Source: Candidatus Omnitrophota bacterium (GTDB lineage Bacteria > Omnitrophota > Gorgyraeia > Gygaellales > Profunditerraquicolaceae). From it: a DNA stretch of 64,000 nt. Location: NCBI GenBank assembly GCA_043809145.1, contig JAZDED010000012.1, positions 3,994-67,993 of the forward strand. Reading direction: 5' to 3'. A program made the translations under genes and the position numbers. The notes below the pieces were generated by a model. That model saw only the letters and a list, made by a program, of their open reading frames with translations. It was not told where the DNA came from and searched no databases. Each line of letters opens with the position of its first letter. The first letter of the stretch is position 1. This document shows positions 1 to 64,000 of the stretch, piece by piece.

Positions 1-400
1 GTGTTGATAGATTTAGCCTGAACCTGTCCAGGTGAATTATAAAATTATTTATTCTGTAATTTGCAAGGTTACAGGCAATATTCTCTCCTAATTCTTTAAG
101 GTTGAAGGGTTGCTTTTTTAGTTTGGAACATAAAAGGCTTAGCTGCGCGAGATTGCCTATGAGCAGGCAATCGGTAAATTTAACCTGAGCGCGCAAGGAG
201 TTTCGTGAGACAGCCGCGTCTGCCCCCAGAGAGAGCATTTCTTGTTTGAGTATGTTGGCAGATATGCAAGAAAGACCGTTAATACGGATCAAATATCCTT
301 GAGCCTTATCAGACATTATTTTTATGCCGCAGGGGTCGACTTTAATCTCTTTGAGCAGCTGTAGGATTTCAAGTTTATTACTTGTCTGTATAATGCGCAT
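1..400 (-). CDS. folP: dihydropteroate synthase, N-terminal portion only (CDS runs off window start)
   Basis: Absent from the ORF track because it is open at the window edge. Reverse translation from ATG (398-400) gives MRIIQTSNKLEILQLLKEIKVDPCGIKIMSDKAQGYLIRINGLSCISANILKQEMLSLGADAAVSR... This resembles the N-terminal accessory domain I recall on many DHPS proteins. ftsH-folP synteny is common. Confidence 0.5.
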   Translation of the reverse strand, partial: MRIIQTSNKLEILQLLKEIKVDPCGIKIMSDKAQGYLIRINGLSCISANILKQEMLSLGADAAVSRNSLRAQVKFTDCLLIGNLAQLSLLCSKLKKQPFNLKELGENIACNLANYRINNFIIHLDRFRLNLST

Positions 401-406
401 ATTTTT

Positions 407-2302
407 TTAAGCAACTTCACTCTTGTTAATCTCAAGTAGTTTTTTGACTTCTTGACCATCTAATACTTCCTTTTCGATTAAATTATCGGTAAGTATTTTT
501 AGTTTACCCAAGTTTTCCTGCAGGATACTTATTGCCTTGCGGTAGGCATTATCAACAATGCTTCTTATTTCTTCATCAATGACTCGGGCAGTATCATCGC
601 TGTAATTTCTTTCTTCCATGAGGTCGCGTCCCAAGAATACCAATCCTTCTCTTTTGCCCAGGGTCATATGGCCAAGTTTATCTGACATTCCGAATTGGCA
701 GACCATCTTGCGCGCCATGGAGGTTGCCATCTCCAAATCATTTTGGGCACCGGTAGTAACTTCTTTGAGATTTAATTCCTCGGAAGCCCTGCCTCCTAAC
801 ATGAGGGTAATCTCGGATATAAGTTCGGTTTTTGACCAATAATGCCTGTCTTCAAGCGGAGGAGTAAAGGTGTAACCACCGGCTAATCCTCTAGGGATAA
901 TGGAAACTTTCTTAAGCGGGTTTACTCCCGGCAGGATTAGCGAAAGCAAGGCATGCCCTGATTCATGGATAGCAGTGATTTGTTTTTCCTTTTTAGACAT
1001 GATATGGCTCTTTTTCTCCGGGCCCATGAGTACTCTCTCTACTGCTTTTTCAAAGTCGATCATCTCAATAGTTTCTTTATTGTACCTGGCAGCCAGGAGC
1101 GCGGCTTCATTGCAGAGGTTGGCAATATCTGCTCCGGAGAATCCGGGTGTTTGGGAAGCCAGGGATTTCAAATCAACCGAAGATGCAGGTTTTAATTTTC
1201 GCGTATGGACCTTAAGGATCTCTCCTCTTCCCATAATGTCCGGCAAATGCACAACAATTGTCCGGTCAAATCTTCCCGGGCGCAGAAGCGCTGGGTCAAG
1301 GGTATCCGGCCGGTTGGTCGCGGCTATTAGAATAAGGCCTTGTACGGTATTGAAGCCGTCCATCTCCACCAGTAGCGCATTTAAGGTTTGTTCCCGCTCG
1401 TCGTTGCCGCCGCCAATTCCTGAAAAACGCAAGCGCCCTACCGCATCAATTTCGTCGATAAAGATAATAGCCCCCTTGCCTGAAACACGGGCGGCCTTAC
1501 GACCCTGTTCAAAGAGGTCTCTTACGCGGCTGGCGCCTACACCGACAAACATCTCTACAAAATCCGAACCGCTAATGGAGTAAAAAGGCACTTCAGCTTC
1601 TCCGGCAACGGCCTTGGCTAGGAGCGTTTTTCCTGTTCCCGGAGGACCTATTAGAAGTACTCCTTTAGGTATTTTACCACCCAGGCGCTGGAATTTTTTC
1701 GGGTCTTTAAGAAATTCAATTACTTCTGTAAGTTCTTCCTTGGCTTCATCTACGCCGGCCACATCGTTAAAAGTAACTTTTTCTCCGGGCTTTTCGCTTT
1801 CAATCTTGGGCCTGACTTTACCAAAGGTCATAATTCTATTGCCTAATTGTTCACCCCTGGACATAATCAGCCAGTAAAATAAGACCAGTAAGGCTATAGG
1901 CCCGAAACCAAAAAGAAGATTAGAGAGAAAGGTTTTGGGAAGTTTGACATCAAAATCTTGAACGTTTTCTTTGATTAGGCTTAACAGTTCGTCATCTCGT
2001 TCAGGAATATTTACCTTGAAATATTTTATGCTTTCGACGGTGCCGTAATCAGTGGTTACGCTTATTTTTTCATTTAATTCCCCCTGCAGGATGTTCTCTG
2101 TTTTGAAAAGCATCTTTATATTTCGGGGATTATTTTTTAAGATACCATAGAATACGCTATATTTTATATCTTTCGGTATGCCTGATAAGGGGTTACTCGT
2201 CCCAATCAGCAGATAAAGAATAATAATAGCGGCAATAATCCAACCCCAAGTAATCCGGCGTTGATTTTTATTTTTTTTAAATTTTGGTATAGTGTTTGCC
2301 AT
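407..2302 (-). CDS. ftsH: ATP-dependent zinc metalloprotease FtsH
   Basis: 631 aa with an N-terminal TM segment. Walker A GPPGTGKT, Walker B IIFIDEID and zinc motif HESGH are present. Confidence 0.97.
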
Positions 2303-2328
2303 GTCTTGTCCTTTCTTATGAAGGTAAT

Positions 2329-2356
2329 ATTATATAATAACTGGCTTCAAAATCAA
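2329..2356 (-). promoter_or_regulatory. sigma70-type promoter for ftsH (TTGATT-16-TATAAT)
   Basis: The reverse complement reads cttcTTGATTttgaagccagttattaTATAATattacc, about 27 nt upstream of the ftsH ATG. Confidence 0.45.
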
Positions 2357-2387
2357 GAAGTTATTAATTGATTAGGCTCTAAATAAA

Positions 2388-2424
2388 AGGCCTCTTATCC
2401 CTTGGATAAAAGAGTAAGAGGCCT
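2388..2424 (-). terminator. intrinsic terminator hairpin (bidirectional shape)
   Basis: aggcctctta...taagaggcct is a 10-bp perfect stem flanked by A-run/T-run on both sides. It lies downstream of the 2592..3206 gene. Confidence 0.55.
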
Positions 2425-2591
2425 TTTTCTATAAGGTTATTTTAAGTTCTAGAGATTACGCGGACCGGGGCCTGTAAGAGATTAGTTGTGAGTAAAACTC
2501 GTTAAATAATGACCGCGCTCCTTTTCGTCCGGGCCAGTCTTATTAATTAATCCAAATAATCTACTGATGTTTAATATAAAGGTTGCGGTCT

Positions 2592-3206
2592 CTATATATT
2601 GTCAACATTTAAGCCTATGCATATTGCGCCGATAACCGCGCCATTGTCATCAATAATAGGCAGAGAAACCTTCTGATCAATGGTATTGGTGGATCTATCG
2701 AGCTTTTGTTTGGCAATGTCTACTCCCCCTAGTCCGTTTATGTAGGCTTTTTGCCATTTATCTTCATCTCCTTGCCAATAGTCGCTGGTAAGTTCATTTT
2801 CTCCTACAACGCCGCCCATATTATCCATAACAAAGGTTTCTTTGAGGCCTAATTCTTTGGCTACTTTTTTGATTTCTACTGCGCAGCTGTTGCTTAATTT
2901 TTCTCTCTGAATAGGCAAAAGCTGTGCGGCTTTTTGCCATAGGTCGTCAATCCTTCTTATTTCATCCAGGGTCATGTTTTTGCTGTTTTGGGCTTTGGTT
3001 TCGTCCACGAAAACAGGGTTGGTGCAAAGAACAAATAACTTAGTTTTAACAAATTTTTTAGACGTATCGCTTAATAACTCGCTGGAGTCAATAGCAGCAG
3101 TTAATTTATTCATTAAGGCTACGTTAGCCGCGTTAGCTGAACAGGTTAATGTAAATAATAAAACTAGACTCAAGATAATTCCTAACCCAAAAGCTCGTTT
3201 ATTCAT
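2592..3206 (-). CDS. secreted/periplasmic protein of unknown function (possible PDC/Cache-like sensor fold)
   Basis: 204 aa with a clear signal peptide (MNKRAFGLGIILSLVLLFTLTCSANA). No catalytic motif recognised, so the fold suggestion is only an impression. Confidence 0.6.
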   Translation of the reverse strand: MNKRAFGLGIILSLVLLFTLTCSANAANVALMNKLTAAIDSSELLSDTSKKFVKTKLFVLCTNPVFVDETKAQNSKNMTLDEIRRIDDLWQKAAQLLPIQREKLSNSCAVEIKKVAKELGLKETFVMDNMGGVVGENELTSDYWQGDEDKWQKAYINGLGGVDIAKQKLDRSTNTIDQKVSLPIIDDNGAVIGAICIGLNVDNI

Positions 3207-3234
3207 CTTTGCTACCTCCTTTTTTCTTGCTTTG

Positions 3235-3263
3235 ATTCTAATATAAAGGATTGCCTATGTCAA
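3235..3263 (-). promoter_or_regulatory. sigma70-type promoter (TTGACA-17-TAGAAT) for the 204-aa secreted protein gene
   Basis: The reverse complement reads tttatacTTGACAtaggcaatcctttatatTAGAATcaaa. An AAGGAGG SD follows before the ATG at 3206. Confidence 0.5.
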
Positions 3264-3270
3264 GTATAAA

Positions 3271-4242
3271 TCATTTTGTTCTTGTGTAAAAGGTTATAAT
3301 TCCGCTCTTTTTCCTCGCTGAGATATTGGCTGGTAGGTCTACTATGGAGTTTTCTGGGCGGCTTAGAATTAGTTCCTGGAGTTCTTTAATATGCCCATAG
3401 GTTATTTGACGGGTCTGGCCTTTTAATTTGGAGATATTTAGGCGCAGGATCATCATTTGTATTGCCGGATGAAGTTTAATAAACTTTTTGCACGGTATTT
3501 TCTTATCGAACCGTGAGAATTCTTTTTCAGCCTTCTGTTTAATAAAATCGTAGTCTTGACCTATAGTGGCAGCCATATTGCTGAGCAAGCCCTTTATGTT
3601 GGGATTGTATTCTTTTTCTAGGAGAGGTATTAAATGGGAGCGGATTTTATTCCTAAAAAAAACCTCTTCTTTATTAGTGCTATCCTGACAGGGTGAAATC
3701 CCTCTTCTTTTTAAGAAGGTTTCGATTTCTCTACGTCTTGTTTCTAGTAAAGGGCGGATAATTTCAAGTCCTTGGATTTTTCTTAGCTGTGTCATGGCAG
3801 CCAACCCGTAGAGTCCGCTACCTCGTAGCATGCGCATTAAAACAGTTTCTGCCTGATCATCCAGATTGTGTCCAAGTGCAATTTTGTTTGTTTTATTTTT
3901 TTTGCAGGTTTTAAGAAATATCTTAAGGCGTATATTGCGCGCTAACTCTTCCAGGGAGCCCCGGGTTTTTATTAATTTTAAATTGACTTCTTCTACTGTA
4001 AAGGGTAAATTTAATTTGCGGGCTAATTCAACTACGAATTTACGATCCTTGAAGGAATCAGTCCGTAGTTTATGGTCTACATGAAGCATATGCAGGCTTA
4101 AGTTGAATTCTCTACTTAGGCTATTCAATATGTAAATCAAGGCTACGGAATCTGGCCCTCCGGATACCCCGACGATTACTCTCTCGCCTTTCTGCAATAG
4201 TCGATATTTTTTTATAACTGCTCTTACGTTATCTATTAGCAT
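3271..4242 (-). CDS. tilS: tRNA(Ile)-lysidine synthase
   Basis: 323 aa with PP-loop motif VGVSGGPDS and TilS-like length and architecture. Confidence 0.9.
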   Translation of the reverse strand: MLIDNVRAVIKKYRLLQKGERVIVGVSGGPDSVALIYILNSLSREFNLSLHMLHVDHKLRTDSFKDRKFVVELARKLNLPFTVEEVNLKLIKTRGSLEELARNIRLKIFLKTCKKNKTNKIALGHNLDDQAETVLMRMLRGSGLYGLAAMTQLRKIQGLEIIRPLLETRRREIETFLKRRGISPCQDSTNKEEVFFRNKIRSHLIPLLEKEYNPNIKGLLSNMAATIGQDYDFIKQKAEKEFSRFDKKIPCKKFIKLHPAIQMMILRLNISKLKGQTRQITYGHIKELQELILSRPENSIVDLPANISARKKSGIITFYTRTK

Positions 4243-4267
4243 CAGGTAATTTCTTAAACCGAAAGGA

Positions 4268-4639
4268 TTAATGAATAGCCTTTTTGATTTTGGCCAGTAT
4301 ATCTTCGAAGCTGCAAGGTTTCATAATATAGTCGCAGGCTCCTAAATTATCTATTCTGGTTTCTATACCGTTTGGAAGGAGTTCTTTTCCAGTAATAAAA
4401 ATAATTGGTATGGGACAGGAAGATTTATTCTGTTTTAGCGCTTGAGCAACCGAGTAGCCATCAAGGTCAGACATGGCAATGTCTAGCAATAACAGGTCAG
4501 GTTGGCAGGTTTTTACCATTTCGATAACCTCTTTTCCGGATGCTGCAGTTTTAACCTCGTAATCATTGGCTTTCAGCCTTTTTTCTAATATGACCAGGGC
4601 ATCTAATTCATCATCTGCAATCAAAATCATTTTTTTCAT
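4268..4639 (-). CDS. single-domain response regulator (receiver only, CheY-like)
   Basis: 123 aa with acidic pocket DDE, phospho-acceptor context LLLDIAMSD, and conserved T and K (FITG, MKP). There is no output domain. Confidence 0.85.
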   Translation of the reverse strand: MKKMILIADDELDALVILEKRLKANDYEVKTAASGKEVIEMVKTCQPDLLLLDIAMSDLDGYSVAQALKQNKSSCPIPIIFITGKELLPNGIETRIDNLGACDYIMKPCSFEDILAKIKKAIH

Positions 4640-4663
4640 TGAGCACCCGCTTTTTTTAGCGAA

Positions 4664-4684
4664 ACTTCGACAAAGTCGAAGCTA
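4664..4684. repeat. small palindromic element acttcgac-aaa-gtcgaagcta (copy 1), flanked by 10-nt direct repeats gagcacccgc
   Basis: 7-bp stem with a 3-nt loop. A near-identical copy is at 53481..53501. gagcacccgc occurs at 4641..4650 and 4685..4694. Confidence 0.6.
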
Positions 4685-4775
4685 GAGCACCCGCCCTCCA
4701 TCGCTTTACACCTCGCCTAAACTTTAAGGCTCAGTGCAAAATTTAGTAATAATTAAAAAGCTATGCTAAATTTTG

Positions 4776-4849
4776 TGACGGAGAGTGGATTTAAACCACC
4801 GACCAAGCGGGTATGAGCCGCGTGCTCTATCAGGCTGAGCTACTCCGCC
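4776..4849 (-). tRNA. tRNA with CAT anticodon (elongator Met most likely; Ile2/lysidine not excluded)
   Basis: The reverse complement folds as a 74-nt cloverleaf: GGCGGAG TA GCTC AGCCTGATA GAGC A CGCGG CTCATAC CCGCT TGGTC GGTGG TTTAAAT CCACT CTCCGTC A. The G1-C72 pair argues against an initiator. The D-loop lacks GG and the T-loop is TTT, a possible covarying 19-56 pair. Confidence 0.85.
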
Positions 4850-4858
4850 AAATAAATT

Positions 4859-5272
4859 TTACCAACCGAATATTCTTTTTCCAAAAAGAACTATGCCTAT
4901 ACCCACGGCATTCAGGCTCGCTACGAGCACTACTGCCGCTGAAATATCTTTGATTAATTTTATCAGAGTGTGGTATTTATGAGTTGTCATGTCCAACATT
5001 AACTCTATTGCCGTATTGAAAATTTCAGCCATAAAAACCAGGGTAATGGTTATGCATAAAGCAACTAGCTCTATTCCTTTAAGTTTAAAGTAAATGCCTA
5101 CACTAAAGAAGAATAGGCCAGCCAAAAAGATAATGCGCATGTTACGGTGGTAGAGTATAAGGTACCCTATACCTGCTACTGCCAGCTTTAAGCTTCCTAT
5201 AAATCCTCTGAATTTAAATAAATTTTTAAATATACTATTTATCTGGACCATCTTAACCTTTGAGTATGACAA
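4859..5272 (-). CDS. dgkA: diacylglycerol kinase / undecaprenol kinase family membrane protein
   Basis: 137 aa with three predicted TM helices and the EIFNTAIE motif typical of the prokaryotic DAGK family. The true start may be an internal Met. Confidence 0.75.
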   Translation of the reverse strand: MSYSKVKMVQINSIFKNLFKFRGFIGSLKLAVAGIGYLILYHRNMRIIFLAGLFFFSVGIYFKLKGIELVALCITITLVFMAEIFNTAIELMLDMTTHKYHTLIKLIKDISAAVVLVASLNAVGIGIVLFGKRIFGW

Positions 5273-5558
5273 AGAGCATTAATAGAATAATCAGGAATGA
5301 GAGCAGATAAAAATCATTAAAGTAGAAAAAATCGGCCAATCTCTCTTTTAATGAATAGTGCGTCTGATGCTGCTCCCTGTTTTGGTGGTGGAGGCTCTTT
5401 TTGTATTCATCCACTTGATCCTTTTTAAATCTTAAATATACTCCTCCGACTTTATAGGCGGGTATTGAGCTGTTTTGCGCCAGGTCAAGCACCTCTTTTT
5501 CAGATACGCCTAATAAGAAAGAAACATCCCTTACGGTTAAAAGTTTTTCTTCAGACAT
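5253..5558 (-). CDS. membrane-anchored helix-turn-helix protein (excisionase/MerR-like HTH + C-terminal TM helix)
   Basis: 101 aa. The N-terminal sequence LLTVRDVSFLLGVSEKEVLDLAQNSSIPAYKVGGVYLRFKKDQVDEY looks like an HTH_17-type motif. The C-terminal sequence FYLLSFLIILLMLFVIL is hydrophobic. Confidence 0.65.
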   Translation of the reverse strand: MSEEKLLTVRDVSFLLGVSEKEVLDLAQNSSIPAYKVGGVYLRFKKDQVDEYKKSLHHQNREQHQTHYSLKERLADFFYFNDFYLLSFLIILLMLFVILKG

Positions 5559-5582
5559 AAATATTAGTTGTCTTTCTAAAGA

Positions 5583-6086
5583 TTATTTATTGATTTTACC
5601 GGAGGCAATCCATGAATCTATGGATTTTCTTTCAAACTTCCAGCCATTTTGCTCTTTTGTAGCCGGAATCTTGCCGGAATTTGCCCATTCAACAATAGAG
5701 TCGTTATCTACTTCCAAGTAGCGGGCTAGTTCCTCGGTGTTCATGAAATCCGCCAACATAGAGCATTTGCCTTCAAAGAGCGCTCCTTCGGCAACGCTTA
5801 ATCTAGCCGGGCTTATATCGCCTTCTACTATGGCCGTATGCTGTAGGACAAGTCCGTGTTTGGCGATTATCCTGCCTTTAACTTTTCCGGCAATTACAAT
5901 CTGATCTCCGGTGATATTGGCATTAACTTGGGCGCTGGAACCTATAGTTAGGTTGCCTTTAGTTTCCAATGTGCCTTCGAATTTACCGTTGATACGTAGA
6001 TTAACTGGATCGCGAAAAGTCAACGTTCCTTGCATGGCTGCGTCTACATCCAAGATTTTTTCTTCCGTCTTTTTCTTAAATGCCAT
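5583..6086 (-). CDS. bactofilin-domain protein fused to a C-terminal excisionase/MerR-like HTH
   Basis: 167 aa. It has the bactofilin beta-helix repeat pattern (GKFEGTLETKGNLTIGSSAQVNANITGDQIVIAGKVKGRIIAKHGLVLQHTAIVEGDISPARLSVAEGALFEGKCSM). This is followed by TEELARYLEVDNDSIVEWANSGKIPATKEQNGWKFERKSIDSWI. Confidence 0.7.
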   Translation of the reverse strand: MAFKKKTEEKILDVDAAMQGTLTFRDPVNLRINGKFEGTLETKGNLTIGSSAQVNANITGDQIVIAGKVKGRIIAKHGLVLQHTAIVEGDISPARLSVAEGALFEGKCSMLADFMNTEELARYLEVDNDSIVEWANSGKIPATKEQNGWKFERKSIDSWIASGKINK

Positions 6087-6544
6087 TAGCCCTCCCCTCT
6101 TGTCTTAAGCCCATCTTTAATAAGAGTCAGAGATTCTACTTTTCTCAATACTAAGAGAACGGCAAGGGTTAGAATAGAAGTATAGACAGCCGCATTATAA
6201 AAACCGCTCCCCGTAGCTAGGCCGATTCCGGCAACAACCCAGAGGCTGGCAGCTGTGGTTAGTCCTCTGATGCCGTCTTTCTCGCGCATGATTGTTCCCG
6301 CGCCTAAAAAACCAATACCGGTAATTACTCCAGCCGCTATACGGCTGGGGTCTAAGCTAGCTATGTCCTTATATATATCAAAAACATACATGGATGTCAA
6401 CATGATTAGGCAGGAACCCAAGCTGACCAGGATATGTGTGCGTAGGCCTGCGGTCCTGCGGTGAATTTGTCTCTCCAATCCGATGAGGCCGCTCAAGACT
6501 ATTGAGAGCGTTAGACGAATAATAATTTGTTTATCGGATAGCAT
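6086..6544 (-). CDS. MgtC/SapB family membrane protein
   Basis: 152 aa with 4-5 TM segments and the motif GLERQIHRRTAGLRTHILV characteristic of the MgtC family. Confidence 0.8.
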   Translation of the reverse strand: MLSDKQIIIRLTLSIVLSGLIGLERQIHRRTAGLRTHILVSLGSCLIMLTSMYVFDIYKDIASLDPSRIAAGVITGIGFLGAGTIMREKDGIRGLTTAASLWVVAGIGLATGSGFYNAAVYTSILTLAVLLVLRKVESLTLIKDGLKTRGEG

Positions 6545-6560
6545 TTATTCCTCCTCTTGT

Positions 6561-7550
6561 TTAGTCTAAAGCCAGGTTTAAAGAAAAAGACGATCTGTGG
6601 CCTTTTTTAAAAATTTGATAACCGAATCCCGCAACCATGGCGGCATTGTCTGTACATAATTGTTTGGGAGGAAAATAAAGATTTAGGCCTGCTAGCGCCC
6701 GGGATTCTCTCTGGAACCTATCTCGTAAACGCATGTTTGCGGCAACCCCTCCGGATACGGCCAGGTGTTTTACTTTATATTTTCTGCAAGCAGAGAGAGT
6801 TTTAACGACAAGACTATCAATAACTGATTCCTGGAATGACCAGCAAATCTGGTTAATCTTTTGTTTATTTTTTAGGCCGTGTTTTTTTACGTAATATAAA
6901 ACCGCTGTTTTGATTCCGCTGAAACTAAAATCCAAAGGCTTTTTAGGGTTAAGGCAAGAAAATCTAATATGGGAATTTGAGCCTGCTTGAGCAGCTCTGC
7001 GTTCAATCACAGGGCCTCCGGGGTAACCCAATCCAAGAATCTTAGCCACTTTATCAAATGTTTCTCCACAGGCATCATCATTGGTTGTACCTAGGGTTTG
7101 AATTTTATCAAAATCATGAAGAAGGTATATTATTGTATGCCCTCCTGAAACTACTAGTGCTATAAGAGGCATTCGCGGCTTGGGCAAATTTAGAAAACAG
7201 GCATAGATGTGGCTGTAGAGATGATTAACTCCTACTAAAGGTATTTTCTTGGCCAGGCTTATGGCTTTGGCAAATTCTAGTCCGACAATTAGCGAACCGA
7301 TAAGTCCAGGCCCACAGGTAACTGAAATTAGGCCTATCTTGTCCAGCGTTAACTTGGCTTGGCTTAAGGCCACACCGGCTATTTGTGTAATTGCCTCCAT
7401 CTGTTTACGAGAGGCTATTTCCGGGACAATTCCACCATATTTTTTATGCCAAAAGAGGCTTGAACTGACGGCGTTAGACACGATGATTTTTGCATCTTTT
7501 ACCACCGCTGCCGCAGTTTCATCACAAGAAGTTTCAATGCCGAGTGTATA
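6561..7550 (-). CDS. tsaD: tRNA N6-adenosine threonylcarbamoyltransferase TsaD
   Basis: Kae1/TsaD family (GIETSCDETAAAV, HxxxH region NHLYSHIY). I place the start at the internal Met (MYTLGIETSCDE) just after the upstream stop. The ORF track extends it to 7589. Confidence 0.9.
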   Translation of the reverse strand, partial: YTLGIETSCDETAAAVVKDAKIIVSNAVSSSLFWHKKYGGIVPEIASRKQMEAITQIAGVALSQAKLTLDKIGLISVTCGPGLIGSLIVGLEFAKAISLAKKIPLVGVNHLYSHIYACFLNLPKPRMPLIALVVSGGHTIIYLLHDFDKIQTLGTTNDDACGETFDKVAKILGLGYPGGPVIERRAAQAGSNSHIRFSCLNPKKPLDFSFSGIKTAVLYYVKKHGLKNKQKINQICWSFQESVIDSLVVKTLSACRKYKVKHLAVSGGVAANMRLRDRFQRESRALAGLNLYFPPKQLCTDNAAMVAGFGYQIFKKGHRSSFSLNLALD

Positions 7551-7554
7551 CATG

Positions 7555-8340
7555 TTATTTGGCCAAATCCGATACAAAGACAAATTCAAAGCCTTCTTTT
7601 TGAGCTTCAGGGATTAATTCCGCTAAGGTGCTTAGAGTTATCCTGCGGTCATGTCCTATGCCGATTGCGTTTCCGTAAAGGGATGCCTTTTGTTTTAATT
7701 TATGGAACTGTTGCTTGATATATGGCGCCTCATTGAGATTATCGAGAAAAATATCCCTTTTGGCAAAGGCTATACCGGTTTCAACTGCTATTTTTTTGCT
7801 GATAGAATGCGCAGATACTAGGCTGTCTAAAAAATATAGCCCTCTTTTTTTTAGTTCCCGCAAGACTATTCCCATTATCCTGGGATCTTCGGTTGCCAGC
7901 GACCCCATGTGGTTGGATACGCCTTTTAACTCAGGAATATTGTCCAGGTTGGCCCCTAATATAGCAATTATCTGATTTTCGTCCATGGTAGTAAGAATGG
8001 TGTTTTTCTCCAGACGGAACTTTTCATGCGGCTCAAGCGGCAGATGCAGTATCGTTTCCTTGCCGAACTTATGGATATCCCTAATCAGATTAATGGAATA
8101 GTTTAAGTTAGGCAGGATAGCGCAGGTTATTGGATAATTCATGCGCGCAAGAATATTAAGGTTGTTAAGATTATAACCCCAATCATCAATGACTATTGCA
8201 ATCATGGGGGCAGCTTTCTCGATAGGCTTGGTTTGCTTAATTTTCTTGCCAGCCAATAGCTTGAATATGACAATACCTTGGATAATAATAACTGCCGATA
8301 ATGCCCATATGACTAGTTTGTGGATCTTAAGTTTCTTCAT
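7555..8340 (-). CDS. divergent polysaccharide deacetylase family protein (YibQ-like)
   Basis: 261 aa with an N-terminal TM anchor and a DDWGYN motif. It sits next to ctp, the usual yibQ neighbourhood. Confidence 0.7.
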   Translation of the reverse strand: MKKLKIHKLVIWALSAVIIIQGIVIFKLLAGKKIKQTKPIEKAAPMIAIVIDDWGYNLNNLNILARMNYPITCAILPNLNYSINLIRDIHKFGKETILHLPLEPHEKFRLEKNTILTTMDENQIIAILGANLDNIPELKGVSNHMGSLATEDPRIMGIVLRELKKRGLYFLDSLVSAHSISKKIAVETGIAFAKRDIFLDNLNEAPYIKQQFHKLKQKASLYGNAIGIGHDRRITLSTLAELIPEAQKEGFEFVFVSDLAK

Positions 8341-9620
8341 TTAGGCAAAGTATTCTTGACACGGCTGTAAAATAAGATTCCTTTTAAAACATCTACTGCC
8401 CGGACAAGCTGGTTATCTGTTTTGTATTTATTATCTTCAGCTGGTTTCTTTACTGCGGTGTCGATTTTTTCAAAAACATCTTCTGTTTCCTCAATTGCAC
8501 CCTTATTATTCTGAACAAGCTCAATCTTTCCTTCCTCGACTATGATATCGGGGATTATGCCTTTTTCGTGTATCTGCCTGCCTAACGGAGTGTAATATTT
8601 ACTGGTTGTTAATCTTAGGGCTGAGCCGTCTCCTAGCGGAATTATGGTTTGCACCGAGCCCTTGCCAAATGATTTTACTCCGATGATAATTGCCTTTTTA
8701 TGGTCCTGAAGCGAGCCTGCCACAATTTCGCTTCCTGATGCCGAGCCTTCGTTAATCAAAATGGCAATTGGAATATTTAGCCAGGGTTTGGAATATTCGG
8801 CCTTAAATTGAAAATCTTGTTTTCCCTGCCGGCCTTTGGTGTAAACAATTATTTTGCCTTTTTCTACGAATCTCTCTGTTACCTTTACTGCGACATCCAA
8901 GAGTCCCCCGGGATTATTACGAAGGTCTAGTATTAAGCCTTTTAGTCCTTCCTTGCTGAGTTTTTTTAATACCTGATCTATATCAATGGCGGTATGTTCC
9001 GAAAACTCCACTAGCCTTATATATCCGATCCCGTCTTCCAGAATTTTGGCTTCTTTGATATCCTTGATTTTGATTATGTCGCGGATGATTTTAAAGTCTA
9101 TGATCTTCTTCTCGGACTCCCTTAAAATAGTGACATTAACTGCTTCCGAAGGCTTACCGCGCAGTCTCTTTACAGCTTCGGTTAGAGTCATATCGCGGGT
9201 TATTTCGTTATTTATTTTTATAATACGGTCATTTGCTTTTAAGCCGGCTTTCCAGGCGGGGGTATCTTCGATTGGTGTGACTACGGTTAAGAGACCATCG
9301 GATATGGTAATTTCTATCCCAATCCCGCCGAATTTTCCTTCGGTAGAAACCTTCAATTCATTGTATGTTTCCGGGTCCATAAACTGGCTGTGCGCGTCTA
9401 GAGAGCCGAGCATCCCTTTTAAAGCGCCGTAGATAAGATCCTGGGATTTAACTTCATCTATATAGTCGGTTTGAATTAATGCCAGGGCGTCAGAAAAAAG
9501 GCCGACCTGCCTGTAAAGTTCGCTTTTTTTCTTGTCCATAGCGCAGAAGGCGTTATATGAAAAAAAGACTGCTCCTGCGGCGGCAATAAATATTATGGCG
9601 GATATTTTCATTTTACGCAT
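8337..9620 (-). CDS. ctpA: carboxy-terminal processing peptidase (S41 family, PDZ domain)
   Basis: 427 aa with a signal/anchor sequence and a PDZ region. The catalytic Ser context is NEGSASGSEI and the Lys context is KSFGKGSVQT. Confidence 0.9.
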   Translation of the reverse strand: MRKMKISAIIFIAAAGAVFFSYNAFCAMDKKKSELYRQVGLFSDALALIQTDYIDEVKSQDLIYGALKGMLGSLDAHSQFMDPETYNELKVSTEGKFGGIGIEITISDGLLTVVTPIEDTPAWKAGLKANDRIIKINNEITRDMTLTEAVKRLRGKPSEAVNVTILRESEKKIIDFKIIRDIIKIKDIKEAKILEDGIGYIRLVEFSEHTAIDIDQVLKKLSKEGLKGLILDLRNNPGGLLDVAVKVTERFVEKGKIIVYTKGRQGKQDFQFKAEYSKPWLNIPIAILINEGSASGSEIVAGSLQDHKKAIIIGVKSFGKGSVQTIIPLGDGSALRLTTSKYYTPLGRQIHEKGIIPDIIVEEGKIELVQNNKGAIEETEDVFEKIDTAVKKPAEDNKYKTDNQLVRAVDVLKGILFYSRVKNTLPK

Positions 9621-11047
9621 TAACTTATCCTCCTCTTGAGTATTTCTTGAACAACTTTAGGGTTAGCTTTACCCTTTGATTTTTTCATTACTTGGCCTAC
9701 CATGAACATAAGGGCATTAATCTTACCGTTTTTATAATCAGCAGCGGATTTAGGATTTTCGCGGATTACCTCATCGGCGTATAATTCCAGACTTTGGGTA
9801 TCGGAGACTTGGGAGAGGTTCTTCTCCGCCATAATCTTGTCCGCATCTATTCCCGTATCGATCATGACTGGAAGAACTAACTTGGCGTTAAGGTTGGAAA
9901 TAATTTCTTTATCTATTAATTCTAATAATTTTACCAGGTTTTTAGGAGTTAACTTAAGTTCGAAAATAGAGCAGCGCCTGATATTGGCTTCTGAGAGTAA
10001 AGGACCGATTAACCAGTTGGCCATATTTTTCTTATCAATATTATTATAAAGTTTCAGGCAATCTTCGGAAAATTCAGCGTCTTTTCTGGAACTGGTGATG
10101 ATTGCGGCATCATAAGCTGTTAATTTGTACTCTTGGATAAAACGCGCTGCTTTTTGTTCCGGTAGTTCCGGAAGCTCGGCCTTAGCCGCATTTATTTTTT
10201 CCCGGGTGATAGACAATGGCGGTAGGTCTGGTTCCGGGAAGTATCGGTAATCCCTGGCTTCTTCTTTAGCGCGCATGGAGTATGTTTTTTGTTCTTTTTC
10301 GTTCCAGAGGCGGGTTTCCTGGATCACTAATTCATTGTTTTCTAATAAAGCGCTTTGCCTCTTAACTTCAAATTCCAAAGCCTCCTTGACCGCTTTAAAT
10401 GAATTCAAATTCTTTAATTCCGTTTTTATGCCCAACTCCTTCTCTTTTGTTTTCTTGAGTGAGATATTGGCATCGCATCTTAAGGAACCCTTTTCCATAT
10501 CACAGTCTGATACATCCAGGTAGGCGATAATATTCTTTAACTTGGTTAGGTAATTATAAGCTTCTATCGGAGAATTGATATCCGGGTCGCTTACAATTTC
10601 TAAGAGAGCAACTCCGGCGCGGTTGTAATCTACGAGGCTGGATTCATCTTCGTGGATAAGTTTTCCGGCATCCTCCTCCAAATGAATCCTGCGTATATTA
10701 ATGCGTTTTACCGTATCTTTAATTTTAATATCCAGAAAACCCTCTTTACAGATCGGCAGGTCATACTGCGATATCTGAAAATTTTTTGGGAGGTCCGGAT
10801 AATAGTAATGTTTACGGTCAAACTTGGTGAATTCTTGTATGGAGCAATCTAGCGCAACTCCTACCCTGATTGCATAGTCGAGCGCCGTTTTGTTTAATAC
10901 CGGTAATGAGCCGGGAAGCCCCAGGCATACCGGACAGACTTGGGAATTAGGGCTATTGCCGAATTCCGTGGGGCATCCGCAAAAAGCTTTGGTTTTTGTT
11001 TTAAGTTGAAGGTGAACCTCTAATCCGATTATGGTCTGGTATTTCAT
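9620..11047 (-). CDS. gatB: Asp/Glu-tRNA(Asn/Gln) amidotransferase subunit B
   Basis: The GatB N-terminus MKYQTIIGLEVHLQL is present. I use this Met as the start. The ORF-track start at 11095 would overlap gatA by 40 nt. Confidence 0.93.
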   Translation of the reverse strand: MKYQTIIGLEVHLQLKTKTKAFCGCPTEFGNSPNSQVCPVCLGLPGSLPVLNKTALDYAIRVGVALDCSIQEFTKFDRKHYYYPDLPKNFQISQYDLPICKEGFLDIKIKDTVKRINIRRIHLEEDAGKLIHEDESSLVDYNRAGVALLEIVSDPDINSPIEAYNYLTKLKNIIAYLDVSDCDMEKGSLRCDANISLKKTKEKELGIKTELKNLNSFKAVKEALEFEVKRQSALLENNELVIQETRLWNEKEQKTYSMRAKEEARDYRYFPEPDLPPLSITREKINAAKAELPELPEQKAARFIQEYKLTAYDAAIITSSRKDAEFSEDCLKLYNNIDKKNMANWLIGPLLSEANIRRCSIFELKLTPKNLVKLLELIDKEIISNLNAKLVLPVMIDTGIDADKIMAEKNLSQVSDTQSLELYADEVIRENPKSAADYKNGKINALMFMVGQVMKKSKGKANPKVVQEILKRRIS

Positions 11048-11055
11048 ATAGTTAA

Positions 11056-12516
11056 TTAAGAAATAGCAAAGGTATTCGGTTTCTGTAAATGCCACTCTGC
11101 GCTTTGTTCATAGGTATAGGCAGCCCTAAAAATTATCTCTTCGGCAAATGGTTTAGCCAGGATCTGTAGTCCTACTGGAAGCCCCTGTTGTGTAAAACCA
11201 CAAGGGACTGAAATTCCCGGTATTCCGGCTAAGTTGGCCGAAATAGTATATACATCGGAAAGGTACATCTTTAATGGGTCTTGGGATTTTTCTCCAATTT
11301 TGAATGCCGGCGTAGGTGAGGTTGGGGTTAGAATACAATCAAAATCCTTAAAGATTTTGTCAAAGTCATTCTTTATTAGTGTTCTTACTTTTAATGCGCG
11401 TAAATAATAAGCGTCATAATAGCCGTGGGATAATGCAAATGTTCCCAACATTATTCTTCTCTTGGCTTCTTCACCGAAGCCTTGGCCTCTTGCGCGCATA
11501 AACATTTCGATAATGCTTTGTCTCTTCTCCTGATCTGGCCTAAGGCCGTATTGCACTCCGTCGAATCTGGAGAGGTTGGAGCTTGCTTCTGCTGTGGCTA
11601 CAATGTAGTAGACAGGGATAGCGTACTTGGTATGCGGTAGGGAGACTTCTTGAAACTTCGCTCCCAATTCTTTAAGTTTTTTAATGGCTATATGAACTGT
11701 ATTTTCAACTTCCGTATCTATTCCCTGGCTATGAAAATATTCTTTAGGCAATGCTATTCTCAATCCCTTGACATCGGATATGAGAGATTTTGTATAATCT
11801 GGAACCGGATGTTCTACTGATGTCGCGTCCATGGGGTCATGGCCGGATATTATATTCATTATTAAAGCCGCATCCTGGACATCGCGGGTAATCGGACCAA
11901 TCTGGTCAAGACTTGAGGCAAAGGCAATCAGACCGTAGCGCGATACTCTTCCATAAGTAGGCTTAAACCCTACCACTCCGCAAAAACTGGCTGGCTGACG
12001 TATTGAGCCTCCTGTATCTGAGCCCAAGGCCATTATAGCTTGTCCGCTGGCTACAGCTGCGGCTGAACCACCTGAAGACCCCCCAGGTACTCTTTGTAAA
12101 TCCCAGGGGTTATGCGAAGGGCCAAAACAGGAATTTTCAGTTGAAGAACCAAAGGCAAATTCATCCATATTGGTTTTTATACTCATTATTGCAGCGCCGG
12201 CGCTTTTTAGTTTACTTATTACTGTAGCGTCGTAAGGAGGAAGAAAGCCTTTGAGTATATTGGAACAGCATTCGGTGAGCGCGTCCTTAGTGCATATATT
12301 ATCTTTTATGGCAATAGGTATACCTTTAAGCAGGCTGTTTGTGTTGTCTTGGGTTAATTTCACGCAAGGCGTGTCTCCTACCCTGACAAAAGCTTTGATC
12401 GATTTATGAGACTGCAGGATTCGTTCGGTTAATTGCTCGGCAATTTCTTCAGGCTGCAATTTATTATCACAGGCTTTCTTTAATAATTCATGGCATGTTT
12501 GGTTCTGAATTGGCAT
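11056..12516 (-). CDS. gatA: Glu-tRNA(Gln) amidotransferase subunit A
   Basis: 486 aa with the amidase signature [12 protein letters not shown] and gatC-gatA-gatB gene order. Confidence 0.95.
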
Positions 12517-12518
12517 GT

Positions 12519-12803
12519 TTAATCGATTACCTTGGGTACCTTGAAGAAGCCTTCCTTTTTTTGCGGAGCGTTGGCCAGGGTTTTGGCGATAGGAAGAGTG
12601 GGTTTTAACTCATCTTGCCTGAGGATATTAGATGCAGGCAAGATATGGCTTGTAGGGTTTACCTGGTTTATATCGGCGCTTTTTAGCTGGTCAATAAAAT
12701 CAATGATTGAATGCAGTTGCCCAGAGAGTAATTCCATCTCCTTCTCATCAAGGTTAATACGCGCCAGTTTAGCTATATATGCGACTTGTTCTTTATCAAG
12801 CAT
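12519..12803 (-). CDS. gatC: Asp/Glu-tRNA amidotransferase subunit C
   Basis: Small protein [22 protein letters not shown]... immediately upstream of gatA. The ORF-track N-terminal extension to 12878 is probably not translated. Confidence 0.85.
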
Positions 12804-12883
12804 TTTCTTATTTTGATTGAAATTATAGAGAATTAGTTTAACATTCTTTACCTTAAATGTCAAAATATATGTGGACAAAATCC

Positions 12884-12912
12884 TTGAAATATGTAAAATA
12901 ACTTAGTAAATT
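12884..12912 (+). promoter_or_regulatory. candidate promoter (TTGAAA-17-TAAATT) for the plus-strand gene
   Basis: The plus strand reads tccTTGAAAtatgtaaaataacttagTAAATTtaacagcttaatGAGGAGaagATG. Confidence 0.35.
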
Positions 12913-12933
12913 TAACAGCTTAATGAGGAGAAG

Positions 12934-15900
12934 ATGAAAAAACAAAAAGGGTATATAATCCCAAAATATTATCTGAATGAGAATGGTGCTTTTGTAATCG
13001 AGAATTATAATACCGCTAAGCCTTTGGCAAGTTTTTTCCCGGGAATCTCCGGAGAATACGGTATACCTATGTGGGTTTTTTACGTTAACCGGGGCCAGGG
13101 TGTAGTAAGTTTCGGCATTAAGGACCGGGACAGCTCGATTATGGAATTTCTTCCGGCAAATAAGGCCTGGGAGTCTGTGTCGCTATCGGGTTTCCGCACT
13201 TTTATTAAAGTAATGGGTAGTAATAAAAGCCTTTTTTATGAACCTTTTCATAACGGGTTCTCAAGTATCGGCTATAAGCTTACCAACCGCATGTCCATCA
13301 CTTCTTATGACCTGAGGATTGAAGAAGATAATTTATCTCTGGGGCTTAGGACCGAGGTTGATTATTTTAATATCCTTCGGATAATTATGCGGGCTTGGTG
13401 AGGATTTTGACCTTAAGGAATTTAAGCAACAAGATTAAGCGTATTCAGCTGCTTGACGGCCTGCCTAAGATTGTCCCTTATGGAGTAAATTATTTCTTCT
13501 TAAAAAGGCTCAGTCGTACTATTGAAGCCTGGATGACGGTAGAGAATCTGGAAAAGGGAGTTCCCTTTTATAAGCTGGGCGTAGACCCGGTTGACCGGCC
13601 ACAGGTAGTACATCTTAAGGAAGGCAATTTCTACCTTCCTTTCAGTTACGAAAAGGGCAGTTGCCGGATTATTAAACCTATTGTTGACCCCGAGGCTATT
13701 TTTGGCCCGGTATTGGATTTTTCTTACCCGTATTATTTTCTTAAAGATAAAGTTTTTAAATACCCCAAGGTTCAACTTGCCAAAAATAAGACTCCTTGCG
13801 GAGTAACTTTGATCAATGCGCAAATACCTCCTCTATCCGAAATAAAGCTCTATTCAATTATCGGAAATATGCGTTCGCTGCACTTGCTTAATGACGCGGT
13901 TCCGCGGATTGCCAAAAAAGAATACCTGGAGCATAAGAGAAAAGAAAATATAGGGATAATTGAGGCATTGCAGAATGATATTGATACCAAAAGCTCCTGT
14001 CGAGAGTTTGATTTATATTCACGGCAGACCTATCTGGATAATATTATGCGTGGGGGTTATCCGGTTATTTTTAAGTCTAAACTGCACAAAACCGTTTTTT
14101 ATTTATATTCCCGTAAACACGGGGACTTGGAGCGTGATTATAATAAATTCCAGATCCAGCCGACATATTTCTCTCAAGGTAACGGTAATTACCGCGATAT
14201 AAATCAAAACCGCAGGTGTGATGTCTGGTTTAATCCCGAAGTCCAGGACGACAATATCATTACTTTTTTTAACCTTATTCAAACAGATGGTTTCAATCCC
14301 CTGGTAGTAAAAGGGGTGTCTTTTATTTTGACTAAACCTGATGAGTTTAAGCCCGTGTTGGAGAGCTTGGTAAAGGCTAAAGTGACGCCTGAGATTCTGG
14401 AATTCTTTGAAAAGCCATTCACTCCGGGAAGCGTAATCTTGTTTTTGGAAGAAAAAAAGATTACGCTAAAGGTAAAATCCGAAGAGTTCATTAATGTATT
14501 ATTGTCGCATTGCGATAAGATTCAGGAGGCATACCATAAGGAGGGTTATTGGACAGACCACTGGGTATATAACCTGGATTTATTGGAGAACTATCTGGCC
14601 ATATACCCGGAGAAGTCGGAAGAAATTTTATTCAATAAACGGGTATTTACCTTTTTTGACAATGACCAGGTGGTTAAGCCGCGCTCTTGCAAATATATCC
14701 TGCTGGATCAAAAGCCCAAGCAGCTTCATGCCCTCTATAGCGATGAAGAAAAAAAAGACATTATCTTTAAGAGAAAAATGCAGATCCGTTTAAGCAGAAA
14801 GGATTACGGAAGGGGTGAAATTTATTATACTAGTTTAATCAACAAGCTTATGTGCCTGGTGGTAAATAAGTCTGCATCTTTAGATCCTCAAGGCTCAGGT
14901 ATTGAGATGGAGTCAGACAAGCCTAACTGGTTTGATGCTTTAAACGGCCTGCCTGCCCTTTTTGGATCTTCTACTTGTGAAACCTTTGAGCTTAAGAGGT
15001 TGGGCAAATTTATTAAAGAAAAACTTCAGATGTCAGGAATTAAAAATATAGCATTGAGCGAAGAAATACATGATTTTCTTGACAGCCTGGATAAAATAAT
15101 AAAGGAGTATCTGGAGCTCGGCGCGGTTAACAGGGATTATATTTATTGGGATAAGAGTTCAACCTTAAAGGAAAATTACCGTTTAAAAAACCGCTTTGGC
15201 CTTAGCGGTAAAGAAGTTGATGTCAGCTCCTCTAGTTTAATTTCTTTTCTTAACAATCTCCTTATAAAGATAGATATTGGCCTGAATAAGGCCTTGGTTA
15301 AAAAGGATAATATTTATACCGCCTATTTCTATTATGAGGTTTTGGAATATGATCAGATTAAAGATGGCTTTATTATGCCGCGGAAGTTTACTCAAAAAAG
15401 GCTTCCCTTCTTCCTGGAATCTCAAGTGCATGCTTTAAGATTGGTTAATGACATAGGCCAGGCTCGGAGATTGTATCGTGCAGTCAGGAATAGTCAGTTA
15501 TATGATAAGAAATTAGGGATGTACAAGGTTACTGCTCCGCTTGATGCTATGCCTGAAGAAATTGGCAGGTGCCGCGCTTTTACTCCCGGGTGGCTGGAGA
15601 ATGAATCAATCTGGCTTCATATGGAATATAAGTATCTCCTGGAGATTATAAAATGCGGGCTCTACGAAGAATTTTATGCGGATTTTAAAGGTATGCTTAT
15701 ACCTTTTCAGGATCCAGCGCGTTACGGCAGGAGTATTTTAGAAAACTCTTCTTTTCTGGTTAGCAGCGCCTTTCCCGACAAGCGCCTGCATGGAACCGGT
15801 TTTGTTAGCCGTCTATCAGGCTCGACCGCCGAATTTTTGAATATCTGGCTTTTGATGAATATAGGCAAGGAGCCATTCTTTCTAAATGACAAAAAGCAAT

Positions 15901-16169
15901 TATGCCTAAAATTTGATCCGATATTACCGAAATGGCTTTTTAATAAGGATAAGTCCTACAGTTTTAATTTCTTAAGTAAAATCATGGTTACTTACCATAA
16001 TCCTCGTATGAAAAACACATTTGGCCCTGACTGCGTCCGGATAAGAAGGATATCTTTTAAGGATCAGTTGGGAAATCCTGTAGAATTGAGCTCTTCTTTA
16101 ATACCTGCCCCTTATGCGCAGCAGATCCGCTCTCGTTTAATCCAAAGGATTGATATTTACCTTAAATAA
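12934..16169 (+). pseudogene. large glycoside-hydrolase/phosphorylase-like protein, split by a frameshift (ORFs 12934..13401 and 13395..16169)
   Basis: The two ORFs overlap and read as one protein of about 1075 aa if one frame change is made between 13371 and 13398. The second frame is open from 13371 (YPSDNYAGLVRILTL...) and has no SD or ATG of its own. Motifs include FFPGISGEYGIPMWVFYVNRGQ, NYRDINQNRR, YWTDHWVYNLDL and PGWLENESIWLHMEYKYLLE. These remind me of proteins usually auto-annotated as cellobiose phosphorylase, but the family assignment is unverified. Confidence 0.6.
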
Positions 16170-16179
16170 TAAAGTTAAA

Positions 16180-18894
16180 TTAGAATTTGCGGTGGTAATA
16201 AAGGCGGATAATATGCTGGATATCCAGCACTGAAAGTGAGCCGCCAAAAGGGTCAAAGGTTACTGCTCCTATTGGGGTATAGCCTGATTCTCCGTACTGT
16301 AAAATCAATTCATCGTCACTGGTTCTATGGTATCTTAATTCTGCGAAGAAATTATGATGTCCGGCTGGCGTGGTAATACCTTGTTGCAGGCGTTCTAGAT
16401 CCTTCCAGCGCGAATAAACGTATTTCAAATAAAGGCCTAATTTCTCAGTAGGTAAATAACCGATTTCTACTCCGGCATGATTAATGTTGTCCGATGTAGG
16501 GCCGGCGCTTTCGAATTCGTTACGCGTATAATCAAAATATACCTCCATTTTATCGATAGGATTAATTCTTAATCCTGCCTTAAAGATATCGTAAAACGGA
16601 TACGGGGCATTGGGAAAAAGCCCCTGGCTGTAAAGCCAGCTGTTCATTTCGCGGTAGCGCATAGAATTTTCCCAGTAAAGATAAGCACGATTTGCGCTGT
16701 TTAATATGCCTCGGGGATAATTGTCATAAGCTAAAGTGTAATCATTAGTGTGTTCCCATACCCCGTTGAGGGCAAGCCAATCATAAAAAGCATATTCTAA
16801 TCCTAAGGAACCTGTTTTAAGCGATGGGTCGTCGGCGTCTCTAATCTGGTCATTAATTAATAACCTACCGGAAACAGCGTCGTATAAGAATGGGTCCTCC
16901 CCAGCGGTTGTTTTAGGCATATATTGGTAAAGGGCTAGACCCTTGGCAGTCAGTTTATCGGTTACCTTTAAAGTTATTTCATCGCGCGCGACATTCTCCA
17001 CAAACTTACCGTTGGCTAGGTGCACATTACGCACATCAAAGAGGTTTTCTAACCTTTCCGGCCATAGGGTTTCTATTCTAAAACCAAAGGCATCCCTTCC
17101 GGAATCAATCCCATCTCCAATGCCAAAAGGTTTAATGTCATTCCAACTCATGGCTGCAGAATAAATTCCGGCATAATAATATTCAAAAGGCTTGCGAAAG
17201 GTAAGATGTCTCGACCACTGGCTGTCTTTACGCGTATTCTTATAGTTGCTTAATGCCGGAGTAAAGCCTTCATCCATGTGCGCGGCATAAAATCGGCTCT
17301 TTACAATCATGGTTTCGCCTTTATCGGCCTTTAAGTCGTCGTAGCTTGAGTCGATAATTTCCCTGGAGGGATATCGATTGACTAAAGAGAAGTAAAATGA
17401 ATTACCGCGCCACTTTCTTCTATAGCCAGGGCTAGTAATGTCACTTTGGGTTTGTGAAGTTGCTGCTTCTAAAGATATTTTGGTTCCTTCTTTGACTTCC
17501 AGGCTCAAATCAGTCCCTAAGACATTATTGCGCGAATCTATCTTGGAGTTATCATCTAAGTTAAACCCGGCGCGCATGCTGTGAGTAAACCCGAGAATGG
17601 ATTTATCTCCAATGCGCTGCTTAAACCTGGAGGCAGTGATGACATTATCGACTTCAGAATAGTCCTGCCATAATCCTTTAGGAGCAGCTAATGTGCTTTT
17701 TAGTTCCGTGCCATCCTGTGGATTAAATTCAAAAGAAAAGCCCCTGAGCGCGGTTAGATATGTTGCGTCGCTGTCTTTGGTTAGAGCAGCCAGTTGATCA
17801 TCCCAGGCTCCGGGTGTAAAATCTACTGGTGGTCCGACATTAGTATTGAGTATTCCTCCCCTCCATTTATAAAGCCATGGGCTGGCTTCCCACCAGGCAT
17901 GGTTATTGGTCAGGCGCAACGGGTCATCGCTGGTAAGGGCTTGGGTTTGATAGGCCATCGGAAAAAATCTGACCTTTGCAACATCATTTTTATAATCTAC
18001 CCAAAGTTCCCTTAAGGGTTGAAAATCTCTTTGTATTTTGGTTTCTGGTATATTAAAGGTATCTGAAGGCCAGTAAGCGCCATATGTAGTGAAAGCGTCT
18101 GTGCCGTATTTTCCAACTTTAGTTTCAGGCAGGCTAAATGAATTTCCTAAACTCTGAGTATAGACTGTTTCCGGGATAGTGTAACCGGTGTTCGACCAGT
18201 ATTTTAGTTCGATTTCCGCATAGTCTCCCCATCCGCTGGTTACAGTTGTCTTTGGGCCTTTACCGGTAAAGCTCCAGGGGTCAATGGTTATATCCGTATG
18301 AAATCCAAGTCCTTCTTGATTATCAGTATCGACATTGACCCTTAAACGGTCAAAGATTCTGGGGTCGTAAGTATTATAGCGGTTATTATAAGCCGATTTA
18401 TCTGTTAGTGTACGCCAGTTTTCTTCGTTAAGATCAAAATTTGACCTTTTCCAGATTGTGTCCCTAGTATCAATACCCAGGCCTAATTGCGCTTCTCCCT
18501 TAATCTTTATTCCTGAATGTGGTTTATCTTGGATTGGTGTAGAATATTTGACTGGGCTTGCAGTAATTGGTTGTGGCAGGAGTCCGGCAATGGTTTTTTC
18601 CATAACATCATCGCGGTTTGTTTGAGAAGTCATTGCGGATGCTGACACAATTGGTTTGGGTGCACTGCGGTTGGCCAGTGTCTTTAGATACTTGTTGGCC
18701 AATTCATTTCTCGGGTCAATGAGCAGGACTTTCCTGAATTCCATAGCAGCATCTTCGTAGCGTCCGCTCCGATAAAATGATTCACCTACTTCCAAAAGAA
18801 AATCGGCAGCCTGAGATGCGGCCAGGCAGGTCTTAATGGTAAAAGTTAGGCTGAATAGTACAATTAAAACTATCGTTAATATTTTTTTAATCAT
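16180..18894 (-). CDS. large outer-membrane beta-barrel-type protein with N-terminal TPR-like module
   Basis: 904 aa with signal peptide (..TIKTCLAAS). A TPR-like helix pair (GESFYRSGRYEDAAMEFRKVLLIDPRNELANKYL) and a Pro/Ser linker follow. The remaining ~750 aa is rich in aromatic/Gly/Asp alternating strands and ends ...LYYHRKF, a C-terminal Phe typical of OMPs. Confidence 0.7.
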   Translation of the reverse strand: MIKKILTIVLIVLFSLTFTIKTCLAASQAADFLLEVGESFYRSGRYEDAAMEFRKVLLIDPRNELANKYLKTLANRSAPKPIVSASAMTSQTNRDDVMEKTIAGLLPQPITASPVKYSTPIQDKPHSGIKIKGEAQLGLGIDTRDTIWKRSNFDLNEENWRTLTDKSAYNNRYNTYDPRIFDRLRVNVDTDNQEGLGFHTDITIDPWSFTGKGPKTTVTSGWGDYAEIELKYWSNTGYTIPETVYTQSLGNSFSLPETKVGKYGTDAFTTYGAYWPSDTFNIPETKIQRDFQPLRELWVDYKNDVAKVRFFPMAYQTQALTSDDPLRLTNNHAWWEASPWLYKWRGGILNTNVGPPVDFTPGAWDDQLAALTKDSDATYLTALRGFSFEFNPQDGTELKSTLAAPKGLWQDYSEVDNVITASRFKQRIGDKSILGFTHSMRAGFNLDDNSKIDSRNNVLGTDLSLEVKEGTKISLEAATSQTQSDITSPGYRRKWRGNSFYFSLVNRYPSREIIDSSYDDLKADKGETMIVKSRFYAAHMDEGFTPALSNYKNTRKDSQWSRHLTFRKPFEYYYAGIYSAAMSWNDIKPFGIGDGIDSGRDAFGFRIETLWPERLENLFDVRNVHLANGKFVENVARDEITLKVTDKLTAKGLALYQYMPKTTAGEDPFLYDAVSGRLLINDQIRDADDPSLKTGSLGLEYAFYDWLALNGVWEHTNDYTLAYDNYPRGILNSANRAYLYWENSMRYREMNSWLYSQGLFPNAPYPFYDIFKAGLRINPIDKMEVYFDYTRNEFESAGPTSDNINHAGVEIGYLPTEKLGLYLKYVYSRWKDLERLQQGITTPAGHHNFFAELRYHRTSDDELILQYGESGYTPIGAVTFDPFGGSLSVLDIQHIIRLYYHRKF

Positions 18895-19033
18895 ATTAAA
18901 TCGAGCATAAAAAAAACCGAATTGACCCCGGTCTTATATCCGGCTTATAGTTTGTGGTTTCAACCTGATATCCTCCATTTTAATCAGGAAGGAATAAAAA
19001 AAGATATCTAATTTTGCCTTAAAATATAAACAA

Positions 19034-19062
19034 AGTATAGCCTATAAAATGCTGTTTGTCAA
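19034..19062 (-). promoter_or_regulatory. sigma70-type promoter (TTGACA-17-TATACT) for the 904-aa OMP gene
   Basis: The reverse complement reads gggTTGACAaacagcattttataggcTATACTttg. This implies a ~130-nt 5' UTR. Confidence 0.5.
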
Positions 19063-19115
19063 CCCGCAGGCATAAATAATTCAAATGTCTATTAAGGGAT
19101 TGCTAAGGGTGGTTT

Positions 19116-19448
19116 CTACTGGCTGGTGGCGTTACTAGATGCGGTTAAATTTATCTTCAGTGAATGCATGAAATTAACCAAGAACAATTGGTTGTCATTA
19201 GATAAAACAATGCTTCTTTTTAACCGGCAAAAAAAAGTTTCGCTATTATTCTTACTACTCTTCTCCTTATATACATACATATAGGGTTGGGGAAGTTGGT
19301 TGTAAATTTTGTCTATCTCTCTGACCATGTAAACAAAATGACGATGTATTATATAATGAAAACCGTCTTTATCCAAGATTTCGGAACTGGATATTATTTT
19401 TCTTTTCTTGTTGTTTGAGGTCAGGTTTTTATATAAGATATCGCGCAT
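19116..19448 (-). CDS. hypothetical protein (110 aa, no recognisable domain)
   Basis: The ORF is preceded by a strong SD (AAAGGAGGG, 6 nt before the ATG). The sequence MRDILYKNLTSNNKKRKIISSSEILDKDGFHYIIHRHFVYMVREIDK... gives me no family match. Confidence 0.6.
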   Translation of the reverse strand: MRDILYKNLTSNNKKRKIISSSEILDKDGFHYIIHRHFVYMVREIDKIYNQLPQPYMYVYKEKSSKNNSETFFCRLKRSIVLSNDNQLFLVNFMHSLKINLTASSNATSQ

Positions 19449-19483
19449 CTTTTACCCTCCTTTCTATAATGCGTTTTAAAAAT

Positions 19484-19530
19484 TTGCCGGGTTACATAAG
19501 CCCTATTTTATGTGTCCTGTAACCCGGCAA
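19484..19530 (-). terminator. terminator-like hairpin (13-bp perfect stem) just upstream of the 110-aa gene SD
   Basis: ttgccgggttaca-21 nt-tgtaacccggcaa, followed on the minus strand by aTTTTTaaaa. It lies between the 19644..19672 promoter and the SD. Confidence 0.45.
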
Positions 19531-19643
19531 CCCCTATTGACGCCTCCTTTATTGGCTGGCGGGGATTAAATAATTTTTTAAACTCTTTAGAAATAGCCCA
19601 AAAAAAATAGGCTACCTTTTTAGCTGGTTTACCTTCTTAATTA

Positions 19644-19672
19644 AGTATAAAATGCAAAATCATACTTTTCAA
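19644..19672 (-). promoter_or_regulatory. sigma70-type promoter (TTGAAA-17-TATACT) upstream of the 110-aa gene leader
   Basis: The reverse complement reads atcTTGAAAagtatgattttgcatttTATACTtaattaag. Confidence 0.5.
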
Positions 19673-19701
19673 GATAATCTTATCTTTTTTTGAAACCGTT
19701 T

Positions 19702-20349
19702 TCAGGAGGAATTTTTTGGTTTAGTTTTGAGAAGCGGCTTTTCTTCTCCTCGGAAGAAACGCATGAGGTTGGATTTGTGGCGGACAATGATAAAGATGCA
19801 TAAAATGATGCTGGTGAGGATTAGAATCTGGGATTGCTTGAAAAAGAAAACATAGAGCGGCAAGGTAATTGCGCTAATTATTGAGGCGATTGACACTATA
19901 CCAAGAATAAAGAATACCAGGAACCAGCTAAAAGTTACCAGGGCCAGAATAAGCTTTAATGAAGGTATATGTACTGCCAGGGCGATTAATACTCCCAGAG
20001 TAGTGGCGATGCCTTTACCTCCTTTAAATTTTAAGAATACCGGCCAGTTGTGCCCACAGATGCAGCATATTCCCGCTATTAAGAGAATGGTTTCATTACT
20101 CATAAGATAAATCTGAGGGGCTATATAAATTGCTATAAGAAAAACAGGTAAAAAACCCTTAAGAATATCTAATAAGAGTACAAGAAATCCAACTTTTTTA
20201 CCAAGGGTTCTCAAGGCATTGGTTGCGCCGACATTTCCCGAGCCGTGCTTTCTTATGTCTATCCCTTTAAGCAGGCGGCCGAAGATATAGGCAGTAGGGA
20301 TGGAACCAGCCAGGTAGCTAATGGTTGCTGCGATTATTATCCAGAGCAT
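19702..20349 (-). CDS. plsY: glycerol-3-phosphate acyltransferase PlsY
   Basis: 215 aa, polytopic membrane protein with the motif GSGNVGATNALR. Confidence 0.92.
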   Translation of the reverse strand: MLWIIIAATISYLAGSIPTAYIFGRLLKGIDIRKHGSGNVGATNALRTLGKKVGFLVLLLDILKGFLPVFLIAIYIAPQIYLMSNETILLIAGICCICGHNWPVFLKFKGGKGIATTLGVLIALAVHIPSLKLILALVTFSWFLVFFILGIVSIASIISAITLPLYVFFFKQSQILILTSIILCIFIIVRHKSNLMRFFRGEEKPLLKTKPKNSS

Positions 20350-20908
20350 AGAGTATTTTAAAACCTCTCATAATATAATCAATTCCCGAAATAACAGTAA
20401 ATATCACCGCGAGCCACCAGAGAATAAAGCTGAAATTAATCTGCAGCAATACGCTAGTCACCGCGCTCATCTGGAAGACGGTGGTAAGTTTTCCCCACTT
20501 GGTAGGACGGATATTGATGTCTTGTTTGACAATAAAGATTACTACTGCGCCCAGGAGGATAAGCACATCCCGGCTGATAACCACTAAAACCACCCAGAGC
20601 GGAAAATGCAGAGGAAACTTATCAAAAGAAAGCAGAATGAACGCGCTCATCAAAAGTAATTTGTCTCCTAATGGATCAAGTATTAATCCTGCCTGGGATT
20701 GTTGTTTGGATTTACGGGCAATATAACCATCAATGGCATCTGAGAGTACCGCCAGGATGAAAATACTTACAGCCACAAGAAGCAGGAACTTCTTGCCCGG
20801 AGTGTAATAGATCAGACATGAGATGAAAAAAGGAACTGTTAATATTCGGAATAAAGAGATTTTATTGGCAAAATTCATCTGATTATCCTTATTCTTGTAG
20901 GTGGCCAA
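20318..20908 (-). CDS. pgsA: CDP-diacylglycerol--glycerol-3-phosphate 3-phosphatidyltransferase (CDP-alcohol phosphatidyltransferase family)
   Basis: Carries the CDP-OH-P motif DAIDGYIARK...GLILDPLGDKLL and is a multi-TM protein. Confidence 0.85.
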   Translation of the reverse strand: MATYKNKDNQMNFANKISLFRILTVPFFISCLIYYTPGKKFLLLVAVSIFILAVLSDAIDGYIARKSKQQSQAGLILDPLGDKLLLMSAFILLSFDKFPLHFPLWVVLVVISRDVLILLGAVVIFIVKQDINIRPTKWGKLTTVFQMSAVTSVLLQINFSFILWWLAVIFTVISGIDYIMRGFKILYALDNNRSNH

Positions 20909-21474
20909 TAGATAAGAATTGCTTCTCCCACCAGTTTGGATTTAGGCACAAATCCCCAGAAACGGCTGTCTAGCGACGAGGCAGAGTTATCTCCGAGCAC
21001 AAAATAACTATCCTGGGGAACAGTTATTGACGCATCTTCTCTTGCGTAATCACCGCGGTTGTAATAGTAGCGCTGATTAAATAAGGGGTCAAGTAAGGGT
21101 TTGTTATTGATGTAAATTGTGCCTTTGTGAATTTGCACAGTCTCGCCAGGCAGCCCGATAAGCCTTTTAATAAAATGTTTGTTTGGCTCCTGAGGTGCAA
21201 AAAATACAATTATGTCCCCTCTTTTGGGCTTGCGTACCGCAGGCAGGCCGAGTTTAGTAAAGGGCACTTTGGCGCCGTAAATAAATTTATTAACCAGTAT
21301 TACGTCTCCTTCAACCAGGGTCGGCCGCATTGAGCCGGTGGGAATCTTAAAAGGTTGAACGATAAAGGTTCTGACTATTGAGGCCAAAAGTAAAGCAAAG
21401 ATGATTGATTCGGCCCAGTCGCGGACTATTGTTTTTAATTTGTTTTTTTTGTTTGTCAAGCGGCGGCTACTCAT
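20875..21474 (-). CDS. lepB: signal peptidase I
   Basis: S26 family boxes are present: GSMRPTL (Ser), KRLIGLPGE (Lys) and GDNSASSLDSR. Confidence 0.93.
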   Translation of the reverse strand: MSSRRLTNKKNKLKTIVRDWAESIIFALLLASIVRTFIVQPFKIPTGSMRPTLVEGDVILVNKFIYGAKVPFTKLGLPAVRKPKRGDIIVFFAPQEPNKHFIKRLIGLPGETVQIHKGTIYINNKPLLDPLFNQRYYYNRGDYAREDASITVPQDSYFVLGDNSASSLDSRFWGFVPKSKLVGEAILIYWPPTRIRIIR

Positions 21475-23267
21475 AGTTTTAAAATCTCCAAAAATGCCTC
21501 TTGTGGGATCTCCACTTTTCCAAATTGCTTTAGGCGTTTCTTACCTTTTTTCTGCTCCTCCCAGAGTTTACGCTTACGGGTGATGTCTCCACCGTAACAT
21601 TTGCTGGTGACGTTTTTTCCCACGGGCCTGACTCGTTCTGAAGCCAGTATCTGGTTTCCAATTGCAGCCTGGATTCTTACTTCGAATAACTGCCTGGGGA
21701 TAAGATCCCGTAATTTATTGACTATGGAATATGCTTTTGTGTGAGTTTTTTCTTTTGGCAGCAGAAACGAAAAGGCGTCACAGACTACGCCGTTAATCAG
21801 GATATCCAGTTTGACCAGGTTTACGGGAAGATATTCCTTGAATTCATAGTCAATAGAGCCATACCCTCGGGTTATAGACTTAAGTTTGTCATAGAAATCT
21901 ACGATTATCTCTGAAAGTGGTATGCTGAATAGTAATTCAACACGATTGATGCCCAAGTGTTTTTTAGAGCTATAATTACCCCGGCGAGACTTGGTCATTT
22001 CGCAGACAGTGTCAATGCAATCCATAGGGATAATCATGAGCAGGTTAACGTACGGCTCAAGGTATTCTAATGTATCCAGAGAGGAAGAGAATTTTGCCGG
22101 TGTGTCAATTTCCATAATTTCATCATTTTCACCCTTGGCTTTATAAACAACATTAGGCACAGTAAGGATTAGGTTGAGGTTATATTCTCTTTCCAGGCGT
22201 TCTTGAACAATCTCCATATGTAAAAGGCCCAGGAATCCGCATCTGAATCCTGTGCCAAAGGACTGGCTGTGCTCCGGTTCAAAAACAAATGAGGCATCGG
22301 ATAATTTTAGTTTATCCATAGCGTCGCGAAGGTTTGGGAAATCACCCGGGTTGACAGGATATATGCCGCAGAATACCAGGGGTTTGGGCTGCTTGTATCC
22401 TGGCAGGGCCTTTTCACAGGGGTTCTTTGGGTTGGTTAGGGTGTCTCCGATAATGATCTCTCTGGGTTCGCGGATATTCGCAGTAAGGTAGCCCACCTCT
22501 CCGCAGGTCAATGTATTTACTTCAGAATATTTGAGGTCTTTAAATACGCCCAACTCTTCTATTTTGTATGTTTTACCGGAATGCAGTAATTTTATTTCGG
22601 AGCGGGAATTAATTTGCCCATCCATTATTCTGATGAAAACCACCACTCCTTTATAGGCATCGAAACGGCAGTCAAAAACCAGGGCTTTTAAAGGATGTTC
22701 GGCTTCACCAGGTGGCGGGGGTATAACTTCAATTATTTTTTCCAGGATATCAATTATTCCCGTTCCTTCTTTTGCTGAAGCCAGGATTATCTCCTCTTCT
22801 TTGAATCCTAATAGCCCGGTAATTTGCTCTTTGACGTTATTGATATCCACCGAGGCTAAATCTACTTTATTTACTATCGGTATAATCGCCAGGTTGTTTT
22901 CTAAGGCCAGGTAATAATTTGCTACTGTCTGGGCTTCTATGCCTTGGGCGGCGTCAACTAAAAGCAGCGCCCCTTCGCAGGCAGCCAGTGATTTTGATAC
23001 CTCATAGGAAAAGTCTACATGTCCAGGTGTATCAATAAGATTAAAAATATAGACCCTTGAGTCCTTGGCTTTATAATCTATCCTAACTGTTGAGGCTTTA
23101 ATGGTTATACCGCGCTCCCTTTCCAGATCCATATCGTCAAGCATCTGGTTTTTCATATGCCTGAGGTCTATAGTTTTTGAAAGTTCCAGAATTCTATCGG
23201 CAAGAGTAGATTTTCCGTGGTCGATATGGGCAATAATGCTGAAATTACGAATAAGAGATTTATCCAC
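21471..23267 (-). CDS. lepA: translation elongation factor 4 (LepA)
   Basis: 598 aa with G-motifs AHIDHGKST, DTPGHVDF and NKVD. The LepA C-terminal domain and lepA-lepB order are both present. Confidence 0.96.
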   Translation of the reverse strand: MDKSLIRNFSIIAHIDHGKSTLADRILELSKTIDLRHMKNQMLDDMDLERERGITIKASTVRIDYKAKDSRVYIFNLIDTPGHVDFSYEVSKSLAACEGALLLVDAAQGIEAQTVANYYLALENNLAIIPIVNKVDLASVDINNVKEQITGLLGFKEEEIILASAKEGTGIIDILEKIIEVIPPPPGEAEHPLKALVFDCRFDAYKGVVVFIRIMDGQINSRSEIKLLHSGKTYKIEELGVFKDLKYSEVNTLTCGEVGYLTANIREPREIIIGDTLTNPKNPCEKALPGYKQPKPLVFCGIYPVNPGDFPNLRDAMDKLKLSDASFVFEPEHSQSFGTGFRCGFLGLLHMEIVQERLEREYNLNLILTVPNVVYKAKGENDEIMEIDTPAKFSSSLDTLEYLEPYVNLLMIIPMDCIDTVCEMTKSRRGNYSSKKHLGINRVELLFSIPLSEIIVDFYDKLKSITRGYGSIDYEFKEYLPVNLVKLDILINGVVCDAFSFLLPKEKTHTKAYSIVNKLRDLIPRQLFEVRIQAAIGNQILASERVRPVGKNVTSKCYGGDITRKRKLWEEQKKGKKRLKQFGKVEIPQEAFLEILKL

Positions 23268-23928
23268 TTTTTTTAATATAACTAAGAATCCTGGCTACGA
23301 CCTGTTCAATGTTAAGTTTTGTGGTATCAATGAATATTGCATCATCAGCTTTTTTTAAAGGAGCAATCTTGCGGGTGGAGTCAATTCGGTCGCGGTTTCT
23401 TAGATCTTGGGCTACGCTTTTAAAAGATACGCTGTCGTTATCACGGACAGATCTTAATTCCTCGAATCTTCGTCTGACTCGTTCATTAAAGTTAGCATCC
23501 AAAAAGAATTTTCTCTCTGCTTTGGGAAATACCACTGTGCCGATATCTCTTCCTTCTAAGACGCAATCTTTTCTATGTCCCAACGCTCTTTGTAATTTTA
23601 ACATCAATTTTCTTACTCCGCTTATTTTAGCTATATCTGAGACAAAGCGTGTAACTATGGGCTTACGGATTTCCTGCGAGATGTTTTTGCCGTCGAGTAT
23701 AACCTTTAATCTACCGTTTTTCTTGTAGTCTAACGTGATCCGGCTTTTTCTGGTAAGCTCAACCATTTTTTTAGCATTACGAATATCGGCCTTATACATT
23801 AAGGCCTTAATGGTGATCGCCCGGTACATTGCCCCGGTATCAATATAAATGAATCCTAACTTATTGGCTACTAGTTTGGCAACAGTGCTTTTTCCTGAAC
23901 CAGCAGGCCCGTCAATAGCAATAATCAT
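23260..23928 (-). CDS. cmk: cytidylate kinase
   Basis: 222 aa with P-loop IAIDGPAGSGKST. Confidence 0.93.
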   Translation of the reverse strand: MIIAIDGPAGSGKSTVAKLVANKLGFIYIDTGAMYRAITIKALMYKADIRNAKKMVELTRKSRITLDYKKNGRLKVILDGKNISQEIRKPIVTRFVSDIAKISGVRKLMLKLQRALGHRKDCVLEGRDIGTVVFPKAERKFFLDANFNERVRRRFEELRSVRDNDSVSFKSVAQDLRNRDRIDSTRKIAPLKKADDAIFIDTTKLNIEQVVARILSYIKKSG

Positions 23929-24757
23929 TCAAGCTTCTTCTTTTTTTTTGTGCCTGGATTAGTATGTGGTTAAGAGAAACGTGTTTATTGGCCAGTATAG
24001 CTTTTTTAAGGTTTGCAAGCTTATTTTCAAATATAGTAATAGCTGGTAATAGATTTTTTCTATTAGTTAAAAATATATCATTCCAGAGCAGGCTATCGGA
24101 AGCGGCTATTCTGGTTGTATCCTTAAAACTGCCTGCGCAAAATTTAAAGTATTTTTTGGGCACACTATTGATAAGCGAAAAGGAGATAGCGTGCGGAAGG
24201 TGGCTGACTGAGGCCAGTATTCTGTCATGGGTTGCGGGAGATAAATACGATATCTTTGTTCCAATTTGCTTCCAAAAGTCAGCTATCCTTATTAATGCTT
24301 GTTTGGAGGTTTTTTTTGTTGGGGTGAGGATGCAAAGTGAACCGGTAAATATATCCTGGTTGTAGTTGCCTACTCCTCTTTTTTCAGAGCCGGCTAAAGG
24401 GTGGCTACCAATAAACAAGGGGAATTCATTTTCCAGTTTTTTTACGATTTCAAGTTTAGTGCTTCCTACATCTGTAACAATGCAGCCGGGTTTGATAATT
24501 TTGGAAATATTTTCCGAAAGATGGATAATGGTTTTGACCGGAGTAGCCAAAATAACCAAGTCGCAGGATTTAAGAATACCAGGGTCTGTAGACCCGTTAT
24601 CTATTATGCCGTGGCTCTTAGCATAACGGATAGTTTCCTGTTTCCGGCTTAAACCAAGCACCTTGGCAGCGATATGGCCCGTTTTTACTCTTTTTGCTAG
24701 AGAACTGCCGATTAAGCCTAAGCCGACAACACCGATAGTATTGAATGGTTTTTTCAT
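23912..24757 (-). CDS. tyrA: prephenate (arogenate) dehydrogenase
   Basis: 281 aa with an N-terminal Rossmann fold (GVVGLGLIGSSLA) and the PDH family pattern HPLAG..., in an aromatic amino-acid gene context. Confidence 0.85.
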   Translation of the reverse strand: MKKPFNTIGVVGLGLIGSSLAKRVKTGHIAAKVLGLSRKQETIRYAKSHGIIDNGSTDPGILKSCDLVILATPVKTIIHLSENISKIIKPGCIVTDVGSTKLEIVKKLENEFPLFIGSHPLAGSEKRGVGNYNQDIFTGSLCILTPTKKTSKQALIRIADFWKQIGTKISYLSPATHDRILASVSHLPHAISFSLINSVPKKYFKFCAGSFKDTTRIAASDSLLWNDIFLTNRKNLLPAITIFENKLANLKKAILANKHVSLNHILIQAQKKRRSLNDYCY

Positions 24758-24761
24758 CGTG

Positions 24762-25778
24762 TTAAAGCTCCCTGCCCATAGCCTTAGCTAATACCTTTAA
24801 TTCCTGCATGAGTATATTGAAGTTTGTCGGTAATAGAGATTGCGCTCCGTCAGAGAGCGCGTTCTCCGGGTCGTTGTGTACCTCAATAATTAATCCATCG
24901 GCTCCGGCAGCCAGGGCTGCTCTGGATAACGCCGGTACGAGACTCCATTTACCTGCTGCATGGCTGGGATCGACAATTATTGGTAAGTGCGAAAGTTGTT
25001 TTACGCAAGGGACGGCACTTATATCCAGCGTATTACGAGTATAGTCTTCGAAAGTTCTTATTCCGCGTTCGCAGAGAATAACGTTATAATTTCCCTCTGA
25101 TAATATATATTCGGCGGACATGAGCAATTCTTTAATAGTCGAAGACAATCCACGTTTCAATATAACCGGTTTTTTGGTCATTCCGACTTCTTTCAGCAGG
25201 TTGAAATTTTGCATATTCCTGGCGCCGATCTGCAGGACATCAGCGTATTTAGCCACTAATTCTATATCTCGCGTATCCATAACCTCAGTTACGGTAGCCA
25301 TTTTTAAATCTTGGCCGACCTGATGTAGATATTTCAGGCCCTCTTCGCCAAGTCCCTGGAAACTATAAGGTGAACTGCGAGGTTTAAATGCTCCTCCGCG
25401 TAAGACTGTTGCTCCTGCTTTTTGCACTTCTCGTGCAGTCTGATAAAGGATGTCATGGTTTTCAATAGCGCAAGGCCCGGCAATAACCGTTATCTTCTTT
25501 GCCCCAATACGCACATCTTTACTTATTTCGATTACCGAAGGCCCTTTTTTGAATTCCCGTGAAACCAGCTTAAAAGGAGATAATACCGGCATGACCTTTT
25601 CTACGCCGCTAAAGGCCTCTAGTGGCGTAACCCTTAATACATCTTCTGGTCCGATTACTCCGATAATGCTGCGTTCGGTACCTTTGGAGACGTGGGTTTT
25701 TAGGCCGAGCTTCTGAACCTTCTCAATAATATGATTGATCTGTTCTTGTGTAGCATCCGGACGTAAAACAATAATCAT
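24762..25778 (-). CDS. aroF: 3-deoxy-7-phosphoheptulonate (DAHP) synthase, type I-beta with N-terminal regulatory domain
   Basis: 338 aa. The N-terminal ~70-aa ferredoxin-like domain (MIIVLRPDATQEQINHIIEKV...) followed by a KDO8P/DAHPS TIM barrel resembles the Thermotoga type. Confidence 0.85.
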   Translation of the reverse strand: MIIVLRPDATQEQINHIIEKVQKLGLKTHVSKGTERSIIGVIGPEDVLRVTPLEAFSGVEKVMPVLSPFKLVSREFKKGPSVIEISKDVRIGAKKITVIAGPCAIENHDILYQTAREVQKAGATVLRGGAFKPRSSPYSFQGLGEEGLKYLHQVGQDLKMATVTEVMDTRDIELVAKYADVLQIGARNMQNFNLLKEVGMTKKPVILKRGLSSTIKELLMSAEYILSEGNYNVILCERGIRTFEDYTRNTLDISAVPCVKQLSHLPIIVDPSHAAGKWSLVPALSRAALAAGADGLIIEVHNDPENALSDGAQSLLPTNFNILMQELKVLAKAMGREL

Positions 25779-26879
25779 TTAGTTGATCCTTTTTTGATTC
25801 ATGATAACTTCTTTTAAGGCTGAAATAAAACTCTTATTTTCTTCGCCTGTTCCAATAGTCACGCGGATAAAAGTATCCAGGCCATACTGTTTCATATCCC
25901 TGACGATAATCCCCTTTTTTAATAGTTGCTTAAAAACAAGGAAGCAGTCTAATCTGGTGTCTACGAGTATAAAGTTGGCTACGGAAGGAATATATGTAAC
26001 CGGTATCTTGGCTAATTCGCGATACAGGTATTTTTTACCGGTTAGATTATTTTTTTTAGTTTTACTCAGGAATATTCTATCATCAAGAGCGCTGACACTA
26101 GCTGCCTGAGCAAGGGAGTTTAAATTAAAGGGCTGCCTGACCTTCTCCATATATTGGGTAAGCTCAGGTTTTGCCACAGCAAATCCGATGCGTAATCCTG
26201 CCAGGCCAAAGGCTTTAGAGAATGTTTTTAACACGATAATATTTTTATTTCTTATCCATTCTACGCTTTTAGGAAAATCATTTACATCAATAAAAGTATC
26301 ATAGGCTTCATCTAGAACAGTAATCGTATGCGCCGGGAGGCTTTTAATAAAATTAATCAGCTCCTTTTTATTCACATAGGTTCCCGTGGGATTATTGGGA
26401 TTAGCGATAAAGATAAGTTTGGTTTTATTATTCACCCGTTTTCTTATTTTCTCCAGGTCATAAGTAAAATCTTTAAGCGGGACTTCATGGATCCTGCGGC
26501 CGTTAACCTTGGAAATAATGCGGTATTCAAGAAAGGTTGTGTTTGCGGTTAGGATCGTTTCGTTATTCTCGACAAAGGTTTTAATAATTACATCAATAAG
26601 TTCATCTGAGCCATTTCCCAGGACAAAGTTATTGGGGGAAAGCTTGAATTCTTGAGCCAGCCTTCTTTTTAAATAAAAACTCTGGCTATCCGGATAACGG
26701 TTAATTTCTCTTAATGCTTTTTGTATGGCTTTAATTGCCTTAGGTGATACACCCAGTGGGTTTTCATTGGAAGCCAGTTTGTATACTTTTTCAAGCCCTA
26801 ATTCTCTCTGGGTTTCAGGAATAGGCTTTCCGGCTACATAAGCAGCAAGATTCTTAAGGTCTCTTCTGACAAGATTCAT
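25779..26879 (-). CDS. hisC: histidinol-phosphate/aromatic aminotransferase
   Basis: 366 aa, class II aminotransferase with PLP-lysine context TFSKAFGLAGLRIG. It lies between pheA and the DAHP synthase gene. Confidence 0.85.
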   Translation of the reverse strand: MNLVRRDLKNLAAYVAGKPIPETQRELGLEKVYKLASNENPLGVSPKAIKAIQKALREINRYPDSQSFYLKRRLAQEFKLSPNNFVLGNGSDELIDVIIKTFVENNETILTANTTFLEYRIISKVNGRRIHEVPLKDFTYDLEKIRKRVNNKTKLIFIANPNNPTGTYVNKKELINFIKSLPAHTITVLDEAYDTFIDVNDFPKSVEWIRNKNIIVLKTFSKAFGLAGLRIGFAVAKPELTQYMEKVRQPFNLNSLAQAASVSALDDRIFLSKTKKNNLTGKKYLYRELAKIPVTYIPSVANFILVDTRLDCFLVFKQLLKKGIIVRDMKQYGLDTFIRVTIGTGEENKSFISALKEVIMNQKRIN

Positions 26880-26880
26880 T

Positions 26881-27951
26881 TTATTCTCCGACGGGATAAG
26901 AGCCCAGCACTTTCATGTACTTAGCTTTACTATCCAGCTCCTCAAGCGCCTTTTTAATCAGCGGGCTGTCTTTATGGCCCTCCAGGTCAACAAAGAAATA
27001 ATAATCCCAGGCTTTTTTCTTTGAAGGCCGGGATTCTATTTTAGTCAAATTAATACGGTATTTTTTAAAACAGGTCAACATATCATAGAGGGCGCCTACT
27101 TTATCTTTAATAGAAAAAAGTATGGAGGTGCGGTCTCTATTGGTTTTTCCGGTATATGTCTTTCCAATAACCAGGAATCTGGTTCGATTATGTGGTGAAT
27201 CTTCAATGCTGCGCGCTAGCGACTTTAGTTTATATATTTTTGCTGCTAACAGTGAGGCAATACAGGCGCTCTTTTTGGTGTTGGCTGCGATCTGGGCGGC
27301 ATGTGTGGTGCTTGAGACTTCTATTAGTTCGGCCTTGGGTAAATTATTTTGTAACCATATTCTGCATTGGCCAAAAACCTGGGGATTAGAATAGATACGC
27401 TTAATTTCGTTTAACGGGCATTTTGCCAGTAGGTTATGTGCAATGTCTTGGATAATTTGAGCGCAAACCTTAAGGTCTGAATCCACAAACATATCCAGGG
27501 TATGACTGACTGCGCCTTCTACAGAATTTTCAATGGGCACAACTCCGTAATCGGCATTATTTTTCTCAACCTCTAGAAATACGTCGGCAATGCCATTACA
27601 TGGTATATACTCGAGTTGGGAGCCAAATTTTTTAAGAGCTGCCAGATGTGTAAAAGTAGCTTGTGGCCCAAGATAAGCGATCTTAAGCCCTTTTTCCAGT
27701 AAGAGGCTACCGGACATGATCTCCCGGTAAATAGATTCTACTGCTGCATAGCTAAGCGGGCCGCGGGTCATAAGCGCGGCTTTTTTTAATACTTGGCTTT
27801 CACGGTCCGGACAATAAATGTTTTTGCCTGCTTTTTTCTTAATTTTTCCGATATCAACAGTTACAGAAGCCCGTTTGTTTAACAGCCCGACAATCTTTTT
27901 GTCTAAAGAATCAATTTTACTGCGAAGTTTGTGTAATTCCATTTTGCACAT
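26881..27951 (-). CDS. pheA: bifunctional chorismate mutase / prephenate dehydratase (P-protein)
   Basis: 356 aa with an N-terminal CM helix (LRSKIDSLDKKIVGLLNKR), a PDT domain, and a C-terminal ACT domain containing ESRPS. Confidence 0.9.
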   Translation of the reverse strand: MCKMELHKLRSKIDSLDKKIVGLLNKRASVTVDIGKIKKKAGKNIYCPDRESQVLKKAALMTRGPLSYAAVESIYREIMSGSLLLEKGLKIAYLGPQATFTHLAALKKFGSQLEYIPCNGIADVFLEVEKNNADYGVVPIENSVEGAVSHTLDMFVDSDLKVCAQIIQDIAHNLLAKCPLNEIKRIYSNPQVFGQCRIWLQNNLPKAELIEVSSTTHAAQIAANTKKSACIASLLAAKIYKLKSLARSIEDSPHNRTRFLVIGKTYTGKTNRDRTSILFSIKDKVGALYDMLTCFKKYRINLTKIESRPSKKKAWDYYFFVDLEGHKDSPLIKKALEELDSKAKYMKVLGSYPVGE

Positions 27952-28543
27952 CCTTTTCTAAAGCCTTCGGCAAGGCATTATTAGCCGGTGTGTTTACATC
28001 CGTTGCCTGGTTAATCGCTGGATCCGTTAAATCCTTGGTTTTAGGCAAGTCATCAAGTGATTTGAGGCCGAAGTGCTCGAGAAACTCCCGTGTAGTTGCA
28101 TATAATTTAGGCCTCCCCGGAGCTTTTTTTCTTCCGGCTATTCTGATCATGTTTTTTTCCAGCAGGCTGGATACAACTCCATCTACGTTTACTTTGCGTA
28201 AAGCTTCTATTTCAAGTTTAGTTACCGGTTGTTTATAAGCGATAATGGCTAGAGTCTCCAGCGAGGGTTGAGATATTTTCTCGCCTTGCCCCGGAGTTTT
28301 ATACAATTTTCTTATAAAACTCGCAAAGCCGGGAGAACAAATCATCTGGAATCCTCCGGCTATCTCTAGAAGTCTAATCCCGCGGTTATTCTGCTCGTAT
28401 TCGGCCTGTAATTCAGTTAAGGCTGATTTTATTTGTGCGCTATCCAAATTATCCAAGGCTTTACGCATCTGTTCGAGAGTTAATGGTTTGTCACTTGAAA
28501 AAAGAAGCGCTTCGATTGCAGCTTTAATGTTATCGCTAGCCAT
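27917..28543 (-). CDS. scpB: segregation and condensation protein B
   Basis: 208 aa with the ScpB winged-helix pattern (IEALLFSSDKPLTLEQM..., AIIAYKQPVTKLEIEALR). Confidence 0.88.
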   Translation of the reverse strand: MASDNIKAAIEALLFSSDKPLTLEQMRKALDNLDSAQIKSALTELQAEYEQNNRGIRLLEIAGGFQMICSPGFASFIRKLYKTPGQGEKISQPSLETLAIIAYKQPVTKLEIEALRKVNVDGVVSSLLEKNMIRIAGRKKAPGRPKLYATTREFLEHFGLKSLDDLPKTKDLTDPAINQATDVNTPANNALPKALEKDVQNGITQTSQ

Positions 28544-28544
28544 G

Positions 28545-29171
28545 TTAAGTAGTTCTCTTTTGCCTATAAACTTCGTTTAATAATTCTTCAGTAGTTTTTA
28601 ATCCCTGTTGTGAATCAAGGGCTTTCTTAATCATTAGGCTTGCCTCGGCCCTTCGATAACCTAATTGAGTAAGTACTGCCAGAACCTCTTCTTGGATATC
28701 CAGATTCTGCATTTGTTCTTTTTTTACTTCCCTGTCCTGTATGAGCCCGAATTTGCCTACTTTATTTTGGAGTTTAGCCACAATCTCTTTGGCTTTTTGT
28801 TGTCCTATTCCCGGCAGCCCTTTTAAAAAATCAATATTACCTTCGTCGATTGCCTGTGCAATTAATGAAATAGGCTGATTTAAGGCTTTGAGCGCAGCCC
28901 GCGGCCCGATACCGGAGACAGTGATAAATGCTTCAAAAAATTCTTTTTCTACCTCATTCAGGAAACCGATTAAAACTGGAGTGCTGCGTGAAGGTTCGAC
29001 CGTGTAATAGTGATAGGTTATGAAACTGACCATTCCTTCATTAGATGTATGTTCGGTTATTCTCTGTATAACTGTAAGCGGTAAGAGAACTTCGTAAAGA
29101 AATTCTCCTATCTCCAGTAAAACAGAGCTCTTTTTAGTTTCAATTATTTTTCCGGTTATCCGAGCAATCAA
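28545..29171 (-). CDS. ruvA: Holliday junction DNA helicase subunit RuvA
   Basis: 208 aa with N-terminus MIARITGKI and HhH motifs (VSGIGPRAALKAL, LPGIGQQKAKEIV). Confidence 0.93.
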   Translation of the reverse strand: MIARITGKIIETKKSSVLLEIGEFLYEVLLPLTVIQRITEHTSNEGMVSFITYHYYTVEPSRSTPVLIGFLNEVEKEFFEAFITVSGIGPRAALKALNQPISLIAQAIDEGNIDFLKGLPGIGQQKAKEIVAKLQNKVGKFGLIQDREVKKEQMQNLDIQEEVLAVLTQLGYRRAEASLMIKKALDSQQGLKTTEELLNEVYRQKRTT

Positions 29172-29650
29172 ACCTTAACCCCCGATATCTGTTTATAGGC
29201 AATCGCTAAAGCCAATGCGTCTGTTACATCCATATATTCAGGCACTGTATTTAGGTTTAGGGTCCCTAAGACCATCTTTTGGACTTGTTGTTTTGAAGCC
29301 AGGCCTCTGCCGACAATTGCTTTCTTTACCCGGGTTGCCGAGTATTCGATTAAAGGGATCTTATTTTGAGCTGCGGCCAATAGTACCAAGCCTCTTGCCT
29401 GCCCAAGAATGTAGGCGGTAGTGGTGTGATGATAATGTACATATATCTTTTCTACGACCATCACCTTGGGTTTTGATTCGTCTATTAATTTACACAAGGC
29501 CCGGTATATTTTTTCCAGCCTCAAAGGTAGAAGTTCTTTACTTGATGTAATAATTGCTCCGGCCCTATAAAGGCAAAGCGAATTGTTTCGTACATCAATT
29601 ATTCCGAAACCGGTTATCTTTAAAGCTGGGTCGATCCCCAGTATCCTCAT
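29168..29650 (-). CDS. ruvC: crossover junction endodeoxyribonuclease RuvC
   Basis: 160 aa with N-terminus MRILGIDPAL (catalytic Asp) and ruvC-ruvA order. Confidence 0.93.
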   Translation of the reverse strand: MRILGIDPALKITGFGIIDVRNNSLCLYRAGAIITSSKELLPLRLEKIYRALCKLIDESKPKVMVVEKIYVHYHHTTTAYILGQARGLVLLAAAQNKIPLIEYSATRVKKAIVGRGLASKQQVQKMVLGTLNLNTVPEYMDVTDALALAIAYKQISGVKV

Positions 29651-29659
29651 AGATAATTT

Positions 29660-30412
29660 TTATGATGAAGCGAGTTGCTCAATTATTTCGTCAGGTATAT
29701 CGAAATTTGCATAAACTCCCTGAACATCCTCATGCGCTTCCAAGCCATCAATCATTTGCAGTAGTTGTTTGGCATCATTGCCGGTTACTTTAACCGTTGA
29801 CGCAGGGATCATGGTTATCTCGGCATCCTGCCATTTAATGCCTTTTTCCTGAAGGCTCATTTTTACTTTTTCTAAGTTCTGGGGAGAGGTGAAGATTTCA
29901 TAATTCTTATCGTCAGACTTGATGTCTTCGGCCCCGGCATCTAGAGTAATGGTCATTAGCTCTTCTTCCTGTATCTGGCTTTTTTCTATCATAATATAGC
30001 CTTTTTTGGTAAACATCCAACTGACTGAGCCAGCTCCGGCCATATTTCCACTTTTTTTAGACATTATATTGCGTAATTCCGCAGTTGTGCGGTTTTTGTT
30101 ATCCGTAAGCGCTTCTACTAGAACAGCTACTCCTCCTGGTCCGTAGGCTTCGTAGTTTACAGATTCATAGATGACTCCAGGGAGTTCTCCTGTACCGCGC
30201 TTAATGGCCATTTTTACATTATCTTGAGGCATATTCGCTTCTTTGGCTTTAGCCATGGCAGCCCTTAGTTTGGAATTATTTTCAGGGTTTCCTCCCCCTT
30301 CGCGCGCAAGAACAGTAATTTCCTTGATTAGCTTGGTATAGGTTGCGCCTTTGACAGCATCAGCAGCAGCTTTTCTCCCCTTATTAGTCTTCCATTTAGA
30401 ATGTCCTGACAT
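29660..30412 (-). CDS. yebC: YebC/PmpR family DNA-binding transcriptional regulator
   Basis: The canonical N-terminus MSGHSKW begins at the second Met, with an AGGAGGG SD 8 nt upstream. The ORF-track start at 30442 is a 10-codon overextension. Confidence 0.9.
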   Translation of the reverse strand: MSGHSKWKTNKGRKAAADAVKGATYTKLIKEITVLAREGGGNPENNSKLRAAMAKAKEANMPQDNVKMAIKRGTGELPGVIYESVNYEAYGPGGVAVLVEALTDNKNRTTAELRNIMSKKSGNMAGAGSVSWMFTKKGYIMIEKSQIQEEELMTITLDAGAEDIKSDDKNYEIFTSPQNLEKVKMSLQEKGIKWQDAEITMIPASTVKVTGNDAKQLLQMIDGLEAHEDVQGVYANFDIPDEIIEQLASS

Positions 30413-30432
30413 TTCTTCTACCCTCCTAAATT

Positions 30433-30498
30433 CCTGCGCCAATAGGCGCAGGGATTTACTCCGTCAGCCGTAATAATAGTATTGCTGACGGAGTAAAT
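30433..30498. repeat. two adjacent perfect palindromes in the yebC 5' region (8-bp stem 30433..30452; 15-bp stem 30454..30498)
   Basis: The two palindromes are cctgcgcc-aata-ggcgcagg and atttactccgtcagc-15 nt-gctgacggagtaaat. Confidence 0.8.
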
Positions 30499-30606
30499 AT
30501 CTGTTCAAATACTAAGCATACGAATATTTATCTCCGATACACATACGTTAGTATTGTACCTCCGGAGTAAATATATCTAGACAAAATCGAAGCATACGAA
30601 TATTTA
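30489..30606. repeat. two ~42-44-nt direct repeats (period 74 nt) abutting the 3' end of rnpB
   Basis: The two copies are CGGAGTAAATATCTGTTCAAATACTAAGCATACGAATATTTA (30489..30530) and CGGAGTAAATATATCTAGACAAAATCGAAGCATACGAATATTTA (30563..30606). Confidence 0.8.
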
Positions 30607-30607
30607 C

Positions 30608-31090
30608 GCCAGACAGAATAAGCCGGGTTTTGTCTTATGGCGAATTCGCGCCTTCAGTAGCCATTTCTCTAAGACCCGAAGTTACCTTCGGGTTCAAGCA
30701 GCCCACCCGCCCATACATCCTTCAGTAGAATAAACAAAGGACTAAAAGGGGATATTCCTTAGACTAACCAATTGAAGATTAGTTGTACGGGCCTATTTGG
30801 CCTTGCTCCGCGTAGAGATTGCTGCGTTTCACCCCCGCACCTTTTTTAAATATTAAATTATACCAGGTTGCTTATAAAAATAGGATTACTTGATTCAAAA
30901 AAAGGTGCGGGACTCGTCTCTGTAGCTCTCCTGCCAAAAAAAATTAGCAGGCCTGTTTACCCGGAGGTAACAAGAATCCTCAGACCGCCTTCCTAAAAAG
31001 GCAATCTGGACGGGAGTTACCCGCTACGCTTACCCCTGGAGCCCGGACTTTCCTCCCCGCGTCTTGCGGGGCAGCTACTTTCTGTCTGGC
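30608..31090 (-). ncRNA. rnpB: RNase P RNA (bacterial type A-like)
   Basis: The minus strand carries the hallmark motifs GAGGAAAGTCCGGGCTCC, GGAGCAAGGCCAAATAGG, GGCTGCTTGA, TAGAGAAATGGCT and ACAAAACCCGGCTTAT. P1 pairs GCCAGACAGAA with TTCTGTCTGGC. It is about 480 nt long because of a 78-nt hairpin insertion. Confidence 0.92.
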
Positions 31091-31489
31091 AAGCTCAATT
31101 TTTACAGCCTGTGTAGCTAATTTATCCGCACCGCTGTTTTCCTGGCGTGGGATATAATTAATATAGACTTCTTTGAATCCTGTGATCAATTGCCAAACCC
31201 GGACATTTAGTTCGATAATCTTAGGGTCTTTAACTTGGTAAACTTTAGTTAATTGGCGATGCATAAGTTGACTATCGGTCTTAACGGTGATATTGTCCGC
31301 CCGAAGATTTTTAAGTTCATGTAATCCGTGTATCAGCGCGGTATATTCTGCTACATTATTAGTGGTTTCACCGATGTAAACCGAAATATTCTTAATTACC
31401 TTTGTGTCCCGGTAGATAATTACCCCGATTCCGCTTGGCCCGGGATTTCCTTTTGACGCGCCGTCAACGTAGATTTCAAATTTTGGCAT
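30980..31489 (-). CDS. rnhA: ribonuclease HI (C-terminal ~36 codons read through the 5' part of rnpB)
   Basis: RNase H fold motifs are present: YVDGASKGNPGPSGIG, VAEY, TDSQL and SGADKLA. I place the start at MPKFEIYVDG (31489), 3 nt after the upstream stop. The first in-frame stop is at 30980, inside rnpB. Confidence 0.8.
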   Translation of the reverse strand: MPKFEIYVDGASKGNPGPSGIGVIIYRDTKVIKNISVYIGETTNNVAEYTALIHGLHELKNLRADNITVKTDSQLMHRQLTKVYQVKDPKIIELNVRVWQLITGFKEVYINYIPRQENSGADKLATQAVKIELARQKVAAPQDAGRKVRAPGVSVAGNSRPDCLFRKAV

Positions 31490-31491
31490 TT

Positions 31492-32211
31492 TTAATCTTC
31501 TGTATACAGTATCCTGTTGCATACTTCACAGGTGATAATGCGTTCATACATTTTTATTAGGTTAATTACCTGCGGAGGGACAAACATGTGGCATCCCTGG
31601 CAAGAATTGTTTGTTACCGTTGCAATAGCCAGCCCATTGCGATTACTCAGTATCTTATTATATTGAGAAAGTATTTTTTTATCTATTCCCGGAGTAAGTT
31701 GCTCTCTTTGTGTCTCAAGCTGGGTTAGTTTTTGTTCGATTTCTTTAACCGTGTTTTCAATCTTAGCCTTCTCCTGATTGAATACAATTTCTTCTTGCGC
31801 TAGAAGCTTTCTTTCCGATTCTACCGTATTTTTTAGATTATCGATTTTCTCCATAATTTCCAATATCTTGTCTTCAATAAAGGAATTATCAGCTTTTGAG
31901 TCATCAATCTGTTTGAGCATAATCTTATACTCGTTATTAGTTTTAAGCTGGTAGAGTTGGGATTGCAACTTTTTAATTGCCTCTTCCTTGCTGCCCATTT
32001 CCATTTCTTTGTCTTTTTTTTGTTTGGTTAGCTCCAAGGCTTCTTTATCTAATTCTGTCAATTTCTGTTTTTTTTGTTCGAAGGCTGTTTTAAGAGCTTC
32101 AATTTGAACAGGAGCGCTATTTTTTTGAGCTTTGAAATGGTAAATTTCACTATCGAGTTCCTGAAGTTGAGTGAGAATATTTAGATGAACTTTTAAATTT
32201 AGCACGGACAA
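31492..32211 (-). CDS. COG1579-type coiled-coil protein with C-terminal C4 zinc ribbon
   Basis: Long coiled coil followed by CQGCHMFVPPQ...CEVCNRILY. I place the start at TTG 32211, with SD AAAGGAG upstream. The ORF-track N-terminus (to 32298) is a translation of tRNA-Val. Confidence 0.8.
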   Translation of the reverse strand: MSVLNLKVHLNILTQLQELDSEIYHFKAQKNSAPVQIEALKTAFEQKKQKLTELDKEALELTKQKKDKEMEMGSKEEAIKKLQSQLYQLKTNNEYKIMLKQIDDSKADNSFIEDKILEIMEKIDNLKNTVESERKLLAQEEIVFNQEKAKIENTVKEIEQKLTQLETQREQLTPGIDKKILSQYNKILSNRNGLAIATVTNNSCQGCHMFVPPQVINLIKMYERIITCEVCNRILYTED

Positions 32212-32230
32212 GTTATACACTCCTTTTATA

Positions 32231-32304
32231 TGGGCGCAGAAGGACTTGAACCCTCGATCTCCACAATGTGAGTGTGGCGCTCTAACCAACTGAGCCATGC
32301 GCCC
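32231..32304 (-). tRNA. tRNA-Val (CAC)
   Basis: The reverse complement folds as a 74-nt cloverleaf: GGGCGCA TG GCTC AGTTGGTTA GAGC G CCACA CTCACAT TGTGG AGATC GAGGG TTCAAGT CCTTC TGCGCCC A. Confidence 0.93.
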
Positions 32305-32357
32305 TATTTTTTTAGCCGTTAGCCTCTTTTAGATTCTCTGCGTGCAGGCTCTATTTT

Positions 32358-32429
32358 TGGGCCCAGAAGGGTTCGAACCTACGACCAAGTGATTATGAGT
32401 CACCTGCTCTACCACTGAGCTATGGGCCC
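32358..32429 (-). tRNA. tRNA with CAT anticodon (Ile2/lysidine type or elongator Met)
   Basis: The reverse complement folds as a 72-nt cloverleaf: GGGCCCA TA GCTC AGTGGTA GAGC A GGTGA CTCATAA TCACT TGGTC GTAGG TTCGAAC CCTTC TGGGCCC A. There is one U-U mismatch in the T-stem. It has no initiator features. Confidence 0.85.
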
Positions 32430-32554
32430 CTGTTAGTTTAATTCTCAAAGTTAATGCTCTATGATACTATTATTTGGATATTTTAGCAAGGGAAAAGTTG
32501 ATTAGGGATTTGTTCTTAGATGGGCAACATCCGTATAGCCAGTGTGTTACGTTT

Positions 32555-32636
32555 AAAAAATAAAAAAAGGCAAGGGGAAATCTAATAGCTGCTTCCATGG
32601 GCTTACCAGCCCGCTGGTGGTTTAACCCCTTACCTC
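32555..32636 (-). terminator. long hairpin + U-run downstream of the PilZ gene (terminator or small structured RNA)
   Basis: On the minus strand, gaggtaagggg...ccccttgcctt forms an 11-bp stem (with G-U pairs) enclosing ~48 nt, followed by tttttttatttttt. Confidence 0.4.
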
Positions 32637-32674
32637 GCTTCCTAGTATTAATATAACATAAACGTAGCTAATTT

Positions 32675-33019
32675 TCAAGAAATATAATTGGTATTGGCGT
32701 ATTTTTCGATGGTTTCTTTGTTTTTGGGCGTAAGGTTTAGGAATTTTATACCAGCCAAGAATATGTATTGTGATTCCGGTGTTGGGCTACATTGTACCAC
32801 TCTGCCTGTTATTCTTATCCAATCCTGGCAGATGGAGGGAATTTTTACCTTTAAATGCAGCATATCTCCAATTCCTAAATATTTTTTTGTAATTATTTTG
32901 ATACCGCCGGCACTTATATCCCTGATAAAGCTTTTTTGCCAGATGGTGTTTAGATTAGATGTTTCAAGATATTGAACAATCAGGCTTTTGCGGATTCGAT
33001 TGTTTTGTCTTTTTTCCAT
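32675..33019 (-). CDS. PilZ domain protein (c-di-GMP receptor type)
   Basis: 114 aa with an RxxxR motif (RQNNR) and a D/NxSxxG motif (DISAGG). Confidence 0.85.
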   Translation of the reverse strand: MEKRQNNRIRKSLIVQYLETSNLNTIWQKSFIRDISAGGIKIITKKYLGIGDMLHLKVKIPSICQDWIRITGRVVQCSPTPESQYIFLAGIKFLNLTPKNKETIEKYANTNYIS

Positions 33020-33026
33020 CCATAAA

Positions 33027-36000
33027 TTAGTTGCCCCGCACTTTGATGATTGGCACGGGAGAGATGATTATTTCTACTCTTCTATTTTTTTGCCTGCCTT
33101 GTGCTGAAGAATTACTGCCCACAGGCTTAAATTCACCGTAGGCGTTTATGGAGAGGCGTGATGGGCTAAGGCCATTATTTTTCACAAAGTAATTTAAAAC
33201 CGATATTGCCCGGGCGCTGGATAGCTCCCAATTTGATTTCCAACCGGAGTGTTTTATGGGTTCGTTATCAGTATAGCCTTCAATAATAATTTGGCTATCT
33301 TTTGCTTCGTCTTTTAATACATCCGCAATTCTGTCGAATATATTCGAGCTTTCTGGTTTTATCTTAGCGCTGCCGGAGTCAAACAGGATATCTGAAAGCA
33401 CTGTCACAACGATGCCTTTATTAGAAAGCTCAAGTTTCATTTTGTAATCTTTTATTTCTTGGTTCAAGGTTTTCTCAATCTTTTCTTTGGCATTTTCCAG
33501 GTCTGTGATCCACTTGGCAGCTTCCAAGGCAGTCTCATCTTGGCGGGATATAAGATCTTGGTTGGCCTGTTGTAGTTCCTGGACAATTCCTTCTTTTTTG
33601 GTTAAGTCAGTCCGCCACCGATTCAGCTGGGTTTCATATTCGGTTAATTTGCTATTTTTTTCCGTTAATTCCTTGTTTAGTTCGCTTAATTTAGCGGTAT
33701 ATTCAGTGTTAAGTTTTTTAATAGCATTGACATGCCCTTCGGATTCCTGCCGAATCGAGGCGATTACTCTATCCTTCTCTTCGATTTTTCGATCGGCATT
33801 ATTTTTTGCGGATTTTATTTCAGTATTCAAACGTTCAATCTCCAGATTACTTTTTATTATAGTTTTTTCTGTGTCGTTTAATCTATCTTGCGTGCTAGAT
33901 AATTTCTTTTCCGTGGTGTTCTGGGTTTCGTTTTGTTTGTTTTTTATGCCTTCTAGAGCTTCAGTCAAGCTTTTGTTTAGGGACTCGGCTGACAAGAGCG
34001 TATTTCGTGAATCTTTAAGCTTATTTTCTTTCTGTTGAAGTTCCTCTGCGATAGACCGATTCTTATCCTTAAGGTTTAGTATATCTTTATCGGATTTTTT
34101 CTGAAGTACTTCAATATTGTTTCTTAACTCGGTTACATCTGATTGTCTGGATATAACCTCTTTAGAATGTTGTTCAATTAATTTACTAATTGTTAAATCA
34201 TTTTTATTTTTTAGCTTCTCTAATTCTTTTACCTGCTGCATACTTTGTGCCTGTATTTGTTTATTTAGAGCAGCTATTTCCTGATCTTTTTCAGACTTTA
34301 GCTTATTCAGGGATGCCTCGTGTTTTGCCGTTAAATCCTTAGCTTCCGCATCCTTTTGAGATCCGGCCTTTTTTAATTCTGCGGTTAAACCGATTATCTC
34401 CTGATCCTTTTCAGACATTAGCTTCTCTAATTCTTTCAGATGACTTGTTTTTAGATCGGCAATTACTTGATTATTTTGCTTTCCTGATTGATTTAAAATC
34501 TGGTCACTCTCTGCCTGGAATCTGGATAACTTTTTATTTGATTCATTTTCTTGATTTTTCTTATTCTGTTCAAGCTGATTAACTAGCGCCTTGAGAGTTG
34601 AGCTATCCATTTTTAGCAACTTGTTTTCATCATTAAGTTTATTGCGGCTATCGCCAAGGAGGGTAAGTTCATCTTTAAGTTTTTGGATATTATTGGCGTA
34701 ATCGTTAACCTGCGAGGAATATTCATGTTTTTGTATATTTAACTGGCTATTTATGGAAGACAGTTCTCTATCCTTTTCTAATAATAGGGCATTGCTTCTT
34801 TTTTCCTGAGCCTTATTACTTTCGATTAGGTTACTTAGTTTATCCTTGGCAGCGGCGAGTTGTGTGTTTAAGGCCTGCAACTCCTTTTCTTTCGTAGAAA
34901 GCGTTTTTTCAGCCTCTTTAGACCTGGAAGCAGTATCTGTGCTTTCCTTGCGGGAATCTGTTAATGAATATTCTAATTCTTTAACTCTTGTTTCTTTTAA
35001 TGTCAGCTCTTCCTGCGTTTTTTGAAGCAAATCATTAATTCGTGAAATCTCCTGTGCATCTTTTTCAGTAATAGATTTATTTAATTTTTTTGCTTCATCT
35101 AAAGCCGAAATAACCTTTTTTTGTTCTGCTTCGTTAGCAGAGATTAAATCAAGGATTGTTTTATTCTTAAGCTTTAGGTCTTCAATCTGGGATTCATAAG
35201 CAGACTTAAAGGCTTGAATGTTTTCTTTTATTTTCTTGGTAATCTCATTCTTTTCCTGCACTGCAAGGTTGTACTTATTCTGCCAGCCTTGGGATTCATT
35301 GGAGAGATTTTCGACTTTGGTCATAAAGCTATCGCCAACGGCTTTAATCTTTTCCTGATACTGATTATTAGCTTCATTTAATTCTTGTTGTTTTTGCTGC
35401 AGGGTACTATTTAAACTTTGAATTCCGGTGCCTTTTGCGGTCAGGTTATTTGCCATTAATTCGAGCTGTTGTTTTAAATTTATAATACTGGCATCTTTGA
35501 CAGCTATTAGTTCATCCTTTTTATTCATATCTTCCAAAGCCATATTCCTGCGTTTTAAACTTTCCATTTTGAAGGTTTCTGTATCTTTATCTTTCTGATC
35601 CAAGTCTTTTTTTGCCTTAACTAATTTATCTTGTAGTAGGATAATATCTTGTTTTAGGTTATTAATTTGATTTAACAAGGCAGTGTCAGCTTCTGCAGAT
35701 TTAGGAGGCAGGGGCAAGGGCTGCGTGGGAGCAAATTTTCTTTTGGTTTGCACAGTAAATTCTACCGGTTTCTTAGGAGCAATTCTTCTGCCGGTTTGCG
35801 CAGGAAGTATTGCTGGTTGAGCGGTTAATGCGGGCGATGAAGGAGAATTTATTTTACGCAGGTAATCCTTGGCAACTATGTTTCCTGGCTCAATAAGAAG
35901 TGCCTTATTAAATTCATCCGCTGCCCTCTCCAGGTCATTGGTATCAAAAAGGAATTTTCCGTATTCAACGAGAAATTTTACCGCTAATGACGAATTCTCA

Positions 36001-36083
36001 TCACCCGCTGCCATGGTAACACGCGTATTTAAGGCAAAAAAAACCATCATAATACAAATCATTAAACTTATGCCTGTTTTCAT
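33027..36083 (-). CDS. OmpA/MotB-domain protein with signal peptide, TPR-like module and ~750-aa coiled coil
   Basis: 1018 aa. From the N-terminus it has a signal peptide (..TRVTMAAG), a TPR-like pair (YGKFLFDTNDLERAADEFNKALLIEPGNIVAKDYL) and a Pro-rich linker. A K/E/Q/L-rich heptad-like region follows. The C-terminal OmpA_C motif is IIIEGYTDNEP...NWELSSARA...NRRVEI. Confidence 0.85.
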   Translation of the reverse strand: MKTGISLMICIMMVFFALNTRVTMAAGDENSSLAVKFLVEYGKFLFDTNDLERAADEFNKALLIEPGNIVAKDYLRKINSPSSPALTAQPAILPAQTGRRIAPKKPVEFTVQTKRKFAPTQPLPLPPKSAEADTALLNQINNLKQDIILLQDKLVKAKKDLDQKDKDTETFKMESLKRRNMALEDMNKKDELIAVKDASIINLKQQLELMANNLTAKGTGIQSLNSTLQQKQQELNEANNQYQEKIKAVGDSFMTKVENLSNESQGWQNKYNLAVQEKNEITKKIKENIQAFKSAYESQIEDLKLKNKTILDLISANEAEQKKVISALDEAKKLNKSITEKDAQEISRINDLLQKTQEELTLKETRVKELEYSLTDSRKESTDTASRSKEAEKTLSTKEKELQALNTQLAAAKDKLSNLIESNKAQEKRSNALLLEKDRELSSINSQLNIQKHEYSSQVNDYANNIQKLKDELTLLGDSRNKLNDENKLLKMDSSTLKALVNQLEQNKKNQENESNKKLSRFQAESDQILNQSGKQNNQVIADLKTSHLKELEKLMSEKDQEIIGLTAELKKAGSQKDAEAKDLTAKHEASLNKLKSEKDQEIAALNKQIQAQSMQQVKELEKLKNKNDLTISKLIEQHSKEVISRQSDVTELRNNIEVLQKKSDKDILNLKDKNRSIAEELQQKENKLKDSRNTLLSAESLNKSLTEALEGIKNKQNETQNTTEKKLSSTQDRLNDTEKTIIKSNLEIERLNTEIKSAKNNADRKIEEKDRVIASIRQESEGHVNAIKKLNTEYTAKLSELNKELTEKNSKLTEYETQLNRWRTDLTKKEGIVQELQQANQDLISRQDETALEAAKWITDLENAKEKIEKTLNQEIKDYKMKLELSNKGIVVTVLSDILFDSGSAKIKPESSNIFDRIADVLKDEAKDSQIIIEGYTDNEPIKHSGWKSNWELSSARAISVLNYFVKNNGLSPSRLSINAYGEFKPVGSNSSAQGRQKNRRVEIIISPVPIIKVRGN

Positions 36084-36110
36084 AGTGTTAACCCCTTTTT
36101 AAGATATAGC

Positions 36111-37640
36111 CTAATATTCCCGTTCGTGCTCTACACTCATGTCTAGAAAGGTGCGTAGCCTTCTTGAGCGAGTAGGATGCCGCAATTTTTTCAATACCTT
36201 GGCTTCAATCTGCCTGATTCTTTCCCGGGTAACTTTAAAAATATTCCCTACTTCTTCTAAGGTTCTAGGGTATCCATCGTTAATACCAAAACGTAGAGAA
36301 AGAATTTTTCTTTCCTTGTCTGTAAGGGTATTTAAGATTTCATCCATCTCTTCCTTAAGCATGGAACGAACTGCGGTGTTTGCAGGAGAAGCTACTTTCT
36401 TATCCTGTATAAAATCTCCAAAGTGAGTATCTCCTTCGTCTCCTATGGGCATCTGGAGAGATATTGGTTTCTGGGCAAATTTAAGTATAGCTTTAACTTT
36501 TTCCTGGGAGAGCCGTATTTTATTTGAAATTTCTTCCGGAGTTGGCTCTCGGTAATTCTCCTGAAGGAACATGCGCGAAAAGCGCACAATCTTATTTATG
36601 GTTTCAGTCATATGCACTGGAATGCGGATGGTCCGCGCCTGGTCTGCAATTGCGCGCGTAATGGCCTGCCTGATCCACCAGGTAGCGTAGGTGGAAAACT
36701 TATAGCCTCTCTTGTATTCAAACTTATCTACGGCGCGCATTAATCCAATATTACCTTCCTGGATAAGGTCCAGGAAGGAGAGCCCCCTATTATTATATTT
36801 CTTGGCTATACTGACAACTAGCCTCAAATTTGCCTCTACCAGTTTTTCTTTGGTGTGGGCAAATTTAACATGCATGGTTTTTATGATTTTGATTTGTTCT
36901 TTAATTTTTGCATAAGGCTCGCTTAGCTTTTTGATTATTTCGCGTTTACGCTTAGAACTGCGTATTTTGTAACGATCCATATACTCCAATTCTTTAATCA
37001 GCCGGCTAAGCCTGCGCATGATTGTTTCGATAACAATGGTTGTAAAATTGAATTGCATAATTAGCTCAATGGCTTTTCCGGGGTTGGACGTACTTTTTAC
37101 CCTTTGAGCGATTCGGGCAATTCTTTTAAGCGCGCTCTGTTGGCTGGTAGTAATGACGCCCTTAGTTACCTCATCGATATTTATTTTCTCATTTATAATA
37201 TTGTCTGCCACTTGGAGCATTTGTTGCCGCGCAAACCTTGTGGCCAGTATGGCTAGTTTAAACTTTTCCTCGGCCTCCTCGATTCTCTTGGCCAGGATTA
37301 TCTCTTCCTCTCTGGAGAGCAGTGAAATAGAGCCCATCTGTTTCAGATACATTTTTACCGGGTCGTCTAGGGGTAGAAAGTGCTCCTCAGATTTGAGTTG
37401 TTCAGAAAGCGGATCTTCTTTTATGATCGCAGCGCGCTTTTCAGTTACAGCTAATTCTTCATTTTCGACCACCTGTATGTCTTCATTGCCCAGCAGGTCG
37501 AATATCTGATCGATATCTTCAGACGAAGAGATTTCTTCGGGAAGCAGCTCATTTACGTCGTCATAAGTAACGTAGCCTTTTTGTTTTCCTAGTTCAATTA
37601 TTTTTTTTACATCTTCCTTGGTAAGTACTTTCTTTTTCAT
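36111..37640 (-). CDS. rpoD: RNA polymerase sigma factor RpoD (sigma-70)
   Basis: 509 aa. Region 2 reads [37 protein letters not shown] and region 4.2 reads [20 protein letters not shown]. Confidence 0.97.
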
Positions 37641-39416
37641 TTATTTTACCTCTCTCTTTATTAAACTAGTAAATTCTTCCATCAATGACTTTAGAGAATC
37701 GTGGTCGCCACAGGCCTGCGCGTTTTTGATACGGTTATGCAGTTGTTCTTTTTTTAGGTTTAAGCGCCGCAGTTTTATTCGCTTAATGCAATCATTGACA
37801 ATAGAACTGCGATCTTCATTGTTTACCTGTGGTAAAAATGTAGATTCGCATATAAGATTAGATATATCGGAATCTTTAAAGTTGGTTAAGAATCTTTTTA
37901 CTTCAATGGTTTTGCCATTATTGGCAAGTTCAAACATAGCCTCAACCACCCTGGATAATCTAGTGTCTTGAAAATCACCAGGGGATAATTGATCCTTAAT
38001 TTGATCGATTAGCTCGTTTTCCTCAAGCATTAATTTGACAAGGAGGTTTTCCGTTGGATTGGTTTGGTGTTTTTTGGGGGTAAGGTAAGACTCTTGCCCG
38101 GAGGACTTATTTATTTCTTTTAGTTTATTATATTCATCTAGAACAAACTGCTCATTTACCCCCAGTTCTTCAGCTAGCTTTTTAATATATTCTCCTCTTA
38201 ATATCTGATCTTGGACCTTTTTTATGATCGGTAGCATTTGCGATTTTATTCTTTCCTTACCGGCTAACTGGTTTTTATTAATTTGGTTTTTATGTATGAA
38301 GGTTTTGAGTTGGTAGCAAAAGAGGTCTTCAGCTTCGTGTATGATTTGATGTAGTTTTTCGACTCCAAACTTTCTAACAATGTTATCCGGGTCTAGCTGT
38401 TCCGGCAAGCTCGCTACTCTTACGTTCATGCCTTCTTCAAAGAAAATATCCCAGGTTCGCAGCGTGGCCATTTGCCCGGCAGTATCTCCGTCGTAAAGCA
38501 TAATAATATTATTTGTGTAGCGTTTAATCAGCCTTATCTGGTCAGAGGTTAATGCCGTGCCTAGGGAGGCAACAATATTACAAAGGCCATGTTGATAAGG
38601 TATGATAAAATCCAGGTAGCCTTCTACTATAATTGCGCAGTCTTTATCGCGAATTTCATTTTTAGAGAAATTTAAGCCATAAAGGTTTTTGCCCTTTATA
38701 TAAATGGGTGTTTCCGGTGAGTTAATATATTTTGGTAGGGTATCGTCGGTTACCCTGGCGCCGAAAGCAACAGCCCGAGATTTTACATCCCATACCGGAA
38801 ATATAACTCGTTTGCGGAATCTGTCGTAATAGCCCCCTTTTTCTTTACTTAATATTAGGCCAGCTTTTTCCAATAAACCAAGGCTGATATTTTTTGCCCT
38901 TAGATTATTAATAAGGTCGTTCCATCTGTCAGAAGCAATTCCCAATTTAAATAATTTAATAGTCTCATCCGTTAGCCCGCGATTTAAAAGATAGTTTTTG
39001 GCATAGCTGCCACTAGGTGATTGCAGATTATTTGCATAAAATTCAGCAGCTAATTCGTTAATTTTATATAAAGTTGCGTGTAGGCCGTCAGCGCGCGCAG
39101 TATCTTTTCGGGGAATAACGATACAGGCTTTTTGCGCTAAGGTATTTACCGCTTCCAGGAATTCCATCTTTTCATATTGCATGAGAAAATTGAAGGCGTT
39201 TCCGCCAGTCCCGCAACCAAAGCAATGATATATCTGTTTGTCTTGTGAAACCATAAAAGAAGGTGTTTTCTCATGGTGAAAAGGGCAGTTAGCCCGGAAA
39301 TTCCTTCCCGCGCGCTTTAGTGGGATATAGCCGGATATTAATTCCACAATATCTGTTGCGTTTAATATACCGTCTAATGTGTTTTCTTCAATATGATGTG
39401 ATGTTTTCTGACTCAT
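37641..39416 (-). CDS. dnaG: DNA primase
   Basis: 591 aa with zinc finger CPFHHEKTPSF..CFGCG and TOPRIM motif IVEGYLD. The dnaG-rpoD order is conserved. Confidence 0.95.
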   Translation of the reverse strand: MSQKTSHHIEENTLDGILNATDIVELISGYIPLKRAGRNFRANCPFHHEKTPSFMVSQDKQIYHCFGCGTGGNAFNFLMQYEKMEFLEAVNTLAQKACIVIPRKDTARADGLHATLYKINELAAEFYANNLQSPSGSYAKNYLLNRGLTDETIKLFKLGIASDRWNDLINNLRAKNISLGLLEKAGLILSKEKGGYYDRFRKRVIFPVWDVKSRAVAFGARVTDDTLPKYINSPETPIYIKGKNLYGLNFSKNEIRDKDCAIIVEGYLDFIIPYQHGLCNIVASLGTALTSDQIRLIKRYTNNIIMLYDGDTAGQMATLRTWDIFFEEGMNVRVASLPEQLDPDNIVRKFGVEKLHQIIHEAEDLFCYQLKTFIHKNQINKNQLAGKERIKSQMLPIIKKVQDQILRGEYIKKLAEELGVNEQFVLDEYNKLKEINKSSGQESYLTPKKHQTNPTENLLVKLMLEENELIDQIKDQLSPGDFQDTRLSRVVEAMFELANNGKTIEVKRFLTNFKDSDISNLICESTFLPQVNNEDRSSIVNDCIKRIKLRRLNLKKEQLHNRIKNAQACGDHDSLKSLMEEFTSLIKREVK

Positions 39417-39418
39417 AT

Positions 39419-40300
39419 TTAATTCCTTCTAATTCTGCGGAAACCAGAGCAGGTAAGCGTCAAGAATTCGCTTCCGGAAGCGGCTTCTAACTTATCCAGG
39501 ATAAGGTTAAGGCCTAAATTGTCGCTTGAGATGTGGCTGGCAATAATTACGTTCATTCCAATATCTCTTACTTTTTTAAAATGTTCTTCGCTCATATGCA
39601 TGCATACCAGAGTTCGGATTCCTTTTTTGTAAAGTTTTTCATAAACTTCCTTATGCCCTTCTGTGCCACCGGTCATTTCAATAAATATTTTTCCCGTATT
39701 CCTGTTTTCGTTACCCAACAAAAGCCTTGGTTCGACATGGGATTCTTTTGCCGATATTTGGTATTCGGATATCGCTTTTAATAAATACAGGATGTCTTTA
39801 ACTTTCTTAGGGTGTTTTAGCTTAAAAAGATTATCGATATAAGCTGATACATGGTTATCCGCAGGAGTATGTACGCACATCAAAGGTATATCTAATAGAC
39901 GCGCGGCATCTACCGTGCGCATATGGTTGGCTGGGAGTAATCTTCTACGTACTTCATCCAACCTCTCCTCCAAGAATTGTCTGGCTACCTCCTCTTTTAT
40001 ACCTGCGTCTTTCAAGAGGTCGATCTGCAGACGCATGACTTCATAAAAAATAGCTAAGGCGCCTCCTTCGGGATGATGGGCTATAACTAAATCCAACCCA
40101 TCGCTTGCTTTAATGCGCTCAGCCAGGAGTATCTCTCCTATTTCAATATCGATACCCACTAATATTTTTTTAACTTCCGTATGCGCAGCTCCATAAAGAA
40201 CTGCTGTATCTGCGTAACCTTTAATCTTACTTTTGCCCTTCCGGGGATCGCTGGCAATTCCAAACTTGACGATATGCTGGTATATTTGTAATAATTGCAT
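39419..40300 (-). CDS. NIF3 (DUF34)-like metal-binding protein
   Basis: 293 aa with HHPEG, HTPADN and ASHISSD motifs reminiscent of the NIF3 dinuclear-metal family. The assignment is from memory of motif style, not from a search. Confidence 0.5.
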   Translation of the reverse strand: MQLLQIYQHIVKFGIASDPRKGKSKIKGYADTAVLYGAAHTEVKKILVGIDIEIGEILLAERIKASDGLDLVIAHHPEGGALAIFYEVMRLQIDLLKDAGIKEEVARQFLEERLDEVRRRLLPANHMRTVDAARLLDIPLMCVHTPADNHVSAYIDNLFKLKHPKKVKDILYLLKAISEYQISAKESHVEPRLLLGNENRNTGKIFIEMTGGTEGHKEVYEKLYKKGIRTLVCMHMSEEHFKKVRDIGMNVIIASHISSDNLGLNLILDKLEAASGSEFLTLTCSGFRRIRRN

Positions 40301-40305
40301 GGGTA

Positions 40306-40884
40306 TTATTGTTTAAAATTATCTCTAATTTTTATTGTAGAATCATTGAATTTTTCATTAGTGAAGAATTTTGACCCCAGGCCGTTCCATAAAGATTCAT
40401 AAGTAAAAGGCGCAATTTTTATAAGCGCTGAACCCAGATAGGATTGATATACGCTATTTTGTAAGTAGGATACCGTTGATATGGCTAAAATATATATTAC
40501 TAGACCCGAGAGGAATATAGCCCTGGCTACGCCGATCATTAAACCACCGTATCTATTTAGCTTAGGCACAGCCTCCATTCTGATGATGTAGGCGAAACCT
40601 TCGCGGAGAAGTATAAAAATTAGGTAGCTTATTCCGGTCAAGCACAGGAAACTGAATAAATCTATAACCTCTACAGGGATGCTGTTAGAGGAAACACTAC
40701 TATGAATAAACTCGGAAAGATTTAAATAATTGTGTAAAGATACATATATGGATAGTATTGTTCCGCAAATCTTAAACAACTCCGGAATAAAGCCGCATCT
40801 AATAGATATATAAAATACCCTGACCATTAATAGGGTGATAATAATATCTACCCAATTAAAGTTCTTAACAGCTTCTAAGACCAT
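40306..40884 (-). CDS. cvpA: CvpA family membrane protein
   Basis: 192 aa with 4 TM helices and N-terminus NWVDIIITLLMVRVFYISIRCGF, typical of CvpA/colicin V production proteins. Confidence 0.7.
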   Translation of the reverse strand: MVLEAVKNFNWVDIIITLLMVRVFYISIRCGFIPELFKICGTILSIYVSLHNYLNLSEFIHSSVSSNSIPVEVIDLFSFLCLTGISYLIFILLREGFAYIIRMEAVPKLNRYGGLMIGVARAIFLSGLVIYILAISTVSYLQNSVYQSYLGSALIKIAPFTYESLWNGLGSKFFTNEKFNDSTIKIRDNFKQ

Positions 40885-40980
40885 AAGTTATGATTTTTTT
40901 CTTATTATATTATAGAAATGAATTTTTAAGAGTATAACATATAAAAGGAGTTATGTCAAGGAAAGCGCTTTCAAAATACA

Positions 40981-41010
40981 AAAGGGCGAAACTTTTTTGC
41001 TTCGCCCTTT
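40981..41010 (-). terminator. intrinsic terminator downstream of groEL
   Basis: aaagggcgaa-10 nt-ttcgcccttt is a 10-bp perfect stem flanked by T-rich tracts on both strands. Confidence 0.6.
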
Positions 41011-41057
41011 TGTATTTTTTTATAACTATGTGCTAATTGCTACGTACTGCGCGCTAA

Positions 41058-42698
<1,641 letters not shown>

Positions 42699-42710
42699 TA
42701 ACTCCTCCTT

Positions 42711-43001
42711 TTATTTAATAATCGCTAAGATGTCATCTTCACGGATAATTAAGAGTTCATCGCCTTCTTTGCTGGTGAATTCGTTTCCGGTATATTTACC
42801 ATACAATACCTTATCTCCCACTTTTACCTCTAAAGCCTGCACAGTTCCGGAATCCAGGACTTTGCCTTTACCTACAGCTATGACTTCTCCTTGCTGAGGT
42901 TTCTCCTTGGCTGTATCAGGTAGTACTATGCCGCCTTTAGTCTTAGTTTCAGCTTCTAAAGGCTTTACCACAATACGGTCACCTAATGGCTGTAACTTCA
43001 T
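42711..43001 (-). CDS. groES: co-chaperonin GroES
   Basis: 96 aa with N-terminus [14 protein letters not shown] and the mobile loop, located upstream of groEL. Confidence 0.98.
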
Positions 43002-43027
43002 GTTTCGGCCTCCTCTGTTGGTTTATT

Positions 43028-43054
43028 TTAGCACTCTAAACACCCGAGTGCTAA
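43028..43054. promoter_or_regulatory. CIRCE operator (HrcA binding site)
   Basis: TTAGCACTC-taaacaccc-GAGTGCTAA is a perfect match to the CIRCE consensus. It lies between the promoter -10 and the groES SD. Confidence 0.95.
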
Positions 43055-43081
43055 TTGTAACTGTTTTTATCCTCTTGTCAA
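43054..43081 (-). promoter_or_regulatory. sigma70-type promoter of groESL (TTGACA-16-TACAAT)
   Basis: The reverse complement reads tacTTGACAagaggataaaaacagtTACAATtagcactc. Confidence 0.6.
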
Positions 43082-43099
43082 GTATTTTTTTATATAATA

Positions 43100-44392
43100 T
43101 TATTTTAGAATATCAGCGATAGATTCAGATATGCTTGGATGAGGTAAAATTGCCCTTTTTAACTGCGCGATGGATAGGCCATTGTTTATAGCCAGAGTGA
43201 AGAATCCTATAATTTCTGATGCTTGCGGCCCGATTATAGATACACCTAATATCTTTAGGCTACCAGAATCAATTACAAGTTTCATAAAACCGTCTGTTTT
43301 GCCTAGAATACGCGCCATGCCTGAAGACAGGAAATCTAATCGCCTTACCTCGATTTTTAAATCCTCTTTTCTGGCTTCATCTTCAGTAATTCCAACGCTG
43401 GCAATTTCCGGGTCAGTAAAAATAGCGCATGGGATGTTGCTGTTAGCAATAAGTTTTTGGCTGTTAGGTTGGACTATATTTTCTACGGCCAGCCTTCCTT
43501 GGAAGCTGGCGAAATGCGCCAGCATCAATTTTGCAGTGCAGTCGCCAGCTGCATAAATATTAGCCAGGTTAGTTTTGGAGAACTGGTCAATATGAATATT
43601 ATCTGCCTGTAGCTGGATTCCTATTTTTTCCAGCCCAAGCCCTTGAGTTACTACGCTTCTACCGGCGCAAATAAGTATTAGTTCATAACCGGAGGTGTCC
43701 AGGGATTGAATTTGCGCTTGGGTGATAACCTTGATACTCTTTTTTTTAAACAGGGTTTCCAGTTTTCGCGATACCTCCATATCCAAACCAGGCAATAATT
43801 GCGCCATAATTTCTACAAGAGTGACTTCGCTTTTTAAAATAGAAAAAAGACCAGCAAATTCGCAGCCTATTGCCCCTGCGCCTACAATCAGTATATTTTT
43901 AGGTATGTTATGGATCTTTAGAATATCTTCGCTGGAAAGGATTTTTTTTGCGTCGAATTTTAATTCATTTAGCTCTTTAGGTTTTGAGCCGCTGGCGATG
44001 ATGAAATTCTTAGCTTTTATTTGTTTGTCTTTTAGTTGCAGGGTGTCCGAGCCGAGGAATTTAGCCTCTCCAGGCATAAAGTCTATGCCTTTAAGCATCT
44101 GCTCCAATCCTTTTCTCAATTGCCGGATAAGTTTATCTATGCGCGATTGCATAGCCGCAATATCAGGCTGGGCAGTTATGGTTTGGATACCGAATTCTCC
44201 TGCCCTATTCACATAATCAAAAATCTTGGCAGATTGAATGAGCGCTTTGGTGGGGATACATCCTGAATTGAGGCAAGTGCCTCCCAGGTCTTTTTTTTCC
44301 AGCAGGATCGTTTTGAGCCCGAGTTCCTTTGCTCTTATGGCGGCATTAATACCCGCCCACCCTGCTCCTATTATCGCTAAGTCATACGGCAT
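43100..44392 (-). CDS. dihydrolipoyl dehydrogenase-like FAD/NAD(P) disulfide oxidoreductase
   Basis: 430 aa with FAD motif IIGAGWAG, redox-active disulfide GGTCLNSGCIPTK and a C-terminal HPSISE dimerisation motif. It is shorter than a typical Lpd. Confidence 0.75.
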   Translation of the reverse strand: MPYDLAIIGAGWAGINAAIRAKELGLKTILLEKKDLGGTCLNSGCIPTKALIQSAKIFDYVNRAGEFGIQTITAQPDIAAMQSRIDKLIRQLRKGLEQMLKGIDFMPGEAKFLGSDTLQLKDKQIKAKNFIIASGSKPKELNELKFDAKKILSSEDILKIHNIPKNILIVGAGAIGCEFAGLFSILKSEVTLVEIMAQLLPGLDMEVSRKLETLFKKKSIKVITQAQIQSLDTSGYELILICAGRSVVTQGLGLEKIGIQLQADNIHIDQFSKTNLANIYAAGDCTAKLMLAHFASFQGRLAVENIVQPNSQKLIANSNIPCAIFTDPEIASVGITEDEARKEDLKIEVRRLDFLSSGMARILGKTDGFMKLVIDSGSLKILGVSIIGPQASEIIGFFTLAINNGLSIAQLKRAILPHPSISESIADILK

Positions 44393-44393
44393 A

Positions 44394-45314
44394 CTAATTA
44401 ACTATTCTTTTGTTTATCTCGGCTAAGCTTAAAGAGGATTTTTGCAGTTCTGCTTTTTCATGGGAATGAAGGTTTAGCTCAATAATTTCTTCAATTCCAT
44501 TTTCTCCAATTACGCAAGGAACTCCTATACAGAGGTCTTTTATTCCGTATTCGCCGTTTAGGTACGCAGAAACCGGGAGTGTCCTTTTTTGATTGAAATG
44601 GATTGCCCGTATTAACTCCGCAATACTGGCAGAGGGAGCAAAGTACGCGCTACCGCTGCCTAAAAGAGACACTATCTCTTGGCCTCGTAATTTGGTCCTT
44701 TTAACCAACTCTTCCACCTTGCTGCTTGTAGTTGTTTTGTCAAGCGTGGTTTCTTTTATGTTGGTAAAGCGTGGAAGCACAAGCATGGTTTCTCCGTGGC
44801 TGCCTATAACCATAGCTTCAATATCAGAGCTGGCTACCTTTAATTCCTGAGATATTAGATTGGCAAAGCGCGCTGCGTCTAAACTAGCCCCCATTCCAAA
44901 AACGTGGCTAGATTTAAAAAGTGTTGTTTTAAGACAAAGGTAGGTCATTGAATCCAGAGGATTCGTAACTACAATGACTATGGCTTTAGGGGCGCTATTC
45001 TTAATTTCAAGGCTTAAGTTTTTAATAATTTGCGCGTTTTTTAACAAGAGGTCTTCGCGGGTCATTCCTGGCTTACGGGTTAGGCCTGCGGTAATTACCA
45101 CAATTTGCGACCCATGGATATCTCCAATATTTTCGCTCCCCTTTATATTAAAGTCCGCTTTTAATATATTGCGGCTATCATCAATATCGAATTGTTTGGC
45201 TGCGGCTAGCCCCGGAGCAATATCTATAAGCGCAATATTACCCAGATCTTCCTGGGCAATACGCATCGCTAGCGTAGAGCCGACATTTCCCGCACCTATG
45301 ATGGATATTTTCAT
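44394..45314 (-). CDS. mdh: malate dehydrogenase (LDH-like family)
   Basis: 306 aa with N-terminus MKISIIGAGNVGS. The substrate loop GLTRKPGMTREDL has Arg at the position that discriminates MDH from LDH. Confidence 0.88.
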   Translation of the reverse strand: MKISIIGAGNVGSTLAMRIAQEDLGNIALIDIAPGLAAAKQFDIDDSRNILKADFNIKGSENIGDIHGSQIVVITAGLTRKPGMTREDLLLKNAQIIKNLSLEIKNSAPKAIVIVVTNPLDSMTYLCLKTTLFKSSHVFGMGASLDAARFANLISQELKVASSDIEAMVIGSHGETMLVLPRFTNIKETTLDKTTTSSKVEELVKRTKLRGQEIVSLLGSGSAYFAPSASIAELIRAIHFNQKRTLPVSAYLNGEYGIKDLCIGVPCVIGENGIEEIIELNLHSHEKAELQKSSLSLAEINKRIVN

Positions 45315-45316
45315 AA

Positions 45317-46405
45317 TTATTTATGTTTTATTCTTTTGATAATTGCATCAGCCATTTCTATCGTTCCTACTGCCGATGCGTCATTGGGGGTGGGTTTTAG
45401 GTCATAAGTAACAAATTGCTTTTCGCTAAGAATATCCCGTAGCGCGTTTTCAAGAATATTGGCAGCTTTGTCTTCTTTTAAATACCTTAACATTAATACT
45501 CCCGAAAGAATCATAGCTGTGGGATTTACCTTATTCATCCCCTTGTATTTTGGAGCAGAGCCATGCACTGCCTCGAAGACTGCCATATCAATCCCAATAT
45601 TTGAACCGGGGGCAATACCTAAGCCTCCAACTAGGCCTGCGCATAAATCTGAAAGTATATCTCCGTAAAGATTAGGTAAAACCAGGCAATCGTAATTATG
45701 GGGTTTTTGCACCAGTTGCATGGCCATATTATCCACCAGGGCTTCTTCAAAAATAATCCTGTTCTTGTAATCCCTGGCAACTTCCCTGGCGACCGTTAAG
45801 AATAATCCGTCGGTGAATTTCATAATATTGGCTTTAGTGATTACGGTTATCTTTTTTCGCTTATATTGCAGCGCGTATTCAAAGGCGTATCTTACAATAC
45901 GTTCGCTGGCAAATCTGGAGATGGGTTTAATGGAAATACCGGAATCATCGCGGATATCTTTTTTGCAGTAAGCGGATATGTCATGGATTAATTTCAATGT
46001 TTCATTTTTACCCTGCTCAAACTCGATTCCGGCATAAAGGTCTTCGCTGTTTTCACGGATAATAACCAGGTCAATATCTTTATAGTAGGATTTGATTCCA
46101 GGGTAATACTTGGCTGGCCTGACACAGGCATATAAATCCAAGGCATGCCGGATGGCCACGTTTACTGAACGAAATCCTCCTCCGATAGGGGTGGTAATTG
46201 GTCCTTTGAGGGCTACTTTATTTTTTTTGATGGATTCTAAAGTAGCAGTTGGAAGAAGAGAACCGGTCTTCTGTAAAGCCTCTTCTCCTGCCAGGGCCAC
46301 TTCCCATTCAATATTTATACCGGTTGCCTCAATACATCTTTGAGCCGCAGCAGAAACCTCCGGACCGATGCCATCTCCTGGAATTAGAGTAACCCTGTGT
46401 TTCAT
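45317..46405 (-). CDS. NAD-dependent isocitrate/homoisocitrate dehydrogenase (beta-decarboxylating dehydrogenase family)
   Basis: 362 aa with IPGDGIGPEV and GPITTPIGGGFRSVNVAIRHALDLYACVRP. This pattern is of the IDH/HICDH type rather than the LeuB type. Confidence 0.75.
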   Translation of the reverse strand: MKHRVTLIPGDGIGPEVSAAAQRCIEATGINIEWEVALAGEEALQKTGSLLPTATLESIKKNKVALKGPITTPIGGGFRSVNVAIRHALDLYACVRPAKYYPGIKSYYKDIDLVIIRENSEDLYAGIEFEQGKNETLKLIHDISAYCKKDIRDDSGISIKPISRFASERIVRYAFEYALQYKRKKITVITKANIMKFTDGLFLTVAREVARDYKNRIIFEEALVDNMAMQLVQKPHNYDCLVLPNLYGDILSDLCAGLVGGLGIAPGSNIGIDMAVFEAVHGSAPKYKGMNKVNPTAMILSGVLMLRYLKEDKAANILENALRDILSEKQFVTYDLKPTPNDASAVGTIEMADAIIKRIKHK

Positions 46406-46905
46406 TTTAGGTCCAATCCTTTATGTGTTAATATGAATTTTACAATTCCGCCGGCACTTAATATATCCTGCATAAATTTAGGAACCGGTTTTACTTTTAA
46501 TTCTATGCCACGTGATGTTTCGGTTATGATTCCCCGGTCTAAATTGACCTCTATCCGATCGAAGTTATTAATTTTATCGGTATCTGTTTCTAAGAGCAGT
46601 AAGCCGATATTGAAACTATTGCGGAAGAAAATTCTGGCAAAGGATTTAGCTACCACCGCAATAATTCCGGATTCCTTAATTACCAAGGGGGCTTGTTCGC
46701 GCGAGGATCCCATGCCGAAGTTTTCTCCTGCTACCAGTATTGATTCTCCGGGCGAGATCTTCCGGGGAAAATCCGGATCAATATCCTCCATGATGTGTTT
46801 GGCCAGTTCTTTGATATCAGTAATGGAGAATTTATACCTTCCGGAAATAATAAAATCTGTATTGATATTGTCGCCTAACTTAATACATTTGCCTTTGATA
46901 TTCAT
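46402..46905 (-). CDS. aconitase-family dehydratase small subunit (LeuD/HacB-like)
   Basis: 167 aa, swivel-domain type (GDNINTDFIISGRY..., GENFGMGSSREQA). Confidence 0.8.
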   Translation of the reverse strand: MNIKGKCIKLGDNINTDFIISGRYKFSITDIKELAKHIMEDIDPDFPRKISPGESILVAGENFGMGSSREQAPLVIKESGIIAVVAKSFARIFFRNSFNIGLLLLETDTDKINNFDRIEVNLDRGIITETSRGIELKVKPVPKFMQDILSAGGIVKFILTHKGLDLK

Positions 46906-46910
46906 TGGGT

Positions 46911-47957
46911 TTAAAGTTGCCTGAATTCCTCAACATGTTTGGCTTTGGAGATAGCTACATCAAGAGTGATTTCGCCTTTTTGATAGAGCTCTTTAAGGCA
47001 TTTGTCCATTGTTTTCATTCCATATTGGCTTCCGGTTTGCATGAGGGTGGGAATCTGCTCTATTTCCTGCTCGCGGATAAGATTACGTATTCCGGGAGTC
47101 CCTATCATTATTTCAGTAGCCAGGATTCTACCCCTTCCTGAAGCATGTGGAAGCAATAACTGCGATACTACTCCTTGAAGGCAATCTGAAAGCTGTAATT
47201 TAACTTGTTCCTGTTGGTGCGGAGGAAAGACATCGATAATTCTCTCGATGGTTTGCGGCGCATCTGGGGTATGCAGGGTAGCTAAAACTAAATGCCCGGT
47301 TTCAGCGGCAGTTAGAGTTGTGGAGATGGTTTCTAAGTCACGCATTTCACCTACTACCAGTACATCAGGGTCCTGGCGCAGGGCATGTCGTAAGGCTGAA
47401 GCAAACGAACGCGTATCCGAATAGACTTCTCTCTGTTTAATCACGCATTTTTTATTGCAATGTACAAATTCTATCGGATCCTCAATACAGATGATCAGGG
47501 ATTCTCTTTCTTCATTCAAAAGGTTAATCATGGATGCCATAGTGGTTGTTTTGCCTACGCCTGTAGGCCCGGTAACCAGAACTAAACCATTAGGTTTACG
47601 CGCTAAATCTACAGCTATAGATGGTAAACCTAATTCTTCGATGCGCGGTATCTCCAAGGGTACCCTACGAAAAGCTGCCTCTACGCATCCTTTTTGTTGA
47701 TGGACATTTACTCTGAACCTGTCCATATCCGGCAGGGCTATTGAGAAATCCAGTTCCAGTTCTTTCTCAAAGACTTCTTTTTGGGTATCGGTGAGAATAC
47801 TGTAAATCATCTTCTTTAAGAGATCCCGGTTAAGCTCTCCTAGGTTCTGTCTGTGCATAACTCCGTCAATACGAAGTATCGGAGGCTCCTTATCGGTTAA
47901 GTGCAGGTCTGAAGCTTTTTTTTCGATGCAGGACATCAATAAGTCGCGTATTTCCAT
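46911..47957 (-). CDS. pilT: type IV pilus twitching motility ATPase PilT
   Basis: 348 aa with Walker A GPTGVGKTT, Asp box, Walker B and His box. Size and pattern match the PilT family. Confidence 0.9.
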   Translation of the reverse strand: MEIRDLLMSCIEKKASDLHLTDKEPPILRIDGVMHRQNLGELNRDLLKKMIYSILTDTQKEVFEKELELDFSIALPDMDRFRVNVHQQKGCVEAAFRRVPLEIPRIEELGLPSIAVDLARKPNGLVLVTGPTGVGKTTTMASMINLLNEERESLIICIEDPIEFVHCNKKCVIKQREVYSDTRSFASALRHALRQDPDVLVVGEMRDLETISTTLTAAETGHLVLATLHTPDAPQTIERIIDVFPPHQQEQVKLQLSDCLQGVVSQLLLPHASGRGRILATEIMIGTPGIRNLIREQEIEQIPTLMQTGSQYGMKTMDKCLKELYQKGEITLDVAISKAKHVEEFRQL

Positions 47958-47974
47958 GTTCTACCTCCTAAAGA

Positions 47975-49234
47975 TTACAGGTATTTTTTAGGATCAGTTA
48001 TATAACCTGTTATGGCCGAAGCGCTAACCGTAGCCGGAGACGCCAAATATATAAAAGCATTGGGGTTTCCCATCCTGCCTTTAAAGTTCCTATTGGCTGA
48101 AGAAATTACTATTTCTTGGTCCGCCGGTATTCCGTTATGCGTACCCACGCAGGGTCCGCAACCCGGAGCTACGATTACGGCTCCGGATTTTATAAATATA
48201 TCTATTATACCTAATTTTAGCGCTTTTAACAAGACGCTGCGTGAAGATGGCGCTATAATTAATTTTACTCCCTTGGCTACTTTGCGTCCTTTTAAAATCA
48301 TGGCTGCGATTTTTAAATCTTCAAGCCTTCCGTTAGTGCATGTTCCCAGGAAGGCCTGGTTTATTCTTATATTTTTTAATTCCCGGGCTGTTTTTACGGT
48401 ATCTACGCTATGAGGAATGCTGACTTGCGGGACAAGCCCATTAATATTAAATTCCAAAACTTTTTCGTAGCGGGCATCTTTATCCGGAATTACAAGGTTG
48501 ATATGTTTAATGTAGCCGGCTTCTTTTTTAAACCAGGAGATGGTTTTTTTATCCTGAGGCATAAAGCCAACCTTTGCTCCCATCTCGACAACCATATTGC
48601 ATATAGTCATTCTTGCGTCAATACTCAGTTTGTCTATAACAGGGCCAAAGAATTCAACGGCTTTGTAAGTGGCGCCGTTAGCCCCGATTGAGCCAATAAT
48701 ATGGATAATGAGGTCTTTGGCAAAGACGCCTTTAGGCAGTTTGCCTTTAATTATGATTTTAATAGTTTCCGGTACCTTAAACCAGTTTTTACCCGTAGCC
48801 AGAGCTACAGCTAGGTCGGTTGATCCTACGCCGGTAGAAAAAACCCCTAAGGCTCCGTAGGTACAGGTGTGTGAATCCGCTCCTAAAACCAGGTCTCCCG
48901 GTAAAACTTTACCGGATTCGGGAATTACCTGGTGGCATACCCCGCATCCAATATCATAAAGCAGGCAATTCATTTCTTCGGCGAAAAGGCGCATCTTTTT
49001 ATGCACCTTGGATACGCCTTCATTAGGAGAGGGAGCGCTATGGTCAATGACCATGCAAAATTGAGTTTTTAATTTAAGTGTTGCAAATTCTTTAATCCGG
49101 TCAATTATAATAGAGGATGTTCCGTCTTGGCCAAAGGCAAAATCAACTTTGCATATAGCCAAGTCGCCTGCTCTTAATATTCTGCCAGCATGTTTACTTA
49201 GTATTTTCTCGGCTATAGTTTGTCTCATATTCAA
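47975..49234 (-). CDS. aconitase-family dehydratase large subunit (LeuC/HacA-like)
   Basis: 419 aa with Fe-S cluster Cys contexts (GADSHTC, LGTCTNGR, APGCGPCVG). Confidence 0.85.
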   Translation of the reverse strand: MNMRQTIAEKILSKHAGRILRAGDLAICKVDFAFGQDGTSSIIIDRIKEFATLKLKTQFCMVIDHSAPSPNEGVSKVHKKMRLFAEEMNCLLYDIGCGVCHQVIPESGKVLPGDLVLGADSHTCTYGALGVFSTGVGSTDLAVALATGKNWFKVPETIKIIIKGKLPKGVFAKDLIIHIIGSIGANGATYKAVEFFGPVIDKLSIDARMTICNMVVEMGAKVGFMPQDKKTISWFKKEAGYIKHINLVIPDKDARYEKVLEFNINGLVPQVSIPHSVDTVKTARELKNIRINQAFLGTCTNGRLEDLKIAAMILKGRKVAKGVKLIIAPSSRSVLLKALKLGIIDIFIKSGAVIVAPGCGPCVGTHNGIPADQEIVISSANRNFKGRMGNPNAFIYLASPATVSASAITGYITDPKKYL

Positions 49235-49235
49235 A

Positions 49236-50411
49236 CTATATATTGGTAAGCCAGTTTTCGATGCGATTTATCCCCTCTTCTATATCTTTACTGCTTGTAG
49301 CAAAGCTCATACGGATATAGTCATCCCTGCCAAAGGATTCCCCGGGTATTACTGCAACCAGCGTTTCATCTAATAGACGGGAGGAAAAAGTGCCGGAATC
49401 CATCTTGGATTTGGAGATATCGCAGAATATGTAAAAAGCACCTTGGGGCCGGCAAAAGCTTATAATCTTATTATTCGCCAAGCGCTTAAGAATATAATTT
49501 CTTCTCTTTTCAAATTCAACAGCCATATTCTTAGTAGATTCTTGAGGTAAGGATAATGCTTTTAAAGCTGCTTTTTGGCTTATCGAGGCAGGATTGGATG
49601 TTGTATGATCCTGCAGGCGCGAGATAGCTTCAACTATATCAGCAGGCCCTCCCAAGTATCCGATGCGCCAACCGGTCATAGAATGGCTTTTAGAAAGCCC
49701 ATTAATGGTAACAGTAAGGTTGTAGATGTCTTTATTAAAAGAGGCGATAGAATAATGAGTTAGATTATCGTAGGTTATTTTTTCGTATATTTCATCGCTT
49801 ATGACCAGGATATTTTTTTTGACGCAAAGATCGGCTATATCCTTCAATTCGTTTTTTGTATAGACTGCACCGGTAGGGTTGCAGGGGCTATTAAGTATCA
49901 AGACTTTAGTTTTAGCGCTTAAATGTTTTTCCAAGTCTTGGATATGGGCCTTAAAACTATTTTCCAATGAAGTTTTAATGAATTTAGGTATTCCCTGGCA
50001 GAGATTAACTATTTCCGGGTAACTTACCCAAAACGGCGAAGGTATAAGCACCTCATCTCCGGGATTAACCGTCACAAACAGGGTATTAAAAATGCTGTGT
50101 TTAGCTCCGCAAGAGACTACTATTTGAGAAGGCCCGTAATCAAGATTATTATCTTTCTTGAATTTTCCTGAAATCGCTTCTTTGAGCTCTAGCGTGCCAG
50201 TGGAGGGTGTATATTTGGTAAAACCGCTATTTATTGCTTCAATCGCAAACGCCTTAATCTCCTGAGGCGTGTCAAAATCCGGTTCGCCGGCAGCAAAGTT
50301 TATAACTGCTTTTCCTTCGGATTTTAATTTTTTGGCTTTGGAGGTTATAGCCAGTGTGGAAGATGCATTTATTTTATTTAGCCGCTGGGCTAATCTTGTA
50401 TTTATACGCAT
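49236..50411 (-). CDS. class I PLP-dependent aminotransferase (aspartate aminotransferase-like)
   Basis: 391 aa with AAGEPDFDTP and PLP-lysine context GLSKSHSMTGWRIGY. Confidence 0.85.
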   Translation of the reverse strand: MRINTRLAQRLNKINASSTLAITSKAKKLKSEGKAVINFAAGEPDFDTPQEIKAFAIEAINSGFTKYTPSTGTLELKEAISGKFKKDNNLDYGPSQIVVSCGAKHSIFNTLFVTVNPGDEVLIPSPFWVSYPEIVNLCQGIPKFIKTSLENSFKAHIQDLEKHLSAKTKVLILNSPCNPTGAVYTKNELKDIADLCVKKNILVISDEIYEKITYDNLTHYSIASFNKDIYNLTVTINGLSKSHSMTGWRIGYLGGPADIVEAISRLQDHTTSNPASISQKAALKALSLPQESTKNMAVEFEKRRNYILKRLANNKIISFCRPQGAFYIFCDISKSKMDSGTFSSRLLDETLVAVIPGESFGRDDYIRMSFATSSKDIEEGINRIENWLTNI

Positions 50412-50415
50412 GAAA

Positions 50416-50997
50416 TTAAGGCGTATTTCGTTCTTTTTTGAATACGTTCTTAATGCCCCAGAAGAATTTCTTTTTTGGTTGCTTGGTTTCCCGCGTTTTC
50501 TCCTTAACCCGTATTTCGGGTTTAGCTTCTTTCTTGGTTTCTTTTTCAGTAGACGGTTTTTCTTGAGAGGCCGCGGATGTCTTTTCTTCTTTAACCGTTT
50601 CGTCCTTCTTTTTTTCTTTTTTGGTTTTTTTAGGCTTAGACTTAAGCTCTGTTAATTCCAGTATAGCCATCGCGGCATTGTCTCCACGACGAAAACCAAG
50701 CTTTATAATCCTTAAGAAGCCCGATGTCTTAGCGGAGAATCTGGGTGCTATATCTTCAAAGAGCAGCTTAACTAAATTATGGTCGCCTAATATTTTAAAA
50801 GCCCTTCTTTTGTGAGCAAGATTGTTATTTTTGGCCAGGGTAATTAGTTTTTCCATTAGCGGCCTGACAGCCTTGGCCTTATTGAGAGTTGTAGTTATAT
50901 GTTCGTAGGTCAGAATGCTTCTGACCAGGCCCTTAAGCGTAGCCTTGTGCCAACTGGTGAAGCGATTTAGCTGGTATCTTTTATTTTTATGTCTCAT
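50416..50997 (-). CDS. rplQ: 50S ribosomal protein L17 (bL17) with ~75-aa Lys/Glu-rich C-terminal extension
   Basis: The N-terminal ~118 aa is canonical bL17 (MRHKNKRYQLNR...). The tail reads KSKPKKTKKEKKKDETVKEEK... Confidence 0.93.
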   Translation of the reverse strand: MRHKNKRYQLNRFTSWHKATLKGLVRSILTYEHITTTLNKAKAVRPLMEKLITLAKNNNLAHKRRAFKILGDHNLVKLLFEDIAPRFSAKTSGFLRIIKLGFRRGDNAAMAILELTELKSKPKKTKKEKKKDETVKEEKTSAASQEKPSTEKETKKEAKPEIRVKEKTRETKQPKKKFFWGIKNVFKKERNTP

Positions 50998-51019
50998 AGA
51001 AACCTCAAAAGTTTATAGA

Positions 51020-52009
51020 CTAGGGTTTTTTAAGCTTCTTTGTATCTACTTGCATATCCAGGCTTAGATTCATACCGGCAAGTAGTTCCTTAATTTCCTG
51101 TAGTGATTTTTTACCGAAGTTCTTAAAGCCCAACAATTCTTCCTCTTTCTGTTTAACTAGGTCGGCTATCGTTTTGATATTTGCCTCCCTTAGGCAATTA
51201 GAGCTTCTTACGGATAATTCAAGTTCTGAAATAGGCAAACGCAGTTTCTCGTAAAGCGCTATTTCTTCTTTAGACATCTCCGGTTCTTCTTCCTCTTCTT
51301 CAGGCAATTGGCCGAAATTTACAAAGGCATCCAAATGTCTTTGTAATATATTGGATGCGTAGAGCAGCGCATCCTTAGGCGTGATTGATCCGTTAGTCCA
51401 AATCTCTAGAATTAATTTGTCATAATCGGTTTTCTGGCCCACACGGGTATTTTCTACGTGAAAGTTTACCTTTTGTACCGGGCTGAAGATGGAATCAATT
51501 GGTATGGTTCCAATTGCCTGATCATCTCGTTTGTTTAATTCTTGAGTCACATAACCTCTTCCTTTAGCGACCTCCATTTCCATGTAAAATTTGATGTCGT
51601 CTGTGATTGTGGCTATATGGTGCTCAGGATTAATAATTTCAACGGACTCATCAGTTTCAATATCCTTGGCTTTTATTGGCCCTTTTGAGTTTTTCTTGAT
51701 ACTGATGCTTTTGGGAACTTTGGAGTGTGAATTCAATACCAGATTCTTTATGTTAAGGATAATTTCTGTAACATCCTCTAGCACTCCGGGTATGGTAGAA
51801 AATTCATGCTGTACTCCGTGTATTTTTATAGCCGTAACCGCGCTTCCTTCAATTGAAGAAATCAGTATTCTTCTTAAGGCATTACCTAAAGTTATGCCGT
51901 AACCGCGTTCAAAGGGAGCCGCCATAAATTTTCCATAAGTATCAGTACAGCTAGGCTCATCACACTCCAGCTTCTTAGGTAACTGAAAATCTCTCCATTT
52001 CATCCCCAT
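51020..52009 (-). CDS. rpoA: DNA-directed RNA polymerase subunit alpha
   Basis: 329 aa with RpoA NTD and CTD (ELELSVRSSNCL) in the alpha-operon position. Confidence 0.97.
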   Translation of the reverse strand: MGMKWRDFQLPKKLECDEPSCTDTYGKFMAAPFERGYGITLGNALRRILISSIEGSAVTAIKIHGVQHEFSTIPGVLEDVTEIILNIKNLVLNSHSKVPKSISIKKNSKGPIKAKDIETDESVEIINPEHHIATITDDIKFYMEMEVAKGRGYVTQELNKRDDQAIGTIPIDSIFSPVQKVNFHVENTRVGQKTDYDKLILEIWTNGSITPKDALLYASNILQRHLDAFVNFGQLPEEEEEEPEMSKEEIALYEKLRLPISELELSVRSSNCLREANIKTIADLVKQKEEELLGFKNFGKKSLQEIKELLAGMNLSLDMQVDTKKLKKP

Positions 52010-52030
52010 TTTAGACGCTCCTTTTGTGTT

Positions 52031-52663
52031 TTATTTGGAATATAATTCTACAATCAACTGTTCCTGAATCGGCTGCTGAATATCATCTTTTTCTGGTAAT
52101 CTCAAAACCTTTGCTTTGAGTTCCGCTTGATTCAGCGTGAGCCAGCTGACTAAGGATCTATCTTTTGACATTTCAAGATTCTCTTTGATTTTTTCCCGTG
52201 CCTTATCCTTACATTTAATATCAACGGCATCATCTTGAGTTATTAAATAGGAGGGTATATTTACCCGTTTATTATTTACATAAACAAAATTATGCCTGAC
52301 GATTTGCCTGGCTTGGGCTCTTGATACTCCAAAACCGAGCCGAAAAACTACATTATCCAGCCTTCTTTCTAATAATTGCAATAAGACTTTACCTGTTACG
52401 CCTTTGGATTTAGTAGCAGTATGAAAATACCTGCGAAACTGTTTTTCCAAGATGCCATACATCCTTTTAACCTTCTGTTTTTCTCTCAGCTGTACACCGT
52501 AATTTGATAGTTTGGCTCTGGATTTTGATTCACCATGTTGACCTGGCGCATAATTTTTTCTAGCCAGGGCGCATTTCGGGGAAGTGCACCGTAAGCCTTT
52601 TAAAAATAACTTTTGCTGTTCCCTGCGGCATAACCTGCATACTGCATCTGTATAACGGGCCAT
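52031..52663 (-). CDS. rpsD: 30S ribosomal protein S4
   Basis: 210 aa with N-terminus MARYTDAVCRLCRRE and an S4 domain. Confidence 0.97.
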   Translation of the reverse strand: MARYTDAVCRLCRREQQKLFLKGLRCTSPKCALARKNYAPGQHGESKSRAKLSNYGVQLREKQKVKRMYGILEKQFRRYFHTATKSKGVTGKVLLQLLERRLDNVVFRLGFGVSRAQARQIVRHNFVYVNNKRVNIPSYLITQDDAVDIKCKDKAREKIKENLEMSKDRSLVSWLTLNQAELKAKVLRLPEKDDIQQPIQEQLIVELYSK

Positions 52664-52668
52664 CTATG

Positions 52669-53049
52669 CTATACTCTCCTTTTCTTTTTTGGTCTACATC
52701 CATTATGCGGAATCGGGGTTATATCTTTAATGGAGGTTATGCTCAAGCCTGTCGCTTGCAAAGCGCGGATTGCGGATTCCCTACCCGGGCCCGGGCCTTT
52801 TACCCAAACTTCAACTTCCAGCAGGCCTAAATCTTTAGCTTTTTTGGCGGCATCGGTTGCGCTGATCTGCGCGGCAAAAGGGGTTGACCTTTTTGAACCG
52901 CTATAACCTACAATACCGGGACTCGACCAACAGATTACATTCCCTTGTTTATCGGTAATAGTAATAATGGTATTATTAAAACTCGCCTGAATATGAGCAA
53001 TCCCTTGGGTAATTCCTTTTAAGAGCTTTTTCTTGGATTTTTCAGCCAT
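52669..53049 (-). CDS. rpsK: 30S ribosomal protein S11
   Basis: 126 aa with the sequence [18 protein letters not shown]. Confidence 0.97.
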
Positions 53050-53062
53050 TCTTATACACCTC

Positions 53063-53437
53063 TTATTTTTTATTCATTGCCAATGCGCTTCTGCGCGGAC
53101 CTTTACGGGTCCTGGCATTTGTTTTGGTGCGCTGGCCCCTTACAGGCAGGCCTTTCTTGTGGCGCATCCCACGCCAAGCGCCGATATCCATCAGGCGCTT
53201 GATATTCTGCGAGACCTCTCTGCGCAGGTCTCCTTCGATACGCATGCTATTTTTCTGAATAACTCCGACAATGTGAGATATCTCTTCTTCGGATAATTGT
53301 TTGGCGCGCTTTGACGATTCTATCCCAGCCTCTGCCAAAATTTTATTGGAAATAAACTTACCAACTCCGTAGAGATAGGTTAGAGCTATGTCAATTCTTT
53401 TTTCTTTGGGAATATCAACACCTAGAATCCTGGGCAC
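53063..53437 (-). CDS. rpsM: 30S ribosomal protein S13
   Basis: 124 aa with N-terminus (M)PRILGVDIP. The start codon is GTG, with an AAGGAGG SD upstream. Confidence 0.97.
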
Positions 53438-53480
53438 CTTAATCCTCCTTAAATTTGAGCCGCGACAGCGGCGAGAATTT

Positions 53481-53501
53481 ACTTCGACGCAGTCGAAGCT
53501 A
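53481..53501. repeat. small palindromic element acttcgac-gca-gtcgaagcta (copy 2)
   Basis: It matches 4664..4684 at 18 of 21 positions, differing only in the loop. It lies in the rpmJ-rpsM spacer. Confidence 0.6.
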
Positions 53502-53508
53502 CATTTAA

Positions 53509-53622
53509 TTAACCTTGCCTTTGCTTATGTTTAGGATTGGAGCATATAACCCTGACCACGCCCCTTCTCTTTATTATTTTGCAGCGGTCACAGATTTTTT
53601 TAATTGATGCTTTTACCTTCAC
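53509..53622 (-). CDS. rpmJ: 50S ribosomal protein L36
   Basis: Absent from the ORF track because it is too short. A GTG start gives (M)[36 protein letters not shown], 37 aa with the canonical zinc-ribbon L36 sequence, in the infA-rpmJ-rpsM position. Confidence 0.92.
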
Positions 53623-53718
53623 CCCGCACCTTCTTTCTTATTCTAAGACTTTTTTACTTTTATTTTTTAGTAACGGAATCTTTTAGAAGGTGCGGGGTTG
53701 CCCCCCTTTACACCTTCT
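53621..53718 (-). promoter_or_regulatory. structured rpmJ leader: 14-bp perfect hairpin sequestering SD/GTG start plus an upstream competing AGAAGGTG copy
   Basis: On the minus strand, ACCCCGCACCTTCT-50 nt AT-rich loop-AGAAGGTGCGGGGT overlaps the GTG start. A third AGAAGGTG lies at 53711..53718, 4 nt after the infA stop. Confidence 0.5.
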
Positions 53719-53722
53719 TGCA

Positions 53723-53941
53723 TTATTTTACCCTGAATGTAATTCTCCCCCTGGTTAAATCGTAGGGAGAAAGTTCCAGCTTAACCTTATCGCCAGGTAA
53801 TATCCTAATAAAATGCATCCGCATTTTTCCCGAAACATGAGCCATGACCATATGTCCATTTTCTAATTCTACCCTGAACATGGCGTTGGGTAAAGCCTCT
53901 ATTACCTTGCCTTCTGTTTCGATTAATTCTTCTTTGGCCAT
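53723..53941 (-). CDS. infA: translation initiation factor IF-1
   Basis: 72 aa with the sequence [30 protein letters not shown]. Confidence 0.98.
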
Positions 53942-53947
53942 ATTGCT

Positions 53948-54697
53948 TTAGTTAAATGACGTTAAAATTTCCGGACCCTCATCGGTTATGGCAATGGTAT
54001 GTTCAAAATGTGCCGATGGCAGCCTGTCCTTAGAAACTGCGGTCCAGCCATCTTCGAGTATAACACACTCCCAACTTCCCATGTTTACCATAGGTTCGAT
54101 GGCCAGGACCATGCCGCTTTTTAGTATAAGGCCATGTTTGGGTTTACCAAAGTTTGGAACTTCGGGTTCTTCATGCAAGTTACGGCCTATACCATGCCCT
54201 ACAAAATTTCTTACTATGGAAAAACCATTTTTTTCCACATAATTCTGTATTGAGCTTGATATGTCTGAAACATGATTATTCACCTTAGCATACCTAATAC
54301 CTTCAAAGAGCGCTTTTTTGGTAACATCAACCAGTTTTTTAATCTTCGGTTTTACTTCTCCAACACAAACAGTTAATGCAATGTCAGAATAAAATTCTTT
54401 GTATTTAATTCCTAAATCCAGGCTGAGTATATCTCCGTCTCTTAGGCTTCTATTTTCAGGTATGCCGTGAACTATTACTTCATTTATCGAGGTGCATATA
54501 GTAGCCGGATATCCCTGATAGCCTTTGAATGCCGGCTCTACATTTTCCTGGAGTATCAACTCGTTTGCCAGCTCATCCAGTTTTTTGGTAGTTACTCCAC
54601 TCTTAACATGTGTGCATAAACCTTTTGCTATACTGGAGATTATTCTGGCTGCCTGGCGCATAATCTCCAGTTCAGCTTTGGATTTTAGCACTACCAT
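53948..54697 (-). CDS. map: type I methionine aminopeptidase
   Basis: 249 aa with MetAP metal ligand contexts (DILSLDLG, VGHGIG, LAIEP, FEHT). Confidence 0.95.
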   Translation of the reverse strand: MVVLKSKAELEIMRQAARIISSIAKGLCTHVKSGVTTKKLDELANELILQENVEPAFKGYQGYPATICTSINEVIVHGIPENRSLRDGDILSLDLGIKYKEFYSDIALTVCVGEVKPKIKKLVDVTKKALFEGIRYAKVNNHVSDISSSIQNYVEKNGFSIVRNFVGHGIGRNLHEEPEVPNFGKPKHGLILKSGMVLAIEPMVNMGSWECVILEDGWTAVSKDRLPSAHFEHTIAITDEGPEILTSFN

Positions 54698-55343
54698 TGG
54701 TTTTCTGGACTAACTCAAACATCTGGCTAAGAACAATATCGGCATCTTCATCAGCGTTAAGAGTATAAAAATTACCCTTTTGGCGGTAATATTCAATTAA
54801 CCCGGATGTTTCTTTATGGTAAACGTTTAATCTGTTTTTTACCGTATCCTGCGTATCATCTACCCGCTGATATAGCTCTGCCCTGCAATAATCGCATATG
54901 CCCTCTTTTTTCGGAGGCATGTTGGTAACATGAAAATTGGCCTGGCATTTTTTGCATACTAACCTGCCACAGATGCGTTGGATAATTATATTTTCGCTTG
55001 CATCAAGGTAGATTACTAGGCTAGCATCTATCCCCATATTCTGAAATACCTCGTTAAGAGTCTTGGCTTGCGCTAAATTCCGCGGATATCCGTCAAGGAT
55101 AAAGCCATTTAAGCAATCCGGTTGCTTAAGCCTGTCAATGAGCATGCTGGTTACTAATTGATCCGGGACCAGCTCTCCCTTAGTCATATACCCTTGAGCT
55201 TCTTTTCCTAAGCCGCTTGATTGAGAGACATTTTGCCTTAAAATGTCTCCGGTCGAAATATGCGGTAATCCCAGCTTTTGGGCTAGTTTCTTTGCCTGTG
55301 TTCCCTTGCCTGCGCCTGGAGGGCCGAGCAATATAATCTTCAT
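54672..55343 (-). CDS. adk: adenylate kinase (Cys4 zinc lid type)
   Basis: 223 aa with P-loop GPPGAGKGTQ and lid sequence CKKC...CDYC. Confidence 0.96.
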   Translation of the reverse strand: MKIILLGPPGAGKGTQAKKLAQKLGLPHISTGDILRQNVSQSSGLGKEAQGYMTKGELVPDQLVTSMLIDRLKQPDCLNGFILDGYPRNLAQAKTLNEVFQNMGIDASLVIYLDASENIIIQRICGRLVCKKCQANFHVTNMPPKKEGICDYCRAELYQRVDDTQDTVKNRLNVYHKETSGLIEYYRQKGNFYTLNADEDADIVLSQMFELVQKTNGSAKIQS

Positions 55344-56690
55344 TTATCTCCTGCCCTTTATTCTTCCAGATTTGATAAAGCCTTCGTAATTATGCATTAC
55401 AAGGTGTGATTCAATTTGTTTAATAGTATCAAGCATAACGCCAACTACGATCAATATGCTGGTTCCTCCGGCAAATGAGGCTATTAGATAAGGGACTTTT
55501 AACAGAGACATAATAAAATCCGGAAAAATGGCAATAATTGCGATAAAAATAGCCCCGGCTAATGTTATTCTGGTCATAATATAATCCAGGTATTCTGCCG
55601 TGGGCTGCCCGGGCCGGATTCCCGGTATAAATCCTCCATATTTTTTCATATTATCGGATATTTCTATAGGATTAAAGACAATAGCGGTATAGAAATAACA
55701 GAAAAAAATTATTAAAAGCGAGTATACAATTGTATAGAGCAGATGCCCCCTGATCAAGGTCTGGGCAAATCTTTGAAAAGCCGGATTAGGTATGAATGAC
55801 GCTAGGGTGGCCGGAAATAAAATAATCGATTGCGCAAATATAATAGCGATAACACCAGATGTATCTACTTTTAGCGGGATATATGTTGATTGTCCTCCGT
55901 AGACTTTGCGCCCCACTATTCTTCTGGCGTATTGTACGGGAATCTTTCTTTGGCCCTGAGTTATCAGGATTACAGTAAAAATTACCGCCACCAAGAAGAA
56001 GCACATAAGAAGTATGGTTGCCGGTTGAATTTCGCTCCTGGCCGCAGACGATGGCGACATAAGTACTACTAATTGGCTGATAGCAGCAGGAATTCGAGAA
56101 ATAATACCAGCGGTAATAACCAGGGATATCCCATTGCCAATGCCGCGTTCTTGAATTTGCTCTCCCAGCCACATGATAAATATGGTGCCGGAAGTCAATG
56201 TCAGGACTGTAATGATGCGAAAGCCCCAGCCTGGCTGTAAGGCAATTTTAAGCCCTTCAAAATGCGCCGGGCTTTCCAGCCATAACGCAATAAAGAAAGA
56301 TTGTATGGCTGCCAGGCCGACAGTTCCGTAACGCGTAAGCTGATTAATCTTTTCATAACCCGCCTTGCCTTCTTTTGCCAGTTTTTCTAACTGCGGTATG
56401 ACTGCAGTCAATAGCTGCATGATAATGGAACTTGATATATAGGGCATGATTCCTAAGGCAAAGATAGTCAGTCTTTCCATAGCTCCCCCGGAGAACATAT
56501 TCATGATACCCAGGAGCGTTCCGCCATGGCTTTTGGACATGCGGGCGAAAAATTCACCTAAAGCAACACCGTTTATGCCTGGGGTAGGGATGTAACAGCC
56601 TACACGGTATACCGCAAGCAGTATCGCGGTTACAATCAGCCTCTTTTTTAAATCCGGTATTCTAATGGAATTTAATAATGCGCTAAGCAT
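55344..56690 (-). CDS. secY: preprotein translocase subunit SecY
   Basis: 448 aa with 10 TM segments, a SecY signature region, and the spc-operon position. Confidence 0.97.
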   Translation of the reverse strand: MLSALLNSIRIPDLKKRLIVTAILLAVYRVGCYIPTPGINGVALGEFFARMSKSHGGTLLGIMNMFSGGAMERLTIFALGIMPYISSSIIMQLLTAVIPQLEKLAKEGKAGYEKINQLTRYGTVGLAAIQSFFIALWLESPAHFEGLKIALQPGWGFRIITVLTLTSGTIFIMWLGEQIQERGIGNGISLVITAGIISRIPAAISQLVVLMSPSSAARSEIQPATILLMCFFLVAVIFTVILITQGQRKIPVQYARRIVGRKVYGGQSTYIPLKVDTSGVIAIIFAQSIILFPATLASFIPNPAFQRFAQTLIRGHLLYTIVYSLLIIFFCYFYTAIVFNPIEISDNMKKYGGFIPGIRPGQPTAEYLDYIMTRITLAGAIFIAIIAIFPDFIMSLLKVPYLIASFAGGTSILIVVGVMLDTIKQIESHLVMHNYEGFIKSGRIKGRR

Positions 56691-57183
56691 TTAGGCTGAG
56701 GACCTCCGGTTTTCCGCCTGAGCGAGTGATTTTATCGTGGGCCTGCTTGGAAAAGGCATGAGCCTGTATAGTTTTGGCTTTTTTAATTTCACCGCTTCCC
56801 AGGACTTTTACAGGGAGTGATAATTTTTTAATTAAACCTTTATTCCTCATCAAGGCGGGATTTATGATTTGATCATCAATTTTTGAGATATCGCTTAGAT
56901 TAATAATTTGGAATTGTTTCTTAAAGCCGCCAGTAAAACCGCGCTTTGGAAAACGTCGTATTAATGGGGATTGGCCGCCTTCAAAGCCCAGGTAAAAGTG
57001 CCTACCTGCACGCGAAGTTTGGCCTTTACTTCCGCGCGTAGATGTCTTCCCGTGTCCTGAGCTGGGCCCACGGCCTTTCATCTTCTTCTTTTTATGCGCA
57101 CCTTTGGGTGCCTTAAGGTTATGTAATTGTATATTTGCGAGTTCTTCACCTTGTATTTTCATTTTTTTCATCCTCTGCACCAT
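56683..57183 (-). CDS. rplO: 50S ribosomal protein L15
   Basis: uL15 Gly/Lys-rich N-terminal region (KGRGPSSGHGKTSTRGSKGQ). The true start is probably an internal Met (MKIQGEE..., about 57162), which has a better SD. Confidence 0.93.
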   Translation of the reverse strand: MVQRMKKMKIQGEELANIQLHNLKAPKGAHKKKKMKGRGPSSGHGKTSTRGSKGQTSRAGRHFYLGFEGGQSPLIRRFPKRGFTGGFKKQFQIINLSDISKIDDQIINPALMRNKGLIKKLSLPVKVLGSGEIKKAKTIQAHAFSKQAHDKITRSGGKPEVLSLNA

Positions 57184-57206
57184 TTATTGAACTATTATTT
57201 ATAAAA

Positions 57207-57674
57207 TTATGCGGGTAAGGTTCCACCTTTTAATTTCCGTAAACCGTAAACTGTAGCCTTAATTATATTAAGCGGATTTTTGGATTTTAGGGATTTGGTT
57301 AAAATGTCCTTTATCCCGCAGGCTTCACATACTGCGCGTACAGGGCCAGCAGCGATTACGCCCGTTCCTTCTGAGGCCGGCTTCAGAAGAACTTTGGCTG
57401 CTCCAAATTTGCTGACGATTTCATGCGGTATGGTTGAGCCTTCAACAGGCACGGGAAGTAGTTCTCTCTTAGCCTTGGCTAAACCTTTACGGATAGCATC
57501 AGCCACCTCATTGGCTTTACCAAGCGCAAATCCTACGCGGCCCTTGCGGTCACCGACAACCACCAGAGCGCTAAAGGACATCTTTTTGCCGCCTTTAGTA
57601 ACTTTAGTGACGCGGTTGATGCTTACGATTTTCTCAACAAACTCCGATTTTTGATTAATATTTAATTCACGCAT
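57207..57674 (-). CDS. rpsE: 30S ribosomal protein S5
   Basis: 155 aa with the sequence [26 protein letters not shown]. Confidence 0.97.
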
Positions 57675-58037
57675 CTAGAACTCCAATCCTGTTTTTCTTA
57701 GGGTTTCGGCAAACGCTTTTATTCTTCCGTGATACATGTACCCTGCGCGGACAAAAACAATTTTTTTTATCCCTTTTTCCTTTAGTTTTTCTCCTAGCAG
57801 TGTCCCGAAAGTAATTGCGGCCTTAATATTGCCTCCATTCGGGATTTGTTTTTTAATCTGTTTTTGATAAGTAGCAAATGTTATCAAAGTTTTTTGTTGG
57901 ATATCGTCGATTAACTGCGCCGAAAAGTGTTTCAAGCTTGGGCTTACCACAAGGCGCGGTCTATCGTGGCTTGATTTCAAGTGTTTGCAGATACTTTTAT
58001 GCCTGCCTATTTTTTTCAGTAATTTATCATTTTTCAT
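57675..58037 (-). CDS. rplR: 50S ribosomal protein L18
   Basis: I place the start at the internal Met (MKNDKLLKK...RPRLVV), just after the rplF stop. The ORF-track start at 58091 would overlap rplF. Confidence 0.93.
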   Translation of the reverse strand: MKNDKLLKKIGRHKSICKHLKSSHDRPRLVVSPSLKHFSAQLIDDIQQKTLITFATYQKQIKKQIPNGGNIKAAITFGTLLGEKLKEKGIKKIVFVRAGYMYHGRIKAFAETLRKTGLEF

Positions 58038-58038
58038 A

Positions 58039-58587
58039 TTATTTCCCGCCTGCTGCCTGGGCTTTTCCGACCTTCTTTTTAACCCGTTCATTTAAGTAGC
58101 GAATTCCTTTGCCTTTATAAGGCTCGGGCGGGTCTACCGCGCGAATTTCTGCCCCGACTTCGCCAACCTTTTCCTTGTCAATTCCCCTTACTACTATTTG
58201 CGTAGGCTTGGGGGTTTCGATCTTTATTCCCTCGGGTATGGGGAAATTTACCGGATGAGAATAGCCTAATTGCATCACTAAGGTATTGTTCAGTATCTGG
58301 GCTTTAAAACCTATTCCGATTATCTCCAGCTCTTTAACATAGCCGTCAGTTACACCCTTGACCATATTCAAAACCAAAGCGCGTGACAATCCTTGTAATG
58401 CGCGGTCTTTTTTTCCATCCCGATTCCTCTTAACAAGAATAGAGCTATCGCTAATCTCTAAGGATATTTCAGGAAAAAGGGTGCGACTAACCTTACCCCT
58501 AGGGCCCTCTATGGTTATTATCTGATCCTTATATTCAACCTTTACTTCTTTTGGAATATTTATTGGTTTGCGTCCGATTCTAGACAT
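58039..58587 (-). CDS. rplF: 50S ribosomal protein L6
   Basis: 182 aa with N-terminus MSRIGRKPINIP. Confidence 0.97.
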   Translation of the reverse strand: MSRIGRKPINIPKEVKVEYKDQIITIEGPRGKVSRTLFPEISLEISDSSILVKRNRDGKKDRALQGLSRALVLNMVKGVTDGYVKELEIIGIGFKAQILNNTLVMQLGYSHPVNFPIPEGIKIETPKPTQIVVRGIDKEKVGEVGAEIRAVDPPEPYKGKGIRYLNERVKKKVGKAQAAGGK

Positions 58588-58602
58588 TGTAATGGCCTCT
58601 TT

Positions 58603-58998
58603 TTACCAGATGTATCCGATTATTTCACCGCCTACCCCCAGGCTTCTTGCTTCTTGGTCAGTCATTAATCCCCTAGAGGTGGTCATAACTACTATGCCCT
58701 TTCCGCGGATGACATAGGGAATCTTGTCTTTCTTTAAATGGATCCTTAAACCGGGAGAGGATACACGGCTGATCTTTGTAATGGCATTTTTATTATTTAC
58801 ATACTTAAGATATATCCTCAAGATGCCCTGTTTTTTATCTTCAATCTTCTTGTAATTTTCAATATAACCCTCGCGCTTTAGTATTTCCATAATACCCTGG
58901 GTAATCTGTGATGCCGGAGCGTCTACGGTTTCCTTCTTGGCCATTATTCCGTTACGGACTATAGTAAATGTATCGGCAATTAAATCATTTCTTGACAT
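58603..58998 (-). CDS. rpsH: 30S ribosomal protein S8
   Basis: 131 aa with N-terminal DLIADTFTIVRNG and C-terminal GGEIIGYIW. Confidence 0.97.
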   Translation of the reverse strand: MSRNDLIADTFTIVRNGIMAKKETVDAPASQITQGIMEILKREGYIENYKKIEDKKQGILRIYLKYVNNKNAITKISRVSSPGLRIHLKKDKIPYVIRGKGIVVMTTSRGLMTDQEARSLGVGGEIIGYIW

Positions 58999-59025
58999 AC
59001 GAATTCCACTCCTTATTTTTGTAAA

Positions 59026-59211
59026 TTACCAACTTGCTTTTTTGACTCCCGGTATCAGGCCCTTCCAGACCATCTCGCGGAAACAGATGCGGCAAAGCTG
59101 GAACTTTCTTAAGTAAGCTCTTCTTCTACCACAGATATTACATCGATTATATTTTCTTGTGGAAAATTTGGGCTTTCTCTTCCATCTTACTATTTGCGAT
59201 GTTTTAGCCAT
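59026..59211 (-). CDS. rpsN: 30S ribosomal protein S14, zinc-binding type Z
   Basis: 61 aa with [20 protein letters not shown] (CxxC...CxxC). Confidence 0.96.
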
Positions 59212-59221
59212 TAATTTAAAT

Positions 59222-59779
59222 CTACTCCTTTATTTTAAAAGGCATTCCGAACAGCCTTAACAATTCTCTTGACTGTTCTTTATTCTTAGCGTTTTTAATA
59301 ACAAACGATATATCCATCCCCTGCGGCCGAGGAAGCTTATCCATGTCAATTTCAGGGAATATTGTTTGTTCGTTAAGCCCAAGAGTATAATTTCCACCCT
59401 CGTCAAAAGATTTATCCGGTACACCCCTAAAATCCCGAATACGCGGGAGAGCGGCATTTAGCAGCCTATCCATAAACTCATACATGATTATTCGTCTTAG
59501 TGTTACTTTACAACCAATGGGATTGCCATCTTTAATTTTAAAATTTGAAATTGCCTTTTTTGCCCGGCGCATTATAGGCCTCTGTCCGGTTATTGTGGCC
59601 AGTTCATCCATGGCTTTTTCAAGAATCTTGATATCTTGAAGCGCCTCCCCTACTCCCATATTCACAACAATTTTTTCTAATCGAGGCACAAGGTATTTAT
59701 TTTTTAAGGAGAACTTCTCCATCATCTGTGGAACAATTTCGTTACGGTATTTAGTTAATAGTCTAGGTGTGTTAGTCAT
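59222..59779 (-). CDS. rplE: 50S ribosomal protein L5
   Basis: 185 aa with a uL5 pattern, in the spc-operon order. Confidence 0.97.
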
Positions 59780-59783
59780 TTAT

Positions 59784-60095
59784 TTATAAGGTTGCTTTGC
59801 AGGCCCTGCAGATTCTGACCTTGTTTTCATTGCCTATTAATTTAAAACCTATTCTTACCGGTTTATCGCAATTCTTGCAAAAGAACATGAGATTTGCAAT
59901 TTGTAACGGCCTTTCCAGCGAAACTATTCCGCCCTGCTGGTTGTCCCGCGTCTTACGCATAGCTTTTTTAACCATGTTAATACCTTCAACAATGGCTTTT
60001 TTGTCGATAGCTAATACAGCAAGTACTTTACCCTTCTTACCCTTATCTTTTCCCTTAATTACCTGTACAATATCATTTTTCTTAATTCTTAACAT
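59784..60095 (-). CDS. rplX: 50S ribosomal protein L24 (with C-terminal CxxC...CxxC)
   Basis: 103 aa with a KOW motif (VQVIKGKDKGKKGKV) and C-terminal CKNC...CRAC. Confidence 0.96.
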   Translation of the reverse strand: MLRIKKNDIVQVIKGKDKGKKGKVLAVLAIDKKAIVEGINMVKKAMRKTRDNQQGGIVSLERPLQIANLMFFCKNCDKPVRIGFKLIGNENKVRICRACKATL

Positions 60096-60112
60096 GTCTT
60101 TTCTCTTTAATG

Positions 60113-60481
60113 TTAGATAACTTCCGGCGCCAGGGAGATAATCTTGGAAAAGTTCTTTTCCCTTAATTCCTTGGCTACAGGACCAAAAACACGCGTACCC
60201 CTGGGGTTATACTGATCGTCTATGAGAACTATGGCATTACGGTCAAACCTTAAAACAGAGCCGTCTGACCTGCGTATGGGGGATTTGGTTCTGACTATTA
60301 CAGCCCTACTAACCTCGCCTTTTTTAACCGCTGCGTCAGGTGAAGTTTCTTTGATATGAATAGTTACAATATCTCCGATTTCAGCATGCATACAATTCTT
60401 TTTACCAACTACCCCGATAAAAGCCGCGACCTTTCCTCCGGTATTGTCTGCAACATCTAAAAGCGATCTTAACTGTATCAT
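60113..60481 (-). CDS. rplN: 50S ribosomal protein L14
   Basis: 122 aa with N-terminus MIQLRSLLDVADNTG. Confidence 0.98.
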   Translation of the reverse strand: MIQLRSLLDVADNTGGKVAAFIGVVGKKNCMHAEIGDIVTIHIKETSPDAAVKKGEVSRAVIVRTKSPIRRSDGSVLRFDRNAIVLIDDQYNPRGTRVFGPVAKELREKNFSKIISLAPEVI

Positions 60482-60759
60482 TTGTGTTTATCCTTTAGTT
60501 CTAATTCGGGTATTTTCGCTTTCTTGGAAATCTCTAATAGCCGAAAACGTTTATCTTTTGAGAAGGGGCGAGTTTCTACAATTTTTACAACATCCCCCAC
60601 CTTGGCCTCTTTCTTCTCGTCATGCGCCTTAAACTTATTATAAAGCTTCCTGATTCGGGAATACTTAGGATGCTTGGAGAGCCGCACAGTTTTGACGATT
60701 ATCGTCTTCTCCATTTTATCGCTTACAACAATACCTGAAAATTCCTTTCTTTTACCCAT
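60478..60759 (-). CDS. rpsQ: 30S ribosomal protein S17
   Basis: 93 aa with the sequence GIVVSDKMEKTIIVKT. Confidence 0.96.
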   Translation of the reverse strand: MGKRKEFSGIVVSDKMEKTIIVKTVRLSKHPKYSRIRKLYNKFKAHDEKKEAKVGDVVKIVETRPFSKDKRFRLLEISKKAKIPELELKDKHK

Positions 60760-60761
60760 AT

Positions 60762-60962
60762 TTATTTACCCTTTTTTTCGTTTAAGAGAGTATTGATTCT
60801 GGCAATCTCTTTTTTGACTCTGGAAAATGAATGCGGTTTTTCCACTTGGCCCGTATATCTCTGGGCGTTAAGTTTGAATAACTCTTCTTTTAAGCCCCTT
60901 TCCTTGCCAAGAAGTTCTTCTTTAGTTAAATTGCGCAACTCTTTTGTTTTCATATTAGCCAT
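60762..60962 (-). CDS. rpmC: 50S ribosomal protein L29
   Basis: 66 aa with the sequence [24 protein letters not shown]. Confidence 0.95.
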
Positions 60963-61371
60963 GTATACGGGTTACAAATTTTGTTCTTAATGGTATCTTG
61001 TAGGCTATCATTCTGAAACACCTCCTGGCGTATTCCTCCGGAATTCCACCAAGTTCAAATAAGATGCGCCCCCTTTTTATAACAGCTACCCAATGATCGA
61101 GATCGCCCTTTCCTTTACCCATACGTACTTCCGCAGGCTTTTTAGTAATTGATTTGTCCGGGAAACAGCGTATCCAAAGTTTACCGCCTTTATGCAGCTG
61201 CCTGGCTAATACTACACGGCAGGCTTCAATCTGGTTATTCTTAAACCACCCATTAGCCAAGGATTTTAGTCCGAATTCCCCGAATGATACGTCGCTACCA
61301 CGGCATGCTATCCCGCGCCGTAAACCTTTTTGCAACTTCCTATATTTTACCCTCTTGGGCATCATTGCCAT
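60955..61371 (-). CDS. rplP: 50S ribosomal protein L16
   Basis: 138 aa with the sequence MPKRVKYRK. Confidence 0.97.
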
Positions 61372-61396
61372 ATTGAGCCTCTTTTATTTCGCCTGA

Positions 61397-62077
61397 TTAA
61401 GCCTCTGCTTCTTTTTTGTTTTTTGTTGATTCGCTTATTACCTGGTTTTTATCCAGAATGTCGCCTTTATATATCCAAACCTTTACTCCGATTAATCCAT
61501 AAGTCGTATGGCATTCAGTAAAACCATAATCGATATCTGCCCTGAGGGTCTGTAAAGGCACTTTGCCCTGTTTATATGTTTCTGTACGGCACATTTCAGC
61601 ACCATTCAACCTGCCGGCAGTGCATATTTTAACTCCCTTGGCCCCATTATTCATAGTTTGTTCAATAGCTCTTTTTACCGCGCGGCGAAAAGCGATGCGC
61701 TTTTCAATCTGCATACCGATATTATTGGAGACTAACTGAGCGTTAATTGCAGGATTGTTTACCTCTTCAATATCGATAAGGACCTCTTTTTTAAGTAGCG
61801 CGTTAATATCCTCCCTGAGTCTCTCTATATCAGCTCCATGGCGGCCTATGATAATTCCGGGCCGCGCGCTCAAAATTCTGATTTTAACCCGTTCGGCTAA
61901 TCTTTCGATGATAATATTTGCTATGGCTGCCTGTTTAAACTTACCCAAGATAAATTTCCTGACTTGGGCATCTTCGTGAATAAATTTGCCAAAATCATTA
62001 TGCTTGGCGAACCATCGGCTATGCCAGTTTTTATTAATGCCTATTCTTAATAAATGCGGATGAACTTTTTGTCCCAT
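61397..62077 (-). CDS. rpsC: 30S ribosomal protein S3
   Basis: 226 aa with N-terminus MGQKVHPHLLRIG and a KH domain. Confidence 0.98.
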   Translation of the reverse strand: MGQKVHPHLLRIGINKNWHSRWFAKHNDFGKFIHEDAQVRKFILGKFKQAAIANIIIERLAERVKIRILSARPGIIIGRHGADIERLREDINALLKKEVLIDIEEVNNPAINAQLVSNNIGMQIEKRIAFRRAVKRAIEQTMNNGAKGVKICTAGRLNGAEMCRTETYKQGKVPLQTLRADIDYGFTECHTTYGLIGVKVWIYKGDILDKNQVISESTKNKKEAEA

Positions 62078-62089
62078 TGCTTAAAACCC

Positions 62090-62443
62090 CTATCTTTTTA
62101 AGTCTAACTCAATTCTGATATGAGATGTTCTTCTTTTAATCGGCGTGGCCCTACCAAAGGCCGCTGCCTTGAATCTCTTCCAAGCCGGGCCCACATTGCA
62201 GATGGCGGCCGATATATACAACTGTTCCGGATTAAAACCTTTTACCTTAGCATTGGCTACCGCTGACTTCAAAATTTTAGTTATATTCTCTACCGGTCTT
62301 TTATTCAAATGCATCAGTAGCGCCTGGGCCTGAAGAACATCTTTATTCCTAATCAGGTCAATAACCTGCCTGACCTTTGGCGGCGCTATTCTTATAAATT
62401 TATTTTCTGCTTTTACAATCATTTCTTTTCGTTTTCCGTGCAT
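62090..62443 (-). CDS. rplV: 50S ribosomal protein L22
   Basis: uL22 pattern (IRIAPPKVRQVIDLIRNK). The start could be Met1 (62443) or the internal Met at 62422. Confidence 0.95.
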   Translation of the reverse strand: MHGKRKEMIVKAENKFIRIAPPKVRQVIDLIRNKDVLQAQALLMHLNKRPVENITKILKSAVANAKVKGFNPEQLYISAAICNVGPAWKRFKAAAFGRATPIKRRTSHIRIELDLKR

Positions 62444-62461
62444 TTACAAATTGCACTATTA

Positions 62462-62749
62462 CTATGTTTTCTCCGCTGCTTTCTTGGCTTTGACTCCACC
62501 GTGTTTCCTGAATATGCGGCTGGGAGAAAATTCTCCGAGCTTATGCCCGACCATGTTCTCGGTAACGAATACCGGCACATGTTTTCTGCCATCATAAACA
62601 GCAAATGTAAAACCTACAAAATCCGGGATAACCGTGGATCGCCTCGACCAGGTTTTGATTGCCTGGCGCTGGCCGGCTGCGAACATTTTATTTACTTTTT
62701 TTACAAGATGCTCGTCTACGAAGGGACCCTTTTTTAATGAACGCGGCAT
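62462..62749 (-). CDS. rpsS: 30S ribosomal protein S19
   Basis: 95 aa with N-terminus [12 protein letters not shown]. Confidence 0.98.
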
Positions 62750-62753
62750 ACTG

Positions 62754-63584
62754 CTATCTCCTTTTGACGATAAATTTATCCGAATATTTTACCTGTTTTC
62801 TTGTTTTAAATCCTTTAGTTGGTTTACCCCAAGGCGAAACCGGATGAGGGTTACCCTGTCCGGACTTTCCTTCTCCTCCTCCGTGGGGATGGTCTACTGG
62901 GTTCATGGCTAATCCGCGGATATGAGGCATACGTCCCCTCCAGCGGTTGCGCCCTGCCTTGCCGATAACCAACGCTTCATGCTCGATATTACCAACCTGG
63001 CCGATTGTCGCCATACAATTAAGGTTTACCAATCTTATTTCTCCGCTGGGAAGGCGCAGATGCGCAAAGTTGCCTTCTTTGGCCATAATCTGCGCGGCAC
63101 CACCGGCGCTTCTGACAATCTGAGCTCCTCTGCCGCAAACCAATTCAATGTTATGTATAGCTGTGCCCTGCGGTATATGTCTTAAAGGCATACAATTGCC
63201 AGTTTTGATTTCTGCATTTTTTTGTTTAGTGGATAATATGTCTTCTCCTACATTAAGCCCAAGAGGAGCAATGATATATTTTTTCTTCTTATCAGGATAT
63301 TCAACCAGTGCAATCCTGGCGTTTCGGTTAGGGTCATATTCAATGGCCAACACTTTTGCTGGTATATCCAAAACATCGCGTTTGAAATCTATTATTCTGA
63401 GCATGCGTTTATGCCCGCCGCCGCGGAAGCGCACAGTAATCCTACCGGAATTATTACGACCGGCTTTTTCTTTCAACGGCATGAGAAGTGATTTTTCAGG
63501 TTTGTTTTTAGTAATTTCACTAAAATCAAATCCGGTCATTTTTCTTCTTGAAGGCGTTGTTGGCCTAAATCTTTTGATTCCCAT
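62754..63584 (-). CDS. rplB: 50S ribosomal protein L2
   Basis: 276 aa with the sequences [19 protein letters not shown] and [12 protein letters not shown]. Confidence 0.98.
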
Positions 63585-63597
63585 AATTTAACTTTCC

Positions 63598-63876
63598 TTA
63601 AGCTAGTTCTATTTTCTGACCTTTTTTTAAACTCACAATTGCATGTTTGGTATCTGGAGTCCTGCCTATCTGGTGCCGGACCCTTTTATTTTTACCGCTT
63701 GATATATAAGTATTTACCTGTTCCACATTAACCTTGTATATACTCTCTACAGCCTGTTTTATCTCTACTTTATTGCTCGATTTTTTGACCAAAAAAAGGT
63801 ATTTTCCCTCTGGTTCAAACAAGGTTGATTTTTCAGTTCTCACCAGAGCCTTAATTATATCTTGTGGGTAAATCAT
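63598..63876 (-). CDS. rplW: 50S ribosomal protein L23
   Basis: 92 aa with a uL23 pattern, located between rplD and rplB. Confidence 0.95.
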   Translation of the reverse strand: MIYPQDIIKALVRTEKSTLFEPEGKYLFLVKKSSNKVEIKQAVESIYKVNVEQVNTYISSGKNKRVRHQIGRTPDTKHAIVSLKKGQKIELA

Positions 63877-64000
63877 TTTTTGAACCTCGTAATGATATCA
63901 TTTAATCCGTCTTTAGTTACCACTATTTTAGCCGAATTAATTACCTGATAGGTATTTACTGAACGGGCTAATCCAATCTCTAGATTTTTAAGATTGCGTA
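63873..64000 (-). CDS. rplD: 50S ribosomal protein L4, C-terminal end only (CDS runs off window end)
   Basis: Absent from the ORF track. Reverse translation gives ...RNLKNLEIGLARSVNTYQVINSAKIVVTKDGLNDIITRFKK*. The stop codon TGA overlaps the rplW ATG (ATGA). Confidence 0.8.
   Translation of the reverse strand, partial: RNLKNLEIGLARSVNTYQVINSAKIVVTKDGLNDIITRFKK

Follow-up and report, generated by a model that had tools for sequence, protein, structure and literature searches.

What is a winged helix doing at the end of a polymer-forming cytoskeletal protein, and why is a second winged helix, apparently anchored in the membrane, encoded directly beside it? This question is raised by two small adjacent genes in a window of 64,000 nucleotides (the whole stretch of DNA analyzed here), which is part of the core chromosome of an Omnitrophota metagenome-assembled genome. 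One gene encodes a 167-aa bactofilin-winged-helix protein (hereafter the fusion protein) and the other a 101-aa, predicted tail-anchored winged-helix protein (hereafter the partner). Bactofilins are widespread, and their connections to cargo are known in few species; the known links between bactofilins and DNA run via separate proteins, namely PadC and ParB in Myxococcus and BacR in Bacillus. The fusion/partner pair was not described in the literature that we searched on bactofilin-HTH (helix-turn-helix) fusions, Omnitrophota, excisionase, HTH_17 and PilZ, and the Omnitrophota genome literature that we searched mentions neither bactofilins nor a cytoskeleton.

Gene organization and genomic context

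Both open reading frames noticed in a preliminary description of this DNA are present on the minus strand, the fusion gene at 5583..6086 (Pfam, Bactofilin plus HTH_17) and the partner gene at 5253..5558 (Pfam, HTH_17), separated by the reported 24-nt spacer (5559..5582, minus strand). Upstream lies the gene for an MgtC/SapB-family membrane protein of 152 aa (6086..6544, minus strand; Pfam MgtC, 144.6 bits), and we confirmed that its stop codon and the fusion start codon share one base (TAATG at 6086). Downstream lies dgkA, encoding a prokaryotic diacylglycerol kinase (4859..5251, minus strand; Pfam DAGK_prokar, 91.3 bits). The 20-nt overlap previously ascribed to dgkA and the partner gene needs a TTG start at 5272; dgkA more likely begins at the ATG at 5251, one base past the partner stop codon.

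The two genes belong to a long co-directional block, and the gene content of the window is of the housekeeping type (FtsH, TilS, GatCAB, LepA, ScpB, RuvAC, RpoD, DnaG and GroEL). The GC content is uniform across the window at approximately 41%, and this uniform composition gives no island signal. The Rfam search of the whole window found only tRNAs and RNase P, with no RNA match within the fusion/partner locus, and a promoter/terminator scan of 4000–13200 was uninformative, the sole minus-strand terminator-like site being inside the mgtC coding region. The fusion protein is 100% identical to the NCBI entry 'polymer-forming cytoskeletal protein [Candidatus Omnitrophota bacterium]', and the JGI label for the proteins is 'excisionase family DNA binding protein'.

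Bactofilin part of the fusion protein

The Pfam Bactofilin model (PF04519) matches residues 11–108 of the fusion protein (5763..6056, minus strand) with an E-value of 1.3e-24 and 86.7 bits (cut-off 27.9), spanning model positions 2–97 of 98. In the AF2 model (mean pLDDT 80.8), strands run across residues 11–105 with pLDDT values of 87–96 and form a right-handed beta-helix, for which Foldseek finds BacA (2n3d) and the Thermus bactofilin (6rib/6ria) at a target TM of 0.72–0.77. With these canonical bactofilins, Caulobacter crescentus BacA and the Thermus thermophilus protein (TtBac), the fusion protein has in common the DUF583 beta-helix and a phenylalanine at the C-terminal interface, and it has a short basic-hydrophobic N-terminal peptide that resembles the known bactofilin membrane-targeting peptide. 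In phmmer alignments, F104 of the fusion protein, which lies within the beta-helix, stands opposite BacA F130 and TtBac F105, whose mutants F130R and F105R are polymerization-deficient, and position 104 is F or L in the relatives. The polymerization phenylalanine is retained, and the fusion protein would be expected to polymerize into filaments.

The first six residues, MAFKKK (6069..6086, minus strand), are a candidate membrane-targeting sequence (MTS), being similar to the bactofilin MTS consensus MFSKKKK derived in a study in which Omnitrophota was outside the five phyla analyzed separately (PMC12448750). Among 22 relatives M1 and F3 never vary, conservation of A2, K4 and K5 is 90% or higher, and residues 1–9 are disordered in the AF2 model with pLDDT below 50. 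Judging from this likeness, the fusion bactofilin probably binds the membrane itself. The preliminary description had divided the roles between a polymer scaffold and a membrane anchor; the pair as such is conserved, as described below, and the division is blurred because the scaffold probably binds membrane by its own MAFKKK peptide.

A connector of five residues (109–113; 5748..5762, minus strand) leads from the beta-helix to the winged helix. It is conserved, with C108, M110, L111 and F114 in and around it invariant in the close clade, and distant relatives have up to 13 additional residues here. Known bactofilins have short, disordered and poorly conserved tails, whereas in the fusion protein this short connector carries a folded, almost invariant winged helix, and the chain stops 4 residues past it.

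Winged helix of the fusion protein

HTH_17 (PF12728) matches residues 114–163 (5598..5747, minus strand) with an E-value of 2.1e-11 and 44.3 bits (cut-off 27), and the NCBIfam model TIGR01764 'excise' matches the protein with 29.3 bits (cut-off 28.8). The fold predicted by AF2 is an excisionase-like, BldC-type winged helix (helices 117–124, 128–137 and 153–162; strands 143–145 and 148–151), and Foldseek places BldC at an rmsd of 1.5 Å, together with RacA, Xis, RdfS and pSK1 Par. The reading of this gene as a bactofilin with a C-terminal HTH is therefore upheld by profiles and by fold. For the winged helices of the two proteins, the best fold matches are BldC, Xis and RdfS, which have the same α1-α2-wing-α3 topology and superpose at 1.0–1.5 Å over 47–48 residues (1.0–2.2 Å in all Foldseek comparisons of the two with these three). 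Classical MerR regulators differ in having a long dimerization coiled coil and an effector-binding domain, both of which are missing from the fusion protein and the partner.

The surface of this domain departs from that of its structural relatives. The domain is acidic, with a pI of 4.9; it is net negative in all 164 sequences, the mean net charge being about -2.0 to -2.5 and no sequence reaching +2; over the aligned spans the net charge is +6 for BldC residues 14–51, -2 for the fusion protein and +1 for the partner. When residues are mapped on BldC by an alignment that is weak in sequence (E 0.46) and backed by the structural match of 1.0–1.5 Å, the equivalent of Arg30 is Glu/Asp in 162 of the 164 sequences, that of Lys33 is mostly Asn, that of K26 is N/S/D and that of R48 is F. 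A basic DNA-contacting recognition helix and wing, of the type made by K26, R30, K33, R47 and R48 in BldC, is not found here; the canonical DNA-reading residues have been lost. Because the domain is acidic and has Glu/Asp at the position of Arg30, whose replacement in BldC (R30A) abolishes DNA binding, canonical DNA binding by the fusion winged helix is doubtful, and its earlier designation as a putative nucleic-acid-binding module is not supported. L124, V126 and W134, equivalents of the BldC head patch, are invariant, as is E125.

Partner protein

In the partner, HTH_17 matches residues 6–55 (5394..5543, minus strand) with 33.8 bits (cut-off 27) and TIGR01764 scores 38.9 bits (cut-off 28.8). 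AF2 predicts helices at 9–16, 20–28 and 46–59 and strands at 34–37 and 41–45, and this domain matches BldC at an rmsd of 1.0 Å (TM 0.80–0.85) and also RacA and Xis in Foldseek. At the C-terminus, residues 83–101 have a Kyte-Doolittle 19-mer mean of 2.54, and AF2 models a helix at 82–99 (5262..5315, minus strand; pLDDT ~90), beyond which only about 2 residues remain. In 151 of 156 partners the C-terminus has a strongly hydrophobic segment with 0–4 residues after it. By hydropathy and model, then, the partner is predicted to be a tail-anchored protein with a single C-terminal transmembrane (TM) helix, in agreement with the preliminary description of an N-terminal HTH and one C-terminal TM helix.

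Adjoining this anchor is a conserved juxtamembrane helix (residues 70–84; 5307..5351, minus strand) with the motif DFFYFNDFY, in which D76, F77, Y79, N81, D82, F83 and Y84 do not vary among 20 relatives. The aromatic-acidic motif occurs in 78 of 80 GTDB partners and also in the distant partners L081 and L083. The cytoplasmic part of the protein consists of the winged helix and this short motif only. At 90% identity the partner family comprises 1031 clusters, of which those with a name are Omnitrophota, and the fusion family comprises 2591.

The charge of the partner winged helix is about +0.1 to +0.9, and +0.85 in the close clade. Wing residue R43 is invariant in 156 sequences and K/R is conserved at positions 36 and 45, while the recognition helix is variable, being often basic in the distant clade and acidic in the close clade. 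From these features the partner is a possible DNA binder. The Arg30 equivalent in the close clade is D/N/E and the set of basic DNA-contacting residues of the BldC type is not found there; since the winged helix is only weakly basic and has Asp at this position, DNA binding by the partner is also uncertain.

The two winged helices, which the preliminary description had called paralogous, gave no significant similarity to each other in BLASTP, and a profile-profile comparison gave 86% probability at 19% identity. In view of this low identity and the BLASTP result they are not close paralogues, and the models assign them to a common fold family of the BldC/RacA/Xis type. The linker lengths of the fusion and the partner are correlated (Spearman 0.54 over 151 pairs); we dropped this correlation as a sign of contact, because the signal splits by clade and is phylogenetically confounded.

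Conservation of the pair in Omnitrophota

Relatives of the fusion protein are found in at least 485 species-level genomes, and the conservation is phylum-wide. The adjacency is obligate: the gene immediately downstream of the fusion is that of the partner in all 156 loci with enough sequence and in 80 of 80 GTDB loci, with a spacer of median 15 nt in 80 relatives. The pair is retained in lineages that are just 45–55% identical, and in one lineage, L166, it is kept while mgtC and the remaining synteny are swapped for SPOR and TPR/PDZ genes. Recurrence in hundreds of species-level genomes places both the fusion and its pairing far beyond chance. Of the fusions examined, the two that diverge most (L165 and L168) show no HTH partner directly downstream. 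A related bactofilin with PilZ instead of the HTH is without such a partner. The preliminary description had staked its case on profile support for the HTH and bactofilin regions and on the two genes being neighbors in related genomes; since both hold, the pairing of a polymer scaffold with a membrane-anchored winged helix is real and conserved.

Other neighbors are less constant. MgtC is directly upstream in 126 of 143 loci (72/76 GTDB, 4/4 distant and 50/63 metagenome), at a median gap of 6 nt from the fusion. A LarB/AIRC-like gene follows the pair in 71 of 76 relatives and dgkA in only 4 of 80, so dgkA is an incidental neighbor outside the conserved unit. The block gatCAB-ctpA-yibQ-tsaD-mgtC-fusion-partner is conserved as a whole, and several upstream neighbors are envelope-related (CtpA, the YibQ-like deacetylase and, in L166, SPOR).

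Discussion

The pair is probably a membrane-attached tether. More specifically, and with a likelihood that we put a little short of even, we propose that the two genes form a conserved cytoskeletal module of Omnitrophota, in which the tail-anchored partner docks on a membrane-bound polymer and DNA is a possible cargo. The fusion bactofilin would polymerize at the membrane, on its cytoplasmic side, and the winged helix of the fusion would serve as the docking site for the partner, to which the region near the C-terminal polymerization interface may add. The two winged helices would make a heterotypic, head-to-tail contact, in the manner in which BldC, Xis and RdfS stack, and the juxtamembrane motif of the partner may assist it. 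The partner would thereby be arrayed at regular spacing and fixed to the membrane. Should this array hold DNA, the least certain step, it would do so mainly via the partner winged helix, and would then be a polymer-organized nucleoid-to-membrane tether in cells about 0.2 μm across. The earlier proposal of a tether to DNA or to a partner protein survives in part: the partner-protein wording fits at least equally well, and DNA binding by the fusion HTH is unsupported.

Functional coupling of the two genes is indicated by the adjacency in 156 of 156 loci, its persistence in divergent lineages and in L166, and the PilZ-type relative that has no partner. A docking role for the fusion winged helix is suggested by its acidity, the Glu/Asp at the Arg30 position and the invariant L124, V126, W134 and E125. 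There are precedents for such docking. BldC, Xis and RdfS stack head-to-tail into filaments and polymerize on DNA, although they are free and basic proteins, whereas here the bactofilin would supply the polymerization and key DNA contacts are replaced; clients of bactofilins are typically membrane proteins bound near the C-terminal polymerization interface; and BacR is recruited to the membrane by bactofilins. Against the docking model, a bactofilin that itself carries a membrane peptide has no obvious need of a TM anchor, the adjacency may reflect conserved synteny, and L165 and L168 have no directly downstream HTH partner.

A first alternative is that both winged helices bind DNA, so that the filament displays a periodic DNA-binding row and the partner adds a membrane-anchored one; we regard this as rather unlikely. 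The pair would then be a one-polypeptide analogue of RacA-DivIVA or BacNOP-PadC-ParB that fastens or segregates the chromosome, an extension that we also doubt. HTH_17 domains and all of the best structural matches (BldC, RacA, Xis, RdfS and pSK1 Par) are indeed multimeric architectural DNA binders, and W134, S130, K139 and K150 of the fusion match the BldC phosphate/wing contacts W31, T27, K36 and R47. Tandem covalent HTH_17 arrays exist in P0329 (3 copies) and P0378 (7 copies), and one divergent fusion lies three genes downstream of a ParA-type ATPase gene, with an actin-like (Volactin) gene further upstream. These points are set against the acidity of the domain, where the same BldC span has +6, and the near-universal Glu/Asp and mostly Asn at the positions of Arg30 and Lys33.

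In Myxococcus xanthus, the BacNOP-PadC-ParAB system couples a bactofilin scaffold to the chromosome segregation machinery, with the C-terminal tail of BacP as the adaptor-binding site (PMC5703909); there, however, the link runs via the adaptor PadC, ParB and ParA, the bactofilin itself has no DNA-binding-type domain, and the HTH type differs. RacA-DivIVA of Bacillus subtilis likewise combines a MerR-like winged helix with a membrane-associated polar scaffold that anchors the chromosome, and the DNA-binding domain of RacA (5i44) is among the best Foldseek matches of the two winged helices. DivIVA, however, is not a bactofilin, the two B. subtilis components are separate proteins, and the RacA arginine equivalent to Arg30 contacts bases where the fusion has Glu/Asp. 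It is improbable, in our estimation, that the pair serves the ultra-small (~0.2 μm) Omnitrophota cells as a minimal, self-contained device for attaching the chromosome to the membrane or partitioning it, with DNA coupled directly to the bactofilin polymer via the winged helices of both proteins. Were this true, adaptors of the ParB/PadC type would not be needed, and the fusion would be the first case of a DNA-binding-type domain built into a cytoskeletal filament.

DNA may instead play no part, with both winged helices acting as protein-protein modules and the partner being merely an anchor or nucleator, which we consider unlikely. What the scaffold organizes would in that case be proteins of the envelope or membrane, for example MgtC, which is co-transcribed, or factors for division or the cell wall, and this too has a rather low probability. 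In the close clade both proteins have acidic recognition helices, the mgtC gene is translationally coupled and upstream in most loci, the upstream neighbors are envelope-related, and membrane-protein clients are the rule for bactofilins. A MerR-like fold also binds protein in CbpM, the J-domain-binding modulator of CbpA, and CbpM (3ucs) is among the structural matches of the partner, though this match is weak and long-range (rmsd ~13 Å for the whole chain) and CbpM has no sequence relationship, TM helix or polymer. The fold family is nevertheless overwhelmingly DNA-binding, the pair persists in loci without MgtC, and the output of the partner would be anchoring alone, because its cytoplasmic part holds nothing besides the winged helix and the short motif.

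It is quite improbable that the two HTHs work as transcription factors that tune the expression of target genes and reach DNA only as polymerization and membrane sequestration allow. The precedent is BacR (YhbD, DUF4004) of B. subtilis, an HTH protein genetically linked to bactofilins as here: BacR is co-operonic with BacE and BacF, which bind it, retain it at the membrane and lower its DNA binding, and it moves to the nucleoid upon their depletion or vancomycin stress (PMC13649987). BacR differs from our pair in being a separate, soluble regulator of its own operon, encoded upstream; here the HTH is of the HTH_17 type and fused, and a second, TM-anchored HTH protein is encoded downstream. Pfam found no match to DUF4004 in the fusion or the partner at E-values up to 1, and the recognition helix is acidic. 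Permanently membrane-tethered regulators such as ToxR and CadC do exist; on the other side, a covalent fusion and a TM anchor offer no obvious release mechanism, and, unlike BacR, the two genes have no promoter region of their own, with the short median gap to mgtC and the co-directional block.

The pair might also be adjacent only through frozen synteny in these streamlined genomes, the two proteins having independent functions. Since the whole block from gatCAB to mgtC is kept and most of its functions are unrelated, the adjacency may mirror conserved synteny, but we hold mere synteny to be very improbable: the pair is intact in L166 where all other neighbors are different, its adjacency is complete where that of MgtC and dgkA is not, the bactofilin-PilZ relative has no partner, and both proteins join a winged helix to a means of attachment, to membrane or to polymer, which is a rare combination. 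Finally, an identity as a mobile-element excisionase (recombination directionality factor) or as a MADS-type defense component, suggested by the above-cut-off TIGR01764 matches, the JGI label, the MAD1 model NF047737 as best-scoring NCBIfam model and weak PADLOC mad1 matches (14.6 and 20.3 bits), is effectively refuted by MAD1 scores far short of the cut-off of 80 bits (45.7 and 39.9), by housekeeping surroundings of uniform GC with no integrase or defense genes nearby, and by a fixed chromosomal position in more than 150 loci and across hundreds of species.

Because an Omnitrophota-wide fusion stands alongside a membrane-anchored winged-helix partner, the connection of bactofilins with HTH proteins looks general rather than specific to single species. 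Omnitrophota have no pure-culture isolates, and the two proteins are small enough (167 and 101 aa) to be tractable in vitro or in Escherichia coli. The module would represent either a tether of a new type, joining nucleoid and membrane in very small cells, or a clear example of a DNA-binding fold that has been re-used for protein docking on a cytoskeletal polymer.

Gene pair and its genomic setting

The fusion gene (5583-6086, minus strand) and the partner gene (5253-5558, minus strand) are ORFs of 167 and 101 aa, separated by 24 nt. In the fusion, residues 11-108 match Pfam Bactofilin PF04519 (86.7 bits) and residues 114-163 match Pfam HTH_17 PF12728 (44.3 bits); in the partner, residues 6-55 match HTH_17 (33.8 bits, Pfam), and both proteins pass the NCBIfam 'excise' domain model TIGR01764. 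These profile matches bear out the preliminary description of a bactofilin-HTH protein beside a second HTH protein. The 24-nt gap and the one base that the fusion ATG shares with the upstream MgtC-family gene (TAATG), both described previously, are seen in the sequence. The partner is predicted to be a tail-anchored membrane protein, because its C-terminus is strongly hydrophobic (Kyte-Doolittle 2.54, residues 83-101) and residues 82-99 form a helix in the AlphaFold2 model with only two residues beyond it, which supports the C-terminal TM helix proposed before. The start of dgkA is ambiguous (5249-5272, minus strand): the 20-nt overlap with the partner gene that had been reported needs a TTG start at 5272, and an ATG at 5251 (MVQINS...), one base past the partner TAA, is more plausible. 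A tRNA-Met gene (CAU; 4775-4849, minus strand) directly downstream of dgkA appears to end the co-directional gene run. Between it and tilS lies a gene for a 123-aa stand-alone receiver-domain protein (4268-4639, minus strand; Response_reg, 83.7 bits), which just one of 80 relatives has at the same place.

The fusion has a 100% identical counterpart at NCBI, from a Candidatus Omnitrophota MAG. The window is housekeeping chromosome (FtsH, TilS, GatCAB, CtpA, TsaD, LepA, ScpB, RuvA/C, RpoD, DnaG, GroEL) and probably also encodes a ribosomal-protein cluster; its GC content is even at about 41%, almost all genes are on the minus strand, and we found no integrase among them. Three ORFs remained without a Pfam domain at an E-value limit of 1e-3, namely those of 155 aa (12934-13401, plus strand), 924 aa (13395-16169, plus strand) and 904 aa (16180-18894, minus strand), the two plus-strand ones being rare exceptions to the prevailing orientation. 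The bacterial RNase P RNA (30605-31089, minus strand; Rfam, 172.6 bits) shares about 110 nt with the 3' end of an RNase H/RVT_3-like ORF (30980-31522, minus strand). A 1018-aa ORF (33027-36083, minus strand) has a C-terminal OmpA domain as its single Pfam match, the first ~900 residues giving none.

Bactofilin half of the fusion

In the AlphaFold2 model of the fusion (mean pLDDT 80.8), residues 11-105 form a beta-helix with pLDDT 87-96, which matches BacA (2n3d) and the Thermus bactofilin (6rib, 6ria). Residue F104 aligns by phmmer with BacA F130 and TtBac F105, where Arg is stated to block polymerisation (PMC12448750; title of the 6ria entry). The N-terminal MAFKKK, with invariant M1 and F3 and at least 90% conservation at A2, K4 and K5, is similar to the global membrane-targeting consensus of bactofilins, MFSKKKK (PMC12448750). 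On the basis of the F104 match and this N-terminal likeness, the fusion likely polymerises and binds the membrane directly.

Distribution and conserved neighbourhood

The fusion family gave 2591 matches among 90%-identity clusters, and both Pfam domains are present in every one of the best 120 of these, which are 70-77% identical; the partner family gave 1031 matches. A scan of GTDB species representatives found a fusion relative in at least 485 genomes, and an exhaustive search of 50%-identity representatives found some 25 full-length fusion clusters, the lowest at about 32% identity. Relatives with taxon names are all Omnitrophota or 'PVC group'. The titles of some GTDB records (L002, L008, L009, L027, L053 and others) name 'uncultured Planctomycetales', 'Candidatus Margulisiibacteriota' or 'Candidatus Pacebacteria'; these loci share six-gene synteny and about 70% identity with Omnitrophota loci. 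The titles are probably placeholders or taxonomically wrong, or the contigs mis-binned. Relative to the window protein, the fusion and MgtC both have a median identity of about 70%, above that of CtpA (62%), the partner (58%), TsaD (56%) and YibQ (50%).

In the best 80 GTDB loci the gene order is CtpA, YibQ-like deacetylase, TsaD, MgtC, fusion and partner, with the partner directly downstream of the fusion in 80/80, MgtC upstream in 77/80 and dgkA downstream in only 4/80; a LarB/AIRC-like gene takes the place of dgkA in 71/76 loci. Median spacers are 6 nt (MgtC-fusion) and 15 nt (fusion-partner). We extended the set to 165 loci by adding four loci (with three distant fusions), 80 metagenome loci from a clade whose fusions share only about 54% identity with that of the window, and the window itself. 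The fusion is present in all 165, and the two genes prove to be neighbours in related genomes as well as in the window: the partner is directly 3' of the fusion in 156/165, and the nine loci lacking it all have at most 405 nt downstream before the contig end. Of the 156 partners, 151 end in a hydrophobic segment with 0-4 residues beyond it. MgtC is directly upstream in 126 of the 143 loci with room for it. At locus L166, whose fusion is 41% identical, a SPOR-domain gene and a TPR/PDZ gene replace MgtC and the rest of the block, and an HTH_17 tail-anchored gene is still found 3' of the fusion, 11 nt away. A related bactofilin (P0277; locus L167, 768-1529), 45% identical in the beta-helix, has a C-terminal PilZ domain in place of the HTH, and its locus has no HTH partner. 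From the neighbourhood counts, L166 and this PilZ relative, the conserved unit is the fusion plus partner, with MgtC as a frequent third member. MgtC itself has 152 aa in the window (6086-6544, membrane domain only), 144 aa in locus L081 and 220 aa in two distant lineages (L083, 4271-4933; L084, 4304-4966), so within the phylum MgtC has either lost or acquired a C-terminal cytoplasmic extension.

Immediately before its TM helix the partner carries a near-invariant aromatic-acidic motif, DFFYFNDFY, found in 78/80 close-relative partners and kept in distant ones; the invariance of its Asp and Asn suggests that the motif makes a specific contact instead of only sitting at the interface.

Winged helices

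The fusion winged helix (alpha1 117-124, alpha2 128-137, beta hairpin 143-151, alpha3 153-162 in the AlphaFold2 model) has among its best structural matches BldC (rmsd 1.5 A over 47 residues), RacA, mycobacteriophage Xis, RdfS and the centromere-binding domain of pSK1 Par; for that of the partner, the matches are RacA and, at rmsd 1.0 A (TM 0.80-0.85), BldC and Xis. All of these are architectural DNA binders acting as multimers, with head-to-tail stacking in BldC and RdfS. The two HTHs had been called paralogous: a common fold family stands, and close paralogy does not, since BLASTP found no match between them and hhalign gave 86% probability at 19% identity.

We mapped published BldC contacts (PMC5859096) onto the fusion by phmmer alignment, with the structural match in support and W31/W134, G35/G138 and K36/K139 as anchors. 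The base-reading Arg30, whose R30A change abolishes binding and whose equivalent is used by RacA (PMC5859096), corresponds to E133, the base-contacting Lys26 to D129, the phosphate-contacting Lys33, Trp31 and Thr27 to N136, W134 and S130, and the wing residues Arg48 and Arg47 to F151 and K150; Lys36 (K139) is absent from the contacts retrieved, and its mention in the paper may be mis-numbered. Across both clades the Arg30 equivalent is Glu/Asp in 162/164 fusions and the Arg22 equivalent in 164/164. The mean net charge of the domain is -2.0 to -2.4 in these 164, none of which reaches +2, and -2.56 in a separate set of 254 sequences, whereas the same span of BldC has +6. Canonical DNA reading by the fusion winged helix is thus unlikely, and the nucleic-acid-binding module formerly ascribed to the fusion finds no support in so acidic a domain. 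The hydrophobic head patch of BldC (F21, V23, W31) corresponds to L124, V126 and W134, all invariant, which would fit a head-to-tail protein contact.

The partner winged helix carries little net charge (+0.85 for the close clade, +0.12 for the distant one); its wing R43 is invariant (156/156), and K or R is conserved at positions 36 and 45. In the close clade its recognition helix is acidic (D25, E22, E28); in the distant clade the helix varies and is often basic, with R/K as the Arg30 equivalent in 28/75 and K/R as the Thr29 equivalent in 42/75. DNA binding by the partner is possible on these residues; direct binding by both winged helices, for which the fusion is poorly equipped, appears unlikely.

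Variant architectures

The bactofilin-PilZ gene adjoins genes for a hybrid histidine kinase and a sigma-54 response regulator, and in this bactofilin clade the C-terminus seems to accommodate one adaptor domain or another. Three genes upstream of the most divergent fusion (L165, 1-4567; N-terminus MKFFSQKKR, 32% identity) is the gene for a 465-aa ATPase of ParA/MinD type with a C-terminal AMPK1_CBM domain, and a Volactin (actin-like) gene lies further upstream, a neighbourhood with a cytoskeleton/positioning theme; the next downstream ORF, inside which the contig ends, is not an HTH. The fusion at L168 (4001-5399) has a basic HTH with recognition helix MVRKWAREG (charge about +3, counted by hand); it lacks an HTH partner, the gene 3' of it encodes a bitopic coiled-coil membrane protein, and an integrase lies about 3.2 kb upstream. 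In this single case, a partner-less fusion possibly keeps a DNA-binding-type helix. P0329 and P0378, with three and seven tandem HTH_17 repeats and basic recognition helices, are covalent arrays of the same winged-helix fold.

Interpretation

Bactofilin filaments lack polarity and are membrane-associated via an MTS (PMC12448750). Their clients are usually membrane proteins bound near the C-terminal polymerisation interface, and the C-terminal tail of a bactofilin is as a rule short and little conserved. The BacP tail of Myxococcus binds the adaptor PadC. The HTH protein BacR of B. subtilis shares an operon with bactofilins, which bind it, keep it at the membrane and reduce its binding to DNA. 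Set against this client biology and these two precedents, our tentative preference, held at somewhat less than even confidence, is that the Omnitrophota protein would form a filament whose winged helix is a built-in docking domain, gathering the tail-anchored partner into a membrane-fixed array, and that any DNA-binding capacity would reside mostly in the partner. An adaptor role that does not involve DNA, serving MgtC or envelope proteins, for which the frequent MgtC neighbour might speak, we consider doubtful. A regulatory switch like that of BacR is quite improbable, as the fusion and partner genes have no promoter region of their own. That the two are independent genes in frozen synteny is very improbable, given a pair that outlasts its block at L166. 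Excisionase or MADS defence identity was rejected on genomic context and scores.

Database names for these proteins are automatic only ('polymer-forming cytoskeletal protein', 'excisionase family DNA binding protein', 'CcmA'), and we found no description of the fusion or its partner in the literature searched. The fusion is a bactofilin-family member of new conserved architecture with an obligate partner, its function being read from these comparisons. The pair is phylum-wide, and its two small proteins lend themselves to testing; it is relevant to the way bactofilins are coupled to cargo and possibly to the nucleoid.
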